DNA of 64,000 nt, taken from the NCBI GenBank assembly GCA_026004495.1, contig BPJG01000001.1, positions 208,750 to 272,749 of the forward strand, given 5' to 3'. Of this stretch, positions 1-64,000 are shown one piece after another. Below the pieces are notes generated by a model, which saw only the letters and a list, made by a program, of their open reading frames with translations, was not told the origin of the DNA and made no database searches. The translations under genes and the position numbers were made by a program. The stretch comes from Candidatus Parcubacteria bacterium. GTDB lineage: Bacteria; Patescibacteriota; Minisyncoccia; UBA6257; HR35. Positions within the stretch are counted from its first letter, which is position 1. The number at the start of each line of letters is the position of its first letter.

Positions 1-141
1 CTAAATTGCCAAAATATTGATGTGAAATTTCAAATCTACCAATACCGCCTAAATAATTAATACAATTATTATCAGCATTAACAAAAGAAAGGTTTGGATG
101 AACAATAATTAGAAAAAATAAAATTAAAAAATATCTCATGG

Positions 142-564
142 TTATTCAATTTTTATCCCCATGCTTTTAGCCGTACCCTCAATTATTTTAATAGCTTGAT
201 CTAAATTATCAGTATTTAAATCAGGTAATTTTTCTTCAGCTATCTTTCTAACATCATCTGAGGTTAATCTACCTATAGTTTTTTTCCCTGGCAGCGAACT
301 TCCCTTTTCAATTTTTAGATATTTTTTGATTAAAGAGCTAACTGGAGGTTTTTTAAAAATTAATTCGAAAGATCTATCTTCATAAATTTTAATAATTACA
401 GGTATTTGCATTCCCCTAAAATCTTTTGTCATTTCATTAAACTTAGAACAAAATTCACCAATATTAATACCATGAGGAGCTAATGAGGGCCCAATAGGAG
501 GCGCTGGGGTTGCTTCACCTGCATTAATAATTAATTTAACCTCTGATTTTAATTTTTTAGCCAT
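142..564 (-). CDS. rplK: 50S ribosomal protein L11
   Basis: 140 aa; conserved L11 N-terminus (AGEATPAPPIGP...) and length; start-stop coupled with nusG upstream. Confidence 0.92.
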   Translation of the reverse strand: MAKKLKSEVKLIINAGEATPAPPIGPSLAPHGINIGEFCSKFNEMTKDFRGMQIPVIIKIYEDRSFELIFKKPPVSSLIKKYLKIEKGSSLPGKKTIGRLTSDDVRKIAEEKLPDLNTDNLDQAIKIIEGTAKSMGIKIE

Positions 565-1113
565 TTAAGAAATTTTTTTAACTTGTAAAATATCGACCTC
601 AACAGGTGTTTCTCGATTAAAAATAGAAACAATAATTTTTAATTTACCTTTCTCTTTATCTATATCTGCTACCTTGCCTTGCATACCCTTGAAAACTCCT
701 TGAGTTATTTGAACAAGATCATTAATATTAATATTCGTTTCATAAGTTAATTCTTCCTTATTAATTTTCTTTAATAATTCTTCAATTTCTTCTTTATTAA
801 CAGGAACTGGAGTTGTGCCAGTACCAATAAATCCTAAAACTTTTGGAGTATTTCTTACTAAATACCAAGAGTCATCAGTTACAATCATATCAATAAAAAC
901 ATAACCTGGATAAATTTTCTTTTCAATTAATTCTCTTTTGCCACCTCTAATCTCCCATATCTTTTCTTTAGGCACTAAAACATTAAAAATTTTATCTTTC
1001 ATATCAAAAGCTTCTGTTCGTTTCATAATAGATTCAGCAACTATATCTTCAAATCCTATAACTGTATGGATAGCATACCAAGATCTACCTAAAAATAATT
1101 TTTGCTTTGGCAT
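565..1113 (-). CDS. nusG: Transcription termination/antitermination factor NusG
   Basis: 182 aa; NGN domain plus C-terminal KOW motif (GxVxI, KGKxxV); classic nusG-rplK adjacency. Confidence 0.88.
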   Translation of the reverse strand: MPKQKLFLGRSWYAIHTVIGFEDIVAESIMKRTEAFDMKDKIFNVLVPKEKIWEIRGGKRELIEKKIYPGYVFIDMIVTDDSWYLVRNTPKVLGFIGTGTTPVPVNKEEIEELLKKINKEELTYETNININDLVQITQGVFKGMQGKVADIDKEKGKLKIIVSIFNRETPVEVDILQVKKIS

Positions 1114-1224
1114 TGTTTTACCAATTAAATTATAAATAAATATAAATTTAAATAAAAAATAATTTATTTAAAAATTATAAAATAAAAATTATTTTTAGGC
1201 AATAATTTGATTTTAAATAAAACC

Positions 1225-3660
1225 TTAAGCAAAACTAGAAATATATTTATAACGAGCCTCTATTTCTTTTTCTATTTCTTCCTTGGATTTTCCATATTTT
1301 AACAATGAATATTCAATCATTTTTCGAGTTAGTTCAAAATTAGGTGATGATGGTTTAATTGTTTTTATGCTAAAAGCATCAGAAACATAACCATCTATTA
1401 ATAATTTAATATAAAGATGGTAATTAGGAATATTTACAAGGTCAATTTTAGAAAAAATTGGATAAAATTGTTTTTCTAAAAATTCAGCATCTTCACTACC
1501 AACCCTAAAGACAGTAATTGTACCAACATTACCAAATACAGCCGATGATATTTCTTCTGGTAATTGTTTGATATATTGATGAGCTAAAGTTAAAGATAGC
1601 CTATATTTTCGAGCTTCAGATAAAATAGAGGCTATACCCTTAAAGGCAAAATTTTGAAACTCATCAAGAAAAAGGTAAAAATCTTTTCTTTGTTCTTCGG
1701 GTAAATCAACCCTTGAAAAAGCAGCTGATAAAATTTTAGCTACTAAAATCATACCTAAAAGATAAGCACTGGTATCGCCAATTTTACCCTTCGAAAGATT
1801 AACTATCAAAATTTTTCTATTATCCATAAGATCACGAAAGTTAATTACTGACTTAGATTGAGCAATTATAGGTCTTACAAAATCATTAGTTATAAAAGGA
1901 TTTAACTTAGAGGTTATCCAAGTAATCATATTTTCTAAAGATAATTCACCACCGACAACTACAGCTTGCTTAGTCCAAAATTCAACTACAGGATAATTAG
2001 TACATTTAAGCAAAAGTTCACGTCTAAATTTTTCATCAACAAAAACTCTAGAAACTTCCATTAAGGTAAAACCCCAATCAGGGTTATCCATTATCAATAA
2101 AAGTGCGTTTCTTAAATATTGTTCAAACATTGGACCACCAGTTAAACTTAAGTTATATAACTTATCGATAATTTCAATTAAAGTATTAATGATAAAGGTT
2201 TTTTGCTCAGGAAAATTTTTATCATACTCTAAAATATTTAAACCTAAAGGACGAGAGATATCTCCAGGACTAAAATAAATTACATCATCTATTCTTTCTT
2301 TAGGTATTAAACCCATAATTTCTTGAGCAACATCACCATGAGGATCAATAAAGCAAATACCATCACCATTTTTTATATCTTGTTCAGCAATATTTTTTAA
2401 AAGAGTAGTTTTACCTGTTCCTGTTTGCCCAATCAGATAAATATGCCTTCGACGATCATTCTTTTTGATTCTTACTAACGCTCTAGCACCTTGGTAAATA
2501 CTTTCTCCTAAAATTGTTCCCTCAGAGGGTAAATTTGGTGGTGGGGGTGCGGTTCGAGCCAAAAGCCAATGGATAATAGGCGATTTGGTATAAGAGGTTG
2601 GCAAATGAATAATTGAGGCAATTTCTTCTGAATTTAAAATAATTTTTTGACTTCTATTAAAAATTCGAAACGAAAATTCATAAATAAATCTTAACATCTT
2701 TCCTCTTTTTACACGATGAATAATAAATTCATTTAATTGAGGATTTATATACTGATGAAAGGCTGATTCAGCTGTTGTTAATAATTCTTCAGCATCAAAA
2801 ATTGTATTCGAAGAAACACATAGTCTAATATTTACATCAAAAAATGGTTTCGTCATTTTATTTTCTAATTTTTTAATTAAATAATCATCAATAGGTTTTT
2901 GTCTTTCTTCTATTTCTTTTTTTTCTTTAGCCTCTTTCGAAGAAAATATATCGTGCAAAGAACTAAAGGGATTCTCCTTAAAATCTTTACCTTGTTTTAA
3001 TTTATCAATAATTTTTTTTATTTTCTTTGAATATTTAGTTCCTTTAGGGTAAATAATTACTTGATAAGACATACCCTCACCAACTTTTTTAAGTTTATTA
3101 AAAGAAGCCAAAAAACTATCTAGGGGATCATTAGTTCCTTGAGCAATTTCTTGATATGTTTTTATTGGCTTAAAATTATTATCCTTTAAATTAATATAAG
3201 AACCTAATGTTATTCCTTGAGGATTAAAAATATTATAATCTTCTTCTACCAATCTTGCTTCAGAACCAGGCCAAAAAGCTTTAATTGCCTTCTGAATAGG
3301 ATCAAAATACTTTTTAGGAATAGATATATAAAAAAATATTTCTTCGCCGTAGTGTGGCGTGGCAATTTCAAAAACAATAGGATATTTAAGCCTTGATAGG
3401 GTATTAAGGAAATTTTCAAAATTATTTATTTCATCAATTAATCTTGAAGTATGAGATTCAGTTTTAGGCAAGTAATGATATTTAGGTAGTTCAATTAAAA
3501 TCAGAGAGTAATTTAATGATAGCCTTACTCTTTTTAATTCTGAAAATTTTTTAAGATAAAGGACCGTTAAATAAATCACAAATAAACCAAGAATACCAAC
3601 AATTATAGCTGAAAAATAAACCACCGATAAAGAAAAGCTATAATTTTCTAAAAAACTCAT
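1225..3660 (-). CDS. Membrane-anchored P-loop ATPase, type IV coupling protein-like (VirD4/TraD/TraG family)
   Basis: 811 aa. N-terminal TM helix. Walker A 'LIGQTGTGKTT' followed by 'IDPHGD'. Walker B 'LFLDEFQNF' (DEFxN is characteristic of T4CPs). Family assignment from motif recall only. Confidence 0.5.
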   Translation of the reverse strand: MSFLENYSFSLSVVYFSAIIVGILGLFVIYLTVLYLKKFSELKRVRLSLNYSLILIELPKYHYLPKTESHTSRLIDEINNFENFLNTLSRLKYPIVFEIATPHYGEEIFFYISIPKKYFDPIQKAIKAFWPGSEARLVEEDYNIFNPQGITLGSYINLKDNNFKPIKTYQEIAQGTNDPLDSFLASFNKLKKVGEGMSYQVIIYPKGTKYSKKIKKIIDKLKQGKDFKENPFSSLHDIFSSKEAKEKKEIEERQKPIDDYLIKKLENKMTKPFFDVNIRLCVSSNTIFDAEELLTTAESAFHQYINPQLNEFIIHRVKRGKMLRFIYEFSFRIFNRSQKIILNSEEIASIIHLPTSYTKSPIIHWLLARTAPPPPNLPSEGTILGESIYQGARALVRIKKNDRRRHIYLIGQTGTGKTTLLKNIAEQDIKNGDGICFIDPHGDVAQEIMGLIPKERIDDVIYFSPGDISRPLGLNILEYDKNFPEQKTFIINTLIEIIDKLYNLSLTGGPMFEQYLRNALLLIMDNPDWGFTLMEVSRVFVDEKFRRELLLKCTNYPVVEFWTKQAVVVGGELSLENMITWITSKLNPFITNDFVRPIIAQSKSVINFRDLMDNRKILIVNLSKGKIGDTSAYLLGMILVAKILSAAFSRVDLPEEQRKDFYLFLDEFQNFAFKGIASILSEARKYRLSLTLAHQYIKQLPEEISSAVFGNVGTITVFRVGSEDAEFLEKQFYPIFSKIDLVNIPNYHLYIKLLIDGYVSDAFSIKTIKPSSPNFELTRKMIEYSLLKYGKSKEEIEKEIEARYKYISSFA

Positions 3661-3669
3661 TTTGCTATT

Positions 3670-4050
3670 TTATATTATTTTTATTTTATTTTTTTTAACT
3701 AAAAATTTAAAGAAATGTCCTGCAAGTAAATCATGAAAGGTATCTATTAAATAAGGATTTTTTGTAGCAGCAATATACTGTAAACCATCAAAAATTCCTT
3801 TTTCTAAGACCAATTTTAATCCTGTTGATAAAACATTAGAAATTTCTTCAACTGACTGATGATGAATTTCTGCTTCTTTTTTAATTTCAGGCAATTCCTC
3901 AATTTCTTGATGGAGTTGTTTAATAAATTCCTTAAGTGAAGAATGAGCTTCCTCCTTTGTTAAATATTTCTTTTCTCTTAATTCTGATAATTTATGATGC
4001 TCTTCGAAATGTTTTAAAAATTCCTGTTCGCCTAAAAATTTCTCAACCAT
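3670..4050 (-). CDS. Hypothetical protein (charged, helical)
   Basis: 126 aa ORF in operon orientation between the T4CP-like gene and trmD; no recognisable motif. Confidence 0.45.
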   Translation of the reverse strand: MVEKFLGEQEFLKHFEEHHKLSELREKKYLTKEEAHSSLKEFIKQLHQEIEELPEIKKEAEIHHQSVEEISNVLSTGLKLVLEKGIFDGLQYIAATKNPYLIDTFHDLLAGHFFKFLVKKNKIKII

Positions 4051-4086
4051 TAAAAAATTATAAAGCCAGTTATAAAAATTTGTATT

Positions 4087-4752
4087 CTAAAATATTTTTT
4101 TGGCTTTTTTCATTCTCCAATTATTGATTTCTTTATGATTTCCAGAAAGAAGAATTTTAGGAACTTTTAATATTTTACCTTCTTTAGTTTTAAATATAGC
4201 CGGTCGAGTATAAACTGGCATACTATATAAACCAGGCAATCTTTTATCTTCTAAAGATAATGGATTTTTCAAAAAACCAGGTATATATCTTGAAATAGCA
4301 TCTACGATTATCATTGCTGGCAATTCTCCCCCTGTTAATATATAAGGACCAATATTAATAGACAAATCAACAATTTCTTTAACTCTTTCATCAACCCCTT
4401 CGTAATGACCACAAATTATTATGAAATGTTTATAGAAAATTAGTTTTTTAATTAGAGTATAGTTAAATTTTTTTCCTCTTAAATCTGTTAAGATAATTAT
4501 TTTAGGTTTAAGTTTTGATTTTTTTTTAAGAGATTCAATGGCTTTATATATAGGTTCAATTTTCAAAACCATTCCTGGACCTCCACCATAAGGATAGTCA
4601 TCTGTAATTTTAAATTTATTGTCGACAAAATCTCTCAAATTTACCAAATTTATTTTTATAATTCTATTTTTCTGAGCTTTTTTAAATAGAGAGGAATTAA
4701 AATAAGAAAATGCTTCAGGAAATAAAGTAATAATGTCAAATCTTACCATCAA
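4087..4752 (-). CDS. trmD: tRNA (guanine37-N1)-methyltransferase
   Basis: Motifs DIITLFPE, YPYGGGPGMV, CGHYEGVDERV and GGELPA typical of TrmD (SPOUT). Confidence 0.9.
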   Translation of the reverse strand: MMVRFDIITLFPEAFSYFNSSLFKKAQKNRIIKINLVNLRDFVDNKFKITDDYPYGGGPGMVLKIEPIYKAIESLKKKSKLKPKIIILTDLRGKKFNYTLIKKLIFYKHFIIICGHYEGVDERVKEIVDLSINIGPYILTGGELPAMIIVDAISRYIPGFLKNPLSLEDKRLPGLYSMPVYTRPAIFKTKEGKILKVPKILLSGNHKEINNWRMKKAKKIF

Positions 4753-4764
4753 AATTTATGGCTT

Positions 4765-5070
4765 TTAATTTTTTAGTTCTTCAATAATTTGATCACTTTT
4801 TGTTTTTAATTGCTCAATTTTATCTGGTTCTTCTAATTTTATATTTAATCGAGCATGATTTTTTAAGCCTATGGCTTTCATTATTGTTTTAATGGCTTTT
4901 ATCATTTCTCCCCTACGACCAATAATTAGACCCATATCTTGAGGATGAGTTTTGATTTTTAAAAGAACACCTAGTTCATCGAGATGGCGAGTTATTTTAA
5001 CATAATCTGGGTTATTGACCAATGATTTTATTATAAACTCTAAAACAGTAATGTATTGTTGCTTATCCAT
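4765..5070 (-). CDS. KH-domain RNA-binding protein (YlqC/UPF0109 family)
   Basis: 101 aa; KH GxxG motif (IGRRGEMIKAIK); adjacent to trmD as in the rpsP-KH-rimM-trmD cluster. Confidence 0.7.
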   Translation of the reverse strand: MDKQQYITVLEFIIKSLVNNPDYVKITRHLDELGVLLKIKTHPQDMGLIIGRRGEMIKAIKTIMKAIGLKNHARLNIKLEEPDKIEQLKTKSDQIIEELKN

Positions 5071-5115
5071 TTCTCTCTCTTTCTAATATTTAATATCGAC
5101 ACTATATTTTCTTTT

Positions 5116-6618
5116 TTATTTTATTTTAACATTTATCTTAGAAATATCAAGAGGTAATTTATTTAACCAAGGAGGGAAAATTAATAATTCAGCTTTTTCG
5201 ATTGAACTATATTTATCAAGATAATTTTTAACACCCTTAACATCTTGACCGGCAATTTCAGCAGTTAATTTTTTAACATCTATATCTCCCTTAACCTCAA
5301 CTTCGCCACTCAAGGAAACTGTCATTTCTTTATTTTTTAAGAAATTAAAATTATCATTTATAGTAACTGAATTAATTTTCAAATTAACAATTTTAAAATT
5401 TATATCCTGCCTTAAATTTTGTTTTGAAATAATATCTTTTAAATACTCTTTAAGGTCATTCTCTTTAATCCCAATAGTTTTTAAAGTGCCAATTCCTGTA
5501 AAAATAATTTCATCAGCTTGTTGTCCTACATTATGCGAAACATTAACAATTTTAAAATCAAAAATACCTAAATCTTCAGGAAAAATATAATTAGAATACT
5601 TTATCTTTAGCTCTTGTTTGAGTATTTCACTAATTTGTTTTTCTAAATTTAGCTTACCATCGGTTATATCATCTAAAGAAACAATACGAACGCTTCCTTC
5701 TCCACCGGTAATTGGTTCTAATATCTTAACTTCAATTTTATTTTCCCAACTACTACCCTTAAGCCCAGGAATAGTAAAAGTAGTATTTAAATCTGTTAAA
5801 TAATATTTAGGATCATTTTTTTCAGCAAATATAGTTACTTCTTGATTTCCGCCTTTTTCTAAATTTACTCTTTCTAAGGTACGATAAATATTTCCTTCAC
5901 CTGTTTGAATTCTTGTACCCGGAACTAAAGAAATAGAATTTTCTAAATCTTTATTAATAAATTTGACTTTTCCTCGCAAAGAATTGCTGCCTGATTTTAA
6001 TCCTGAAGCTTTTTGTCTAATAGAATGATTCTTTATTATTTCAATATATTCAGCTGGAAATATTAAATTTTCCAAATCTGGCTTAACAACATTAGCGGAT
6101 AAAGTTATTGTTTCTTCTATAGGTTGTTTTTCTGTTTTAAGAATTATATTTAAATTAAAATAGGCTAAATATTTTACCAAAATAAAATAACCACCCAAAA
6201 TTATTAAAATTATAAAAATTCCCACTAGAGTTAAATTTTTATTATTTTTTTTATTTTTATTAACAGCTTGATCATAATTTTTTATGTTTTTAACAACAGG
6301 CTTAGATTTCTGCGGTGGTAAAATATCAGTAACAATTTTAGTTGCTTCATCGGGCCCGTAATCACTTAAAAATATATCTAAGCCATTAGCCCTAGCTAAA
6401 GAATTTATTCTTTCATCATCGCTATCAATATAAATTTTTTTTCGCAATTTATTTATTTCACTCCTCAATATAGAGATATTAGTAGAGTTTAAAAAACATT
6501 TAGTATTTCGGGGCACAACAATAATAATTTCTTTAGCCTGAATTTCTTTAAGAGCATCAATAACTTCACCCAATTCTTCTGTACCCTTTAAATAGATATA
6601 ATCTCTTTCCTCTGTCAT
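5116..6618 (-). CDS. Hypothetical membrane protein
   Basis: 500 aa; cytoplasmic N-domain, one TM segment (~aa 135-160), large extracytoplasmic region; no motif recognised. Confidence 0.5.
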   Translation of the reverse strand: MTEERDYIYLKGTEELGEVIDALKEIQAKEIIIVVPRNTKCFLNSTNISILRSEINKLRKKIYIDSDDERINSLARANGLDIFLSDYGPDEATKIVTDILPPQKSKPVVKNIKNYDQAVNKNKKNNKNLTLVGIFIILIILGGYFILVKYLAYFNLNIILKTEKQPIEETITLSANVVKPDLENLIFPAEYIEIIKNHSIRQKASGLKSGSNSLRGKVKFINKDLENSISLVPGTRIQTGEGNIYRTLERVNLEKGGNQEVTIFAEKNDPKYYLTDLNTTFTIPGLKGSSWENKIEVKILEPITGGEGSVRIVSLDDITDGKLNLEKQISEILKQELKIKYSNYIFPEDLGIFDFKIVNVSHNVGQQADEIIFTGIGTLKTIGIKENDLKEYLKDIISKQNLRQDINFKIVNLKINSVTINDNFNFLKNKEMTVSLSGEVEVKGDIDVKKLTAEIAGQDVKGVKNYLDKYSSIEKAELLIFPPWLNKLPLDISKINVKIK

Positions 6619-7892
6619 TATAATCCCCTAGAAACTTGTTGATGTTTTTTAAATAATTCTTCAAAAAATAATATGTCTTTTTCGGTTAAAAATATATTTC
6701 TTTCTCTTAAAATTTCTAAAGAAATATCTAACGGCAGACCATAAGAAGTATACATCATAAATAATTTTTCAACTAATTCTTTATTATCGTTATATTTAAC
6801 AATCTTATCAAATTTATCTAATCCTCTTATAAGTGTTTTTTCAAATCCTTTAAATTCAGTAAAGATTACATTAATAATTTTATCATAATTATTAAGATTT
6901 TCATATAAGGAAGAAAATTTATTTTTAATATCTAAAACAAAGCTTTCTATATAGTTAATTAAATTATTTTTTATTAATTTTAGCATTAATCTTCTTAATA
7001 TTCTTCTAAGTATATAACCTCTATCTAAATTACTGGGATAAATACCATCAGCGATTAAAAATACGCTACCTCTTAAATGATCAAGAATAATTCTTAAATC
7101 TCGAATAGAAATATCTGGTTTTTTAGAGATAATATCTGATCTTAGGGGTTCAAAAAGATCGGTTTCAAAAATAGTTTCTGTATTTTGGACAATTTTCATT
7201 AATCTTTCAAATCCCATTCCGGTATCAACTCCTGGCAATTCTAATTTATTTAATTTACCTTCTTGATTTTGATAATATTCATTGAATACCAAATTCCAAA
7301 CCTCAAGATTATTAATATAAATTTCAGTTGTTGGTCCACAGGGTCCTTCTTTACCAGTGGGCCCCCAAAAATTATCTTCACGCCCAAATGCTTTAATATT
7401 TTTATCATCAAAGCCTATCTTTTTCCAAATTTGATAAGAAGTATCATCATAGGGAATTTTATTTTCGCCCTTAAAAATTGTTACATAATCTATTCTTAGC
7501 CCTAATTCTTTATTTAAAAATTCATAGGCCCAAAAAATTGCTGAATTCTTAAAATAACCTGAAAAAGAATAATCACTTGGATCATCGCTACCGAGAGGTC
7601 CAAAAGAAAAATTGCCTAACATTTCAAAAAAAGTTAAATGTCTTTCATCACCAATTTCATCAATATCCGTAGTTCGAAAACATTTTTGAATGCTAATTAA
7701 TCTTCGAGTGCCAAAATCATTAAGGGCATCTTTCTTGCCAATAAAATAATCCTTAAATTGTTGCATTCCAGCAGTAGTTAAAAGAACTGAGGAATCATTT
7801 TCAGGAATTAAAGATGACGAAGGAACCCACCTATGTCCCCTATTTTGAAAAAAATTAATGAATATTTTTCTAATTTCTTCTGAATTTATCAT
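6618..7892 (-). CDS. alaS: Alanyl-tRNA synthetase, aminoacylation plus tRNA-recognition domains only
   Basis: 424 aa. Collinear with E. coli AlaRS residues ~1-455 (TTAGMQQFK, FFEMLGNFSFG, GPCGPTTEIY, VDTGMGFERL, RGYILRRILRR). Ends where the editing domain would begin; no editing/C-Ala coding downstream. Confidence 0.85.
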   Translation of the reverse strand: MINSEEIRKIFINFFQNRGHRWVPSSSLIPENDSSVLLTTAGMQQFKDYFIGKKDALNDFGTRRLISIQKCFRTTDIDEIGDERHLTFFEMLGNFSFGPLGSDDPSDYSFSGYFKNSAIFWAYEFLNKELGLRIDYVTIFKGENKIPYDDTSYQIWKKIGFDDKNIKAFGREDNFWGPTGKEGPCGPTTEIYINNLEVWNLVFNEYYQNQEGKLNKLELPGVDTGMGFERLMKIVQNTETIFETDLFEPLRSDIISKKPDISIRDLRIILDHLRGSVFLIADGIYPSNLDRGYILRRILRRLMLKLIKNNLINYIESFVLDIKNKFSSLYENLNNYDKIINVIFTEFKGFEKTLIRGLDKFDKIVKYNDNKELVEKLFMMYTSYGLPLDISLEILRERNIFLTEKDILFFEELFKKHQQVSRGL

Positions 7893-7899
7893 TATCTAT

Positions 7900-8988
7900 T
7901 TAAAAAAATTTATTTTTTATTATTCCCCCACCTAATAAAATAATGTGATTTTTTAATGAATTATCAACCTGATCGCCATTAATATAAAAAACTGAACTTT
8001 GACCCAGGGCTATACCTTTTATTTTTTTGCTAAAAATAACACTCTTATCTTCTAAATTTAAAATTCCTGAAACAAGTGGTTGACGGTAACGACAACGAAC
8101 AAAAATATTAATTTTATTATTTTTACATATTTTTGAAATAATTTTTTCCCCAATCAATAAGTTTAATGATTTAAGCCTTATTCTGGATGTGAAAAGTATT
8201 TCTTCATTTTCTTTAGCTACTATCAATTTATTATTTTTAATATCCTTTAAGGCAACATAATAAGGACCACCACCTGTTTTAATATCTAATCCATGCCTTT
8301 GCCCCTCAGTAAAGAAATAATAACCCGAATGATAACCTAAGATATTATTCTGACTATCTACTATTGTACCTGAATATATCGGCAAATATTCTTCAAGAAA
8401 ATTTCTTAGTCTTATCTTTCCCAAAAAACATATTCCCTGGCTATCTTTTTTACAAGCATTAGACAAATTATTTTCTATTGCTAGTTGTCTAACTTCTGAT
8501 TTTAAATAATCTCCTAGCGGGAAAATAATATTTTTTAGATAATTTTTATTTATTTGCCACAAAAAATAGGTTTGATCCTTATTGGTATCTTTAGGAATGG
8601 CAATGAAATAATTATTTTCTAATTTAATAATCTTAGCATAATGACCACTGGCAATAAATTTAATATTAATTCTTCTTAAAAAATCTAATACATAACCAAA
8701 TTTTATTTGGCTATTACAAAGAACATCAGGATTAGGAGTAAAACCTCGACTATATTCTTTAATCATCTCTAAGGCAATTGTTTTTTGATAATCTTCACTA
8801 ATATCCAAAGTATAAATTGGAAAATCTAATTTTTCAGCTACCAAACGAGCATCTAATTCATCTTGAGGGTTACAAAACTTAGATATTTTTAAATGAATAC
8901 CAATCACCTCATAGTTTAGACCCTTTAATAGTAAAGCAGAAACTGAGGAATCTACTCCACCTGACATTAAGATGGCAATTTTTTTCAT
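7900..8988 (-). CDS. mnmA: tRNA-specific 2-thiouridylase
   Basis: PP-loop SGGVDSSV; TPNPDVLCNSQIKF motif; 362 aa. Confidence 0.88.
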   Translation of the reverse strand: MKKIAILMSGGVDSSVSALLLKGLNYEVIGIHLKISKFCNPQDELDARLVAEKLDFPIYTLDISEDYQKTIALEMIKEYSRGFTPNPDVLCNSQIKFGYVLDFLRRINIKFIASGHYAKIIKLENNYFIAIPKDTNKDQTYFLWQINKNYLKNIIFPLGDYLKSEVRQLAIENNLSNACKKDSQGICFLGKIRLRNFLEEYLPIYSGTIVDSQNNILGYHSGYYFFTEGQRHGLDIKTGGGPYYVALKDIKNNKLIVAKENEEILFTSRIRLKSLNLLIGEKIISKICKNNKINIFVRCRYRQPLVSGILNLEDKSVIFSKKIKGIALGQSSVFYINGDQVDNSLKNHIILLGGGIIKNKFF

Positions 8989-9093
8989 TTTATCTATTAT
9001 TTAATATTAATATTCTTTTAAGGTTAAAATTTTAATTAAATAATTATAATTAAAAATTGAACAATTTTAAAGTTGTTTAATAACTAAACAAAA

Positions 9094-10671
9094 ATGAATT
9101 TAATGATAGTTGAATCACCTAAAAAAGCAAAAACTATAAAAAAATTTTTAGGCAAAGATTTTACAGTTATAGCTTCCTTTGGTCATATTTTAGATTTACC
9201 TTCAAAAAAATTTGGCCTTTATTTAAAAAATAATAAATTGGAATACACTTACCAAATAATAAATTGGAAATTCATTAAAAAATTAAAATCACTTATAAAT
9301 AAATTTCAGGAAATATATTTAGCTACTGATCCTGATCGTGAAGGTGAATTTATAGCTTGGAGCATTAGTAAATATTTAGGAAATAAAAAATTCTATCGAA
9401 TTCGTTTTTACGAAATTACCTCATCGACAATTTTAAATTCATTAAAAAATAAAGATAAGATAAACAATAATCTTGTGGCTAGCCAAAAAGGTAGAAGATT
9501 TTTAGATAGAATTGTTGGTTATACAATTTCACCTATTTTATGGAAAAATAAAATTGGTAAATCTGCTGGTCGAGTTCAATCATCAGCCTTAAGATTGATA
9601 GTTGAAAGAGAAGAAGAAATTATAAATTTTAAATCTGAAAAATATTATCATTTGGAAATAGTCTTTTCAAATTTTAAAGCTTATCTTTTAAATGAAAAAA
9701 AGTCGTATCAATTTAGAAGCGACAAAAAAGAATATTTAGAACAGCTCAAAGAAAAATTAAAAAATGAAAAATTTATAATTAAAAAAATAATTAAAACTGA
9801 AAAATTAATTTCTAAACCAACAACTATTGATACTGCCCTTCTTCAAAGAATAGCTTTTTTAAAACATCGCTTCTCCTCTTCCCTAAGTATGTTTTTAGCC
9901 CAATCACTTTATGAAAAAGGATTAATCACTTATCATCGAACCGATAGCTTTAATTTAGCCACAGAATTTTTAGTTAAGATTAAAAATTACCTTAAAGAAG
10001 ACTATGAACCACCTAGAAAAATAAAAAAAACATTTAGTCAAGAAGCACACGAAGCAATTAGGCCAGTTTATTTAAAAAAAGATTTAAATTTAGAAAAAAA
10101 AGAAAAATTACTCTATGAACTAATTTTCAATTACACTCTCTCTGCTTGTAGTAAAAATGCTAAAGTCGAAAAAACCAAATATATTTTAACTCCCCCAAAA
10201 TATCCTCACTTAATCTTTGAAGCTGAAGGTGAGAAATTATTAGTTTTAGGTTTTTTAAAATATTATCCCTTTAAACTGTCATTCAAAGAAATTCCTGAAT
10301 TAAATAAAAATGAAATTTTACAACCGTCAGCTATAAATATTATTGAAAAACAAACCAAACCGCCTAATAGATATACCGAATCAACTTTAATCAAAAAATT
10401 AAAAGAATTAAATATTGGCAGACCCTCAACTTATGCTGAAATCATTAAAACTCTATTTCGAAGAAAATATATTGAAAGATATAAAAATACCCTAAAGCCC
10501 ACAGAATTAGGCAAAAAAGTAATCCATTTTCTTAAAAAAAATTATCCTTCAATTATTGATTTAAAATTTACTATTAAGATGGAGACTGATTTAGATAAAA
10601 TTGCTCAAGGCAAATTAGATTACGAAAAATTTATAATTAATTTTTGGCAAGAATTAAAAAATATTTTATAA
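9094..10671 (+). CDS. topA: DNA topoisomerase I (type IA), compact form lacking C-terminal Zn-ribbon domains
   Basis: N-terminal Toprim (VESPKKAKTI...ASFGHILDLP); active-site Tyr context 'ITYHRTDS'; 525 aa. Confidence 0.85.
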   Translation: MNLMIVESPKKAKTIKKFLGKDFTVIASFGHILDLPSKKFGLYLKNNKLEYTYQIINWKFIKKLKSLINKFQEIYLATDPDREGEFIAWSISKYLGNKKFYRIRFYEITSSTILNSLKNKDKINNNLVASQKGRRFLDRIVGYTISPILWKNKIGKSAGRVQSSALRLIVEREEEIINFKSEKYYHLEIVFSNFKAYLLNEKKSYQFRSDKKEYLEQLKEKLKNEKFIIKKIIKTEKLISKPTTIDTALLQRIAFLKHRFSSSLSMFLAQSLYEKGLITYHRTDSFNLATEFLVKIKNYLKEDYEPPRKIKKTFSQEAHEAIRPVYLKKDLNLEKKEKLLYELIFNYTLSACSKNAKVEKTKYILTPPKYPHLIFEAEGEKLLVLGFLKYYPFKLSFKEIPELNKNEILQPSAINIIEKQTKPPNRYTESTLIKKLKELNIGRPSTYAEIIKTLFRRKYIERYKNTLKPTELGKKVIHFLKKNYPSIIDLKFTIKMETDLDKIAQGKLDYEKFIINFWQELKNIL

Positions 10672-10680
10672 TTTAATCTA

Positions 10681-11034
10681 ATGGTTAGAGTCAAAAGGGG
10701 TAAAATAAAAACTAAAAAAAGAAAGAAAATTTTAAAATTAGCCAAGGGTTACAAGTGGAGTAGAAAATCAAAAGAAAAATTTGCCAAAGAAGCAATTTTG
10801 CATGCTGGCGTAAAAGCTTATCGTGGACGCAAAGAAAAAAAGAGGAATTTTAGAAAATTATGGCAAGTTCAACTTAATGCCTTTCTTAGATCTCGTGGCT
10901 TGAAATATAGTACTTTTATTCATCAATTAAAAGAAAATAATATCATCTTAAATAGAAAAATTTTAGCCGAATTGGCTAATAATTATCCTCAAATTTTAGA
11001 TAATATTATCGAAGAATTAAATTTAAAAAGTTAG
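10681..11034 (+). CDS. rplT: 50S ribosomal protein L20
   Basis: MVRVKRG..., basic N-terminus, NRKILAELA motif; 117 aa. No infC/rpmI upstream; topA sits there instead. Confidence 0.9.
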   Translation: MVRVKRGKIKTKKRKKILKLAKGYKWSRKSKEKFAKEAILHAGVKAYRGRKEKKRNFRKLWQVQLNAFLRSRGLKYSTFIHQLKENNIILNRKILAELANNYPQILDNIIEELNLKS

Positions 11035-14000
11035 CTAAATTATTCTTAAAGGAATCAATTATTTTATTACTAAATCCAAGCTGAGAACATCCCAAGCAAT
11101 CACCTTCATAACTAACCTTTAACAGCCAGCCACCCTTAAGAGCACCATTATAACCCCCAATTAAATAACCAGCATTATCTGCCTCAACAATCGATGAGCC
11201 AAAGCTTATTTCATCTCTACTCTGCCCTCCATAATATTTTACCCAAACTAAATTAAAATTTTTATCAACCTTCATTAACGCTAAAGACCAATCAGAGAAA
11301 TTATTTCCATCTTGCGTTAAGGGTAAATAACCGGTTATCAAAAAATTATTATCGTAATCTAAAATAATATCATTTCCGTAAAAATAATCATTACTAATTA
11401 ATTTTTCTTGAATAACTTCGCCATCATCAGGATTAATTTTTCTTAAAATTAATTTATATCTATTATCATCGGGGTCAAACATATTAGTTAAAGCAATAAT
11501 ATTACCATCATCAGCAAAAATAATCTTTTTAATTGTTTCTCGGCTACCAATTTTTAAAATATATTCTTTTTGCCAACGATAACTAAGATCAGCTTTTACT
11601 TTTACCAAGTAAGATTGATTATTTATTTCTCCACCCGCAAATATAAAAACATTAGTTTGATTTAAGACTGAATTAAATTGACTACTTAAGGCAAAATTAA
11701 TTGAAGAAATGTCCTTTAAAGTAGTAGAAGTAATTAACCAAATTTTTCCATAATTATTATTTGTTCTACCAACAACTATATAATTTATACCATCATAAGT
11801 TATATCACTAAAATAAGATGAATCAAAAGAGTTATCCATAATTAATTTAAGCGAACTATCAAATTGAGCCAAATAACCAGAATTAGCAACAGGATCGTTC
11901 TGATAATAATTACCTAAGGTCACAAAATAATTGCCATCATAAATAACTGATCGAAATTGATGACTAATATAACTTGGATCCATTAAACTACTTGAGCTAA
12001 CTATAATATTACCATTAATATCAAATTTGGCTATCCAGAAAGATGAAGTATTAATAAGTAAATCTTCACCAACAGCAACATAACCATCATCTGCTCTAAT
12101 TAACTTATTAATTTTTTTATTTTTGCCAATATTTTTTGAAAAATAATTATCGCATTGATTGACTAAAATCTTTTGATTTGGCTTGATAACCCTTGAAGTT
12201 AAAGATAGAGGTGTACTAGTAAGGTTGTAATTAGATGTACTAAAGCTTGAAATATCTGAAACAGGGGACGAAATTGTACTAAAGCTAAAAATATTAGTGG
12301 TCGTTATGTTATAAAGATTATTTTTAAGATAAAATAAATTTTTATCAGAAACAAATCTAATTAAATTGAAATAATACTTTGTTATAAATCCAAACCAAAA
12401 CTCTTCAGGCTTTAAATCATCTCCGAATGCTTCTATTATTTTAGTTATTTTTTTTAAATAAGCAATAAAAGGACTATCATCGATAAAACTACCAATTAAT
12501 AAATAACTATTATCATCTAATTGTAAAAAATTATTAAATACTAATCGATCATTAGAAGATAAAGCAGTTATTTTATATTCAGTTAATTTATCAAAGTTTT
12601 GATTTAATTTAATTAAATAATTTTCGCTACTACTATTGACTACTAACCAAAAATTATTTTTTTTATCCTGAAATATTCTTCTAATATCTATAGTTGAATA
12701 ATCGCCAGTATATTTTTTTATCCAGGCTAAATTACCCTGATAATCAGTTTTTACAAAAATATAACTGGTAGCATTTAAAGATTTATCATACATTGCATTA
12801 AAAAAATATCCTCCATCATTAGTTTGAAAAAGATAATTATTTCTTGGAGAATCCATGCTGAAATAAGAAGAAAATGCTATATTATCATATTGCTTTATCC
12901 ACTCAATTTTATTTTGATTATCAAATTTAGCCAAAAAAGCAGGTGGTACAGCCATATAGCCATAACTTCCTAACAAAATAAAGCCATCATCTTGTGTTTT
13001 ATTGCCAGCATATATTCTTCCAAATGTAATCTGATAATAATAATCTCCACCGCTTAAAATATCTCCGGTTGAACTTGAAATTTCAACTAATTGAAAGCCA
13101 GAATAATATCCTATGTTTCTGATTAGATTTATATTGCCTGAAAAATTATTATTAATAAATACCAATTTTTGGACAGCACTACAATCACTACCACTACAAT
13201 AAAGTCTTGACCATTGGGGATTAAAATCTTTATCAGTTTTTATTAGAATAGATTTATCGCTTAGATTATAACCTAAAACATAGCTTTCATCAGGTAATTG
13301 ATGAATGTAATTTAAATCGAGAGGAGATGAAGTATTTAAATAAATTGTTTTGATAAATTTAGGATTGCCGAATTTATCTAAAAAAATAGCTAGAAACGAC
13401 GAAGTGTTAGATGATAAATAATTATTACCAATAACTAAATAATCACCAGCTTTATTTCGAAAAACATAATTTCTAGTTGGATAAAAATTAAATAATTTAT
13501 TCCAACAAATATCCTGGCCCATTAGATTACCATAATTTATACCGAAGTTTAATTTCAAAGCTTGACAAGAACTTAGAGTAGTAGTTCCATAAATAATTGA
13601 TCCTGAGGTGCCAAAAGCAATTAAACATTTATTATTGCCAACCTCTAAAATCTCTTCATCACTACCACCATCAGTTAAAGCGGAAAATTGATTTTTTGTT
13701 TCTTTAAATACTCTTGATTCTAAATTAGCATTAACTTCAAATTGTCGAGCATCGCGCCTAAAAACATAAAGATAAAAATAATTTTTAATTGGTTGACTAT
13801 TATTAATAATATTTAAGGGATCAACTGGCAATTGGGGCAAAATTTGATTATTTTCATTAAAATTTATTGGCAACCAACCTTCACCATTGGGATTAAAAAC
13901 ATTAGTTGCTGATGAATTTTGTTTAATTTGCCAAAGATTGCCATAAGCATCAGTAATAGTTGAAAAATTAAAGGTTGATTGATCAACTGGAATTGAAATA

Positions 14001-14248
14001 TAAATTGACGAATTATCTTCATCTAAACCAGTTAAATCATATAAAGGACCATCCAAATCAGGATTTTTTGCCAGGTTTAAATAGTTATTAATAGCTATTT
14101 CTAAAGCTTGTAAATCTCTTATTCTTTGTAAATCTCTATTTCTTTTGGCTACTTCAATAGGATTAACTAAATAAACAAACAAAGAGGTTAAAATAGCAAT
14201 CAAAGTTATAATAACTAAAATTTCAATTAAAGTAAAACCTTTTTTCAT
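11006..14248 (-). CDS. Giant pseudopilin-fusion surface protein (prepilin N-terminus, GspG-like domain, beta-propeller repeats)
   Basis: 1080 aa. N-terminus MKKGFTLIEILVIITLIAIL = class III signal peptide/prepilin motif (G|FTLIE). ~180 aa GspG-like domain shared with the neighbouring gene (NPDLDGP, GWLPINF, LPVDP, KNYFY). Remainder: repeated ~40 aa G/D/Y-rich propeller-like units. Confidence 0.75.
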   Translation of the reverse strand: MKKGFTLIEILVIITLIAILTSLFVYLVNPIEVAKRNRDLQRIRDLQALEIAINNYLNLAKNPDLDGPLYDLTGLDEDNSSIYISIPVDQSTFNFSTITDAYGNLWQIKQNSSATNVFNPNGEGWLPINFNENNQILPQLPVDPLNIINNSQPIKNYFYLYVFRRDARQFEVNANLESRVFKETKNQFSALTDGGSDEEILEVGNNKCLIAFGTSGSIIYGTTTLSSCQALKLNFGINYGNLMGQDICWNKLFNFYPTRNYVFRNKAGDYLVIGNNYLSSNTSSFLAIFLDKFGNPKFIKTIYLNTSSPLDLNYIHQLPDESYVLGYNLSDKSILIKTDKDFNPQWSRLYCSGSDCSAVQKLVFINNNFSGNINLIRNIGYYSGFQLVEISSSTGDILSGGDYYYQITFGRIYAGNKTQDDGFILLGSYGYMAVPPAFLAKFDNQNKIEWIKQYDNIAFSSYFSMDSPRNNYLFQTNDGGYFFNAMYDKSLNATSYIFVKTDYQGNLAWIKKYTGDYSTIDIRRIFQDKKNNFWLVVNSSSENYLIKLNQNFDKLTEYKITALSSNDRLVFNNFLQLDDNSYLLIGSFIDDSPFIAYLKKITKIIEAFGDDLKPEEFWFGFITKYYFNLIRFVSDKNLFYLKNNLYNITTTNIFSFSTISSPVSDISSFSTSNYNLTSTPLSLTSRVIKPNQKILVNQCDNYFSKNIGKNKKINKLIRADDGYVAVGEDLLINTSSFWIAKFDINGNIIVSSSSLMDPSYISHQFRSVIYDGNYFVTLGNYYQNDPVANSGYLAQFDSSLKLIMDNSFDSSYFSDITYDGINYIVVGRTNNNYGKIWLITSTTLKDISSINFALSSQFNSVLNQTNVFIFAGGEINNQSYLVKVKADLSYRWQKEYILKIGSRETIKKIIFADDGNIIALTNMFDPDDNRYKLILRKINPDDGEVIQEKLISNDYFYGNDIILDYDNNFLITGYLPLTQDGNNFSDWSLALMKVDKNFNLVWVKYYGGQSRDEISFGSSIVEADNAGYLIGGYNGALKGGWLLKVSYEGDCLGCSQLGFSNKIIDSFKNNLANFLNLILR

Positions 14249-17200
14249 TGATTAATTGTTATTGAATTAATTGTAATTGTAGGAATTTGAGATTCGTCCA
14301 GTCTAGGATCCCATTTAAGAATTATAAACATTTTAGAGCAAATTAGATTCAAATTATACAAACGATTTGATCCTTTTTGTAAATTATATTCTTTATCATC
14401 GCAAATAAATTTATATTCTTTTATTTTATCTTGATTATTATTCGTACTAGCATTAATATCAACAACATTAATAAACTTGGGAGGATCAATTACTTCAATA
14501 TAAATAGCATAATTTCTTGCTTTTTTACCTGTTTCTTTGCTACCCAAGAGGGTACTAGTAAAAGTTTCTCCTATCTCAAAAATTTGATTATCAGTAGTAA
14601 TTTTATAATACTTAAATTTTGCTTGTTTATTATACTTATCACCAACACCATCAATCGGCGTTGATGTTCCTTCACCTATCTCATTAATTGCTGAAATTGT
14701 ATAAGTTGCAGAGGTTGCTAAACTCATTAAATCAATATAATTTAAATTGTCTGGTGAATTGGTAGCAAGTAAAATATAATTACTTGAAGTTGCTCTATAA
14801 ATTCGGTATTCTTTTATTTTACCAAAACCAGCTTTGGAGGAATAATTTTCAATTTTATCAATTACTAACCAAGCACCAAAAGTTCCGGTTTGTCTAATTG
14901 AAAAACTTGGTTGGGGTAGTGTCAGAGCAGTTGTACAAATTTCATTACTTGGTAAACTTTCTCCATTAGGATAATTAGCTTTAACCACATAACAATAACT
15001 TTCGCCAGCTAAAAGATTATTATCAGTAAAAGAAAGAGTAGATGTATTTGTTGTTGCATATGGTGAATTACCATAACTACTTCCTTTAATTTTTCGATAA
15101 ATTGAATAATTTAACAATACGCTTTCACCAGCTGAAGCCCAATTAAGAGTAATAGAATTATTCCCTAAAGTATACCTTACATTTTGAGGCGGCAATTTAA
15201 AATAAAAACCAATAGAGTTATTACCTGAAGTTATTAAGGTACTTTGATTATTTATTGCTTTTATGAGATAGTTATTATTAGGTTTACTTTCGTAATTGTA
15301 ATCAATATAAGAAGTAGCGGTAGTGGTAACAATCTTGATTCCATTCCGATAGACAACATAATAATTAACACCGCTTACACCATTCCAAATTAGTTGAATT
15401 CCTGAATCGGAAGTATAACTAAGATTAGGAGAAATGGTTGACAATACACCCGAAAACAATGCTTGACACTTAACTAAGCTTTTATCACTTTCGCCAATTG
15501 AATTAAGTGCGGTAACATAATAACAATAATTAATTCCTTCACTTACCGAATTATCAGTATAAGAAGTAGCTGTTGTTGCAGCAATAAGAATAAAATTATT
15601 TATCTCATTAGTTGAGGTTGATCTATAAATTTTATAATACTGAATATTCTCACCACCATTATATTGAGGAAGTTGCCATTCAAGTACAATAGATAATGAA
15701 CCAGTCGAAATGCTTAAATCTACAGGAGGTGTTGGTCGTAATTTATCAGATGTTGTTGCTGAACAAAATTCATTGGAAAAATTACTAACAAAGAAAAATA
15801 AATGCAAACCACTTCGATAACAATTTTTACCAGATAAAGGACTAGTATCAGTTGCATAATTGCCAAAAATATTTGTTATGTAATTATAATTATCAGATGA
15901 AGTAGCCCGGTAAATATATACAAGAAAACTAGAAAGACTTCTTAAATAATCCAAAAAATTATCAATAGAGAGATAGTTATAATTAGCACCCGATCTTGAA
16001 AAAAGAGTATATCTTTTATCTATTAAATTAAATTCTGTAAAAAAAGATTTTTTAAATAAATCATTCACATTACAAACATTAGCTAAATTTTCATAATCAG
16101 GTAAAATTTTGGAAACGAAATTTAAACTATAATTTAAAACTTGAATATCGGGTGAATTGATTTTTAAATTCGATGAATAATGGAAAAAATTAGATGATAA
16201 AGCTGATGGACTGATAATATTAATTAAAAATCTTTGTTGGATATTACCTTTGTTAAATATATTAAAGACTGGATCACTACTTGAACTAATATTTAGTGCT
16301 AATTGTCTATAAGAAGATGGACCCGTTGTAAAATAATGAGAATTACCAACTATGAAATAATAATCATTAGAAGATATTTCTAAACCATAAAAATTATCAT
16401 TATTATACCAACCAATATTTTTAGCAAAAATTATCTCGCCTGTTGTCGAATTAATTTTCATTACCAAACCGTCATAATTTAGATTATTATATGAATTTGA
16501 TTTACCGATAATAATATAATTACCATCGTAATCTTTTTTAACCTTATAAAGATAGTCATCACCACCAGCTGAATATCTTTTTTGCCAAAGAATTTGACCT
16601 TGATTATCAATTGCAATAGCAAAAGGGTCGTAATGGTTAGCATCAAATTGACTATAGCCAAAAATTAAATAACCAGAAGAGGAGGTCGCGATTGCCATAC
16701 CAAAATCATTACCACCACTATCATAAATTTTTTGCCAAATTAATTTTCCTTCTCTATCTACTTTAATTAAAATCACATCATAATCTTTTCGAAAAGAATT
16801 GCTATAACCTACAATAATATATCCATTATCATTAGCTTTAATTAATCCTTGACCAACATCATTCTTTAGACCACCAAATGTTTTAAAAACTTTTATTACA
16901 CCATTATTATTAAAAAGCGAAAAAATAATATCGTTATCACCTTGACCAAAACTCGAAGAATAACCAGTAAGAATAATTTCATCGCCATCTAAAATTCCAG
17001 CAAATATTTTTTCATCTTTTTTACCACCAATTTTCTTTGACCAAACAGTATCAAATGTCGTCGAAGATATTCTTACCAACAGACCATCATAATTATTACC
17101 AGATTTTACTTGACCTCCCAAGATGAAATAACTGGATGAAGCAAGAATAAAATTAAAACTACTCTCATTGGTTGTACTTGAAATTTTAATAGCTTGAGGA

Positions 17201-20067
17201 TTGCCTAAAGAATCTAATTGATACAAAACACCATTGTAATTTTGATTATTCCATTCCCAACCAACAGTTAAATATTGATTATTGTTTTTAACAACATCAT
17301 TGAAATTATTATTTTTATTATTAGGAAGATAGATTTTAGCAAAACATTGCGAATTATAACGACCAACTATATTACTCTTAAAACCAAAACCATTTGCATT
17401 TTTAGCCTTAACATAATAGTAAATAGGTGTAGAAGCTGAATTATCTTGGTCAAGGTAGGTTAGTCCTGTTGTTGTAGCAAGTAATTGATAGGTAGATGTT
17501 GGTGTTGATGTTGCTTTATAAAGATAATATTCAGTGGTGGCTGCTCCTTCATCAGATATCGGTGGTTGCCAGTTAAGTTGAGTGTAGCTTTCTTGGGTTT
17601 CCCGAAAGTCCAAAGATAAAGGAAAAAGTGGTGTTGAATTCGGACTACCCATAACATAATTTGAAGGAATAGATTCTAAATCACAAAAATCGCCTGATAT
17701 TTTAGTAACATAATAATAATAATTCTTTCCATTGATTAAACCAGTTCGAGTAAAACTATTTGCTGGAGTTGTTCCAATAAGTTGATATTCATCGCCAGTT
17801 GACTCATAAATTGCAAAGGAGGGCTTAGTATCTTTAGCATCACCATCTTCCCAACTAAGACTAATTTTATTGACTAAAGATTGGAGACTTAAATTATTAG
17901 GAGATATACATTGGGTTCCAGGAGATGAACAATTTCCATAACAACCACTTTCAATATTACTTCTTTTGCTTTCGCCAATTGAATTAACAGCAGTAATATA
18001 GTAATAATAAGTAGTTTTAGAAGCAGTGGATAAATCATTATAGCTAGTAGCAGTAGTCGAAGCAATAAAAATATATTGAGAAGAAGTTGCTCGATAAATA
18101 TTGTAATAACTAACAGCTGAACCTTCATTAGAAAGAGGTGGTTCCCAAGTAAGACGAATACCATTAGCTAACGCTGAAGTCTGAAGTTTGCCGGGTGGTA
18201 TAGGATAACCTCGGGGAGTCGCAGAAACAGTAGTAGCATAATTAGAAACACCAAATTGATTTTTTGCTTGAATAGTATATTCATAAGTTTGTCCGTTAAT
18301 TAAATCTTGATGAGTGAATTGATAGCTATTTGTTGGAATAGCAGGAAATTCAAAAAGATAACGCCAATTATTTTCTCCGCTTAACCTGTAATAAAGTAAA
18401 TAAGAATCAATAACTGAACCACCATCATTGTTGGGATATTGCCAAGATAGGTTTATAGTTTTATTACCTGAAAAAGCTGAAAAATTAATTGGTGGTGAAG
18501 GATTTGTACCAGGGACAATGCATCGTTGTTGGCTAAAATTACTACTACCTACTTTATTAACAGCTTTAATTTTATAGCAATATTTTTGACCATTATTAAG
18601 ATTGGAATGTTGATAAACTAAAATATTATAACTTGTAGTTGCAATCAAGTTATCATTGTCATTATATATTTCATATCTAATTATTTCGCTACCACCATCA
18701 TCATCTGGTTTTAACCAAGTTATTACAATTTGCCCATCTCCAGGACTTAATTTATCAATAATAGGTGGTGAAGAGGTAGCAGTTATTTTAACATACACAG
18801 GTATAGTTATAGTTGAATCAGATTCAACTAAATAAATATTTTGCTTACAATAAAAATCTTGTTTAAATGATTTTAGCATTAAAGTAAATATTAAAGAAGT
18901 AGAAGAATAAGGATTTACGATAAAACTAGTTGGAGTGGAAATAACATAAGAAGGACAAGTCGTAGTTGTCTCTTTATAAAAAAAATCACGTAATTCAACT
19001 GATAGCTTTGAATCACCATTATTATAAATGATCAATTCATGGCTTACAGAGCTATCGGTTGTTTTTGCTTCTAAAATAGCAGTTGGGGGGTTAATTCTAT
19101 ATATTGGCGCGGCCGAAAAATTACAAGTTATATTTATTGAGTATGGATTGACTTTTTTAGGATCATTGTGCCAAATAAATAATATTGTTTCTGTTGTGGT
19201 TGCTGAAGTCAATGATCTACCATCACAAGTTAAAATAAGGGTTGTAGTATTATTGGGAGCAATAACAAAATTATTTTTATTTATTTTAAGCAATGAATTC
19301 TGGTTTGATTGAGTAATTTGATTAATTAATAAATAAGCTGTACCGGTATTATAAATATAAAGATAAGTAGAGGATGATTGAGAAATAGGGGCAGTTAAGA
19401 CTAAGGAGGTGGTATTAGTATTTAAAGACGGAAATGAAAGTTGATATTTACTATAACCATAAATTACTGGTGGAATAATATTTAAATCTGTTCCAACTTC
19501 AAAGGATTCGCTATCACCTCCATCACTTTTGGCAATTTCAATAAATTTAGGACATTCAAATTTAGCATTTAATTCATAAGATTTAGCTGATTTTTTAAAA
19601 GCATAAGAATAAAAATAATTTTTATTAAAAGAATTAATTGGATCTACTGGTAAAAGATTAATTGCTTTTTTTGATAAAGATAAAAAATTTATTGGTAACC
19701 AACCTTGGCCATTAATAAGCGAAGAAAGGGCAGTCGAAGAAGGTTGAATTATTAACCAATTTTTTCCTTCGAAACTAAATGAAGTTGAGGTTGATTCTTT
19801 ATCTTTAGGAATACTTATAAATATTGAGGAGCTTGATTCATCAAATCCAGAATTAGAAAAATAAGGACCATCTAAATCAGGATTATTTGTTTCCGAGAAG
19901 TAATGAGCAATCGCTGAATTTAATGAATTAAGGTCATTTATTCTCTGGGTATCTCGAGAGCATTTGATAATATCTAAAGGTTTAATTAAATTAATAACAA
20001 AAGTTGAAATTATACCCAAAGCTGATAAAACAGCAATTAATTCAATTAAAGTAAAACCTTTTTTCAT
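14245..20067 (-). CDS. Giant pseudopilin-fusion surface protein (prepilin N-terminus, multiple FN3 domains, beta-propeller repeats)
   Basis: 1940 aa. MKKGFTLIELIAVLSALGII prepilin N-terminus; paralogous GspG-like domain. At least 4-5 FN3-like modules (e.g. PSPPINFSAFSGNKTINLSWQYPNNDGGS...YEYTIQAKN). ~45 aa repeats (GG.NDxG..I...DGYII.GYS.S) typical of SBBP/DUF5122-like propellers. Overlaps the downstream paralog by 4 nt. Confidence 0.75.
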   Translation of the reverse strand: MKKGFTLIELIAVLSALGIISTFVINLIKPLDIIKCSRDTQRINDLNSLNSAIAHYFSETNNPDLDGPYFSNSGFDESSSSIFISIPKDKESTSTSFSFEGKNWLIIQPSSTALSSLINGQGWLPINFLSLSKKAINLLPVDPINSFNKNYFYSYAFKKSAKSYELNAKFECPKFIEIAKSDGGDSESFEVGTDLNIIPPVIYGYSKYQLSFPSLNTNTTSLVLTAPISQSSSTYLYIYNTGTAYLLINQITQSNQNSLLKINKNNFVIAPNNTTTLILTCDGRSLTSATTTETILFIWHNDPKKVNPYSINITCNFSAAPIYRINPPTAILEAKTTDSSVSHELIIYNNGDSKLSVELRDFFYKETTTTCPSYVISTPTSFIVNPYSSTSLIFTLMLKSFKQDFYCKQNIYLVESDSTITIPVYVKITATSSPPIIDKLSPGDGQIVITWLKPDDDGGSEIIRYEIYNDNDNLIATTSYNILVYQHSNLNNGQKYCYKIKAVNKVGSSNFSQQRCIVPGTNPSPPINFSAFSGNKTINLSWQYPNNDGGSVIDSYLLYYRLSGENNWRYLFEFPAIPTNSYQFTHQDLINGQTYEYTIQAKNQFGVSNYATTVSATPRGYPIPPGKLQTSALANGIRLTWEPPLSNEGSAVSYYNIYRATSSQYIFIASTTATSYNDLSTASKTTYYYYITAVNSIGESKRSNIESGCYGNCSSPGTQCISPNNLSLQSLVNKISLSWEDGDAKDTKPSFAIYESTGDEYQLIGTTPANSFTRTGLINGKNYYYYVTKISGDFCDLESIPSNYVMGSPNSTPLFPLSLDFRETQESYTQLNWQPPISDEGAATTEYYLYKATSTPTSTYQLLATTTGLTYLDQDNSASTPIYYYVKAKNANGFGFKSNIVGRYNSQCFAKIYLPNNKNNNFNDVVKNNNQYLTVGWEWNNQNYNGVLYQLDSLGNPQAIKISSTTNESSFNFILASSSYFILGGQVKSGNNYDGLLVRISSTTFDTVWSKKIGGKKDEKIFAGILDGDEIILTGYSSSFGQGDNDIIFSLFNNNGVIKVFKTFGGLKNDVGQGLIKANDNGYIIVGYSNSFRKDYDVILIKVDREGKLIWQKIYDSGGNDFGMAIATSSSGYLIFGYSQFDANHYDPFAIAIDNQGQILWQKRYSAGGDDYLYKVKKDYDGNYIIIGKSNSYNNLNYDGLVMKINSTTGEIIFAKNIGWYNNDNFYGLEISSNDYYFIVGNSHYFTTGPSSYRQLALNISSSSDPVFNIFNKGNIQQRFLINIISPSALSSNFFHYSSNLKINSPDIQVLNYSLNFVSKILPDYENLANVCNVNDLFKKSFFTEFNLIDKRYTLFSRSGANYNYLSIDNFLDYLRSLSSFLVYIYRATSSDNYNYITNIFGNYATDTSPLSGKNCYRSGLHLFFFVSNFSNEFCSATTSDKLRPTPPVDLSISTGSLSIVLEWQLPQYNGGENIQYYKIYRSTSTNEINNFILIAATTATSYTDNSVSEGINYCYYVTALNSIGESDKSLVKCQALFSGVLSTISPNLSYTSDSGIQLIWNGVSGVNYYVVYRNGIKIVTTTATSYIDYNYESKPNNNYLIKAINNQSTLITSGNNSIGFYFKLPPQNVRYTLGNNSITLNWASAGESVLLNYSIYRKIKGSSYGNSPYATTNTSTLSFTDNNLLAGESYCYVVKANYPNGESLPSNEICTTALTLPQPSFSIRQTGTFGAWLVIDKIENYSSKAGFGKIKEYRIYRATSSNYILLATNSPDNLNYIDLMSLATSATYTISAINEIGEGTSTPIDGVGDKYNKQAKFKYYKITTDNQIFEIGETFTSTLLGSKETGKKARNYAIYIEVIDPPKFINVVDINASTNNNQDKIKEYKFICDDKEYNLQKGSNRLYNLNLICSKMFIILKWDPRLDESQIPTITINSITINQ

Positions 20068-20126
20068 TTATTTAGAAATAAAACTTTAATATTTTTATAA
20101 TATAATTTAATTTTATCATAACTTAA

Positions 20127-20198
20127 GCCGCCATCGTCTAATGGCAAGGACACCGCTTTCTCAAGGCGGAAATACGGGTTCGACTCCCGTTGGCGGCA
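20127..20198 (+). tRNA. tRNA-Glu (anticodon CUC)
   Basis: Cloverleaf: acceptor GCCGCCA/TGGCGGC + A, D-arm TCGTCTAATGGCAAGGAC, anticodon stem CCGCT/GGCGG with loop TTCTCAA, T-arm GGGTTCGACTCCC. Collinear with E. coli tRNA-Glu. Confidence 0.8.
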
Positions 20199-21632
20199 AT
20201 GAGATATCTAATTACAACCTCTATACCTTATGTAAATGATAATCCTCATATAGGACATCTTTATGAATATATTTTAGCAGACATTTTTGCCCGTTATTTT
20301 AGAAATAAAAATGATATCTTCTTTTTATCAGGAGTGGACGAAAATGGAATAAAAATAGCAAAATCTGCTATTGAAAATAATAAGAAAATAAAAGATTTTG
20401 TTGATGAAAAATATCTAAGTTTTTATTCTCTGAAGGATAAATTTTATTTATCTTTTGATAATTTTATTAGAACAAGTAGTGAAAATCATAAATGGGGAGT
20501 TTATAAATTTTGGCAATTATGCCAAGATGATATTTATATAGATAAATATTGTGGTTATTATTGTTATAGTTGCGAAGCCTATTATGAAGAGAACGAAGTT
20601 GAAAATTTAATTTGCCCTCTTCACAAAAAGAAATTAGAAAAAATTGAAGAAAAGAATTATTTTTTCAGACTCACAAAATATTTAGATCAAATTAAATTAT
20701 TAATTGAAAAAGAAAAAATAAAAATTTATCCTCAAGAAAAAAAAATAGAAATTTTAAATATTTTGAAAGAAAAAAAGATTAAAGATTTAAGTATTTCTCG
20801 TGATATCAACAGAAGCTATGGTTGGGGTATAACAACTCCTAATGATAATTCTCAGGTAATTTATGTCTGGTTTGATGCTTTAATAAATTATTTGTCTGGC
20901 TTAGGTTTTGGTAGTGATAATGAAACAAATTTTAAAAAATATTGGCACGAAGGAGAAGTTATTCATTTTATAGGTAAAGATATAGTTAAATTTCATGCTA
21001 TTTATTGGCCAGCAATGTTATTATCTGCTAAAATAAAGGTTCCCGATAAAATAGTTGTTCATTATTTTATCAATATACGAGGAGAAAAAATGTCAAAAAC
21101 AATTGGCAATGTAATTGGACCCAACGATTTATTAAATAACAATTTAGAACCAGATGTTATTAGAGCTTATTTCGCTTATCAAAATATATTTAACGATTGG
21201 GACTTTAATTTTCAAAATATAGTTAATTTTCGAGAAGGTATTTTAAAAAAAGAATTGGGTAATCTAATATTAAGAATTTATGGCCTTTTTAGAAAATACA
21301 ATAGGGATATTAAATTACAAAAAAATTTATTAAAAAAGGAAAATCTTACTACCTTAAATAATTATTCAAAATATATGGCTGATTTTGAAATAAATATAGC
21401 TTATCAAAATATATTTAATTTAGTAAAAGAACTAAATCAATTTATTGATAAAGAAAAAATTTGGCAAAATTTAAGTGAAGAAAATATTTCTACCTTGGCT
21501 TACAATCTTATTGATATTCTAAATGTTTATCAATTTTTAATGCCTGAAAAATTAAATCGAGTAAAAAATAATTTAAAAATTCAAGATGATTTTCTTATAA
21601 ATAAAGATTTGGAATTAAAACCTATCTTTTAA
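20199..21632 (+). CDS. metG: Methionyl-tRNA synthetase (compact)
   Basis: HIGH motif (PYVNDNPHIGH), KMSKS (KMSKTIG), Zn-knuckle cysteines; start codon placed immediately after the tRNA-Glu 3' end (track start 20190 overlaps the tRNA). Confidence 0.88.
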   Translation: MRYLITTSIPYVNDNPHIGHLYEYILADIFARYFRNKNDIFFLSGVDENGIKIAKSAIENNKKIKDFVDEKYLSFYSLKDKFYLSFDNFIRTSSENHKWGVYKFWQLCQDDIYIDKYCGYYCYSCEAYYEENEVENLICPLHKKKLEKIEEKNYFFRLTKYLDQIKLLIEKEKIKIYPQEKKIEILNILKEKKIKDLSISRDINRSYGWGITTPNDNSQVIYVWFDALINYLSGLGFGSDNETNFKKYWHEGEVIHFIGKDIVKFHAIYWPAMLLSAKIKVPDKIVVHYFINIRGEKMSKTIGNVIGPNDLLNNNLEPDVIRAYFAYQNIFNDWDFNFQNIVNFREGILKKELGNLILRIYGLFRKYNRDIKLQKNLLKKENLTTLNNYSKYMADFEINIAYQNIFNLVKELNQFIDKEKIWQNLSEENISTLAYNLIDILNVYQFLMPEKLNRVKNNLKIQDDFLINKDLELKPIF

Positions 21633-22952
21633 TAATTCTTGAGTTAATTTATAGGCATCTCCTGCACCCATAATTAAACAAATGTCTCCTCTTTTCAAGT
21701 TATTTTTTAAAAAATCTATAGCCTTAGAAAAAGATTCAAGATAAAAAACATTATACTTATGTTTGCTTATTTCACTAACTAATTTTTTAGAATTTATTAA
21801 ACTCATAATTTTTTTATTTTCTCTACCAGCAACAGTATAAATATCTAAAATACCTACATAATCAGCAAGATCAAAGGCGTGAATGAATTCTGAGAAATGA
21901 TAATAGGTTCGATAATATTGATGAGGCTGAAAAATAATAAATAATCTTCCACCTTTAGATAATATTTCCTTACCCGCCTGAAGAGTAGCTTTTATTTCAG
22001 TTGGATGATGGCCATAATCATCAAAAATTTTAGCACCATTTACTTTACCTTTATATTCAAATCTACGCCAAATTCCTTTAAACCTTTTTAGAGCCTTGAG
22101 AGAAATTTTTTTATTAATATTTAAAATTTCAGCAACCTTTAGGGCAGCTAAAGCATTACTTATATTATGCCTTCCCGCAACACTTAATTCAATTTTTTCT
22201 CTATTATTTTTTAAGCTATAAGTTAATAAATTAATTTTATTTTCTTTAATAATGTTTTTAATTTCTCTAATAAATATTTGGCACCCCTTATCGTCTTTAT
22301 TAATAATTAAATATTTTTTATCGCCAGTCAAATTAAATATAAATTTTTTAAATGTCTTTAAAATGTTTTCGAAATTTTTATAGTAATCCAAATGTTCGGC
22401 TTCAATATTAGTAATTATTAAAATAGAGGGGTGGTGATTTAAAAAGCCAGCTTTATATTCATCAGCTTCAATAATTAAATATTTACTCCTACCATAACGA
22501 AAATTAGATTCTTCACCTTGAGAACCGAAATTTTTTACCTTTGAACCAATAATAACAGTTGGATCCAATTTAGCTTCAATAAAAATTTGCGCTACCATAG
22601 CAGTAGTAGTGCTTTTTCCATGCATACCAGCAATAGCAATCGTAAAATAATTTTTAGTTAATTTGCCTAATGCTTGAGGATAACTTAGGTTTGGAATTTT
22701 TATTTTTTTTGCTTCTAATAATTCTGGGTTGTCTTTTTTAATCGCTAAAGAATAAATTACTAAATCTATATTTTTATTAATATTTTTTTTACTATGATTT
22801 AAGAAAAATTTTATTTTAGTTAATTCATCCTTAGAAAAAACATCTCTTGGATAAACAAAATCGCTACCTGAAATTTTATTGCCTTGATATAAATAATATT
22901 TAGCCAAGGCACTAATTCCTATACCACCTATACCAATAAAGTGAATTTTCAT
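21615..22952 (-). CDS. murC: UDP-N-acetylmuramate--L-alanine ligase
   Basis: N-terminal HFIGIGGIGISALA, Mur ligase P-loop (GMHGKSTTT). Confidence 0.88.
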   Translation of the reverse strand: MKIHFIGIGGIGISALAKYYLYQGNKISGSDFVYPRDVFSKDELTKIKFFLNHSKKNINKNIDLVIYSLAIKKDNPELLEAKKIKIPNLSYPQALGKLTKNYFTIAIAGMHGKSTTTAMVAQIFIEAKLDPTVIIGSKVKNFGSQGEESNFRYGRSKYLIIEADEYKAGFLNHHPSILIITNIEAEHLDYYKNFENILKTFKKFIFNLTGDKKYLIINKDDKGCQIFIREIKNIIKENKINLLTYSLKNNREKIELSVAGRHNISNALAALKVAEILNINKKISLKALKRFKGIWRRFEYKGKVNGAKIFDDYGHHPTEIKATLQAGKEILSKGGRLFIIFQPHQYYRTYYHFSEFIHAFDLADYVGILDIYTVAGRENKKIMSLINSKKLVSEISKHKYNVFYLESFSKAIDFLKNNLKRGDICLIMGAGDAYKLTQELLKDRF

Positions 22953-23016
22953 CTTTAATTTAAAATTTTTTCATTTAATTTTTTAATTATTTACATATAA
23001 TATAATAAATATTATA

Positions 23017-23769
23017 ATGAACAGAAGATTAAAAAAACAAATAATTTATGCAATCATTATTTTGTCCTTAATGACAATCCTTGTTGTTGGCTTATGGTTT
23101 ATTTTTAGACCAGCTCCTTCTTGTTTTGATAATAAAAAAAATGGGCAAGAAGAAGGAATTGACTGTGGTGGACCATGTTTGCCTTGCGAAATAGTTAATT
23201 TAAACTTAAGGGTTGAAAAACCTAGAACTATCATTTATCCTGATAATACCTTAGATATTATAACTATCATCAAAAATCCATCTGATAAGTATGGCTTAAG
23301 AAAATTTAATTATAAGTTTATTTTAAAAGGAGATAATAATATAAAAGCTGAATTAAGTGGAGAAAGCTTTATTATGCCCCTTCAAACAAAATACTTAACA
23401 GCAGTTAATATTAAAAAGCCAGATTTTAATATTATTTCAGCTGATATTGAAATTAATTTTGATAAAAAAGATTGGCTAATAATTGATCAGAATGAAACAA
23501 AAATTGAAATGTTAAATTACGAAATAAAAGATAATAAATTATTAGCAGAAATAATTAATAATGACACAATACCTTATAATGATTTGGAAATAAATTTTTT
23601 AGTTTATGATATTTTAGGAAATATAATTGGAGTTTTAAAAACAAAAATTGATTATTTAGAGCCATTAGAAAGAAGAAATATTAGCTTAACCCTTCCTCCT
23701 ATATCTCAAGAAATTAATAAGATAGATATTTTATCTTATTACAATTTTTTCTATCAAAATGAAAATTAA
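23017..23769 (+). CDS. Hypothetical membrane-anchored protein (possibly division-associated)
   Basis: 250 aa; single N-terminal TM; directly upstream of and 11 nt overlapping ftsW/rodA; no motif recognised. Confidence 0.45.
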   Translation: MNRRLKKQIIYAIIILSLMTILVVGLWFIFRPAPSCFDNKKNGQEEGIDCGGPCLPCEIVNLNLRVEKPRTIIYPDNTLDIITIIKNPSDKYGLRKFNYKFILKGDNNIKAELSGESFIMPLQTKYLTAVNIKKPDFNIISADIEINFDKKDWLIIDQNETKIEMLNYEIKDNKLLAEIINNDTIPYNDLEINFLVYDILGNIIGVLKTKIDYLEPLERRNISLTLPPISQEINKIDILSYYNFFYQNEN

Positions 23770-24799
23770 TATATTTATCTTGATTTCTCTTATATTGTGT
23801 ATGTTTTTTTCTGTTTCAACTCTTATTTCTATAAACAAAAAGGATGAATTTTTTAAATCAATAATATTTTGGTTAATATCTTTCTTAATTCTATTTTCTT
23901 CCCTTTATCTTAGATACAACAATATTTTTTATTATCCCTATTTTCAGGCCTTTTATGCCTTAACTATTATTTCTCTTCTACTTTTATTTATCTTACCATC
24001 AAAACAAAGAATGTGGTTTTCTTTAGGAGGCTTATCTTTACAACCTTCGGAATTTGCCAGGATTATTCTTCTTGTAAGCTTAACTATATTTTTGAGCAAA
24101 TATTATAATTTTCTTAAAAATAATTTATATCTTGGATTTAGTTTTTTAATTATTTTACCTCTAATACTTTTAATCGCTCTCCAACCAGATTTAGGTATGA
24201 CTTTATTATTTTTACTTACTTGGTTTTTTTCAATAATAATATTTCTAAGGAAACAGCAGATTGTTTTTTTGATAATTTTATTTTTAATATTAGGAGCTAT
24301 TGGATGGCAATTTGTTTTAAAGGATTATCAGAAAGAGAGAATTTTGACTTTTATTAATCCAGAAAGAGATCCATTGGGTTCAGGTTATAATATTAAACAA
24401 CTAAAAATAACTATTGGCTCAGCTGGCTTTTGGGGTAAAGGCCTAGGACAGGGAACTCAAGCGAAATTAGGCTTTTTGCCTTCAGCTGAAACAGATTTTA
24501 TTTTAGCTAGTTTTATTGAAGAAAGAGGATTTTTAGGATTTTTGATATATTCATTTTTAATCTTTATTATCTTAAAAACAATTCTATTTGAATCAAGTTT
24601 TATTAAAAACCCAATTGGCAAAGTTTATTCTAATATTTTGGTAATTCATTTAGCTATAAAATTTTTACTAACAACTGCTATAAATTTAGGCTTTTTCCCT
24701 ATTATTGGCTTAGCCGTACCCTTTATGAGTTATGGGGGATCCCATTTATTGTCAGATTTTATACTTATTAGTATTTGGCATAACTTTAGAAATATTTAA
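23759..24799 (+). CDS. ftsW: SEDS-family peptidoglycan glycosyltransferase (FtsW/RodA)
   Basis: Multi-TM; conserved LPSAETDFILASFIEERGFLG motif. Confidence 0.82.
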   Translation: MKINIFILISLILCMFFSVSTLISINKKDEFFKSIIFWLISFLILFSSLYLRYNNIFYYPYFQAFYALTIISLLLLFILPSKQRMWFSLGGLSLQPSEFARIILLVSLTIFLSKYYNFLKNNLYLGFSFLIILPLILLIALQPDLGMTLLFLLTWFFSIIIFLRKQQIVFLIILFLILGAIGWQFVLKDYQKERILTFINPERDPLGSGYNIKQLKITIGSAGFWGKGLGQGTQAKLGFLPSAETDFILASFIEERGFLGFLIYSFLIFIILKTILFESSFIKNPIGKVYSNILVIHLAIKFLLTTAINLGFFPIIGLAVPFMSYGGSHLLSDFILISIWHNFRNI

Positions 24800-24849
24800 A
24801 TTTGTTTTATAATATTATTTGTAATATTCCTAATTTTAATTAAACTACA

Positions 24850-25485
24850 ATGGGCCTTTTGTTTAAATTATCAATAATAATATTTATCTTAGCCTTAATA
24901 ACTTTTGCTTTTAGTTATTATTTTAAAAATTATTATAACTTAAATGAAACATATATTTTAGATTCAAAATTACCTAATAGTAAATCTACTAATACTATTC
25001 AACAAACATCAATAGAAAGTAATAATCAAATAACAAATACAACTGAAACTAATCAGAGTGATTTATTAAATATTCAAAATAATGTAAAAGTATTGGTTCC
25101 AATTGAAGATAAAAACAAAAAAATAAATTCTAATCAAAATAATGATAATTTAAATTCAAGTAATAATTTAACCTCAACAGAAGAAAATATTTCTTATGAA
25201 TATAAAGGTGAAGTTATAATTAAGGCAAGCGAATTTAAGTTTGAACCAAATATTTTTAGAGTTAAGGAAGGTCAAAAAGTAAAATTAATTATAAAAAACG
25301 AAGGTAAAATTCCTCATAACTTAAAAATAGAGAAAGAAAATATTGTTTTTCAAACATCACTAATAGGTCCTAATGAAGAATCGATATTAGAATTTACTAC
25401 TCCTCCTAAGGGTGAATATGATTTTTATTGTACCTTAGATGACCATAAGCTAAGGGGTATGTTTGGTAAAATGATAGTCGAATGA
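24850..25485 (+). CDS. Membrane-anchored cupredoxin (type-1 blue copper protein)
   Basis: 211 aa. N-terminal TM, N/S/T-rich linker, C-terminal ~100 aa cupredoxin with full ligand set in canonical spacing: His (IPHNL), Cys-x2-Asp-x-His (YCTLDDH), Met (GMFG). Confidence 0.65.
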   Translation: MGLLFKLSIIIFILALITFAFSYYFKNYYNLNETYILDSKLPNSKSTNTIQQTSIESNNQITNTTETNQSDLLNIQNNVKVLVPIEDKNKKINSNQNNDNLNSSNNLTSTEENISYEYKGEVIIKASEFKFEPNIFRVKEGQKVKLIIKNEGKIPHNLKIEKENIVFQTSLIGPNEESILEFTTPPKGEYDFYCTLDDHKLRGMFGKMIVE

Positions 25486-25488
25486 ATT

Positions 25489-25561
25489 TGCCTCGGGTGG
25501 GAGTCGAACCCACGACCTAGCGCTTATGAGACGCTCGCTCTAACCACTGAGCTACCGAGGC
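25489..25561 (-). tRNA. tRNA-Met or tRNA-Ile2 (anticodon CAU), elongator-type
   Basis: Reverse complement gives GCCTCGGTAGCTCAGTGGTTAGAGC...loop CTCATAA...GGTTCGACTCCCAC CCGAGGC A. G1:C72 paired and no 3xGC anticodon stem, so not an initiator. Confidence 0.8.
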
Positions 25562-25584
25562 ATAATTTAATTAGCTATTAAATT

Positions 25585-26268
25585 TTAATTTATTTTCATC
25601 TTTTTTAAGGCTTTATTAGCAGCATCAATTTCTGCCTCTTGTTTACTACTTCCCTCTCCCACACTTATTAACCTTTTTTCAAGATATAAACCTACGAAAA
25701 ATTTTTTTTGATGCTCTGGGCCTTCTGTTCTAATTATATCATATTCGGGTAAAAGTTTATATTTCTCTTGACAATATTCTTGTAATTTACTTTTAGGATC
25801 TTTATACAATCTTTTTTTTACAACTTCATCTATATCTTGATTTAATTTTTCGATTAAAAATCTATAAGTGATATCTAAATTATTATCTAAAAAAATAGCA
25901 GCAATTAAAGCTTCTAATCCATCGCTCAAAATAGTTTTTAATCCCTTCTCTCCTATTTTTGGGTTATAAAACATAAATTTATCTAAATCCAAATCAAGAG
26001 AAATCATTGACAGTCTTTCTCTATTTACTAAAGCAGATCTTATAAGGGTCATTTCACCCTCTGATAAATTTGGAAATTTTACAAAAAGGTAATGAGAAAT
26101 AATAAATTCAATAATAGTATCACCTAAAAATTCCAATCTTTCATTATCTTTATAGGGATGTTTAGTATTAATATATAAATAACTCTTATGGGTTAAGGCC
26201 TCGCAAAAAAGAAATTTATTTTTAATTTTTATCTTTATCTTATTTTCTAATTTAGCCAAATCTATCAT
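25585..26268 (-). CDS. rnc: Ribonuclease III
   Basis: RNase III signature ERLEFLGD; C-terminal dsRBD. Confidence 0.9.
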   Translation of the reverse strand: MIDLAKLENKIKIKIKNKFLFCEALTHKSYLYINTKHPYKDNERLEFLGDTIIEFIISHYLFVKFPNLSEGEMTLIRSALVNRERLSMISLDLDLDKFMFYNPKIGEKGLKTILSDGLEALIAAIFLDNNLDITYRFLIEKLNQDIDEVVKKRLYKDPKSKLQEYCQEKYKLLPEYDIIRTEGPEHQKKFFVGLYLEKRLISVGEGSSKQEAEIDAANKALKKMKIN

Positions 26269-26693
26269 TGTTCAATCTTAGCTATATTTTCATAGACTGT
26301 AGCTAAAACTCCATTGATAAATTTAGAAGTAGCTTTAGTGCCAAAATTTTTAGCTAATTCTATTGCTTCATTGATTATTACTTTATATGGTATTTCAGGA
26401 TAATTATATAACAGTTCATAAGTTGCCAGCCTTAAAATACTTTTTTCTAATAATGGAACTTGTTCATAGGGTAAAGATTTAATAGACAAAGATAGAATTC
26501 TATCAATTTTTTCTAAGTTATTAATTACTCCACTAATTAATTTTGTACTAAATTCTGGTTCGTCTATATCTTGACCAAATTCTAATAAATTTCTATTAAA
26601 AATTTCTAAGGCTTTATCTTGAGAATAATTATTAAATTGCCACTCATAAAGAGATTGCATCACAATTATTCTTGAAAGATGCCTTGTAGCCAT
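26265..26693 (-). CDS. nusB: Transcription antitermination factor NusB
   Basis: 142 aa; ARxxAxQxLY N-terminal signature; overlaps rnc by 4 nt. Confidence 0.8.
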   Translation of the reverse strand: MATRHLSRIIVMQSLYEWQFNNYSQDKALEIFNRNLLEFGQDIDEPEFSTKLISGVINNLEKIDRILSLSIKSLPYEQVPLLEKSILRLATYELLYNYPEIPYKVIINEAIELAKNFGTKATSKFINGVLATVYENIAKIEQ

Positions 26694-26715
26694 TTATTTT
26701 AAATTTATTTTAAAA

Positions 26716-26931
26716 TTATTTAGTAGAGCTTTTATTTTTTTTACTTTTAGCTGATTTATCATCAATATATTTTTTACCATTATAAAAACCACATTCGATA
26801 CATACTCTATGTGGTAATGTTAAAGCCTTACAATTTTTGCACCCTACCAGCTTAACTGGCTTTAATATTTCCTTCTGAAATCTTCTTTTTCTTGAGCGAG
26901 AATAAGAAAGTCTTTTAGCTGGAACTACCAT
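26716..26931 (-). CDS. rpmF: 50S ribosomal protein L32
   Basis: MVVPAKRLSYSRSRKRR N-terminus; CxxC...CxxC zinc ribbon. Confidence 0.8.
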   Translation of the reverse strand: MVVPAKRLSYSRSRKRRFQKEILKPVKLVGCKNCKALTLPHRVCIECGFYNGKKYIDDKSAKSKKNKSSTK

Positions 26932-27028
26932 TGGATATTGACATAATCTTATTAATTATATTTACCGATTTAAAAAAAATTAATTTATTTAGAAGATAAT
27001 ATTATAACATAAAAATTAAAAAATAAAT

Positions 27029-27613
27029 TTAATCAATTAATTCATCTTTTCTAAACCAAATTTTAAGTTCATATTGAGCTTCTTTAATATTTCCGGAAGC
27101 ATGAATTAGGTTTTTTATAGCTCTTTTTTCTAAATTAGCCACAATTGGTGAGTCGATAGCAAAATCACCCCTAATTGTCCCTGGTGGAGCTTTATAGGGC
27201 AATGTTGGACCGACAATTTTTCTCACTACTTCAACTGCATGATTTCCCTCGATGGCTATTTTTACTATAGGACCAGAACACATAAAATCTATAAGCCATT
27301 TTCTTACTAATAAGCCTAAATTATAAACATCATTAACTCCGAAATCTTTTTTTAAATCATATTTAATATTATTTTCTTGACAAGTTTTTATGAAATTATT
27401 ACCTAAATTTTCTATCCACTCCCTTGTTTTGGGATAATGTTTGTCAATTAAATTTTTTGTTGCTCTTACTATTCCTAAGCCAACAATTTTTAATCCTGCC
27501 CTTTCAAAACGAGAAATTATTTCACCAATTAAACCTCTTTCAATTCCGTCAGGCTTTATTAATACTAAGGTTCTTTCTTTTTTAAATTTTTTAAGATTAT
27601 TATTAATATCCAT
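27029..27613 (-). CDS. ndk: Nucleoside diphosphate kinase
   Basis: ERTLVLIKPDG, NLIHASG motifs. Start reassigned to internal Met (MDINNN...) because the track's N-terminal extension (to 27694) overlaps the RNase P RNA. Confidence 0.8.
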   Translation of the reverse strand: MDINNNLKKFKKERTLVLIKPDGIERGLIGEIISRFERAGLKIVGLGIVRATKNLIDKHYPKTREWIENLGNNFIKTCQENNIKYDLKKDFGVNDVYNLGLLVRKWLIDFMCSGPIVKIAIEGNHAVEVVRKIVGPTLPYKAPPGTIRGDFAIDSPIVANLEKRAIKNLIHASGNIKEAQYELKIWFRKDELID

Positions 27614-27640
27614 TTTCTTTTTTATCAAAAATGAATAAAT

Positions 27641-28011
27641 AATCTTGGTAAGATTATAAGCCGGATTCTGTATCCTTAAAATTAAGGACAGCAATCATTT
27701 ATCTGGAACTTAGATTACTCAAAGTTTCAAGCGGTACTCCCAAATTAAATTGGGCACGACCTTGCACCCGGAAAAGAAGGAAACAATTTTCTGAATTACT
27801 TCAGAAAATAATGGAGTAGCCTAAAAATGACTTTTTAGACACCTCCATTCTTTTCACCTTTCTCCGATTTGAAAACTAGATAGTATAGTCTCTGTGCTTC
27901 CTTCTTAGGGCTTACGCCCTAGCTCCATTTCGGAGCTTTCCTTTTTAGGGTGTCCGGACTTTCCTCTCTTTAATATAAGAATTAAAGAGTGATTGCTTAT
28001 CCTACCAAGAT
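27641..28011 (-). ncRNA. rnpB: RNase P RNA (bacterial type A-like)
   Basis: Minus-strand sequence carries P4 5' strand AGGAAAGUCCGGAC and P4 3' strand ACAGAAUCCGGCUUA. P3 hairpin CUCUUUAAU...AUUAAAGAG. 5'/3' ends pair as a long P1 (AUCUUGGUAGGAUAAGC / GCUUAUAAUCUUACCAAGAU). ~370 nt, GC-enriched, ORF-free. Confidence 0.85.
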
Positions 28012-28142
28012 TATGATATAATTATAAAATATTTTTATCTAAAATTAAAATTTTATAGAATAAAAATTTTAATTAAATATTAAAAAAATAAAATAGAATT
28101 AAAAAATTATTAAAAATGGTATTAATTTAAAGTTTTAAAAAG

Positions 28143-28517
28143 ATGGAATTTCTAAGAAAAATATTTAAAAAAGAACAATCGCCAACCGAAAAAGATAAAG
28201 AAGATAAAGTCGAGCAACCAAAAAAAGAAATTAACTTAATTTTTTCAGAAATCCAGAAAGACCCAGAACAAATTTATTTTACAATTAGTGGAGATAACCT
28301 CACATCAATTCAATTAATGGAATTAAAAAAAATTTATTTAGAAGTTACACCAAGAATTCGTAAAAATTTTGGCATTCAAATAGAAAATAGTGAAAACGGG
28401 ATTATTCTAAAATTTGTTTTTTATACTCGAGATAATCAAGAGATAGAAAATTTTGAAGAGATAGGGGAAAAATTACTTACTAAAATAAAATCTGACTTAG
28501 AGTCAAAATTTAAATAA
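28143..28517 (+). CDS. Hypothetical acidic protein
   Basis: 124 aa ORF with clean intergenic upstream; no motif recognised. Confidence 0.4.
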   Translation: MEFLRKIFKKEQSPTEKDKEDKVEQPKKEINLIFSEIQKDPEQIYFTISGDNLTSIQLMELKKIYLEVTPRIRKNFGIQIENSENGIILKFVFYTRDNQEIENFEEIGEKLLTKIKSDLESKFK

Positions 28518-28528
28518 AATATAATTTA

Positions 28529-30097
28529 CTATTTTACGATAACTTTCAACTCAGATTTTTTTACATTACTTAAAGGCCAATAAGACTCAATAACAAAACT
28601 TTCATCGGTAGTAAATTCTACTTTTGTACTCTGACCCGGTTTTATGGGTTCAGTTTTAAACTTTTTACTTCTAAAATCTAAGCCACCATAATAAACATTT
28701 TGATTCTTGACAATTAAATAAAGAATAACTTTTGTATTTCGAGGAACTTTAATACTTGCTGGATAAAAACCATAATCATCTGCCTCCACTTTTAATTCTT
28801 TGATATTATTTAAAGAAACTGTTGATTGGGTTGTTGTGGTTAAGCTTATTGAACATTTATTTGTCCTTATCCAGCCCTCAGGAACATCGCAAGGTGTTGG
28901 AAATTCTTTACATTCAGAAGGATTTTGAGGATTATAGGCTGGAGCGATTACTTGAATACAGCTTTCTGGTTTTTCAGGCGCCAAAGAACTTTTAGGAATA
29001 ATTTCAAATGGTTTATCGCTCATATCACTTTCTTTTGATTGATCACCAATAATTTCAATCAGATAATAACCCCAATCTAAAGTTTTGTCTTGTAGGGTAG
29101 TTTGACCTTGCCATTGATATTCACCAGTATTAGGAATATTTTCGGCAATAATTATTAGCATTAGTTCAGGCATTGAACAAGCTGGTTGTGTGTAAAGACA
29201 AGCAATATAGGGTTTTAAATAAATACTTACTGTTTTATCTTTTGGTGCTACCCATTTTATTTTTTGATAAGAATCAATTGGCCAAACTTCTCCACCATTG
29301 GGTGAAATAACTCTTAATTTTGCTTCTTTTGGTGGTTGCGATGTTGAGATAATTTTTCTTACAATCAAAGCCTCAATGCCATAATTATCTTTGTCCATAA
29401 ATCCATAAACATTTATCTTGTCACCAACATTAAAATCATCTAATCCTGATCTTTGTCTATTTCTTTGAAGTAAAATTGTGTCATCTGTAATTTTAATTGT
29501 TAATTCTTTAAATAAAATTTGTCTCCTTAAATCTAAAGCACAAGGAAGGGAGATCTCACTATCTTCTGATTCAAACATTAAACATTTCCAGCTAATATCT
29601 CTAACTGCAAAAAGGATTGCTTTTGTATTTTCAATTCCTGGTTCTTTAATAATTCTTGTTATCCTTAAATTATTTAACTGGACAATAGCATCATCTTCTC
29701 TAATTTCATCAGGCAAAATTTTTTGAAAGATGTTGGGAGTTAGGGGAGTTTGAGTTGCTGGAATAACTGGTTGAATTCCCTTAGGTAAATTTTTTGGTGC
29801 TGGTATTGGAAGAAGCTTTTCTATTTCTGTTATTTGTTTTTCTTGAATTTCTTCTATTTCAATTGGCGGCTGTGTCTGATTAATCGAATATTGCTGAATT
29901 AATTTTTGTAAGATATCCAAAAAATTTATGGAAGCTTGTTTCTCTTGAATAGCTTGTTGATTAATCGAATATTGCTGACTTAATTTTTGTAAGATGTCCC
30001 CAATTTGATTTAAAAGATTTTGATCGACTTGAGTTGTCTGGGCAGAAACAAAACTAATGCCTATAAAAATTATTAGAAATAAAGCATATTTTTTCAT
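28529..30097 (-). CDS. Secreted repeat protein with C-terminal cupredoxin-like (copper-ligand-less) domain
   Basis: 522 aa. Signal peptide MKKYALFLIIFIGISFVSAQT. Duplicated peptide (ILQKL.QQYSINQ) encoded by an 81-bp tandem DNA repeat. C-terminal ~90 aa resembles the 24850..25485 cupredoxin fold (F.P..I.V....V.L..KN...EFTT) but lacks His/Cys/Met ligands. Confidence 0.55.
   Translation of the reverse strand: MKKYALFLIIFIGISFVSAQTTQVDQNLLNQIGDILQKLSQQYSINQQAIQEKQASINFLDILQKLIQQYSINQTQPPIEIEEIQEKQITEIEKLLPIPAPKNLPKGIQPVIPATQTPLTPNIFQKILPDEIREDDAIVQLNNLRITRIIKEPGIENTKAILFAVRDISWKCLMFESEDSEISLPCALDLRRQILFKELTIKITDDTILLQRNRQRSGLDDFNVGDKINVYGFMDKDNYGIEALIVRKIISTSQPPKEAKLRVISPNGGEVWPIDSYQKIKWVAPKDKTVSIYLKPYIACLYTQPACSMPELMLIIIAENIPNTGEYQWQGQTTLQDKTLDWGYYLIEIIGDQSKESDMSDKPFEIIPKSSLAPEKPESCIQVIAPAYNPQNPSECKEFPTPCDVPEGWIRTNKCSISLTTTTQSTVSLNNIKELKVEADDYGFYPASIKVPRNTKVILYLIVKNQNVYYGGLDFRSKKFKTEPIKPGQSTKVEFTTDESFVIESYWPLSNVKKSELKVIVK
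29876..29999. repeat. Intragenic tandem direct repeat, 2 copies of ~43 bp conserved core at 81-bp period
   Basis: ctgattaatcgaatattgctgaattaatttttgtaagatatcc / ttgattaatcgaatattgctgacttaatttttgtaagatgtcc; encodes the duplicated peptide in 28529..30097. Confidence 0.8.
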
Positions 30098-30140
30098 TTT
30101 TTTAAAATTAGATCTAATTTCGACTCTTTATTTTATTATA

Positions 30141-31037
30141 TCAAATATTTTTACAGATTTCTATTCCCTCTTCTAAGCTAATTTTTGGTTTCCACCCTAA
30201 AATTTTTCGTGCCAAGGAATTATCACCCAAAGTATGCCGTGGTTCTCCTTTTCTTTTTGGTAAATAATTTTTTTTGCCACCAATTAATTTAGCAACATAA
30301 TTGATTGAATGATTTTTACCATAACAAATATTAATTACTTCTCCTTTGCCAACCCTTTTACTTTTCATTGCTAAAATATTTGCTTCAATAACATCATCAA
30401 TATAAGTAAAATCTCTTGTTTGTTTGCCATCGCCATAAATTGTTAATGGCTTTCCTTCTTTTTTAAGTTTTAAAAATCTTCCAATAACCAAAGCATAGGG
30501 ACCTTCTGGATCCATTCTTGGACCATAAACATTAAAATATCTTAGAGAAACAGTTTCTAAATCATATAAACTTGAAAATAATTTGCAATAATATTCACCC
30601 ACTAATTTTTGTAAGGCATAAGGAGAAAGCGGATTAGGAACCATCGATTCTCTTAAGGGCAAGTTTTTTTGTTCTCCATAAACCGAAGAACTTGAAGAAT
30701 AAATTACTCTTTTAGCTTTATTTTTATCACTAGCATAAAGAACATTTAAGGTGCCATCAATATTGACTCTATGAGTTTCAATTGGTTTATCAATTGAAAG
30801 ATGTACTCTTGGCAAAGCGGCTGTATGGAAAACATAATCAACTCCTTTAAATAAAGGTAAAATTTTATCCAAATTACAAATATCAACTTTATAAAAAATA
30901 GCTTTAGGATTTAAATTTTCTTTTTTACCACCAGAAAGATTATCAATCACGATAACTTTATATCCTTCTTTAATCAATCTATCAACTAAATGACTGCCAA
31001 TAAATCCTGCTCCACCCGTAACTAAAATCTTTGCCAT
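30141..31037 (-). CDS. NAD-dependent nucleotide-sugar epimerase/dehydratase (GalE/WbpP-like SDR)
   Basis: TGGAGFIGSH Rossmann motif; catalytic YxxxK (YALQK); 298 aa. Confidence 0.8.
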   Translation of the reverse strand: MAKILVTGGAGFIGSHLVDRLIKEGYKVIVIDNLSGGKKENLNPKAIFYKVDICNLDKILPLFKGVDYVFHTAALPRVHLSIDKPIETHRVNIDGTLNVLYASDKNKAKRVIYSSSSSVYGEQKNLPLRESMVPNPLSPYALQKLVGEYYCKLFSSLYDLETVSLRYFNVYGPRMDPEGPYALVIGRFLKLKKEGKPLTIYGDGKQTRDFTYIDDVIEANILAMKSKRVGKGEVINICYGKNHSINYVAKLIGGKKNYLPKRKGEPRHTLGDNSLARKILGWKPKISLEEGIEICKNI

Positions 31038-31080
31038 AATTAAATTATAATATATCTTGCTATTTTGATAAAATTAAATT

Positions 31081-32163
31081 ATGAAAGTTTTAATTGTGAT
31101 CACACAAGGAGTAGTCGGAGGAGCGACAAATTCTGTTTATTTTTTAGCAAAAGGCTTAAAAGAAAAAAACATTGATGTTAAAGTTGGTTTTGGCGAAGGA
31201 GAATATTTGAAAGAAAAATTAGAAAAAGAAAATATTCCTTATATAAATTTTAAATGGCTGAAAAGAACCCATAATCCTTTAGCAAATTTATTTTTTATTT
31301 TTGAAATAAAAAGATTTTTAGATAAAAAAAAATTTGATGTTGTTCATTTTAATTCAACCAATGCTTTATTTGGATCTATTGGAGCAAAATTTTCTAAATC
31401 AAAACCAAAAACAATTTTTACTTTTCGCGGACTTTCAATTTTAGATCCTTATTATCAAAAAAATAAAATTTTAAAAACTATTTATTGGTGTATTTTTAAA
31501 TTTTTGCTTTTATTTATTGATGTTCCTGTCTTTGTCTCAAATCATAATTTAGAAATAACCAAAAAAATGAAATTAACTAATAAGGGAGTCGTAATTTATA
31601 ATGGAATTCCTGAGCCAGAATTTTTGGATAAAGAAACCTCAAAAAAATTTTTTGAAGAAAAATTAAAAATACCACTTGCAAATAAATTTATAATTGGATC
31701 AATTGGAAGGTTAGATTATCAAAAAAATTATGAATTTTTAATCCAAATTTTTCCTGAAATTCTAAAAACAAAAGAAAATGCAATTGCTATTATTATTGGC
31801 GAAGGAGAAGAAAGAAAAAAATATGAAAACTTAATTAAAAAACATAATTTACAAGATAAATTCTTTTTAATTGGCGAAATAAAAGATGCTTCAAGATATT
31901 TAAAAGCTTTTGATTCATTTGTTTTACCTTCTCGCTATGAAGGAATGTCAATAACTTTAATTGAAGCCTTATTTGCCCAAATTCCAATTTTAGCATCAGA
32001 TGTTGGAGGAAATAAAGAAATTATAGGAGAAAAATGTATATATGAATTTAATAATCAAAATGAATTTTTAACTAAATCTAAAAATCCCCAAATTCCACCA
32101 AAAGAAAAAATAAATGATTTTGAGATTAAAAACACAATTGATAATTATTTAAAAATTTACTAA
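31081..32163 (+). CDS. Glycosyltransferase family 1 (GT4-type)
   Basis: C-terminal EGMSITLIEALFAQIPILASDVGGNKEII (EX7E-type motif). Confidence 0.75.
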   Translation: MKVLIVITQGVVGGATNSVYFLAKGLKEKNIDVKVGFGEGEYLKEKLEKENIPYINFKWLKRTHNPLANLFFIFEIKRFLDKKKFDVVHFNSTNALFGSIGAKFSKSKPKTIFTFRGLSILDPYYQKNKILKTIYWCIFKFLLLFIDVPVFVSNHNLEITKKMKLTNKGVVIYNGIPEPEFLDKETSKKFFEEKLKIPLANKFIIGSIGRLDYQKNYEFLIQIFPEILKTKENAIAIIIGEGEERKKYENLIKKHNLQDKFFLIGEIKDASRYLKAFDSFVLPSRYEGMSITLIEALFAQIPILASDVGGNKEIIGEKCIYEFNNQNEFLTKSKNPQIPPKEKINDFEIKNTIDNYLKIY

Positions 32164-34043
32164 AGATAACGATTAGCCCATAATTGGAACATCAATAAAA
32201 ACCAAATTTTATTACTATTTTCCTTCCCTAAATAAAAATTTGTTTTTAGCTTATCAATAAAATCATAATTTAAAACATTATTTTGCTTGATAATATCTCT
32301 AGTTGTTAATTCATCTAATAACTTCTTAAGCTCAATTTTCAACCATTCATCTTGCGGAATTCCAAAGCCATGCTTTGGTCTTTCAAAAAGTTCTCTGGGG
32401 AGATATTTTGCTAAAAGTTTTTTCAATATATATTTGCCTGAATTTTTAGTAAATTTATATTTTAGCGGCAATGGTGCGACAAATTCTAAAATTTTATGAT
32501 CTAATAAGGGTTCTCTTGTCTCTAGAGCAACTGCCATACTCGCTCGATCAACTTTTACTAAAATATCTTCTGATAAGTAATATTTAGCATCAATCAACAT
32601 CCATTGCATTAATTTTGGCAACTTGGTTAATTTATTGTTTTCAATTGAAAAATTTATTTCACTACTTATTCTAAAATCAGGATTAACTAATTGGTTATAA
32701 TCATCTAAAAAATAGCTTGAAATATAAGAAAATCCCTCGTTAATATTTTTATATCTTAATAATTTCGAAGATTTTTCAATTCGATGTTGATTTTCACCTT
32801 TAACTTTCAAAATAAGCCTCCAAAATGGTTCTAAAAATTTATTAAAAACTAATCTATTTTCAAAAACAATTCTAAATATCCAATAACGATCATAACCACC
32901 AAAAAATTCATCTCCGCCATCACCACTTAAAATAACTTTAACTTTCTCACGAGCGATTTTTGAAACTAAATGAGTTGGAATGGCTGAAGAATCACCAAAT
33001 GGTTCATCATAAATTTCAGGTAATTTAGGAATAATTTCTAAAGCTTCATTAATTGAACAAAACATTTCAGTATGATCTGTACCTAAATATTCAGCAATTT
33101 TTTTAGCCCATTTGCTTTCATCATATTTTGTTTCATAAAAGCCAATCGTAAATGTTTTTAATTTTTGGGATATATTTCTTTGAAGTAAAGCAGTAACAGT
33201 TGAAGAATCAATACCTCCACTTAAAAATACACCAACAGGGACATCTGAAACCAATCTTAATTTAAAAGATTCAATTAAGATTTGCTCTAAATTTTCAATT
33301 AATTCATTTTCATCAAAATTTTTATCTTTGATCTCAAAATATTTTTCATAAACTTTACCTAAATCCCAATATTTTTCTTTTTTGAGATTTTTATTTTTAT
33401 CAATAATTAAATAACTGCCTGTTTCTAACTTATAAACATTCTGCCAAATCGAATAAGGATAAAAAATATAACCATATCTAAAAAATAAAAACAAACCCTC
33501 TTTACTAATTTCTTTTTTAAATTTGGGGTGCTTTAAAAATGCCTTAGTTTCAGAAGCGAACATAAAAAGTCCATTCGAAAAATAATAATATAATGGTTTC
33601 ACTCCAATTCTATCTCTAATTAAAATTAGTTCTTCCCTTCTCTTATCCCAAATAGCAATCGCAAACATGCCTCTAAATTTTGAAAGACAATCTAATCTCC
33701 AATGCTTATAAGCATAAATAATTACTTCCGTATCAGAATTAGACTTAAATTTATAACCAAAACCTTCTAATTCTTTTTTTATTTCTTGAAAATTATAAAT
33801 TTCGCCATTAAACACTACAACAATTTCATTTTTATCATCAATCATTGGCTGATGGCCTAAGGGCGACAAATCTAAAATTGAAAGTCTTCTATTTGCCAAT
33901 CCTAAACCTAAATCTTTTTCAAGATAATTTCCAGCATCATCAGGTCCTCCATGTTTTAAAACATCTCTCATTTGAGTCAAAACATTATCTAAATCATATT
34001 CTCCCTTATAATTAAAATCCCAAAATCCTGTTATACGGCACAT
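32160..34043 (-). CDS. asnB: Asparagine synthetase (glutamine-hydrolysing)-family amidotransferase
   Basis: N-terminal Cys nucleophile (MCRITG), PP-loop LSGGIDSSTV; 627 aa; glycan-cluster context suggests sugar/uronate amidation. Confidence 0.8.
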   Translation of the reverse strand: MCRITGFWDFNYKGEYDLDNVLTQMRDVLKHGGPDDAGNYLEKDLGLGLANRRLSILDLSPLGHQPMIDDKNEIVVVFNGEIYNFQEIKKELEGFGYKFKSNSDTEVIIYAYKHWRLDCLSKFRGMFAIAIWDKRREELILIRDRIGVKPLYYYFSNGLFMFASETKAFLKHPKFKKEISKEGLFLFFRYGYIFYPYSIWQNVYKLETGSYLIIDKNKNLKKEKYWDLGKVYEKYFEIKDKNFDENELIENLEQILIESFKLRLVSDVPVGVFLSGGIDSSTVTALLQRNISQKLKTFTIGFYETKYDESKWAKKIAEYLGTDHTEMFCSINEALEIIPKLPEIYDEPFGDSSAIPTHLVSKIAREKVKVILSGDGGDEFFGGYDRYWIFRIVFENRLVFNKFLEPFWRLILKVKGENQHRIEKSSKLLRYKNINEGFSYISSYFLDDYNQLVNPDFRISSEINFSIENNKLTKLPKLMQWMLIDAKYYLSEDILVKVDRASMAVALETREPLLDHKILEFVAPLPLKYKFTKNSGKYILKKLLAKYLPRELFERPKHGFGIPQDEWLKIELKKLLDELTTRDIIKQNNVLNYDFIDKLKTNFYLGKENSNKIWFLLMFQLWANRYL

Positions 34044-34083
34044 GAATACATTATACTTTTTATTTTTTCAAAATACTTTTTCC

Positions 34084-35280
34084 CTATATTATCTCCTTCC
34101 ATTTTAAAATAATATTTTTAATATCAAAATCTTTTGCTCTTTCAATGCTTAAATTTTTATACTTTTCAACTAAATAATTATTATTTAAAACTTTTTTGAG
34201 TGTTTCGATCCACATTTTTTCTTCGATTGTTAAATCATCTTTATGGTTTAAAAATCTATTTTGAAAAATAGGCATTAAAATTCCATACTGAGCAAATTCT
34301 GGTTCTTTAGTTTGAAAATTAAAATCAGTATCAGGAGCCAAAATCTCTCTTGGACCTGTACGACAATCAGAAGAAACTACCGGAACGCCATAAGCCATTG
34401 TTTCTACTAAAGCATTGGGGAAACCCTCAAATAAACTTGGAAAAATAAAAGCTTTAGAGTGAGCAATAAATTTATAAGGATTATTTTGAAAGCCTAAGAA
34501 ATAGACATCATAATCTTTAGTTAAATCATTTCTATCCCAAACAAAAGTTTTTAAATTAAGTCTTTGAGATAACTCAACTAAATAATTTTTTAATTCTCCT
34601 TCGCCTAAAATCACAAGTTTCAAATTAGGGAATTCTTTTTTAACTTCTTTAAAAATCCTTAATAAATACCATTGACCTTTTTGCTTAGTTAATCTACCTA
34701 CATTAATTAAGACTTCTTTTTGAAAAATAATCTCATATTCATCTAAAGGTTCTTTTATTTTTTCTTGAATTTCATTAAAGAAGATTGGATTATATATTAC
34801 CTTAATTTTTTCGGATGAAATGCTGAATGTTTTTATTAATTCATCTTTTATACCTTCTGAAACTGCTACAATTAAATTTGCTTTAGGATATAAAAATTTC
34901 GAAAGCAAATTATAAGGATGCAATTTAAATCTACCAAAAATTTGAGACATCCGAATTGAAACAATAGTTTTGTGCTTAGTAATTAAAGAAGTTAAAATAT
35001 TAACATAATTGCTTCTCTCTAAAAAAGAAATAATTACATCATCTGGATTAAGATATTTTTTAAGTCTTAAAGAATGAATAGGGATAAATAAAGTTTTCAA
35101 AATAGCATTTGTTTTGTAATTGTGTTTTAATAAAAAAACTACTTTTTCCTTAGGCACTTCATATTTTATATCTTTTTCTAAAAGAAATATTTTGTCAAAA
35201 TCTAAAGTTCGGAATAAATTAAAAGCAACTTTTTCTGCCCCACCGCCATAAAGTGAATTTATTAAAATAAATTTTTTCAT
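34084..35280 (-). CDS. Glycosyltransferase family 1 (GT4-type)
   Basis: EGFPNALVETMAYGVPVVSSD motif; 398 aa. Confidence 0.75.
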   Translation of the reverse strand: MKKFILINSLYGGGAEKVAFNLFRTLDFDKIFLLEKDIKYEVPKEKVVFLLKHNYKTNAILKTLFIPIHSLRLKKYLNPDDVIISFLERSNYVNILTSLITKHKTIVSIRMSQIFGRFKLHPYNLLSKFLYPKANLIVAVSEGIKDELIKTFSISSEKIKVIYNPIFFNEIQEKIKEPLDEYEIIFQKEVLINVGRLTKQKGQWYLLRIFKEVKKEFPNLKLVILGEGELKNYLVELSQRLNLKTFVWDRNDLTKDYDVYFLGFQNNPYKFIAHSKAFIFPSLFEGFPNALVETMAYGVPVVSSDCRTGPREILAPDTDFNFQTKEPEFAQYGILMPIFQNRFLNHKDDLTIEEKMWIETLKKVLNNNYLVEKYKNLSIERAKDFDIKNIILKWKEII

Positions 35281-36227
35281 TTAATTTTACCTTGAAAATA
35301 AATATGAGCACCTTGAATAAAAGGATAAATAAAAAGTGAAATCGGGATTAGAAAAAGGGTCCTAAAAAATTTTAAAGTTTTAATAAGATTATTTTTAAAA
35401 AGCTTATTCTTATTGTTTTTGTTTAAATAAATTTTTTCTCTTAATTTCTTTTTTAAATTAAAAGTATATTTACCAAATAACCAAATTTCTATAAGAGTTG
35501 CGATTTCAGTCAAACTTTTAGTATCGCTAATTTCGACAGAAAATCCCTGATGTTCAAAAAAATTTTTCAAAACCTTTTTAGAAAATCTCAAGAAATGATG
35601 AGGTGGTAAATCTGTTTTGTCATATTTACCTTGATATAAATTAATAAAAACTGACTCTCTATTAGGCACTGTTCCAACAATATAACCCTCTGGTTTTAAT
35701 AATATTTTTATTTGTTCTAAAAATTCTTTAGGTTTATCTTGATGTTCTAAAACTTCAAAAAATGTGATAACATCAAATTTCAAATCTTTTTCTTTAGCCA
35801 AATCAACAAATTCTTCTAAGCTCATCGGAAATACATTTTTTAAACCAAATTTATTTTTTGCCACTTCAATACTTTTTTTATCAAAATCAATGCCCCAGAC
35901 TTCAAATCCTAATTTTTGAGCCTCTTTTATAAAAACTCCATCACCACAACCTATATCTAATAACCTACCTTGATTTAAGAAAAATTTTTTGAAAAATGGG
36001 ATATGCCATTCTTGAATGTTTCTAATACCTGCATGATATAAATCATAAGCAATTTCACCTTCCTCTTCATAAAATTCTGGAATAATTTTTAAAGGCTCCC
36101 ACCATTCTCCGTCGCAATTTAGGCAATGATAAAGTTTATATTCTTGATTATTAAAATCAGAAATATATTTTTCTAAATATTTATCTGAATTTATTTCAAA
36201 ATCACATAATGGACATTTGTATTTCAT
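35277..36227 (-). CDS. Class I SAM-dependent methyltransferase with N-terminal Zn-ribbon
   Basis: CPLC...CLNC cysteines; motif I LLDIGCGDGVF; 316 aa. Confidence 0.7.
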   Translation of the reverse strand: MKYKCPLCDFEINSDKYLEKYISDFNNQEYKLYHCLNCDGEWWEPLKIIPEFYEEEGEIAYDLYHAGIRNIQEWHIPFFKKFFLNQGRLLDIGCGDGVFIKEAQKLGFEVWGIDFDKKSIEVAKNKFGLKNVFPMSLEEFVDLAKEKDLKFDVITFFEVLEHQDKPKEFLEQIKILLKPEGYIVGTVPNRESVFINLYQGKYDKTDLPPHHFLRFSKKVLKNFFEHQGFSVEISDTKSLTEIATLIEIWLFGKYTFNLKKKLREKIYLNKNNKNKLFKNNLIKTLKFFRTLFLIPISLFIYPFIQGAHIYFQGKIK

Positions 36228-37000
36228 TTTTGAAAAAAACTTAATGTTTTATAAGTCATAATTTTTATGATTGTCGAAATTAATTTGAAAGGACAATTTT
36301 TAAATAAATCTTTATAAAAATTTTTAAAAAATAAATAATGAACTGTTGCTAATCTTTTATAGTTTTTACTTTTAACCGATAATCTGTCTTCTAATTTATT
36401 ATTGTAAATTCTTGCAATTTTATTAGAAAAATAAGCTCTATATCCTCTTTTTAGAATTTTAATCCAAGTAATAGCTTCTCCTCCTTTTATGTTTTCTATA
36501 AATTTTTCTTCTAAAAAAACTTCTTTTTTAATTATAGGCAGAGCCTCGCCTTTAATTTTACATATAAAATCTTTATAAGTTAAATAGCCTTCATAATTTT
36601 TAATATTTATAGGTATATTACCATCTAAATCTTTGCAAGCAAAAATAAAAAAAGAAACATCAGGCAATTTTTGGATATAACTATAAATAATTTCTAAAGC
36701 ATCGACTGTTAATTCATCATCTGAATCTAAAAAAATTAACCAATCACCAATCGCTTTTTCTGAGCCAAAATTACGGGCAACATTAGGGCTTGAATTCCTT
36801 TCTAATTTAAAATATTTTATTTTTGATGATTGTTGTAAATATTTCTGCACCACATCCTTAGTATTATCTATTGATCCATCGTCAACAATTATCATTTCCC
36901 AATTATCAAAATTTTGTCTTAAGACACTTTCAATCGATTTATTAATTATGTAAACTCGATTATAAGTAGGGGTAATGATACTAAAAAATGCTCTATTCAT
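36224..37000 (-). CDS. Glycosyltransferase family 2
   Basis: FSIITPTYNR...IIVDDGSIDNT...DSDD (DXD) motifs. Confidence 0.8.
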   Translation of the reverse strand: MNRAFFSIITPTYNRVYIINKSIESVLRQNFDNWEMIIVDDGSIDNTKDVVQKYLQQSSKIKYFKLERNSSPNVARNFGSEKAIGDWLIFLDSDDELTVDALEIIYSYIQKLPDVSFFIFACKDLDGNIPINIKNYEGYLTYKDFICKIKGEALPIIKKEVFLEEKFIENIKGGEAITWIKILKRGYRAYFSNKIARIYNNKLEDRLSVKSKNYKRLATVHYLFFKNFYKDLFKNCPFKLISTIIKIMTYKTLSFFQK

Positions 37001-37917
37001 TATTTTAAAAAAATAAAATTATCAAAACCATTGGTGATCAAAGATAAATCCCCATATTTTTCTTCTAATTCTCCATCTTTAGTAATGAAATAAGATTTAT
37101 AGTTCCAATCTCTTAATAAATTCACTGCTCTCATTGATAATTCACCATTATTATCTTTACCCCATACTTCTAAACAAATCATTGGAGAATTGTTTTTAAG
37201 AAATTTTTCTGCTCCTTTTAAAACTTCGTACTCTGCTCCCTCTACATCAATTTTTAAAAAAGTTGGCAGAGTGTGTTTTTCTTCGTAAATATATTTATCT
37301 AATGTGGTTGAAAATACCTCTTTTATGGTCAAATTTTTAAAATGTAAAATATTTGACTTAATAGAACTTAATCCATATAAATCACCAGGTATGTAAAGTT
37401 TTAGTAAGCCCTCTTTGCCTGATAAAGCAACTTCATTTATAAAAACATTATTTTTATCTTTTAAATTTAATCTTAGGCTTTCTATACATTCTTTTATTGG
37501 CTCAAAACTATGAACTTCTTTACAAAATTCTAAAGCTAAATACGTATAATAGCCAAAATTTGCTCCGATATCATAAAATACATCTTCTGATTTAAGATTT
37601 CTAATTAAAAATTTGGTTAATTTCAATTCATTCGAATCTCTTAAAAATCCAAAATACAACATCGAGCTACTCGAATTTCCTCCTTTCAAAATAATATCTT
37701 TTAATTTCAGAATTTTAATTTTCTTTTTAATTGGAAATAGTCTGAAGATTAAAAAAGAGAAAGTAGAAAAAGGAGAATACAAAAATCTTAATAAGTTTCT
37801 TTTAAAACGAGAAAATAAATCTATTCCCTGCCAGCCTTCTTTATTCCATTCCTGAAAAAACTTTTCAAAATTATCAATTTCTTTTAATAAAAATTTTCTT
37901 TTTTGATCCAAATACAT
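37000..37917 (-). CDS. FkbM-family methyltransferase
   Basis: FYDIGANFGYYTYLA motif; paralog of 38939..39919. Confidence 0.7.
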   Translation of the reverse strand: MYLDQKRKFLLKEIDNFEKFFQEWNKEGWQGIDLFSRFKRNLLRFLYSPFSTFSFLIFRLFPIKKKIKILKLKDIILKGGNSSSSMLYFGFLRDSNELKLTKFLIRNLKSEDVFYDIGANFGYYTYLALEFCKEVHSFEPIKECIESLRLNLKDKNNVFINEVALSGKEGLLKLYIPGDLYGLSSIKSNILHFKNLTIKEVFSTTLDKYIYEEKHTLPTFLKIDVEGAEYEVLKGAEKFLKNNSPMICLEVWGKDNNGELSMRAVNLLRDWNYKSYFITKDGELEEKYGDLSLITNGFDNFIFLK

Positions 37918-37929
37918 TTTTTAATTTTA

Positions 37930-38967
37930 TCAAAAAACATACCACTGAACAAAGTATTTATTTTGAAAATAGCCCTTTTTATCCTTGTAATAATCCCAAT
38001 CTATATTTTTAGAAATTAAAATTAATGGAATATCTCCTAGGGCTGAAGCTAAAATACTAAAACTACTTTGACAACCCAAAATTATACTAGTTTTTGATAA
38101 AAGCCATAAATCTTCTACTGGATTTTTAGTCAATGGCTTATAAATATTAAAACCAGAAAACTTTACTAGATCAACATCGCCATTAGAACAAATAACAAAA
38201 CAAACTTTATCAAGATTAAGGTTTATAAATTTACAAATTTCATTAAATGACTTTATTAATGTTTCGTAATCATTTATAGAAAAATAAAACAAAGGGTCAT
38301 TTTCATATTTCCAATCACCATCTAATAAATGTTCTTTTTGTCTTAAATGAACACCAATTAAATAATCATATTGTGTTCCTAATTCATTGATTATTTCATT
38401 TACTTTATTTATATATTTTTCTTTAGGTTTAAAGAATTCTAAAATCTCTTGGCGATATTTTTTTATACCTTCAGGATTACGAAATAGCCAACCAGAAAAA
38501 TAAATAATTTTTACTTTAGGATCATTCTCTAATTCTAATAGTTTGCCTTCCGATGGTTTTGTCGGTGGTAAAAGATATACATCTAATGGTGACCGAGGAA
38601 TAAGCCCAGCATAAATAAAATTTTTTCCCTTTACTATTTCTAAAATGAAATAAAAAATCAAATAAAGAAGTTTAAAAATTTTTCTGATTATATAAAAGCC
38701 TAATCGTCTTTTTCTAAAATTTAATGGTTCTAATATATCAGAAAAAAAATTAAAGCCTTTATAAAATACTAAGTCAATAAAAAAGTTCTTTATCTTAAAA
38801 TCAAAATATTTTGTATACTCATAAAATTTATAACTATCAAATTCATAGCCTTTCTCTAAGGCATAAGCCAGTAATGAAATATGAACCCAAAGCTGATTAG
38901 CTAATTGAGAATCATTATGTTTAACTAAAATAACTTTTTTACAGACGTGGGGTTTTTGTGAAAACAT
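37930..38967 (-). CDS. Hypothetical protein, possible glycosyltransferase
   Basis: 345 aa ORF inside the glycan cluster; no confident family motif. Confidence 0.4.
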   Translation of the reverse strand: MFSQKPHVCKKVILVKHNDSQLANQLWVHISLLAYALEKGYEFDSYKFYEYTKYFDFKIKNFFIDLVFYKGFNFFSDILEPLNFRKRRLGFYIIRKIFKLLYLIFYFILEIVKGKNFIYAGLIPRSPLDVYLLPPTKPSEGKLLELENDPKVKIIYFSGWLFRNPEGIKKYRQEILEFFKPKEKYINKVNEIINELGTQYDYLIGVHLRQKEHLLDGDWKYENDPLFYFSINDYETLIKSFNEICKFINLNLDKVCFVICSNGDVDLVKFSGFNIYKPLTKNPVEDLWLLSKTSIILGCQSSFSILASALGDIPLILISKNIDWDYYKDKKGYFQNKYFVQWYVF

Positions 38968-39919
38968 AGTTTAAATCATTATATTCCTTTAAATAGATTA
39001 TTTTTTTATCAACCTGTTCTAATTCTCCATCTAGATTAATTTTATAAACAAATTTAAATCCTAAATTTTCTAATATTTCCACTGCTTTATATGAAAGATT
39101 TTCTTTATCGCTCCATACTTCCATAATAATCAGCAAAGAAGATTCTGAACTTTCCAGAAAATTTTTAGCTCCTTTTAAAACTATACTTTCTGCACCTTCA
39201 ACATCTAATTTAATAATAGTAGGAGGATGATGATTTTCTAAATATCTATCTAAAGTTATTGTTTTAATTTTAATCGGTTCTTTTCTAAATATAGCCTTAC
39301 AGCTATCATAGACATTATTTACAATTGTAGAAGCTCCAGTGCCATATTTACCAACATAAATATTTGTATAACCTTCATTATCAGACAATGCGAGATTGTT
39401 TAAAAAACAGTTTGAATCATTAGCTAAATTTTCTTTAATATATTCAAAAATAAATGGGAGGGGTTCAAAAATATGCACTTCTTTACAAAAAATAGAGGCT
39501 AAATAGCTATAATAACCAATGTTTGCTCCGATATCATAAAATATATCTTCTGATTGTAGATTTTTTACTAAAAATTTAGTAAGTTTTATATCGGGTAGAG
39601 ATGGAGGGCATCCAAAATGTATAAGTAATAAGCTACTTAAATCGTCTAAAGGTAACTGGATTTCTTTCATATTAAAAATATGAGTATGTAGGCTTTTATT
39701 TCGTAAAATAAATTTAGGTATAATTCTATTCAAAATATTGATAATTAAGGCAGGTAAATAGAATTGAGGACAATTTAGTAGCTTTAATAATCTGTCTTTA
39801 ATCCTATAACTTCTTAAAGTTACTATCTTTTTTAAACAATCTGTATCTACTTTCTTTTGTAAATAATTTAGAATTAATTTTCTCTTATCTTCTATTTCCA
39901 TGATAAATTTCTCCAACAA
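38939..39919 (-). CDS. FkbM-family methyltransferase (second copy)
   Basis: FYDIGANIGYYSYLASIFCKEVHIFEP, near-identical motif block to 37000..37917. Confidence 0.7.
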   Translation of the reverse strand: MLEKFIMEIEDKRKLILNYLQKKVDTDCLKKIVTLRSYRIKDRLLKLLNCPQFYLPALIINILNRIIPKFILRNKSLHTHIFNMKEIQLPLDDLSSLLLIHFGCPPSLPDIKLTKFLVKNLQSEDIFYDIGANIGYYSYLASIFCKEVHIFEPLPFIFEYIKENLANDSNCFLNNLALSDNEGYTNIYVGKYGTGASTIVNNVYDSCKAIFRKEPIKIKTITLDRYLENHHPPTIIKLDVEGAESIVLKGAKNFLESSESSLLIIMEVWSDKENLSYKAVEILENLGFKFVYKINLDGELEQVDKKIIYLKEYNDLNYVFTKTPRL

Positions 39920-41166
39920 TTAATTATTATTTTATTTTGGGGTAATTTTGATTTTATAATTTTATCTGGCAACATTAGAATTATAAGCTTGTTTTTTATA
40001 GCTGATTCTAGGTTATAAGCATAATCTATATCATTACTAAAAATTTTCTTCGTTTCTTCGGTGGCAAGTTCTATTGGATCATAAACTGTGATTTTGAGGT
40101 TTTTATTTTTCTTTAATAAATATTTTATCAAATTTATCGAAGCTGACTCTTCAATAACATAAGTTTTTGGTTTATAAGCTAAACCGATTATGGTTAAAGA
40201 TTTTAATTTATTTTCTTTTAAGATGCTTAAAATTTTGTCTCCTAAAAATTTTGTCTGAAACTCATTGATTTTATGCGCTGCCATAGGAATTAAGGCATCA
40301 ATTTTAGAAAATCTTTTAGCAAAATTATTGAAAGCTTTATTATCTCGAGGAAAGCAAGGACCGCCATAAGCAGTTCCATATCGAAAATAATAAGGGCCAA
40401 TTCTTTTATCTTTCCCCATCGCTTCAGTAATTTTATCAATTTCAGCACCAGGAATTCTTTCACAAATATTACCAAGCATATTAGCAAAACTAATTCTTGT
40501 TGTAATGTATGAATTAATTGCTATTTTTGTAATTTCAGCGCTAACAATTGACATTCGAGCTATAAATGGATTATTTAAACAAACTTTTTTCCATAAACTT
40601 TCAATAATATCACCTGCTTGTTTATTATTTTCTCCGATTAGAACTAAATCAGGTTCTAAAATTCCTTTGATAATATCTCCAATAGCAATAAAAGTCGGGT
40701 TATAAATAACAGTGAAATCTTGATTAAATTTTTTACCCGATAATTTTTCAATAAAAGGAATTATTTCATTTTGAGTTGAAAGTGGGCTTACAGTTGAAGT
40801 GATAGCAAAAATTTTAAATTGTTTAGCTTGTTTTAGATTGTCAGCTAATTGTTTGATTGCTTTTTTTAAATATTCATTAGAAAAACTTCCGTCTTTATTT
40901 GAAGGAGTTGGTACAATAAAAAAATAAATATCTGAAAAATTAAAAACTTCTTTAGGATCAGTCGTAGCCCTTAGTTTATTTTTAGATTTATCAATTAATC
41001 CTTGCAGGTTTGGTTCTAAAAATGGTGCCTGGTGATTATTTATTTTATTTACAATATTCTCATTAATATCACAACCTAAAACATTAAAACCGCGATAAGC
41101 AAAACAAGTGGCAAAACAACTTCCTAATTTTCCTAAACCGAATACTCCGATATTTTTTACTTTCAT
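39892..41166 (-). CDS. Nucleotide-sugar dehydrogenase (UDP-glucose/GDP-mannose dehydrogenase family), full length
   Basis: N-terminal GxGxxG (IGVFGLGKLGS); catalytic Cys motif GGPCFPRD; 424 aa. Confidence 0.8.
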   Translation of the reverse strand: MKVKNIGVFGLGKLGSCFATCFAYRGFNVLGCDINENIVNKINNHQAPFLEPNLQGLIDKSKNKLRATTDPKEVFNFSDIYFFIVPTPSNKDGSFSNEYLKKAIKQLADNLKQAKQFKIFAITSTVSPLSTQNEIIPFIEKLSGKKFNQDFTVIYNPTFIAIGDIIKGILEPDLVLIGENNKQAGDIIESLWKKVCLNNPFIARMSIVSAEITKIAINSYITTRISFANMLGNICERIPGAEIDKITEAMGKDKRIGPYYFRYGTAYGGPCFPRDNKAFNNFAKRFSKIDALIPMAAHKINEFQTKFLGDKILSILKENKLKSLTIIGLAYKPKTYVIEESASINLIKYLLKKNKNLKITVYDPIELATEETKKIFSNDIDYAYNLESAIKNKLIILMLPDKIIKSKLPQNKIIINCWRNLSWK

Positions 41167-42140
41167 ATTCTTCTTTGTTTTTTAAGTTGCTCTGCGATCC
41201 AGTGATAAGTTTTTTCAATGCCTTGTCTTAAAGAAATTTTTGGTTCCCAGTTTATTTTTTGACGAGCCAAAGTTAAATCTGCATTTCGACCGCGAACTCC
41301 AGTTGGGCCAGAAATGTGTTTTAATTTTAAATTCTTACCAGCAATTTCCATTATCATTTTAGCTAAACTATTAATTGAAATCAATTCTTCTGAGCCAATA
41401 TTAATTGGTCCTAAAAAATCTGAATCCATTAATTTTCTTACGCCCTCTAAAGCATCGTCAATATAAAGAAAACTTCTTGTCTGTTCGCCATCACCCCAAA
41501 TTTCAATTTCCTCTCCATCTTTAGCTAAAGCAACCTTACGACAAAGAGCTGCCGGTGCTTTTTCTCTTCCACCTTCATAAGTACCTTCTGGTCCAAAAAT
41601 ATTATGAAAACGAGCAATACGAACATTAATTCGATAATTTCTATTAAATGCTAAATACATTCTTTCTGAAAAAAGTTTTTCCCAACCATATTCAGAATCA
41701 GGTCCGGCTGGATAAGCATCTGATTCTTTTAATCCCGGATTATTTGGATCTGTTTGCTTATATTCCGGATAAATACAAGCTGATGAAGAATAAAAAACTT
41801 TACCCTTGAATTTTATTTCTTTTAGATAATAAAGACAGTTTAAATTAATTAAAGCTGAATTATGCATAATATCAGCATCATTTTCACCAGTAAAGACAAA
41901 TCCAGCTCCGCCCATATCTGCTGCCAATTGATAAACTTCATCAAAATCTCTATCTAAAATTTTTACCCAAACATTTGGGTCTCTTAAATCCCCAATAACA
42001 AAATCATCAACCTCATCTTTTGCAGAATATTCGGGATATTTTAAATCAACAGATCTAACCCAATAACCTTCATTTTTTAATCGACGAGCAAGATGATGCC
42101 CAATAAAACCACCACCTCCACAAACTAATGCTTTTTTCAT
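41163..42140 (-). CDS. GDP-mannose 3,5-epimerase-like SDR
   Basis: Collinear with plant GME: GGGGFIGHH, LAADMGGAGF (GME LAADMGGMGF), SSACIYPEYKQ, RFHNIFGPEGTYEGGREKAPAALCRK (GME RFHNIYGPFGTWKGGREKAPAAFCRK), IWGDGEQTRSF, GPTGVRGRNAD. Confidence 0.75.
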   Translation of the reverse strand: MKKALVCGGGGFIGHHLARRLKNEGYWVRSVDLKYPEYSAKDEVDDFVIGDLRDPNVWVKILDRDFDEVYQLAADMGGAGFVFTGENDADIMHNSALINLNCLYYLKEIKFKGKVFYSSSACIYPEYKQTDPNNPGLKESDAYPAGPDSEYGWEKLFSERMYLAFNRNYRINVRIARFHNIFGPEGTYEGGREKAPAALCRKVALAKDGEEIEIWGDGEQTRSFLYIDDALEGVRKLMDSDFLGPINIGSEELISINSLAKMIMEIAGKNLKLKHISGPTGVRGRNADLTLARQKINWEPKISLRQGIEKTYHWIAEQLKKQRRI

Positions 42141-42186
42141 AATAAATAAAAAATTAATTTCGGCTCTTATGATAATTATATCATAA

Positions 42187-43014
42187 TTAGCTCTTATTAT
42201 TTAACCAGTCTTGTTGTAATTTTTTAATAAGTTTTTGGTTTTTTAGATATTTATAATTCAATTTCCAGACAAATTGGAAAAGTTCAGGGTTTATTTTTAA
42301 TTTTTTATATAAATATATCAGGGCATTTAAATCTTTAGGTAAACATTTACCACCAAAACCTCGATAACCTTCATAAAAAACTTTAAGATGAGTTTTACCC
42401 AGTCTTGGTTCATTTTCCAAGATTTCTCTTAATTCATCGTAGTTTATTTTTAGTTTTTGGCACAAATCATAAACTTGATTAGCAAAGATAACTTTTAAAG
42501 CTAAGAAATCATTAATTGTCAATTTTGCTAATTCAGAAATTTTTGAGTCAACAATTTTTGTATAAGAGGCTTTAGGCAGAAGTTGAAGAATTTTTTCAGC
42601 TAAATTTTTTGATTTTTGAGTATAGCCGACTAACTGGATAACTGGCTTGACGAAATCTTCATACGGATATTTTTCTCTTAAAAATTCAGGATTATGAAGA
42701 AATTGATGAATTTTATACTTTTTTTGAAAATATTCGATTGTGCCAGGAAGGAGTGTTGATTTAACAATGAATACTTTTGGAGTTTTGAAATATTTAATGT
42801 TTTCTTCTAAGGCTGATAAATCATAACCTGTTTTTGGGCTGTAAGGAGTTGGCAAGCAAAGAAAAATAATTTTTGCTTTATTAACTTCTTCTAAGCTACC
42901 AATATTTTTAAATTTATCATAACCATAAACTTCAAATTTTTCCTTTTTCAGCCAATCAAATAAAGTTTGGCCAACAATACCTAAGCCAATTATTCCAATT
43001 TTTTGTTGTTTCAT
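42187..43014 (-). CDS. Truncated nucleotide-sugar dehydrogenase-family protein (NAD-binding + central domain only)
   Basis: IGIIGLGIVG Rossmann; GGKCLPKD catalytic-Cys motif; 275 aa, no C-terminal UDP/GDP-binding domain. Confidence 0.6.
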   Translation of the reverse strand: MKQQKIGIIGLGIVGQTLFDWLKKEKFEVYGYDKFKNIGSLEEVNKAKIIFLCLPTPYSPKTGYDLSALEENIKYFKTPKVFIVKSTLLPGTIEYFQKKYKIHQFLHNPEFLREKYPYEDFVKPVIQLVGYTQKSKNLAEKILQLLPKASYTKIVDSKISELAKLTINDFLALKVIFANQVYDLCQKLKINYDELREILENEPRLGKTHLKVFYEGYRGFGGKCLPKDLNALIYLYKKLKINPELFQFVWKLNYKYLKNQKLIKKLQQDWLNNKS

Positions 43015-43280
43015 TTTAGAAGTTTATAAATCCAGTTATGATGACCGATTAAATGAAAAATGGCTTTTTTATTTCCTGCAAAAGAAAAAATAATCCTGTA
43101 TTTTCTATCTACTCGAAACGACCATAAATTTTTTAGAGAATGCAATTTTTCTACTTTTAAAATCGGATTAAACGGTTGTCTTTCAAATAATCTAATCTTT
43201 TTAAAAGTCTTCTTTTTTATTGAATCTGGCAATATATCAAAAGTTTTCTCAAATTTTCTAGTATAAATAATTTCTATCAT
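43011..43280 (-). CDS. Type II toxin, RelE/ParE (YoeB-like) family
   Basis: 89 aa; KFEKTF...WSFRV..YRIIF...IGHH pattern; start overlaps upstream antitoxin stop (ATGA). Confidence 0.7.
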   Translation of the reverse strand: MIEIIYTRKFEKTFDILPDSIKKKTFKKIRLFERQPFNPILKVEKLHSLKNLWSFRVDRKYRIIFSFAGNKKAIFHLIGHHNWIYKLLK

Positions 43281-43513
43281 TAAATCAAATTCTTATATTT
43301 TCTATAAAGTTCTTTAATATTTTTCACTCTACCCTTTTTATAATCGTTAATTGATTCTTTAAGAGATTCTAAAAAATCTGGATTATAAAAACCAAATAAA
43401 TCTGCCAATTGTTCAAACTTCTCAGCATCAATTTTTATTATATATTTATCCTTAGTTTTTTTAATTTCCACTTGTAATTGAGGCATTATTTGATAAATTT
43501 TTAATTTTGACAA
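43280..43513 (-). CDS. Antitoxin partner of RelE-like toxin
   Basis: 77 aa ORF immediately upstream and translationally coupled to the toxin. Confidence 0.55.
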   Translation of the reverse strand: MSKLKIYQIMPQLQVEIKKTKDKYIIKIDAEKFEQLADLFGFYNPDFLESLKESINDYKKGRVKNIKELYRKYKNLI

Positions 43514-43735
43514 TCTTGAAATAAATTGTTTTTTTCATTTTAAAATTATAACACAGAATGAAATTTTAATTTCCCTGGGTTTATGCCTCTTTTCTCAAAG
43601 CTTTTTCTTATATCTTATAATCTTTGTTTTTATCTTAGTTTTATTTTAACATAAAAATTTATCTAACTAATACTGAGTAGATAAAAATACTATCATATTC
43701 CCGAGAATATAAGAATGTTTTCCCCTGTTTTTATT

Positions 43736-44127
43736 TTAAAAATCGTTTATTTTTAAAAATCTTTTATTTAAAAAATCGAGTAATTGAATTTCTTTAACCT
43801 TTTTAAAATCTGTTATATCTTTAGTAACCAATATTTGTTTGTAATAAATAGCAGTTGCTGCGATTATCGCATCTCCTATTTTTAAATTGTATCTCCTTTT
43901 TAATTCGGCAGCTAATTCGCTAATATCATCGTTGATATAAATTTTGCTAAATTTATTTAAAAAATTTTTGATTACTAAAATATCTCCGTCTTTTAATTTA
44001 GGATAAGATAAAATTTCAATAAAAGATATGAATGAAATAAATAATGGCGTATTTTTATACCATAAATTTTCCAATAATCTTACTATCTATTTTTTTGTTT
44101 TGGAGATAATAAATTAAGATGTTACTA
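43736..44127 (-). pseudogene. PIN-domain (VapC-like) toxin, frameshifted
   Basis: N-terminus MLIDSNILIYYL (PIN D-x-N signature) in one frame starting at an ATG overlapping the antitoxin stop. Remainder (….GDAIIAATAIYYKQILVTKDITDF) in another frame; shift near 44040-44060. Confidence 0.55.
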
Positions 44128-44299
44128 TCAATAAGCATATTCTTTTAGAATTTTTCTTTGATATTTAAAAGGATCAATTTTATCAGGCCAAATGCCCTTA
44201 GCTAAAATCCATTTGTACGGAATTCTCTCTACTTTCAATATTTTTTAATCTTTTTGTTCGTTGAGCTTTTTTAATTTTTTTGCAACCTGATTTCTCATT
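44117..44299 (-). pseudogene. VapB-like antitoxin remnant, two frameshifts in poly-A tracts
   Basis: Three-frame reconstruction MRNQVAKKLKK / KAQRTKRLKNIESRE / VERIPYKWILAKGIWPDKIDPFKYQRKILKEYAY*; breaks at A7 and A5/A6 runs. Confidence 0.4.
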
Positions 44300-44383
44300 A
44301 GACTAATTATAACAAAAAATTTATAACTAAATTAAATTCTTGTTTTTTATAAAGTCCATTAATATTTTTTGTTCTTCCCTCTT

Positions 44384-44517
44384 TATAATCTCTCTATCAC
44401 TTTTACACTTTTAATAAAATCTTCATTATATAAACCTAAGGCGTTCATCAGCCTTTCTCATTTATTTATATCAATAACTATTTTATTTTTATTAATTTTT
44501 ATATCTAAAGTTGCCAT
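44384..44517 (-). pseudogene. AbrB/MazE (SpoVT-AbrB fold)-like antitoxin with in-frame TGA
   Basis: MATLDIKINKNKIVIDINK-TGA-ERLMNALGLYNEDFIKSVKVIERL*; TGA at 44458..44460; other genes in the window use TGA as stop. Confidence 0.35.
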
Positions 44518-44519
44518 TA

Positions 44520-44800
44520 TTTAATTATATCACTTTTTAACTAAAAGAAACATTTGCTCAGGTTCCCAGATAGATTTATAATTTCGATTTTATAATTTTT
44601 TGATTCAAGAAAATTGATTACTTTTTTGAGTTCATCAGCAGCAACACGAGTTAAAAAAATTAACTCCTTCAAAATCTAAATCAATTTTAAAATTTCATCT
44701 CTTAATTTGATTATCAGAACTCATAAAAATATTTGCTGATCTAAAATTTTTTAAAACCCTTATAATCATTTTATAAATTAGAGGAAATTAAATTTTAAGT
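44520..44800 (-). pseudogene. Further short frame-disrupted ORF fragments (TA-module debris)
   Basis: Only 30-40 aa fragments in several frames (e.g. LTRVAADELKKVINFLESKNYKIEIINLSGN); ~800 bp without an intact ORF in an otherwise gene-dense genome. Confidence 0.3.
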
Positions 44801-44869
44801 TTTTTTGTTAAATTTTATCCTTGTATTTTAATTTTAGCAAAATTTGAAAAAATTTTATTTAGAAGAAAT

Positions 44870-45187
44870 ATGAGATATAATATTATTGCTATGAGAAAAT
44901 TCGGGGTATTTTTATTAATTTTAACCTTGTTGGTTAGTTTTTTGTATTTAAATTTTTCTAATTTTTATAACCTTATCTTTGCTCTTGACCAAGATAATTT
45001 TGATGTTTTGGATTATGTTTGGACCGTAAGCGATAGCTCGTTTTTATCTATTCTTATTGGTTTTGTACTTATTAACATTTTTACTTTTCTCTTTTTAACA
45101 AGGCTAAAAATTATCATTGAATCTCTTTTACTAAAAAATAATCATAACTATCCTAAAATAGCTTGTCGATCTCCGCCTTTAAATTAG
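44870..45187 (+). CDS. Hypothetical small membrane protein
   Basis: 105 aa, two hydrophobic segments. Confidence 0.35.
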   Translation: MRYNIIAMRKFGVFLLILTLLVSFLYLNFSNFYNLIFALDQDNFDVLDYVWTVSDSSFLSILIGFVLINIFTFLFLTRLKIIIESLLLKNNHNYPKIACRSPPLN

Positions 45188-45241
45188 TCTCTGGTTTAAT
45201 CTTTATTATCAATAGTCGCTCTTAAAACCTAATTAATTAAA

Positions 45242-45685
45242 ATGAAAAAATTAACCTTTGTCTTATTAACTTTAGTTCTTCTTACATCATTAACATTAGC
45301 TCAAACTACAACAACTTCAACTTCAACAATATCAACTCCTAAACATAAACCTGTTGTACCAGTTAAGAAAGGTGTGGTAAAGAAAGAAAAGGTTAAAAAA
45401 CTCTCATCTTATCAAGGTTGTGTTGGACAGAAAGTGAGAGAATTAACTAAAGAGATGCAAAGTAAGAAAAAAGAGGCTTTGAATAATTATCGAAATGAAA
45501 TTAAAAATGCAACCTCAACTACTGCTAGTCGTGAAGTAAGAAAAAATTATATTCCAGTCATTAGAGATATTAACAAATGGTACAACAGTGAATTAAGAAA
45601 AATCAAACAGGAGTGTAAAATAGCAACCACTACCCCAACATCAACTCCAACTACTTCCAATTCAACTGCAACCTCAACTCAATAA
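45242..45685 (+). CDS. Secreted Thr-rich hypothetical protein
   Basis: Signal peptide MKKLTFVLLTLVLLTSLTLAQT; T/S-rich termini; followed by a strong terminator. Confidence 0.5.
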   Translation: MKKLTFVLLTLVLLTSLTLAQTTTTSTSTISTPKHKPVVPVKKGVVKKEKVKKLSSYQGCVGQKVRELTKEMQSKKKEALNNYRNEIKNATSTTASREVRKNYIPVIRDINKWYNSELRKIKQECKIATTTPTSTPTTSNSTATSTQ

Positions 45686-45710
45686 TTAGGTCGAATTTAA
45701 TCACAACCCA

Positions 45711-45747
45711 AATCACCCCCATTTCGGGGGTGATTTAATTTATTTTA
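45711..45747. terminator. Rho-independent terminator (bidirectional)
   Basis: AATCACCCCC-ATTTC-GGGGGTGATT perfect 10-bp stem followed by TTAATTTATTTT; sits between convergent genes. Confidence 0.75.
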
Positions 45748-46117
45748 ATTTTTCAAAAAGATCTTTTAGATATTTTAAAATTTTTGGAAGTTTTTGATAG
45801 ATTTTGTCAGCTAATTCTTCGCTATAAATATGAGCAGTTTGATTCCTAAAATCTATTATTTTTAACCAATATTCGTCATAATCAATAATGCCTTCTTGAT
45901 AAGCAGAGCGAAAACAACTTTTAGGAGAATGACATTCAATTTTTTGATATTCCAATAGATATGCTTTTAATGTTTCCCAAGCTAAATCAAAGCAAATTTC
46001 AAATCTCTTTATTGCTGAATTGCGAGTTATTTCATTTTTCTCTTTATTAAGAATTTCTTAAAAACGCCTTAGTGATTTTTCAAATTTTTGAAGCAAATCT
46101 TCGAATATTTAATCATT
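45740..46117 (-). pseudogene. HepT-like toxin (nucleotidyltransferase substrate-binding family), disrupted
   Basis: Rx4HxY motif (RNQTAHIY); upstream in-frame segment IFEDLLQKFEKSLRRF-TAA-EILNKEKNEITRNSAIKRFEICFDLAWETLKAYL matches the HepT N-terminus but is interrupted by TAA (46059..46061). The only ATG (46115..46117) is in a different frame. Confidence 0.6.
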
Positions 46118-46422
46118 TAATTTAGATATTCAATCTTCTTTTTAGCAATTTTTTTAAATTCTTCATCAACATTATTAAAATCAACAAAATCTATTTTGTA
46201 AAGAATGGGTAAATTTTCTAATTCTTCTTCAATTTTAAATTTTATCTCTACTGGAATTTCTGGATCTTCTATCCCAACATCAATATCGCCTCGGTCATCA
46301 AAATTTTCATAAACTCTTTAACCAAAGAAAAAAACTTTATATTTACTTAGATCTAAATATCTGTTTAAAATATTCAGGATATCATTTTTCAGCTTGTTAG
46401 CTGGATAATGTCTAAGCTCCAT
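46118..46422 (-). pseudogene. MNT-like nucleotidyltransferase antitoxin with premature stop
   Basis: MELRHYPANKLKNDILNILNRYLDLSKYKVFFFG-TAA-RVYENFDDRGDIDVGIEDPE...; stop (46318..46320) replaces the conserved Ser of the GS motif (TCA->TAA); hG[GS]...D.D signature otherwise intact. Confidence 0.6.
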
Positions 46423-46444
46423 CAATTAAATTATACTAAATTAA

Positions 46445-46955
46445 TTATTTAACCACAATTTCTCCTGTAAATGATGGGTTTAAATGATCATGATAATACC
46501 ATTCACCAACTTCATTAAAAACAAAAAACCAACTTTCTCCTTTATTTAAACCTCGGCAGACATCAAAAATTTTAGCTTGCTCTGGAGTGCCACATTTTTC
46601 AATACCTGAACTGGGATAAACACGATGAGTTGGATGAACAGCCGATGCTGGCCAAGAAGGTTTAGAAGATTCATTAACCCAAGTAACTTTTGTTCCTTTA
46701 GTTATTTCAACTTCTTTTGGCTCAAAGCCATTATTAGTTATTCTGATAATGACTTCAGAAGTAGTTACTTTGGATGAAGGTGTTTCTGTTGATATTGTCG
46801 GCGTTGTTGGTGTAGAAGGTATTTCTAAAGAAGGTGAGGCTGGAGACCGAGACAATTTTGGCGTTAAAGATGGAGTTCTGTATTTATTAAAAAATAATAA
46901 CCGATTCCTAATAAAAAGGCTAAAATAAATACAGTAGTTATTAAATTCTTTCCAT
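46445..46955 (-). CDS. Cupredoxin-like domain protein, N-terminal signal anchor out of frame (possible pseudogene or assembly indel)
   Basis: Mature domain (FEPKEVEITKGTKVTWVNES...HPTH...C...C...YYHDH) in one frame; upstream ATG (46953..46955) and TM helix (NLITTVFILAFLLGIGYYFL) lie in other frames; breaks at A-run and T6 homopolymers. Confidence 0.45.
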
Positions 46956-47048
46956 TGAAAATTAATTATGTAATTAACATAAACAGTTCGGATATATTAT
47001 TTTGTTTTGTTTACTCCGTCCGTGTATAGCCTGTATTCAGCTTTTATA

Positions 47049-47666
47049 TTATATGGCCTTTTTATAATTTTCCTCTATTTTTTCCCAATTAACAACATTC
47101 CACCAACTTTGGATATATTCATTTCTGCGATTTTGATATTTTAAATAATAAGCATGTTCCCAAACATCAAGGCCCATAATTGGTAGATCTCCATTCATTA
47201 AAGGATTATCTTGATTTGGCAAAGAATAAACTTTTAATTTTCTATCTGAACTTACCACTAACCAAGCCCAACCAGAACCAAAATGTTTTAATGCTGTTTC
47301 TGAAAATAAATTTTTAAAATTCTCAAAAGAGCCAAAATTTTCTTCAAGCGCCTTTTTTAATTCTCCGATTGGTTCACTTCCACCATTTGGTTTCATTATT
47401 TCCCAAAAGAGTGAATGATTATAATGTCCACCACCATTATTTCTAACAACTGTTCTTATATCCTCAGGAAGTTGGTCTAAATTTTTCAATATTTCTTCAA
47501 GTTCTACATTTTGCCATTCAGGATATTTTTCTAAGGCTGAATTTAAATTATTAATATAAGTCTGATGATGTTTAGTGTGATGAATTTTCATTGTCATCTC
47601 ATCAATGTAAGGCTCTAGGGCATCATAATAGTAAGGCAATTTTGTTAAATTATAAGGATAATTCAT
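47049..47666 (-). CDS. sodA: Fe/Mn-family superoxide dismutase
   Basis: [18 protein letters not shown] metal-ligand motifs; 205 aa. Confidence 0.9.
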
Positions 47667-47739
47667 TTTATTTTTTATTATTTTAATATTAAAAACGACC
47701 TAAATAAAGATAAAAATTTTTAAAAGTATTTATTATATT

Positions 47740-47830
47740 GTATTATATTATTTATTATTTATTTATATATATTATTTTTATTATATTTTATTATATTATA
47801 TTATATTATATTAATATTTATTTTATTTAT
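47740..47830. repeat. AT-only microsatellite-like low-complexity tract
   Basis: Runs of (TTATA)n/(ATTAT)n in a 430-bp ORF-free spacer upstream of sodA. Confidence 0.6.
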
Positions 47831-48096
47831 TCAAATATATAAAAATGAAAAATTTTTATTTGAGGATTTTTATTAATTTCACTAATATTATCAGAATTTT
47901 TTACTCTAGTCAAAAAAAGAACTTAAGTAATCTGGTTTAGATTATCTAACTAAAAAATCAATAGTAAAATAATAACTTGTAATTTGTAGCAGGAAATAAA
48001 AAATTTAAAAAATTAAAAAGAAGAATACAAAAAGAGTCTGATATAAGTATAGAATAAATTTTGATAGTGAATTAATTTTAATTTTAATTTTAAGCT

Positions 48097-49077
48097 TTAG
48101 GGTGTTGCTAAAGCCTCTTTATCTTTATAAAAAGATGTTCCAATTTTTATTTTTTTATTTGAAATTTTGATATTTTTAATTTTTTCAATTCGAATAAAAG
48201 AAGAAAGGTACCAATTATAATTAGCTTTAGTTTTAATTATTTTACTTATAGGTAATTTTTCTTCAAAAGATTTCCAAGATATTTCATCTTCTACTATTGG
48301 ATAAACACTAAATTTTCTTTTAATATCAGTTATAACAAAACCATTTTTTAAGATAAATTTTTCTATATTAAACCATTTAGCTAAGCTTGACTCGGATGTT
48401 GTTAAGCCGAAATAACCACTACCATTTTTATTTAACGACAAAAATCCTCTTAAAAGAAATAATTTTAATCCTCTCTCGGTTTCAACTGGATCTGTAACAA
48501 ATACATCAAATTTATTAATAAGACTTTTGGGTAATGGTTCTCTAACATCGTATTCTAAAGTTTTAATGTTAAGATTAAGCTTTTTAGATATTTTATTTAT
48601 AAAATCAGTTAATCTTTGATCGATTTCAATTATATATACAGATTGGGGTAATTTTGTTAAAGCTAAGGCAAGACTTAATAGATCGTCATCACCGATAACT
48701 AAAATTTTTGAATTTAATAAATCGCCTCGCTGATAAATAAATTCAACTCTTTTTATAACATCTTCAGCTTTAATAAATGCTTGGTCAAATTTATCTAGTG
48801 CAGGAGGTCTATTTTTTATTATCGTTTTGAATTTAATTAAAATATCATTAAATAAGCCATCTATAATCAATCCTCTGCCCTCGCATATAGAACAATTTAA
48901 ATCATTAATTTTTTTAATAATATTTATTTTATTTTTATTTATCTTTAATTTAGATTTACTTTTATTAATTTCTAAAAATTTTAATAAATGAGCATCGTTT
49001 TCCTCAATAAGATTCCAAATGCTTTTATTTTTATTACTAATTAAACTTTGAATTAATTGTTTTTGAAATCTATTCAT
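48097..49077 (-). CDS. DUF43-family protein (BpsA-like aminopropyltransferase/methyltransferase fold)
   Basis: 326 aa; conserved GDDDL(L/T)S motif (KILVIGDDDLLSLALAL) recalled for BpsA/DUF43; Rossmann-like layout. Confidence 0.4.
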   Translation of the reverse strand: MNRFQKQLIQSLISNKNKSIWNLIEENDAHLLKFLEINKSKSKLKINKNKINIIKKINDLNCSICEGRGLIIDGLFNDILIKFKTIIKNRPPALDKFDQAFIKAEDVIKRVEFIYQRGDLLNSKILVIGDDDLLSLALALTKLPQSVYIIEIDQRLTDFINKISKKLNLNIKTLEYDVREPLPKSLINKFDVFVTDPVETERGLKLFLLRGFLSLNKNGSGYFGLTTSESSLAKWFNIEKFILKNGFVITDIKRKFSVYPIVEDEISWKSFEEKLPISKIIKTKANYNWYLSSFIRIEKIKNIKISNKKIKIGTSFYKDKEALATP

Positions 49078-49169
49078 CTTTAATTAAATTTTTAATTTAA
49101 TTTAATTTAATTTTTAGTTAATACAAAAAAATTTTAAAATAAATATTAAAATATTTTAAAATAAAATTT

Positions 49170-50162
49170 TTAGAAGTAATCTTTTATTATTTTAAAAATT
49201 GTCTTACTAATTTTTTTAGGATCGTGTTTAAGATAAATATCTTTTTCATTGATAAAATTCCCAGAATATATTTTTATGCCTATTTTTTTTATTTTATCTA
49301 CATCAGGTAAAACCATTTTTTTATTTTCATTTTTTAAAATAGAAATTTTATTAGCTGGCAATTTTTTTGTATTAACAATACAAATATCAACTTTAGGTAA
49401 TTTAGAAATTCTTAAAAATTCTGATAAATGATCGAAGGCAGTAAAATTATCTGTTTCTCCAGGTTGGGTTAATAAATTAATCATAAATATTCTTAGGGCT
49501 TTAGAGTTAATTACTGCTCTTCTGATATCATTTATTAATAAATTAGGTAAAATGCTAGTATACAAACTTCCAGGTGAAAAAATAATAATATCTGCAGCCC
49601 TTATTCTTTTAATTACTTGAGGCGGAGATTTAATATTTTGAGGTTTAATTTTTAATTCTTTAATTCTTAATTTTTTACTAATTCCATACTTAACAATATT
49701 TTCTTCACCAACTATAGTTTTACCATTTTCAAATCTAGCAACTAAATCTATTTTTTCTAAACAGGAAGGCATTATTTCACCATTAATTTTCAAAATTTTT
49801 GATGCCTTTTTTATAGCTCTTAAAAAATCACCTTCGTTTTCAATTAAAGAAACTAAAAATAAATTTCCTAATGGATGTCCTTTTAGTCCATTTCCTTTAG
49901 AAAATCTTTTTTGAAAAATTTCCTTAAAATAATTTTCAATATTAGATAAAGCTAATAAACAATTTCTAATATCGCCAATGGCTGGAATGTCAAAAATTTT
50001 TTTAAGATAACCAGAACTGCCACCTGAATCGGCAACAGTGACAATAGCAGTTAATTTTTTAATTATTTTATCGTAATCATCTTTTAAAGCAGTAAGAACA
50101 TTAGATAATCCAGTTCCCCCTCCTAAAATTACTAATTTAATATTTTTATTTTTTAATATCAT
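49170..50162 (-). CDS. YvcK/CofD-family (UPF0052) protein
   Basis: LVILGGGTGLS and VTVADSGGSSG motifs. Confidence 0.75.
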   Translation of the reverse strand: MILKNKNIKLVILGGGTGLSNVLTALKDDYDKIIKKLTAIVTVADSGGSSGYLKKIFDIPAIGDIRNCLLALSNIENYFKEIFQKRFSKGNGLKGHPLGNLFLVSLIENEGDFLRAIKKASKILKINGEIMPSCLEKIDLVARFENGKTIVGEENIVKYGISKKLRIKELKIKPQNIKSPPQVIKRIRAADIIIFSPGSLYTSILPNLLINDIRRAVINSKALRIFMINLLTQPGETDNFTAFDHLSEFLRISKLPKVDICIVNTKKLPANKISILKNENKKMVLPDVDKIKKIGIKIYSGNFINEKDIYLKHDPKKISKTIFKIIKDYF

Positions 50163-50215
50163 TAATTTTAAATTATAATATTAATAATAAAATAAATATT
50201 TTAAAAAAACAAAAA

Positions 50216-51430
50216 ATGAAAAGTAGGAGAGCACAAATTACATCTCAATTAGAAATAATCAAAAAAAATACCGAAAAAATAATTACCGAAAAAGAACTAG
50301 AAGAAAGGATAAAATTATCAATTGAAAAAAATAAACCATTAAGAGTTAAATTAGGAATTGATCCAACTGCCCAAGATATTCACTTGGGCTTTGTTTTGGT
50401 TTTGAAGAAATTAAGAGATTTTCAACAATTGGGCCATAAAGTTATTTTAGTAATTGGTGATTTCACGGCTAAAATTGGTGATCCAACTGGTAGAAATATA
50501 TCTCGGCCACCATTATCAGATAAAGAAATAAAAACAAATATGAAATCTTATTTTAAACAAATATTTAAAGTAATAGATAGTAAAAATTTAGAAGTAAGAT
50601 ATAATTCAGAATGGTTGACTAAATTAAATTTTAAAGATATTATAGAAATTTTTTCAAAAATAACACTACAAAAAATTACTGAACGAGAAGATTTTCAAAA
50701 AAGATTAAGGGAAAATAATCCTATTTTTTTGAATGAAATAATATATCCTATACTTCAGGCCTATGATAGCCTTTACCTCAAATCTGATATTGAAATTGGT
50801 GGAGTTGACCAAGAACTAAATTGCTTAATGGGACGAGAATTACAGCAAAAATTTAATCAGCAACCACAAATTATCATTCTTATGCCACTTTTAATTGGTT
50901 TAGATGGGAAAAATAAAATGAGTAAAAGTTTAAAAAATTATATTGGCATAAGTGAACCACCAGATGAAATATTTGGCAAAGTAATGAGTATTCCCGATTC
51001 TCTTCTTAATCAATGGCTCAATTTAACTACCAACCTAACAGATCAGGAAATAAAAAAATTATTAACTAAACATCCAATGGAAATTAAAAAAGAATTGGGC
51101 CATGAAATTATTAAACAATATTATAATGAAAATAAGGCAAAATTGGCTGCTAAAAAATTTGAAGCTACATTTCAAAGAAAAGATTACTCTTCTTTAGCAA
51201 AGGAGGTAGTGATACCAAAGGAAATAATAGATATGCCATTAGCTGAAGTATTAGTTAATTTAAATTTCGTCAATTCAAAATCAGAGGCAAAGCGATTAAT
51301 TCAGCAAGGTGGTATTGAAATTAATGGTCAAAAAATAATATCTGATGATCCAAAATTTGTGATGAATATAAATGATGGCGATCTTATAAGAATAGGTAAA
51401 AAGAAATTTTTTAAATTAATTAAAGATTAA
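50216..51430 (+). CDS. tyrS: Tyrosyl-tRNA synthetase
   Basis: GIDPTAQDIHLGF (HIGH-like), KMSKS (KMSKSLKN), C-terminal S4 domain; 404 aa. Confidence 0.88.
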   Translation: MKSRRAQITSQLEIIKKNTEKIITEKELEERIKLSIEKNKPLRVKLGIDPTAQDIHLGFVLVLKKLRDFQQLGHKVILVIGDFTAKIGDPTGRNISRPPLSDKEIKTNMKSYFKQIFKVIDSKNLEVRYNSEWLTKLNFKDIIEIFSKITLQKITEREDFQKRLRENNPIFLNEIIYPILQAYDSLYLKSDIEIGGVDQELNCLMGRELQQKFNQQPQIIILMPLLIGLDGKNKMSKSLKNYIGISEPPDEIFGKVMSIPDSLLNQWLNLTTNLTDQEIKKLLTKHPMEIKKELGHEIIKQYYNENKAKLAAKKFEATFQRKDYSSLAKEVVIPKEIIDMPLAEVLVNLNFVNSKSEAKRLIQQGGIEINGQKIISDDPKFVMNINDGDLIRIGKKKFFKLIKD

Positions 51431-51431
51431 A

Positions 51432-52202
51432 TTATTGATCGCCTTTTAGACCAAAATTATTTAAAGCTAAGCTTAGATCTCTATCATCTACAATCCCATC
51501 TAGGTTAAGGTCTGGCCTTTCAGTTGTTGAAGTTGAATAATTCCAATCTTGATTATGATTAAATAATATAGTTAAAACATCAGCATCGTCAACTAAATCA
51601 TTACCATCAACATCACCTGCTTTAAAAGTAATTTCTTGGGGATTATTTTGTGAAGTACTAGTTAAATTAGTTCGTAAATTAAGCCAATGTCTAACTTGTA
51701 ATAACACAGATGGATTATTGCAGTCATTAGAAATTGTTATTTGAGTAATATCATAAGAATAAACATTTCTACCTCTAATTCCACCTCTTAATTGATTATC
51801 ACAGTATAAATTACCATCTAAGTATTGGGGCGGAACTGAGGTGGCTCTTTCTCTTTCAATTCCTTCTAAAATTACCCTTAAATAATAAATAGAGCTAGAT
51901 GAATTTCCTCCAGCCACTTCAAAATCGCCATCGTTATAATCACTTTGATTATTGGAAATATTTTGTTGATTTTCTTCATTAAAGTTTTCACTTATATTTT
52001 CTCTATCTTGGGTGTAAATAAATTCATTACTTTGATTAATTATTTGATTACTAATATTATTATTTTCATTAATTAAATTGTTTAAATTATTATTAAAATT
52101 ATTATTATTAAAATTATTGTGAGTTATATTATTGACTACATTATTATTTGAAACAAGACTCGACAATAAAATAAGCAAGGCTATTATTAGCTGTGAATTC
52201 AT
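51432..52202 (-). CDS. Secreted N/Q-rich protein with C-terminal dockerin-like repeat pair
   Basis: Signal peptide; poly-N low complexity; dockerin type I-like Ca-binding repeats GDVDGNDLVDDADVLTILFN and DLNLDGIVDDRDLSLALNNFG. Confidence 0.6.
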   Translation of the reverse strand: MNSQLIIALLILLSSLVSNNNVVNNITHNNFNNNNFNNNLNNLINENNNISNQIINQSNEFIYTQDRENISENFNEENQQNISNNQSDYNDGDFEVAGGNSSSSIYYLRVILEGIERERATSVPPQYLDGNLYCDNQLRGGIRGRNVYSYDITQITISNDCNNPSVLLQVRHWLNLRTNLTSTSQNNPQEITFKAGDVDGNDLVDDADVLTILFNHNQDWNYSTSTTERPDLNLDGIVDDRDLSLALNNFGLKGDQ

Positions 52203-52419
52203 TTAAGTTGACTTAAATTTTAATCAAACACTTTGTTGATTAAAATTAAAAAATTTTATTTTACTTATTTTAAATATTATTTAATATTATAACATAATTA
52301 ACAATAATTAAAGATATTTAAAATTTAATTTGACTTTATAGAATAAATTATATAAAATTTAATATATTTTAATATATTAAAATTTAGTCGTAATTAAATA
52401 AAAATTTAAAAATAATAAA

Positions 52420-53586
52420 ATGGACTTATCTACCTTTGCAACATTGTTATTACTTTTATTTAACTTTTTACAAGCTACTCAGCAAATTAACATAGAACAA
52501 ACGCAAATTGAACAACCGCAAATTGAACAATCGCAAATTCCTCAGCAAATTAACATAAATCAACAAAATAATCAAGGAGGTAGTATTTTCCCAGCTGGAG
52601 GAGGAAATATATCTTCTACGGGAACAAATTATATTTATGTAATTGAACCATATATATTAGGTCCAACCGAAAATACTGGACTTGATTTGTCTCAGTTAAG
52701 AAATACACCCCTTAATTTAGAAGCAAATTATTACTGTTTAAATGGCTATCAGGGTTATATAAATAAAAATAATATTTATCTCTATAGAACTGAAACCTTA
52801 AGTGTTAATTGTCCTAACCCCTGGGTAGAGTTAAGATTAAATGGTTTTCTTTCTCGATATGTAAGATTAAAAAATTCTTCTACAATTGATCCTCAAGGAA
52901 TTGAATTTGTTTTAGGAGATACTAATAAAGACAATATAATAGATGATGCAGATTTGTTAAAAATATTATTTAGTCTTGATACAAGTATAGATGATTCTAA
53001 GTATGATCCTACAGCAGATTTGGACCAAAATGGAAAAATAACTCAGGATGAGCTATCTTGGCTTCAAAGATTTTTTGGTTATAAGGGAGAAACAAAGCCT
53101 TCCTTCTCTATTGAACCAATTTATTATTTAAGGCTAAATTTAGATGGCGTGGGTAATACAATTAATAGAGATATAAATATTAATTATCGCTGGCAGTGCG
53201 AAAATAGAAGGCTAGAAGGAAATGAAAATGGTTTAATTAACATTAGAACAAATTCTTATGTTTTTAATTTTAATTATTCTTCACTTAATTTATATGATTG
53301 TTATAGGCCAACAATACATTTTAGTGGATCTCCTTTCCTTCTTACCGAGGATAAGATATTATCTTCTATGGATCCCAATAATCCTGATAATATAACTTTA
53401 ATAAATGGCGATATAGATGGTAATAGTATTATCGATGATGCTGATCTTTTAAAGGTTTTATTCAATTATGGGAATAATAATGATGATGCCTTAGAAGCTG
53501 ATATAAATTTTGATGGTATGGTTAATGACGAAGATTTAGAAATAATAAGAAGAAATTTTGGCAAAGGAGTTTTGGGAAGAGGATAA
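52420..53586 (+). CDS. Secreted Q-rich protein with two dockerin-like repeat pairs
   Basis: Signal peptide; QIEQPQIEQSQ repeats; GDTNKDNIIDDADLLKILFS / DLDQNGKITQDELSWLQRFFG and GDIDGNSIIDDADLLKVLFN / DINFDGMVNDEDLEIIRRNFG; shares YYLR..L.G block with the divergent neighbour. Confidence 0.6.
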   Translation: MDLSTFATLLLLLFNFLQATQQINIEQTQIEQPQIEQSQIPQQININQQNNQGGSIFPAGGGNISSTGTNYIYVIEPYILGPTENTGLDLSQLRNTPLNLEANYYCLNGYQGYINKNNIYLYRTETLSVNCPNPWVELRLNGFLSRYVRLKNSSTIDPQGIEFVLGDTNKDNIIDDADLLKILFSLDTSIDDSKYDPTADLDQNGKITQDELSWLQRFFGYKGETKPSFSIEPIYYLRLNLDGVGNTINRDININYRWQCENRRLEGNENGLINIRTNSYVFNFNYSSLNLYDCYRPTIHFSGSPFLLTEDKILSSMDPNNPDNITLINGDIDGNSIIDDADLLKVLFNYGNNNDDALEADINFDGMVNDEDLEIIRRNFGKGVLGRG

Positions 53587-53591
53587 ATTTT

Positions 53592-55367
53592 TTAAACCTT
53601 AATTATCACAGGTATTACCACTGGTCTTCTTTGGGTTTTTCGATATAGAAATTGCGAAATTTCCTCCTTTAATGAATATTTAATTTGTTCTTCTTGAATA
53701 ATAGGTGCTTCATCTCCTAAATGTTTAGTATTTTTAATAACTATATTTTTAGCTAAAGTTCTTACTTCATTTAATAAATCTTTTGATTCCTTAAGAAAAA
53801 CAAAGCCACGAGATATTATATCGGGACTAGTTTTAATTTCTCCAGTTTGAGAATTTAAGGTAATAATAATTACAAACATACCTTCTTCAGCTAATGCTTT
53901 TCTATCTCTTAAAACTAAATCGCCAACACTACCTAAGCCTAAGCCATCAACATAAACTAAATTAGCAGGAATTTTTTCATCTGTTAATTCTATTTTATCA
54001 TTAAACATTTTAACCACTTGACCATTAGAAGCAATGATAATTTTTTCTTTGGGTATACCTAAATCTATGCCAATTTCTTCAATTGCCTTCATCATAAAGT
54101 AATGTCCATGGACGGGCATGATATAATTTGGTTTAGATAAATTAATAAATAGCCTAATATCATCAGCAAAGGCATGACCGGAGGCATGAATATCCATCAT
54201 TTGATAATGAAATATTTTAGCTCCCTGTTTTGTTAAGATATCTTTTAAATTTTGGATAATTCTTTCATTGCCAGGAATAACTGAGGAAGAAAAAATTACT
54301 GAATCATTATTAATTATTTTAAAATAACGATGCTCTTTATTAGCAATTCTCATTAAAGCTGAACCTTCTTCAGCTTGAGAACCAGTACAAATAATTAAAA
54401 CTCTATGAGGTGGTAATTTAAAAGATTCTTCGGGTCTAATAAAAATACCTTTATTATATTTTAAATAACCAAGTCTTTTAGCTACCTCAACATTAATTCT
54501 CATCGTATGTCCATCAATAACAACTCTTCTTCCATATAGACCAGCTAAATAAATTAATTGTTGAATCCTTTCTAAAAGAGAAGCAAAGGTAGAAGCAATA
54601 ATTCTTCCTTTAGCTTTTTTAAATACCTCCTCAAGATTTTCCATTATTTTTCTCTCAGAAATAATGTGTCCCGATTCTGGAGCATTAGTTGAGTCAATCA
54701 TTAATAAATCAACACCTTCATGGGACAATTTAACTATTCTTGATAAATCAGCAGGTTTATCAAAAAAGGGAGTAAAGTCTATTTTGAAATCACCAGTATG
54801 GAGAATATTTCCTATAGGAGTTTTGATAAAAAACCCAATAGAATCTGGTATATTATGATTAACATGGAAATAATCGATCATAAAATCTCCTAACTTAAAT
54901 GGAGTATAGTTTTCTTTTTTTATTTCATAGATTTCTAATTTTTGCAATCTAGGGAAATCTTCCTGTCTTTTTATAATCAATCCCTTGGTTAGAGGAGTAG
55001 TATATATTGGAGGATAATTAAGTTTATCAATAATATAAGGAATAGCTCCGATATGGTCGTAATGACCATGGGTTATTAATATCCCCAAAATTTTATCTTT
55101 TTTTTCCTCCAGATATTCTATATTAGGAATAATATAATCAACCCCTAACATATTTTCCGATTCTGGATAACCTAAACCAGCATCTAAAATTACTATTTGT
55201 TCTCTACCTTTATCAGGACACCATTCAAAAACCGTCATATTTCTTCCTACTTCTTCTAAGCCTCCTAATGGTATTATTTTTAAAGAACCATTAACCGTTT
55301 CTTTTTTTATTTTTTTAGGATTTCTTTTAATTAAAATTTTTTGCTCAACGTTTATTTTGCTATTCAT
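53592..55367 (-). CDS. rnj: Ribonuclease J
   Basis: Metallo-beta-lactamase HxHxDH (THGHYDHIGA), beta-CASP layout, 591 aa. Confidence 0.85.
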   Translation of the reverse strand: MNSKINVEQKILIKRNPKKIKKETVNGSLKIIPLGGLEEVGRNMTVFEWCPDKGREQIVILDAGLGYPESENMLGVDYIIPNIEYLEEKKDKILGILITHGHYDHIGAIPYIIDKLNYPPIYTTPLTKGLIIKRQEDFPRLQKLEIYEIKKENYTPFKLGDFMIDYFHVNHNIPDSIGFFIKTPIGNILHTGDFKIDFTPFFDKPADLSRIVKLSHEGVDLLMIDSTNAPESGHIISERKIMENLEEVFKKAKGRIIASTFASLLERIQQLIYLAGLYGRRVVIDGHTMRINVEVAKRLGYLKYNKGIFIRPEESFKLPPHRVLIICTGSQAEEGSALMRIANKEHRYFKIINNDSVIFSSSVIPGNERIIQNLKDILTKQGAKIFHYQMMDIHASGHAFADDIRLFINLSKPNYIMPVHGHYFMMKAIEEIGIDLGIPKEKIIIASNGQVVKMFNDKIELTDEKIPANLVYVDGLGLGSVGDLVLRDRKALAEEGMFVIIITLNSQTGEIKTSPDIISRGFVFLKESKDLLNEVRTLAKNIVIKNTKHLGDEAPIIQEEQIKYSLKEEISQFLYRKTQRRPVVIPVIIKV

Positions 55368-55406
55368 TTTTTATATTTTGACAATATATACTTAACGACC
55401 TTTATT

Positions 55407-55493
55407 TGCCGAGGGCCGGATTCGAACCGACACGGACTTATAAAATCCATAAGTTTCTGAAACTTATGCGTCTACCAATTTCGCCACCTCGGC
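55407..55493 (-). tRNA. tRNA-Leu (anticodon CAG)
   Basis: Reverse complement GCCGAGGTGGCGAAATTGGTAGACGC...anticodon loop TTCAGAA...long variable arm...GGTTCGAATCCGGCCCTCGGC A; 87 nt class II tRNA. Confidence 0.8.
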
Positions 55494-55512
55494 TAATTAA
55501 AATTATTTAACA

Positions 55513-55917
55513 TTAATCAAGAATAAAAATTCTTAAGTTTTGTAGGTTTTGATTATTTTTCTCTACCTGAAAATTAAATCTTAATTCAAATGGTTGATTT
55601 ATAAACTTGCTAACAATATTACCAGAAATATTTCTGCTTTCAGGATTAATTTCATTTAAGCTAAAAAAAGAGTTTATATCATTAATAATAAAAGATTTAT
55701 TTGTTGGTTGTAAATAATCATTTAAAAAAATTTCTTGAAGTGCCATATTAAGAATTGATAATTGTGAATATAGTAATCGTGCATTACTAACAATAGATTT
55801 AGAAAAATTATTTTCTTTAACTAAAATTATCCCAAATAGAATTAAAATGCTAAAACTTAATAAAAAAATAACAATTATAAAAACGAATGTTGCTTGACCT
55901 TTATTTAAAAACTCCAT
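55513..55917 (-). CDS. Small pilin-like membrane protein
   Basis: 134 aa; N-terminal KGQATFVFIIVIFLL hydrophobic segment after Gly; last of three consecutive small N-terminally hydrophobic genes. Confidence 0.4.
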   Translation of the reverse strand: MEFLNKGQATFVFIIVIFLLSFSILILFGIILVKENNFSKSIVSNARLLYSQLSILNMALQEIFLNDYLQPTNKSFIINDINSFFSLNEINPESRNISGNIVSKFINQPFELRFNFQVEKNNQNLQNLRIFILD

Positions 55918-56366
55918 AAATATAAAGTAGATGTTAAATTTAATGTTTGATTATTATTTGAATTTGATATCTTAATAAAAACATTATAAAAATCTGAATT
56001 AGATGAAACATCAAAATTATTAACTTTAATATTATCAGAGGTAAATTTTGTCGAAGTTACTTCATTTTCTAAATAAATTTTTTCATTTAATAGATATAAT
56101 TTTTCATAACCTTCAGGATAAAAATTAAATTTTATACTACTTGAAGTTATTTCTGTTGAAATGGCTGAAATTGAATTAAAATAAAGTCTATTTATAATTC
56201 TAAAAACATCATTTCTTAAATTTAGTTTATCCAAATATATAGAAGAATAAAATGTTATACCATAAAAAATTATCGTTGTCAAAACACCCAAAATACTAAT
56301 TATTGAAATATAAATAATTAATTCTATTAAAGTAAAAGATTTATTGTGATAATTCAATTTGGCCAT
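55905..56366 (-). CDS. Pseudopilin (type IV pilin-like), start trimmed to internal Met
   Basis: MAKLNYHNKSFTLIELIIYISIISILG: prepilin-type motif (xFTLIEL with Glu at +5). Confidence 0.55.
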   Translation of the reverse strand: MAKLNYHNKSFTLIELIIYISIISILGVLTTIIFYGITFYSSIYLDKLNLRNDVFRIINRLYFNSISAISTEITSSSIKFNFYPEGYEKLYLLNEKIYLENEVTSTKFTSDNIKVNNFDVSSNSDFYNVFIKISNSNNNQTLNLTSTLYLWSF

Positions 56367-56856
56367 TAATTTTAATATTCTCAGATTTATTATTGTATTG
56401 ATTAATAATTCCACTTGAGGCGTCGACAATGCTATCGGTAGCCACCTCCCAACTATCTTGAATAAAAATCAACTCCTTAATATTTGTAATTTTCAAAGGA
56501 AAGCTATAAATATCTTTAGATGTTTGAATATAAACATTTAAGCTATCATCAGTTATTTCAAACCAACGGTAATAACCATTAAGATAATTATCTTTACCGA
56601 CTTTAATTTCATAATTATTATCAAAATAATAGGGTTGATTTTTTAATAAATTTTCAAATTGTGAATAATTTTTCCTTGCTATACCTAAAACAATACTTTG
56701 ATAAGATAAGGCTGAATTATAAATAATAATAGATTTATCAGCATTTTCAATTGATTGGGGAATTATATTAAAAATTAAAAATATTATCAAAGAAAGAAAA
56801 GATAAGATAAGAATACCTGTTAAAACTTCAAGTAATAATTGTCCATTATTTTGCAT
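56341..56856 (-). CDS. Pseudopilin (type IV pilin-like)
   Basis: MQNNGQLLLEVLTGILIL: Gly then hydrophobic helix with Glu at +5. Confidence 0.55.
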   Translation of the reverse strand: MQNNGQLLLEVLTGILILSFLSLIIFLIFNIIPQSIENADKSIIIYNSALSYQSIVLGIARKNYSQFENLLKNQPYYFDNNYEIKVGKDNYLNGYYRWFEITDDSLNVYIQTSKDIYSFPLKITNIKELIFIQDSWEVATDSIVDASSGIINQYNNKSENIKINGQIELSQ

Positions 56857-56860
56857 AAAT

Positions 56861-58990
56861 TTATTTTTTTATTCCCTGTTTATTGCTAATAATATTATCA
56901 AAAAGATATTGAGGTACTTCTTGATAATTGTAAAATTCCATATAACTAAAACCTCTACCTTGGGTAAGAGATCTCAAAATTGTAACGTAGCCAAACATTT
57001 CAGCTAGAGGAACTTTAGCTAAAATTTTCTTAAGTTCACCTACATCTAAAACTTCTTCTATTTTTGCTCTTCGACTTGCTAAATCGCCAGTAATATCACC
57101 TAGAAATTCTTGTGGAGTAAAAACTTCTAATTTCATTATTGGTTCTAAAAAGATAGGATTTGCCTTTTTAACTGCATCTTTAAGAGCTATTTCAGCCGCA
57201 ATTTTAAAAGCTAAATCAGAAGAGTCGACCTCATGAAATGATCCATCAAAAAGAGTAATTTTAATATCTGTTAGGGGATAATTAGCTATAACTCCTTTTT
57301 CTATTGTTTCCCTTAATCCCTTTTCTATAGCTGGTATAAAATTATCTGGAATAATTCCACCCTTAATAGCATTAACAAACTCAAAACCTTTATTTCTTTC
57401 TAATGGATCAACCTTAATAACTACATGGCCATATTGTCCCCTACCTCCACTTTGTCTAATGTATTTTCCTTCTGCTTCTACTGTTTTAGTAATTGTTTCT
57501 CTATAAGCTACCTGAGGCATACCCACATTTGTTTCTACCCTAAATTCTCTTCTTAATCTATCAACCATAATTTCTAAATGTAATTCTCCCATTCCGCCAA
57601 TAAGAGTATCGCCTGTTTCTGGATCAACTTTAATTTTAAAAGTAGGATCTTCATCGGTTAAAGCTTTTAGGTAAATACCCATCTTTTCTTGATCTTGTTT
57701 AGTTTTAGGTTCAATTTTTAACCAAATTACAGGTTCATTGAATTTTATTGATTCGAACATAATAGGTGTTTTGGGATCGCAAATAGTATCACCGGTTTTT
57801 AAATTTTTAACTCCAACTATAGCTCCTATGTCTCCAGCAAATAATTCTTCTATTTCCTCTCGTTGATTAGCATGCATTACAACCAATCTTCCAACCCTAA
57901 ATGATTCATTTGTCCTAGTATTTAAAATTACATCACCTCTTTTTAGAACTCCAGAATAAACCCTAACATATGTTAGGGTTCCTACAAATTGATCAATTGC
58001 CAATTTAAAAATAAGAGCAGAAAATGGTTCATTGTCTGATGGTTTTAGAATTATTTCGCTATTAGTTTTAGGATCAAATCCTCTAACCTCTTCTAAATCT
58101 AGGGGTGAAGGTAAAAAATCAACTACGCCATCTAAAACCAATTGAACTCCTTTATTTTTTAAAGAAGAGCCACAATAAACAGGTATAAATTGATACTTTA
58201 TACAAGATTGCCTGATAGCTGAGCGTATATCAGATTCAGTAAAATTATCTTCTAGGTATTTATTCATAAATTCTTCATCCACTTCAGACAATTTTTCTAA
58301 CATTAATTTTCTATATTTTTCTGCTTCACTAATTAAATTATCTGGAATGGGCTTTCTAATAACAATTTCTCCTTTTTCCCCTTGAAAATCAACAATTTCC
58401 ATTCTGATTAAATCAATTAAACTACTAAAGTTTTCTTCTATGCCAACCGGAATAACTACTGGAATTGCATTTTTAGTTAACCTCTCATTGATAGACTTCA
58501 AAGAATCTTCAAAACTAGCACCCATTCTGTCAAGTTTATTAATAAAACATATTCGAGGAACATTGTATTTATCTGCTTGATGCCAAACAGTTTCTGATTG
58601 AGCTTCAACTCCTTGAACACCATCGAAAACTACAACTGCACCATCAAGAACCCTAAGAGATCTCTCAACTTCAGCTGTAAAATCTACATGTCCTGGTGTA
58701 TCTATAATATTAATCTTATATTCTTTTTGAATATTTTCTTCCTTAGTTTTAGACTTTTCCAAATAGCTTGGCGACCAAAAACAGGTTACCGAAGCTGCAG
58801 TAATTGTAATACCTCTTTCTCTTTCTTGGGGCATCCAGTCTGTTATAGTTGTTCCTTCATGAACTTCTCCAATCTTATGAGAAACTCCAGTATAATATAA
58901 AACTCTCTCAGTTGTCGTAGTTTTACCTGCATCAATATGAGCGATAATTCCAATATTTCTCGTTTTTTCAAGAGGATATAATCTTCCCAT
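56861..58990 (-). CDS. fusA: Elongation factor G
   Basis: G-domain AHIDAGKTTTTER, DTPGHVDF, NKLD; 709 aa; str operon context. Confidence 0.93.
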   Translation of the reverse strand: MGRLYPLEKTRNIGIIAHIDAGKTTTTERVLYYTGVSHKIGEVHEGTTITDWMPQERERGITITAASVTCFWSPSYLEKSKTKEENIQKEYKINIIDTPGHVDFTAEVERSLRVLDGAVVVFDGVQGVEAQSETVWHQADKYNVPRICFINKLDRMGASFEDSLKSINERLTKNAIPVVIPVGIEENFSSLIDLIRMEIVDFQGEKGEIVIRKPIPDNLISEAEKYRKLMLEKLSEVDEEFMNKYLEDNFTESDIRSAIRQSCIKYQFIPVYCGSSLKNKGVQLVLDGVVDFLPSPLDLEEVRGFDPKTNSEIILKPSDNEPFSALIFKLAIDQFVGTLTYVRVYSGVLKRGDVILNTRTNESFRVGRLVVMHANQREEIEELFAGDIGAIVGVKNLKTGDTICDPKTPIMFESIKFNEPVIWLKIEPKTKQDQEKMGIYLKALTDEDPTFKIKVDPETGDTLIGGMGELHLEIMVDRLRREFRVETNVGMPQVAYRETITKTVEAEGKYIRQSGGRGQYGHVVIKVDPLERNKGFEFVNAIKGGIIPDNFIPAIEKGLRETIEKGVIANYPLTDIKITLFDGSFHEVDSSDLAFKIAAEIALKDAVKKANPIFLEPIMKLEVFTPQEFLGDITGDLASRRAKIEEVLDVGELKKILAKVPLAEMFGYVTILRSLTQGRGFSYMEFYNYQEVPQYLFDNIISNKQGIKK

Positions 58991-58999
58991 TTTTATTAT

Positions 59000-59500
59000 T
59001 TAGTTTATTTTTTTCTTAGATTTACGACCCCACCAGGCAAAATGAGCAAAAGCTTTATTGTTTTCAGCTTGTTTTTGAATCTCTATTTTTCTTTTAATGG
59101 CATCGCCTTCATTATTATATGCAGCAATAATTTCTTCACCTAATCTAACATACATAGGTTTGCCCTTTTTATTTCTAGCTGATTCAACAATCCACTTAAC
59201 AGCTTTATAAAAACGCCTATCTGGATTAACAACCCTAGGAACCAAATAGCTAGCACCTGCTATTTTTCTTGGCCAAACTTCTACTACAGGCATAACATTT
59301 TTTAATGCCTGTTGAAAAACCTTAAAGCCATCTGAACCTGTTTTTTCTTGAATATAATTTATGGATGAATAGAAAATCTTCTGAGCTTTTATTTTTTTAC
59401 CATCTTTCATTATATTATTTACAAATCTAGTTGCAGCAATGCTATTATATATAGGATCAGCTTGCCACTTTTTTTTAATAGTTATTCTTCGTCGAGGCAT
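59000..59500 (-). CDS. rpsG: 30S ribosomal protein S7
   Basis: 166 aa; MPRRR N-terminus; str operon order S12-S7-EF-G. Confidence 0.9.
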   Translation of the reverse strand: MPRRRITIKKKWQADPIYNSIAATRFVNNIMKDGKKIKAQKIFYSSINYIQEKTGSDGFKVFQQALKNVMPVVEVWPRKIAGASYLVPRVVNPDRRFYKAVKWIVESARNKKGKPMYVRLGEEIIAAYNNEGDAIKRKIEIQKQAENNKAFAHFAWWGRKSKKKIN

Positions 59501-59910
59501 TATTTTTCTTTTTTAGTGCCATATAATGAGCGTCCCTGTTTTCTTCCTTCTACTCCCTGAGTATCATAAACACCCCTAACAATATGATAACGAACACCTG
59601 GTAAATCTTTTACCCTACCTCCTCTAACTAAAACAATTGAGTGCTCTTGTAAATTATGACCAATTCCGGGAATATAAGCAGTTACTTCTTTGCCATTACT
59701 TAATCTAACTTTAGCAACTTTTCTTAAGGCAGAATTTGGTTTTTTAGGGGTCATTGTGTAAACTCGAACACAAACTCCTCTTTTAAATGAAGAAGGTCTA
59801 TATTTTTCTTTTTTTTTCAAAGAATTAAATATATACAAAAATGCAGTAGCTCTCTTTTTAAAAACTCTTTTTTGTCTTCCTTTTCTGATTAATTGATTAA
59901 TTGTCGGCAT
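59500..59910 (-). CDS. rpsL: 30S ribosomal protein S12
   Basis: [14 protein letters not shown]-terminus; 136 aa; start-stop overlap with rpsG. Confidence 0.92.
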
Positions 59911-60071
59911 ATTTTAAAAAAATTTTTTTATATAACAATAAAAAATTGTCAAATTTTAAAGACATTTTTTTATTTTTAAAATTGAAAGTCTTTAATTTTT
60001 ATAAACTTTCTTAAGTTCTTTAATTTATTTATTATAAATAAAGAAAAATAAAAAATCAAGAATTCTATATT

Positions 60072-61319
60072 TTAAATATTTTTTAATAAATATTTAAAGG
60101 CACTTAAACTAGTTGAGATTATTAAATAATTTTTATATATTGTCCATATTATCTTGTAATCATTATCAAAGTAAAAAATTTTATAATCTACATTTTCAAT
60201 TTTTTCGGTTAAAGAAAAATTCCTGATTAAATTTCCTTGGGGTAAAAATGAAAATATTGTTTTAATTAAATCTTTAGCTAATGTTTCTTTGTCCCATAAT
60301 CTCATAAAGGTAACTATCTGAAAATCATTAGTTATTTTGAATAATAATAAGGGAAATTTTCTAGTATGAGTATAATAAATTAAAATATAACAATCATTAT
60401 CACTTAAACTACTTTTAAAGCTATCAATAAATTTTTCTTCAATAAAAGAAGGTTTTAAAAAGTAATTTTTAATAAAAAAACAGCTTAGTGGTTCATTATT
60501 GAATAAAAAATTAATTTTATAAATCTCACCAGCTCTTTTTTGATAATTAAATAATTGTTTAAAAGATTGAGTTAAGCTTTCGTCATTAAGTTCCTTAAGA
60601 TTTACTTCTAATTCAAGAAAATTTAAATAGATAAAGCCATGGTCCTTATTTTGATTAGTTATTTCTTTTATGCCTACATCTAAAATTTGATTTTTATTAG
60701 GAGAAGCAACTTCGTTAGTTGAAGTATCCTGAGTAGAATTTATTTCGGACGAGGTAACTTGACCAACAACAGAGGATGTATTTTTATTATCATTTTTAAA
60801 AAATACGGTAATTAAATTAAGTTCATTTGAGTTTGTTGTTTTATTTTCTAATAATGTATTGGTATTAGATATTGTATTAGTTGATATCGTGGATGTAACT
60901 AATTGTTGATTTGATAAATTATTTTGTGATTGAGTATTAGTATTAGAAATAGTCAAGTTGGCAGAGGCAGTATTAAAATCTAAGGTTGATGTCTCAATAT
61001 AAGAAACCTTAAGATCTTTGGTAAAAATCTCATAAATATCTTTTCTATCATCTTTATCAGCATTTAATCTATCTGATTTATTATTTTTATAAATTAAAAA
61101 ATAATAAACCGATGATAGGCCACCTATAATGAAAATTAAGCCCAAAATAATAATAAAATAAAACTTAGGATTCTTTATTAATTTACCTTTGGTTTTTTTT
61201 ATATTTTCCTTTTCTATATTTTCCAATAGAATATTAGGGCTTTTTTCTTTATCTTGTTTTGAATCTTTTTTCAAGCCAGAGCTTATGATTTTAAATTTTA
61301 AATTTTCATTATCTTCCAT
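60072..61319 (-). CDS. Hypothetical membrane protein (S/T/N-rich extracytoplasmic region)
   Basis: 415 aa; basic N-terminus, one TM, T/S/N-rich low-complexity middle, C-terminal globular part. Confidence 0.5.
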   Translation of the reverse strand: MEDNENLKFKIISSGLKKDSKQDKEKSPNILLENIEKENIKKTKGKLIKNPKFYFIIILGLIFIIGGLSSVYYFLIYKNNKSDRLNADKDDRKDIYEIFTKDLKVSYIETSTLDFNTASANLTISNTNTQSQNNLSNQQLVTSTISTNTISNTNTLLENKTTNSNELNLITVFFKNDNKNTSSVVGQVTSSEINSTQDTSTNEVASPNKNQILDVGIKEITNQNKDHGFIYLNFLELEVNLKELNDESLTQSFKQLFNYQKRAGEIYKINFLFNNEPLSCFFIKNYFLKPSFIEEKFIDSFKSSLSDNDCYILIYYTHTRKFPLLLFKITNDFQIVTFMRLWDKETLAKDLIKTIFSFLPQGNLIRNFSLTEKIENVDYKIFYFDNDYKIIWTIYKNYLIISTSLSAFKYLLKNI

Positions 61320-61347
61320 TTATATAAATTTTTAAAAGATATTTTTT

Positions 61348-63396
61348 TTATTCATTTACTAAACTAACATATAATCTACCATCTTCATTAATTTTTTTAA
61401 TCCTTACCTTAACTATTTTGTCAATCGTATAATTATTAACTTCATTTTTAGGAATATCAGAAATATGAAGTAGGGCGGTTTTATTTAAACCTAAATCAAT
61501 TATAAAACCAAAATCTAATATTTTAACAATCTTACCCTCAAAAACATCATTGATTTTAGTATTATTAGTTGATAATTTTATTAGATTAATTGTTTTTTCA
61601 AGAGAATTTTGATCAATTGCTGTTATATAGACAGTTCCATCTTGTTTAATTTCAATTTTACTATTAGTTAAAGATATTATTTCATTTATATTCCTTCCAC
61701 CCGGTCCAATTAATAAACCAATATTATCAGGATTAACCTGATAAATCATAGCCCTAGGAACATTATCTTTCAATTCTTTTCTTGGCTCTTTAATTACTTC
61801 ATTAAATTTTTCCAAGATGAATAATCTAGCTAATTTTGCTCTTTCCAAACTTTGTTTAATAATTTCTATATTTAAACCTTCAATCTTAACATCTAGCTGA
61901 ATAGCTGTAATTCCCTTTGAAGTGCCAGCAACCTTAAAATCCATTCCTCCCCAAAAATCTTCAACCCCTTGAATATCAGTTAATAACTCATAATTTTGAT
62001 CATTTTGATAAACAATTCCTATACTAATACCTGCACACTTATTTTTTAGGGGCACTCCAGCATCTAATAAAGCTAAAGTTGAAGAACAAATACTACCCAT
62101 TGAGGTTGAACCATTAGAGGAAAGTATATCAGAAACTACTCTTATAGTATAAGGAAAATCTATTTCACTAGGTATTAAATTTTTAAGAGCCTTCTCAACC
62201 AAATTACCATGACCTATTTCTCTTCGCGATGGTGACCTAAGTGGTCCTATTTCACCAGTTGAATAAGGAGGAAAATTATAATGGTGTAAAAATCTTTTGG
62301 TACCTTCGAATTCTATTTCTCTAATTAATAAATCATCAGATGGAGAACCTAGGGTAACTGTTGATAAAACATGAGTTAGGCCTCTTTTAAAAATTGCTGA
62401 ACCATGAGCCTTGGGTAAAATATTAATATCAAAATCTATTTTTCTAATTTCATCACTTTTTCTACCATCTGGTCTAATTTTTAACTTTAAGATATTATTT
62501 TGAAAAATTAAATTAATTTTCTCTAAAACTCCTTTATAGACATAATCGAAGTTTTCAATGTTATCCCTTTCAGTTTCTAATATTTTAAAGATTTCATCAA
62601 TATTTGGCTTTTCTTTGTTGTTAAATATAAAATCTTCCAAATTAATATTAAATTTTTCTATAAACTTTTCTCCATAAGACAAGTAAGATTCTAAAAATTC
62701 TTCCTCTAAAGTAGGTTGGTATTTATTTTTAAATAAGCTAGATATCCTTTTATAAAGTTGATTTATCTTATCAATTGCTAAACTTAATGATTTAATAACA
62801 TCGTCTTCTAAAATTTCTAAGCCTTCAAATTCTATCATATTAATTTTATTTTCGATACCAGAGACGAAAATATTAAAATCACTAAATTTTTTTTCACTTT
62901 CCCTGGGATAAAAAATAAATCTATCTTCAAGCTTACAAATCTTTACCGGAATAACTGGTCCTAACCATTTATAACCTAAAAGATGAAAACCAATCGAAGA
63001 GCCTAAAAAGGCTAAAATATCAGGATCAAATTCAGGATCAAGAGATAAAACAGTATTAACAATTTGAATTTCATAGGGAAACTTTTTGATTGCCGATCTA
63101 AGACCTCTGTCAATTAATCTTGAATTTAAAATAGCTGTTTCTGAAGGCTTACCTTCTCGCCTAAAAAATCGACTCCCATAAATCTTACCCGCAGCATAAT
63201 ATTTTTCATCATAATCAACTGTTAAGGGAACAAAATCTATATTTTGTTTTTTTTCTCCAATAACAATCGTAGTTAAAACTAAGCTATCAAGACATTTTGT
63301 TAATAATGAAATATTAGCTCTTTGAGCCCAGTCATTAATTTCTAATTCAATATCAATTTTCCTAGATTCATCAAGGGTTATTAAAAATTTTTCCAT
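61348..63396 (-). CDS. pnp: Polyribonucleotide nucleotidyltransferase (PNPase)
   Basis: 682 aa; two RNase PH-like cores, KH (GxxG: IGPGGRNINEI) and C-terminal S1 domain. Confidence 0.88.
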   Translation of the reverse strand: MEKFLITLDESRKIDIELEINDWAQRANISLLTKCLDSLVLTTIVIGEKKQNIDFVPLTVDYDEKYYAAGKIYGSRFFRREGKPSETAILNSRLIDRGLRSAIKKFPYEIQIVNTVLSLDPEFDPDILAFLGSSIGFHLLGYKWLGPVIPVKICKLEDRFIFYPRESEKKFSDFNIFVSGIENKINMIEFEGLEILEDDVIKSLSLAIDKINQLYKRISSLFKNKYQPTLEEEFLESYLSYGEKFIEKFNINLEDFIFNNKEKPNIDEIFKILETERDNIENFDYVYKGVLEKINLIFQNNILKLKIRPDGRKSDEIRKIDFDINILPKAHGSAIFKRGLTHVLSTVTLGSPSDDLLIREIEFEGTKRFLHHYNFPPYSTGEIGPLRSPSRREIGHGNLVEKALKNLIPSEIDFPYTIRVVSDILSSNGSTSMGSICSSTLALLDAGVPLKNKCAGISIGIVYQNDQNYELLTDIQGVEDFWGGMDFKVAGTSKGITAIQLDVKIEGLNIEIIKQSLERAKLARLFILEKFNEVIKEPRKELKDNVPRAMIYQVNPDNIGLLIGPGGRNINEIISLTNSKIEIKQDGTVYITAIDQNSLEKTINLIKLSTNNTKINDVFEGKIVKILDFGFIIDLGLNKTALLHISDIPKNEVNNYTIDKIVKVRIKKINEDGRLYVSLVNE

Positions 63397-63412
63397 GTTA
63401 AATTGATAAAAA

Positions 63413-63919
63413 TTAAGAAATTAAAATATATTTCTTAAATTCTTCTAAATTGTAAAAATAATCAGCTAATTCTTTTAATTTTATTGATGTATTTTTAGAA
63501 AAACCAGCAATCTCAATAATATTACCCTGATTTTTAAGATATTCCACTAAGGGAACAAAATCTCCATCTCCAGTAACTAAAATAATTGTATCTGCAAATC
63601 TAGATATTCTAATGGCATCAACGGTAATACCTACATCCCAGTCAGCCTTTTTTTCGCCATCTGGCAGATGTATCATTTCTTTAATCCTTAATTCAATTCC
63701 TTTTTGAATTAATGTCTCAAAAAAAGAAATTTCTTTAGGGCTAAGATTAGATTTAACAACATAAGCTATAGCTCGAATTAAACTCCTTTCTCCTGTTAAT
63801 AATTTCACAAGGTTGGCGAAATCTATTTTTTTATTATAGAAATTTCTTGCTGAATGATATATGTTTTGAGTGTCAATAAATATAGCCACCCGTTGATTTT
63901 GATAATGAAGAGGGTTCAT
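63413..63919 (-). CDS. NYN-domain (LabA-like, PIN-related) protein
   Basis: VAIFIDTQN...ILVTGDGDF motif pattern of NYN domains; 168 aa. Confidence 0.7.
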   Translation of the reverse strand: MNPLHYQNQRVAIFIDTQNIYHSARNFYNKKIDFANLVKLLTGERSLIRAIAYVVKSNLSPKEISFFETLIQKGIELRIKEMIHLPDGEKKADWDVGITVDAIRISRFADTIILVTGDGDFVPLVEYLKNQGNIIEIAGFSKNTSIKLKELADYFYNLEEFKKYILIS

Positions 63920-64000
63920 ATTTTCAATCTTTTTTTTATTAACCTATAGCTTTCTACAGATTTTTTCTCTAAATACTTCAAAAGCCTTCTTCTTTTAACA

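Follow-up and report, generated by a model that had tools for sequence, protein, structure and literature searches.

The str operon in its canonical form reads rpsL-rpsG-fusA-tuf. In the 64-kb stretch of Candidatus Parcubacteria bacterium DNA that was analysed here (hereafter the window, meaning the whole of that stretch), rpsL, rpsG and fusA are intact and contiguous as well, but tuf is not found behind them; three small genes, here called A, B and C, stand there instead, followed by a tRNA-Leu gene and rnj. A first-pass annotation, made from the sequence alone, had placed three small overlapping genes directly after rpsL-rpsG-fusA on the same strand and had proposed that they encode minor pilins that prime a filament. 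Our analysis bears out the coordinates (Table 1), and the arrangement raises the question of whether the proteins that initiate pili share their expression with translation factors. In Patescibacteria, type IV pili are regarded as the chief organ of contact with the host, but most of their minor pilins lack annotation.

Table 1. Positions in the window of the genes of the rpsL-to-rnj block and of the two giant prepilin genes. A slash marks the boundary between the predicted leader and the mature protein.
Feature	Positions	Strand	Product or basis of assignment
rpsL (ribosomal protein S12)	59500-59910	minus	ORF; orthologs in relatives with Pfam Ribosom_S12_S23
rpsG (ribosomal protein S7)	59000-59500	minus	ORF; orthologs in relatives with Ribosomal_S7
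fusA (EF-G)	56861-58990	minus	every EF-G Pfam domain present, E 7.6e-63 and below
gene A (KatS3mg094_254, annotated 'hypothetical')	56341-56856	minus	171 aa; predicted prepilin MQNNG/QLLLEVL...
gene B (KatS3mg094_253)	55905-56366	minus	153 aa; predicted prepilin MAKLNYHNKS/FTLIELII...
gene C (KatS3mg094_252)	55513-55917	minus	134 aa; MEFLNKG/QATFVF..., Glu5-less, pilin-like
tRNA-Leu(CAG)	55407-55493	minus	ARAGORN; Rfam tRNA 57.7 bits
rnj (RNase J), last gene of the block	53592-55367	minus	Pfam RNase_J_b_CASP, RNase_J_C, Lactamase_B
two giant prepilins	11006-20067	minus	1080 and 1940 aa; MKKG/FTLIE...; fn3 x5

On the minus strand the features follow one another in the order rpsL, rpsG, fusA, A, B, C, tRNA-Leu(CAG) and rnj. 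Four nucleotides separate the fusA stop from the start of gene A, the A/B and B/C overlaps measure 26 nt and 13 nt, and the tRNA begins 19 nt past the gene C stop; for gene B, the start was taken as the ATG at 56366, as in its orthologs. The window comes from a metagenome-assembled genome of Minisyncoccia, and its gene A is identical to KatS3mg094_254, whose contig measures 634 kb. The rpsL product is 93% identical in amino acid sequence to its counterpart in one relative (L087), and an Rfam scan of positions 53000-61500 returned the tRNA as its sole match. Searches for an EF-Tu motif or ORF (tuf) found none in the 64-kb window and none in any locus of the clade, and no PilB, PilC, PilD, PilM/N/O or small major-pilin gene was detected within the window.

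The entire block rpsL-rpsG-fusA-A-B-C-tRNA-Leu-rnj proved to be kept in 12/12 of the related Parcubacteria/Minisyncoccia genomes examined, while the genes flanking it on the rpsL and rnj sides are reshuffled from genome to genome across the clade. The five closest relatives, collected with fusA as the anchor and one genome per species (L001-L004 and L006; fusA 70-85% identical), all have fusA-A-B-C-tRNA-Leu-rnj, and the same block is present on seven further contigs that were reached via homologs of gene A (L081, L083, L085/L086, L087, L089). Across the clade fusA and gene A overlap by as much as 32 nt or lie up to 26 nt apart, and in 8/8 relatives scanned a tRNA-Leu(CAG) follows gene C, at distances from 1 nt of overlap to a gap of 52 nt. 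Purifying selection acts on A, B and C, yet they evolve faster than the neighbouring genes: their clade-wide identities are 18-71% (down to ~18-25% for A and C) versus 70-87% for EF-G, and in comparison with KatS3mg095 the dN/dS values, obtained with dS near saturation, are 0.13 for A, 0.25 for B, 0.19 for C and 0.08 for fusA.

That tuf normally comes after fusA, as the first-pass annotation had assumed, is true but soft in this phylum, where the linkage of the two genes is loose. Among the 56 fusA loci whose downstream sequence extends 1.5 kb or more, tuf is adjacent in 22, lies 0.7-5.9 kb downstream in 15 and is missing in 19, five of which belong to clade members; outside the clade (n = 51), 14 loci show no tuf downstream and 15 carry insertions of 0.7-5.9 kb. 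In distant Patescibacteria (fusA at most 62% identical) and in Nitrospira, tuf is mostly the next gene after fusA. Outside the clade, pilin-like genes follow fusA at none of the loci, and the block as a whole, present in 12/12 clade genomes, is absent from all 75 other fusA loci retrieved, which makes it a possible synteny marker for the clade. A more general association between pilins and the str operon was considered and rejected, since pilin clusters upstream of the operon turned up only in L027 and L039, and two of ~50 Patescibacteria loci is consistent with chance. The literature that we searched contained no paper tying fusA to pilin genes in the Candidate Phyla Radiation (CPR, Patescibacteria), and as far as that literature shows, the operon context is new and the machinery is of a known kind.

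The first-pass annotation had ascribed to all three proteins a prepilin signature composed of Gly at -1, a hydrophobic helix and Glu at +5, and an inspection for class III leaders upheld this in part. The signature is complete in A (NNG/QLLLE, with Gly-1 and Glu5); B keeps Glu5 and has Ser, not Gly, at -1 (NKS/FTLIE); C, with Gly-1, lacks the Glu at +5 (KG/QATFV). The hydrophobic tract of ~21 residues that is expected after the cleavage site is present in all three. Among homologs, Glu5 occurs in 58/58 members of the A family, 29/29 of the B family and 0/41 of the C family, and F-T-L-x-E is invariant in the B family. The residue at -1 is distributed as G49/A7/S1 in A, G19/S7/A3 in B and G38/A2 in C, the Ser-1 of gene B being that of the window's subclade (7 members), with Gly-1 in 19/29 members of the family. 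Strom and Lory are said to have reported in 1991 that Ala and Ser are the sole partly tolerated substitutions at this position. The Ser/Ala-1 minority (8/58 in A, 10/29 in B) departs from the rule for bacteria, Gly at -1 being termed 'absolutely critical' for processing in a review (PMC4471445), and raises the question of how strict the clade's prepilin peptidase is at this position. A six-frame motif scan of the 64 kb returned just four Glu5-prepilin-like ORFs, namely A, B and the two giant genes.

Gene B passes the Pfam N_methyl model (PF07963; 24.4 bits vs a cut-off of 21.2) and stays under that of TIGR02532 (11.0 vs 16.3). A profile of its orthologs matches the N-terminal helices of type IV pilins in the PDB at E 1.5e-6, and the source records call these orthologs PulG, GspH, PilE or 'prepilin-type N-terminal cleavage/methylation domain'. 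Judged by its sequence, gene B is a bona fide N_methyl prepilin whose nearest relative is ComGF. Neither N_methyl model (PF07963 or TIGR02532) matches A or C, and PDB sequence profile searches with A and with C gave nothing relevant. The locus thus offers both N_methyl similarity, in B, and conservation among relatives, in 12/12 genomes; with four prepilin-like ORFs in the window, this positional conservation and dN/dS values of 0.13-0.25, the trio is beyond chance.

The A family comprises 59 homologs and the C family 47. An exhaustive search of 1.84 billion representative proteins with the C-family profile yielded just 26 clusters. The C family is therefore small and restricted to a lineage, and A and C alike are sequence-orphan families confined to one clade. 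When the A, B and C families were compared with hhalign, their N-termini alone aligned, weakly and in register; by that comparison the three are not recognisable as paralogs outside the N-terminal helix. Beyond the helix they carry accessory modules: a Trp-rich insert of ~150 aa in most members of the B family, an extra C-terminal domain of ~170 aa in the C proteins of the L002/L004 subclade, and a C-terminal tail of ~45 aa in the A proteins of the window's subclade. Modules that shift in this way among A, B and C from subclade to subclade fit tip-exposed proteins. A search for the Trp-rich module of the long B orthologs ('GYAWNDxxGWISF') covered the giant proteins and a six-frame translation of the window and turned up no copy.

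With respect to structure, the AF2 models of A and C consist of a long alpha1 helix and an antiparallel sheet, the lollipop fold of pilins, in which a helix of ~50 residues packs on the sheet, and the closest structural matches are the type II secretion system (T2SS) proteins GspK and GspI, GspI being the best for A. It might be argued that A and C are instead ordinary single-pass membrane proteins with an N-terminal anchor and no role in a pilus, which would leave B as the only pilin. The lack of any Pfam or NCBIfam match above threshold and of any PDB sequence match for the two proteins can be cited in favour of this, as can, for A, a Foldseek search of the PDB that came back empty (no match below E 0.49); we nevertheless hold it to be highly improbable.

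The search with curated minor-pilin profiles did not assign the three proteins, as no GspI/J/K, ComGE/F/G or PilX model was reached at its cut-off by A, B or C. The hints that lie below the cut-offs follow the gene order, with A pointing to ComGE, B to ComGF and C to ComGG. The best curated match of A is ComGE (E 0.02-0.5), a model on which the top score among the proteins was 14.7 vs a cut-off of 49. For B the most frequent NCBIfam match is ComGF (16/29 members, best E 1.9e-5, under the 80-bit cut-off), and weak, likewise sub-threshold matches to ComGE, ComGD and gspJ were also obtained. Two remote members of the C family score 22.0 and 17.5 bits on Pfam ComGG, vs a cut-off of 25, and one C ortholog matches NCBIfam ComGG_2 at E 6.5e-3 (best 17.1 vs a cut-off of 40).

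As the best of these matches, for A, for B and for C with its remote relatives, all fall on minor pilins of the Com pilus, the trio could be part of a Com-type DNA-uptake pseudopilus, in which its members would be the equivalents of ComGE, ComGF and ComGG, rather than part of an adhesive or motility type IV pilus. Such a role is also favoured by the dependence of Patescibacteria on scavenging and by their being treated as monoderm-like. However, every one of these matches lies below its family cut-off, the closest structural matches are GspK and GspI of the T2SS, no comGA/GB/GC or comEC gene lies nearby, and pilin mutants in T4P-2 retained wild-type competence in the one Patescibacterium tested (PMC11623550); on balance we consider a Com-type pseudopilus unlikely. 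Still less probable, in our estimation, is that gene A encodes the major pilin and was placed right after fusA for high expression, with only B and C as minor pilins. Gene A does come directly behind fusA and is under the strongest constraint within the trio (dN/dS 0.13), and the window holds no small gene that could otherwise fill that role, but its mature N-terminus starts with Gln and not Phe, it has no N_methyl HMM match, its best structural match, GspI, is a minor pseudopilin, and its C-terminal tail differs between subclades; moreover, one relative has a separate 122-aa N_methyl gene after rnj that is more like a major pilin.

We suggest that the trio encodes pilin-class proteins of the type IV kind, which together make up the core complex of minor pilins that initiates the organism's type IV filament and sits at its tip, a reading to which we would assign a probability of roughly 0.65. 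In proposing a minor-pilin priming complex, the first-pass annotation had arrived at what remains the best-supported interpretation: B passes Pfam N_methyl and matches pilin helices in the PDB, and both the gene order and the Glu5 pattern (+, +, -) are those of PilI-J-K, that is, three consecutive overlapping genes with a K-like member that lacks Glu5, in 12/12 genomes. An overlapping polycistron that encodes first a small pilin with Glu5, next another Glu5 pilin, frequently with an insert, and last a Glu5-less pilin bears the signature of a core minor-pilin initiation complex. Type II secretion systems and type IV pili are described as almost always keeping pilI, pilJ and pilK syntenic in that order, and polymerisation is proposed to be licensed by the trimer (PMC13533445). 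GspK and ComGG are placed at the tip, and their lack of Glu5 is attributed to each being the first, apical subunit; the assembly of pili depends on ComGG (PMC8727766). Nearly all Patescibacteria have type IV pili (T4P), and those of TM7x drive host binding and motility (PMC11623550). In every genome the neighbours of the trio are rpsL, rpsG, fusA, tRNA-Leu and rnj, with no major-pilin or assembly genes alongside. Counting against the reading are the lack of pilus-machinery and small major-pilin genes in the 64 kb, the curated-profile scores under cut-off and the Ser at -1 in gene B.

It is plausible, on this assignment to an initiation complex, that A is PilI/GspI/ComGE-like, B is PilJ/GspJ/ComGF-like and C is a PilK/GspK/ComGG-like cap. 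Each of the three would be inserted into the membrane by its N-terminal hydrophobic helix, and its short leader would be cut off by a prepilin peptidase encoded elsewhere. Lacking Glu5, C would need no subunit above it and could therefore cap the filament, and A and B, each with Glu5, would dock under C. The A-B-C trimer may then template, or prime, the addition of the major pilin, whose gene would lie elsewhere, and perhaps that of large modular pilins as well. The orphan families of A and C, until now 'hypothetical', can thereby be named probable PilI- and PilK-type subunits, whereas our understanding of how type IV filaments work is unchanged by these results.

Candidates for such large modular pilins are the two giant proteins encoded at 11-20 kb, which in the motif scan are the only prepilin-like genes of the window besides the trio. 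They match Pfam N_methyl weakly, at residues 2-24, and fn3 at E 6.7e-41, and possibly they are cargo or partner pilins of the trio.

As for expression, it is plausible from the layout of the genes that A-B-C are co-transcribed with rpsL-rpsG-fusA and translationally coupled to fusA; co-transcription is the simplest reading because the junctions are too short for a terminator and a promoter. No terminator-like site was found on the minus strand, including the fusA-A junction. The position of tRNA-Leu right after C, followed by rnj, suggests one long transcript punctuated by tRNA processing. At the 26% GC found throughout the window, the scan for promoters and terminators is uninformative and compatible with an internal promoter, the 37 promoter-like sites being at background frequency (31.9 +/- 4.8 in shuffled sequence).

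The trio may be a true minor-pilin set that came to lie behind fusA as a neutral consequence of the rearrangement which separated fusA and tuf, with a promoter of its own and a linkage devoid of functional meaning. The fusA-tuf linkage is often broken in Patescibacteria, as the non-clade loci without tuf or with insertions attest (14 and 15 of 51), a block with overlapping start and stop codons would be hard to separate once fused, and within gene A, at 56790-56762, there is a promoter-like match at 11 of 12 positions. Nevertheless, the block persists in 12/12 genomes despite fusA identities down to 70%, A and C identities of ~18-25% and reshuffled flanks, the fusA/A junction is too short to hold a promoter and a terminator, and promoter-like sites are no commoner than in shuffled sequence; we regard a neutral origin as possible though doubtful. 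Should the embedding be functional instead, coupling of the trio to fusA in the rpsL-rpsG-fusA transcript, with the tRNA and RNase J as its 3' end, would have starter complexes made in fixed proportion to the translation machinery. The episymbiont would then start pili constitutively, as a housekeeping activity tied to growth rate, and a prepilin peptidase tolerant of Ser or Ala at -1 would be in keeping with it; we put this idea forward as speculative and rather unlikely to hold in full.

Among characterised systems, the job proposed for A-B-C is that of the GspI-GspJ-GspK tip complex of the T2SS (ETEC, PDB 3CI0; XcpV-W-X, PDB 5VTM). Here, however, no gspI/J/K HMM is matched at cut-off, a fourth, GspH-like gene is missing, the neighbourhood encodes neither a major pseudopilin nor an ATPase, and the host is a Patescibacterium without a T2SS context. 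GspK, moreover, contains an alpha-domain insertion of ~180 residues that gene C (134 aa) lacks, so that C, if PilK-type, is an unusually minimal Glu5-less cap. In the competence pilus of Firmicutes, the three genes for ComGE, ComGF and ComGG close their polycistron in the same order and encode similarly small proteins, and ComGG of Firmicutes, like gene C, has no Glu5; in that polycistron, however, comGA-GB-GC-GD precede them, whereas A-B-C are preceded by rpsL-rpsG-fusA. In type IVa pili, PilI/PilV, PilJ/PilW and PilK/PilX have the same proposed role, that of an initiation complex which ends up at the tip. Whereas type IVa pilus systems and that of TM7x differ from this locus, where no PilY1/PilC-type adhesin or pilus machinery is adjacent, the minor pilins of the Saccharibacteria TM7x (PMC13533445, PMC11623550) resemble the A, B and C families in that their accessory domains vary.

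Apart from the three pilin-like genes A, B and C that follow fusA, the window carries two giant prepilin genes, which overlap each other on the minus strand and whose products are alike over their N-terminal ~200 residues. Length also varies among the orthologs of gene B, as those of ~300 aa (e.g., L003 8548-9474 and L006 8589-9524, from the fusA loci of two clade relatives, and proteins P0107-P0124) hold an insertion of ~150 aa, in which three Trp-rich repeats of the type GYAWNDxxGWISF are accompanied by conserved Cys residues. A Pfam search of this insertion gave no match, and the 153-aa B protein of the window is without it.

Pilin genes also occur near the str block (the rpsL-rpsG-fusA region) in some other genomes. 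One Magasanikiibacteriota MAG and one Uhrbacteria MAG (L027, L039) have 3–4 canonical prepilins clustered 2–6 kb upstream of fusA, and single N_methyl genes are found at the clade loci L081 and L089. We consider the proximity in these four loci to be probably a matter of chance.

Features of the window and of related loci (coordinates without a locus prefix refer to the window)
Feature	Coordinates or loci	Strand	Position or character
rplK	142-564		after nusG
nusG	565-1113		directly after coupling-protein ATPase
VirD4/TrwB/TraG-like type IV coupling-protein ATPase, 811 aa	1225-3660	-	immediately upstream of nusG-rplK
Giant prepilin, 1080 aa	11006-14248	-	canonical MKKG|FTLIE start
Giant prepilin, 1940 aa	14245-20067	-	canonical MKKG|FTLIE start; five fn3 domains
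Secreted-looking protein, 388 aa	52420-53586	+	just downstream of rnj, opposite strand
tRNA-Leu, anticodon CAG (reads CUG)	55407-55493	-	right after gene C
Single-pass membrane protein, 415 aa	60072-61319	-	between pnp and rpsL
Canonical prepilin cluster	L027 43-3620		upstream of fusA
Canonical prepilin cluster	L039 155-2050		upstream of fusA
N_methyl+Laminin_G_3 gene	L081 1034-2218		immediately upstream of rpsL in KatS3mg096
N_methyl gene, 122 aa	L089 11686-12054		directly following rnj
Small conserved ORF	L012, L016, L018, L020, L023, L031, L034, L045, L050		just downstream of fusA

In KatS3mg093 (L083 1-2667), rpsL-rpsG-fusA is immediately preceded by the last genes of the spc operon (rpsE-rplO-secY-adk), which suggests a rearrangement between the str genes and the tuf-S10-spc cluster in the clade. 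In many other Patescibacteria, a small conserved ORF of 73–135 aa, sharing the motif ..VV.EDGKP.YVV.., is present between fusA and tuf.

In and around the clade block, the tRNA-Leu(CAG) directly following gene C is kept in all clade loci, and CUG codons should be rare in the clade genomes of ~26% GC that carry it. In the secreted-looking protein beyond rnj, the N-terminal repeat is rich in Gln and Ile, and two calcium-binding repeats are of the dockerin-type/EF-hand-like kind. At the other end, the membrane protein had no match in a Pfam search, and its position is conserved in the clade loci L001 (415 aa) and L087 (396 aa). Elsewhere in the window, the coupling-protein ATPase is an odd neighbor for the core transcription/translation cluster of a reduced genome.
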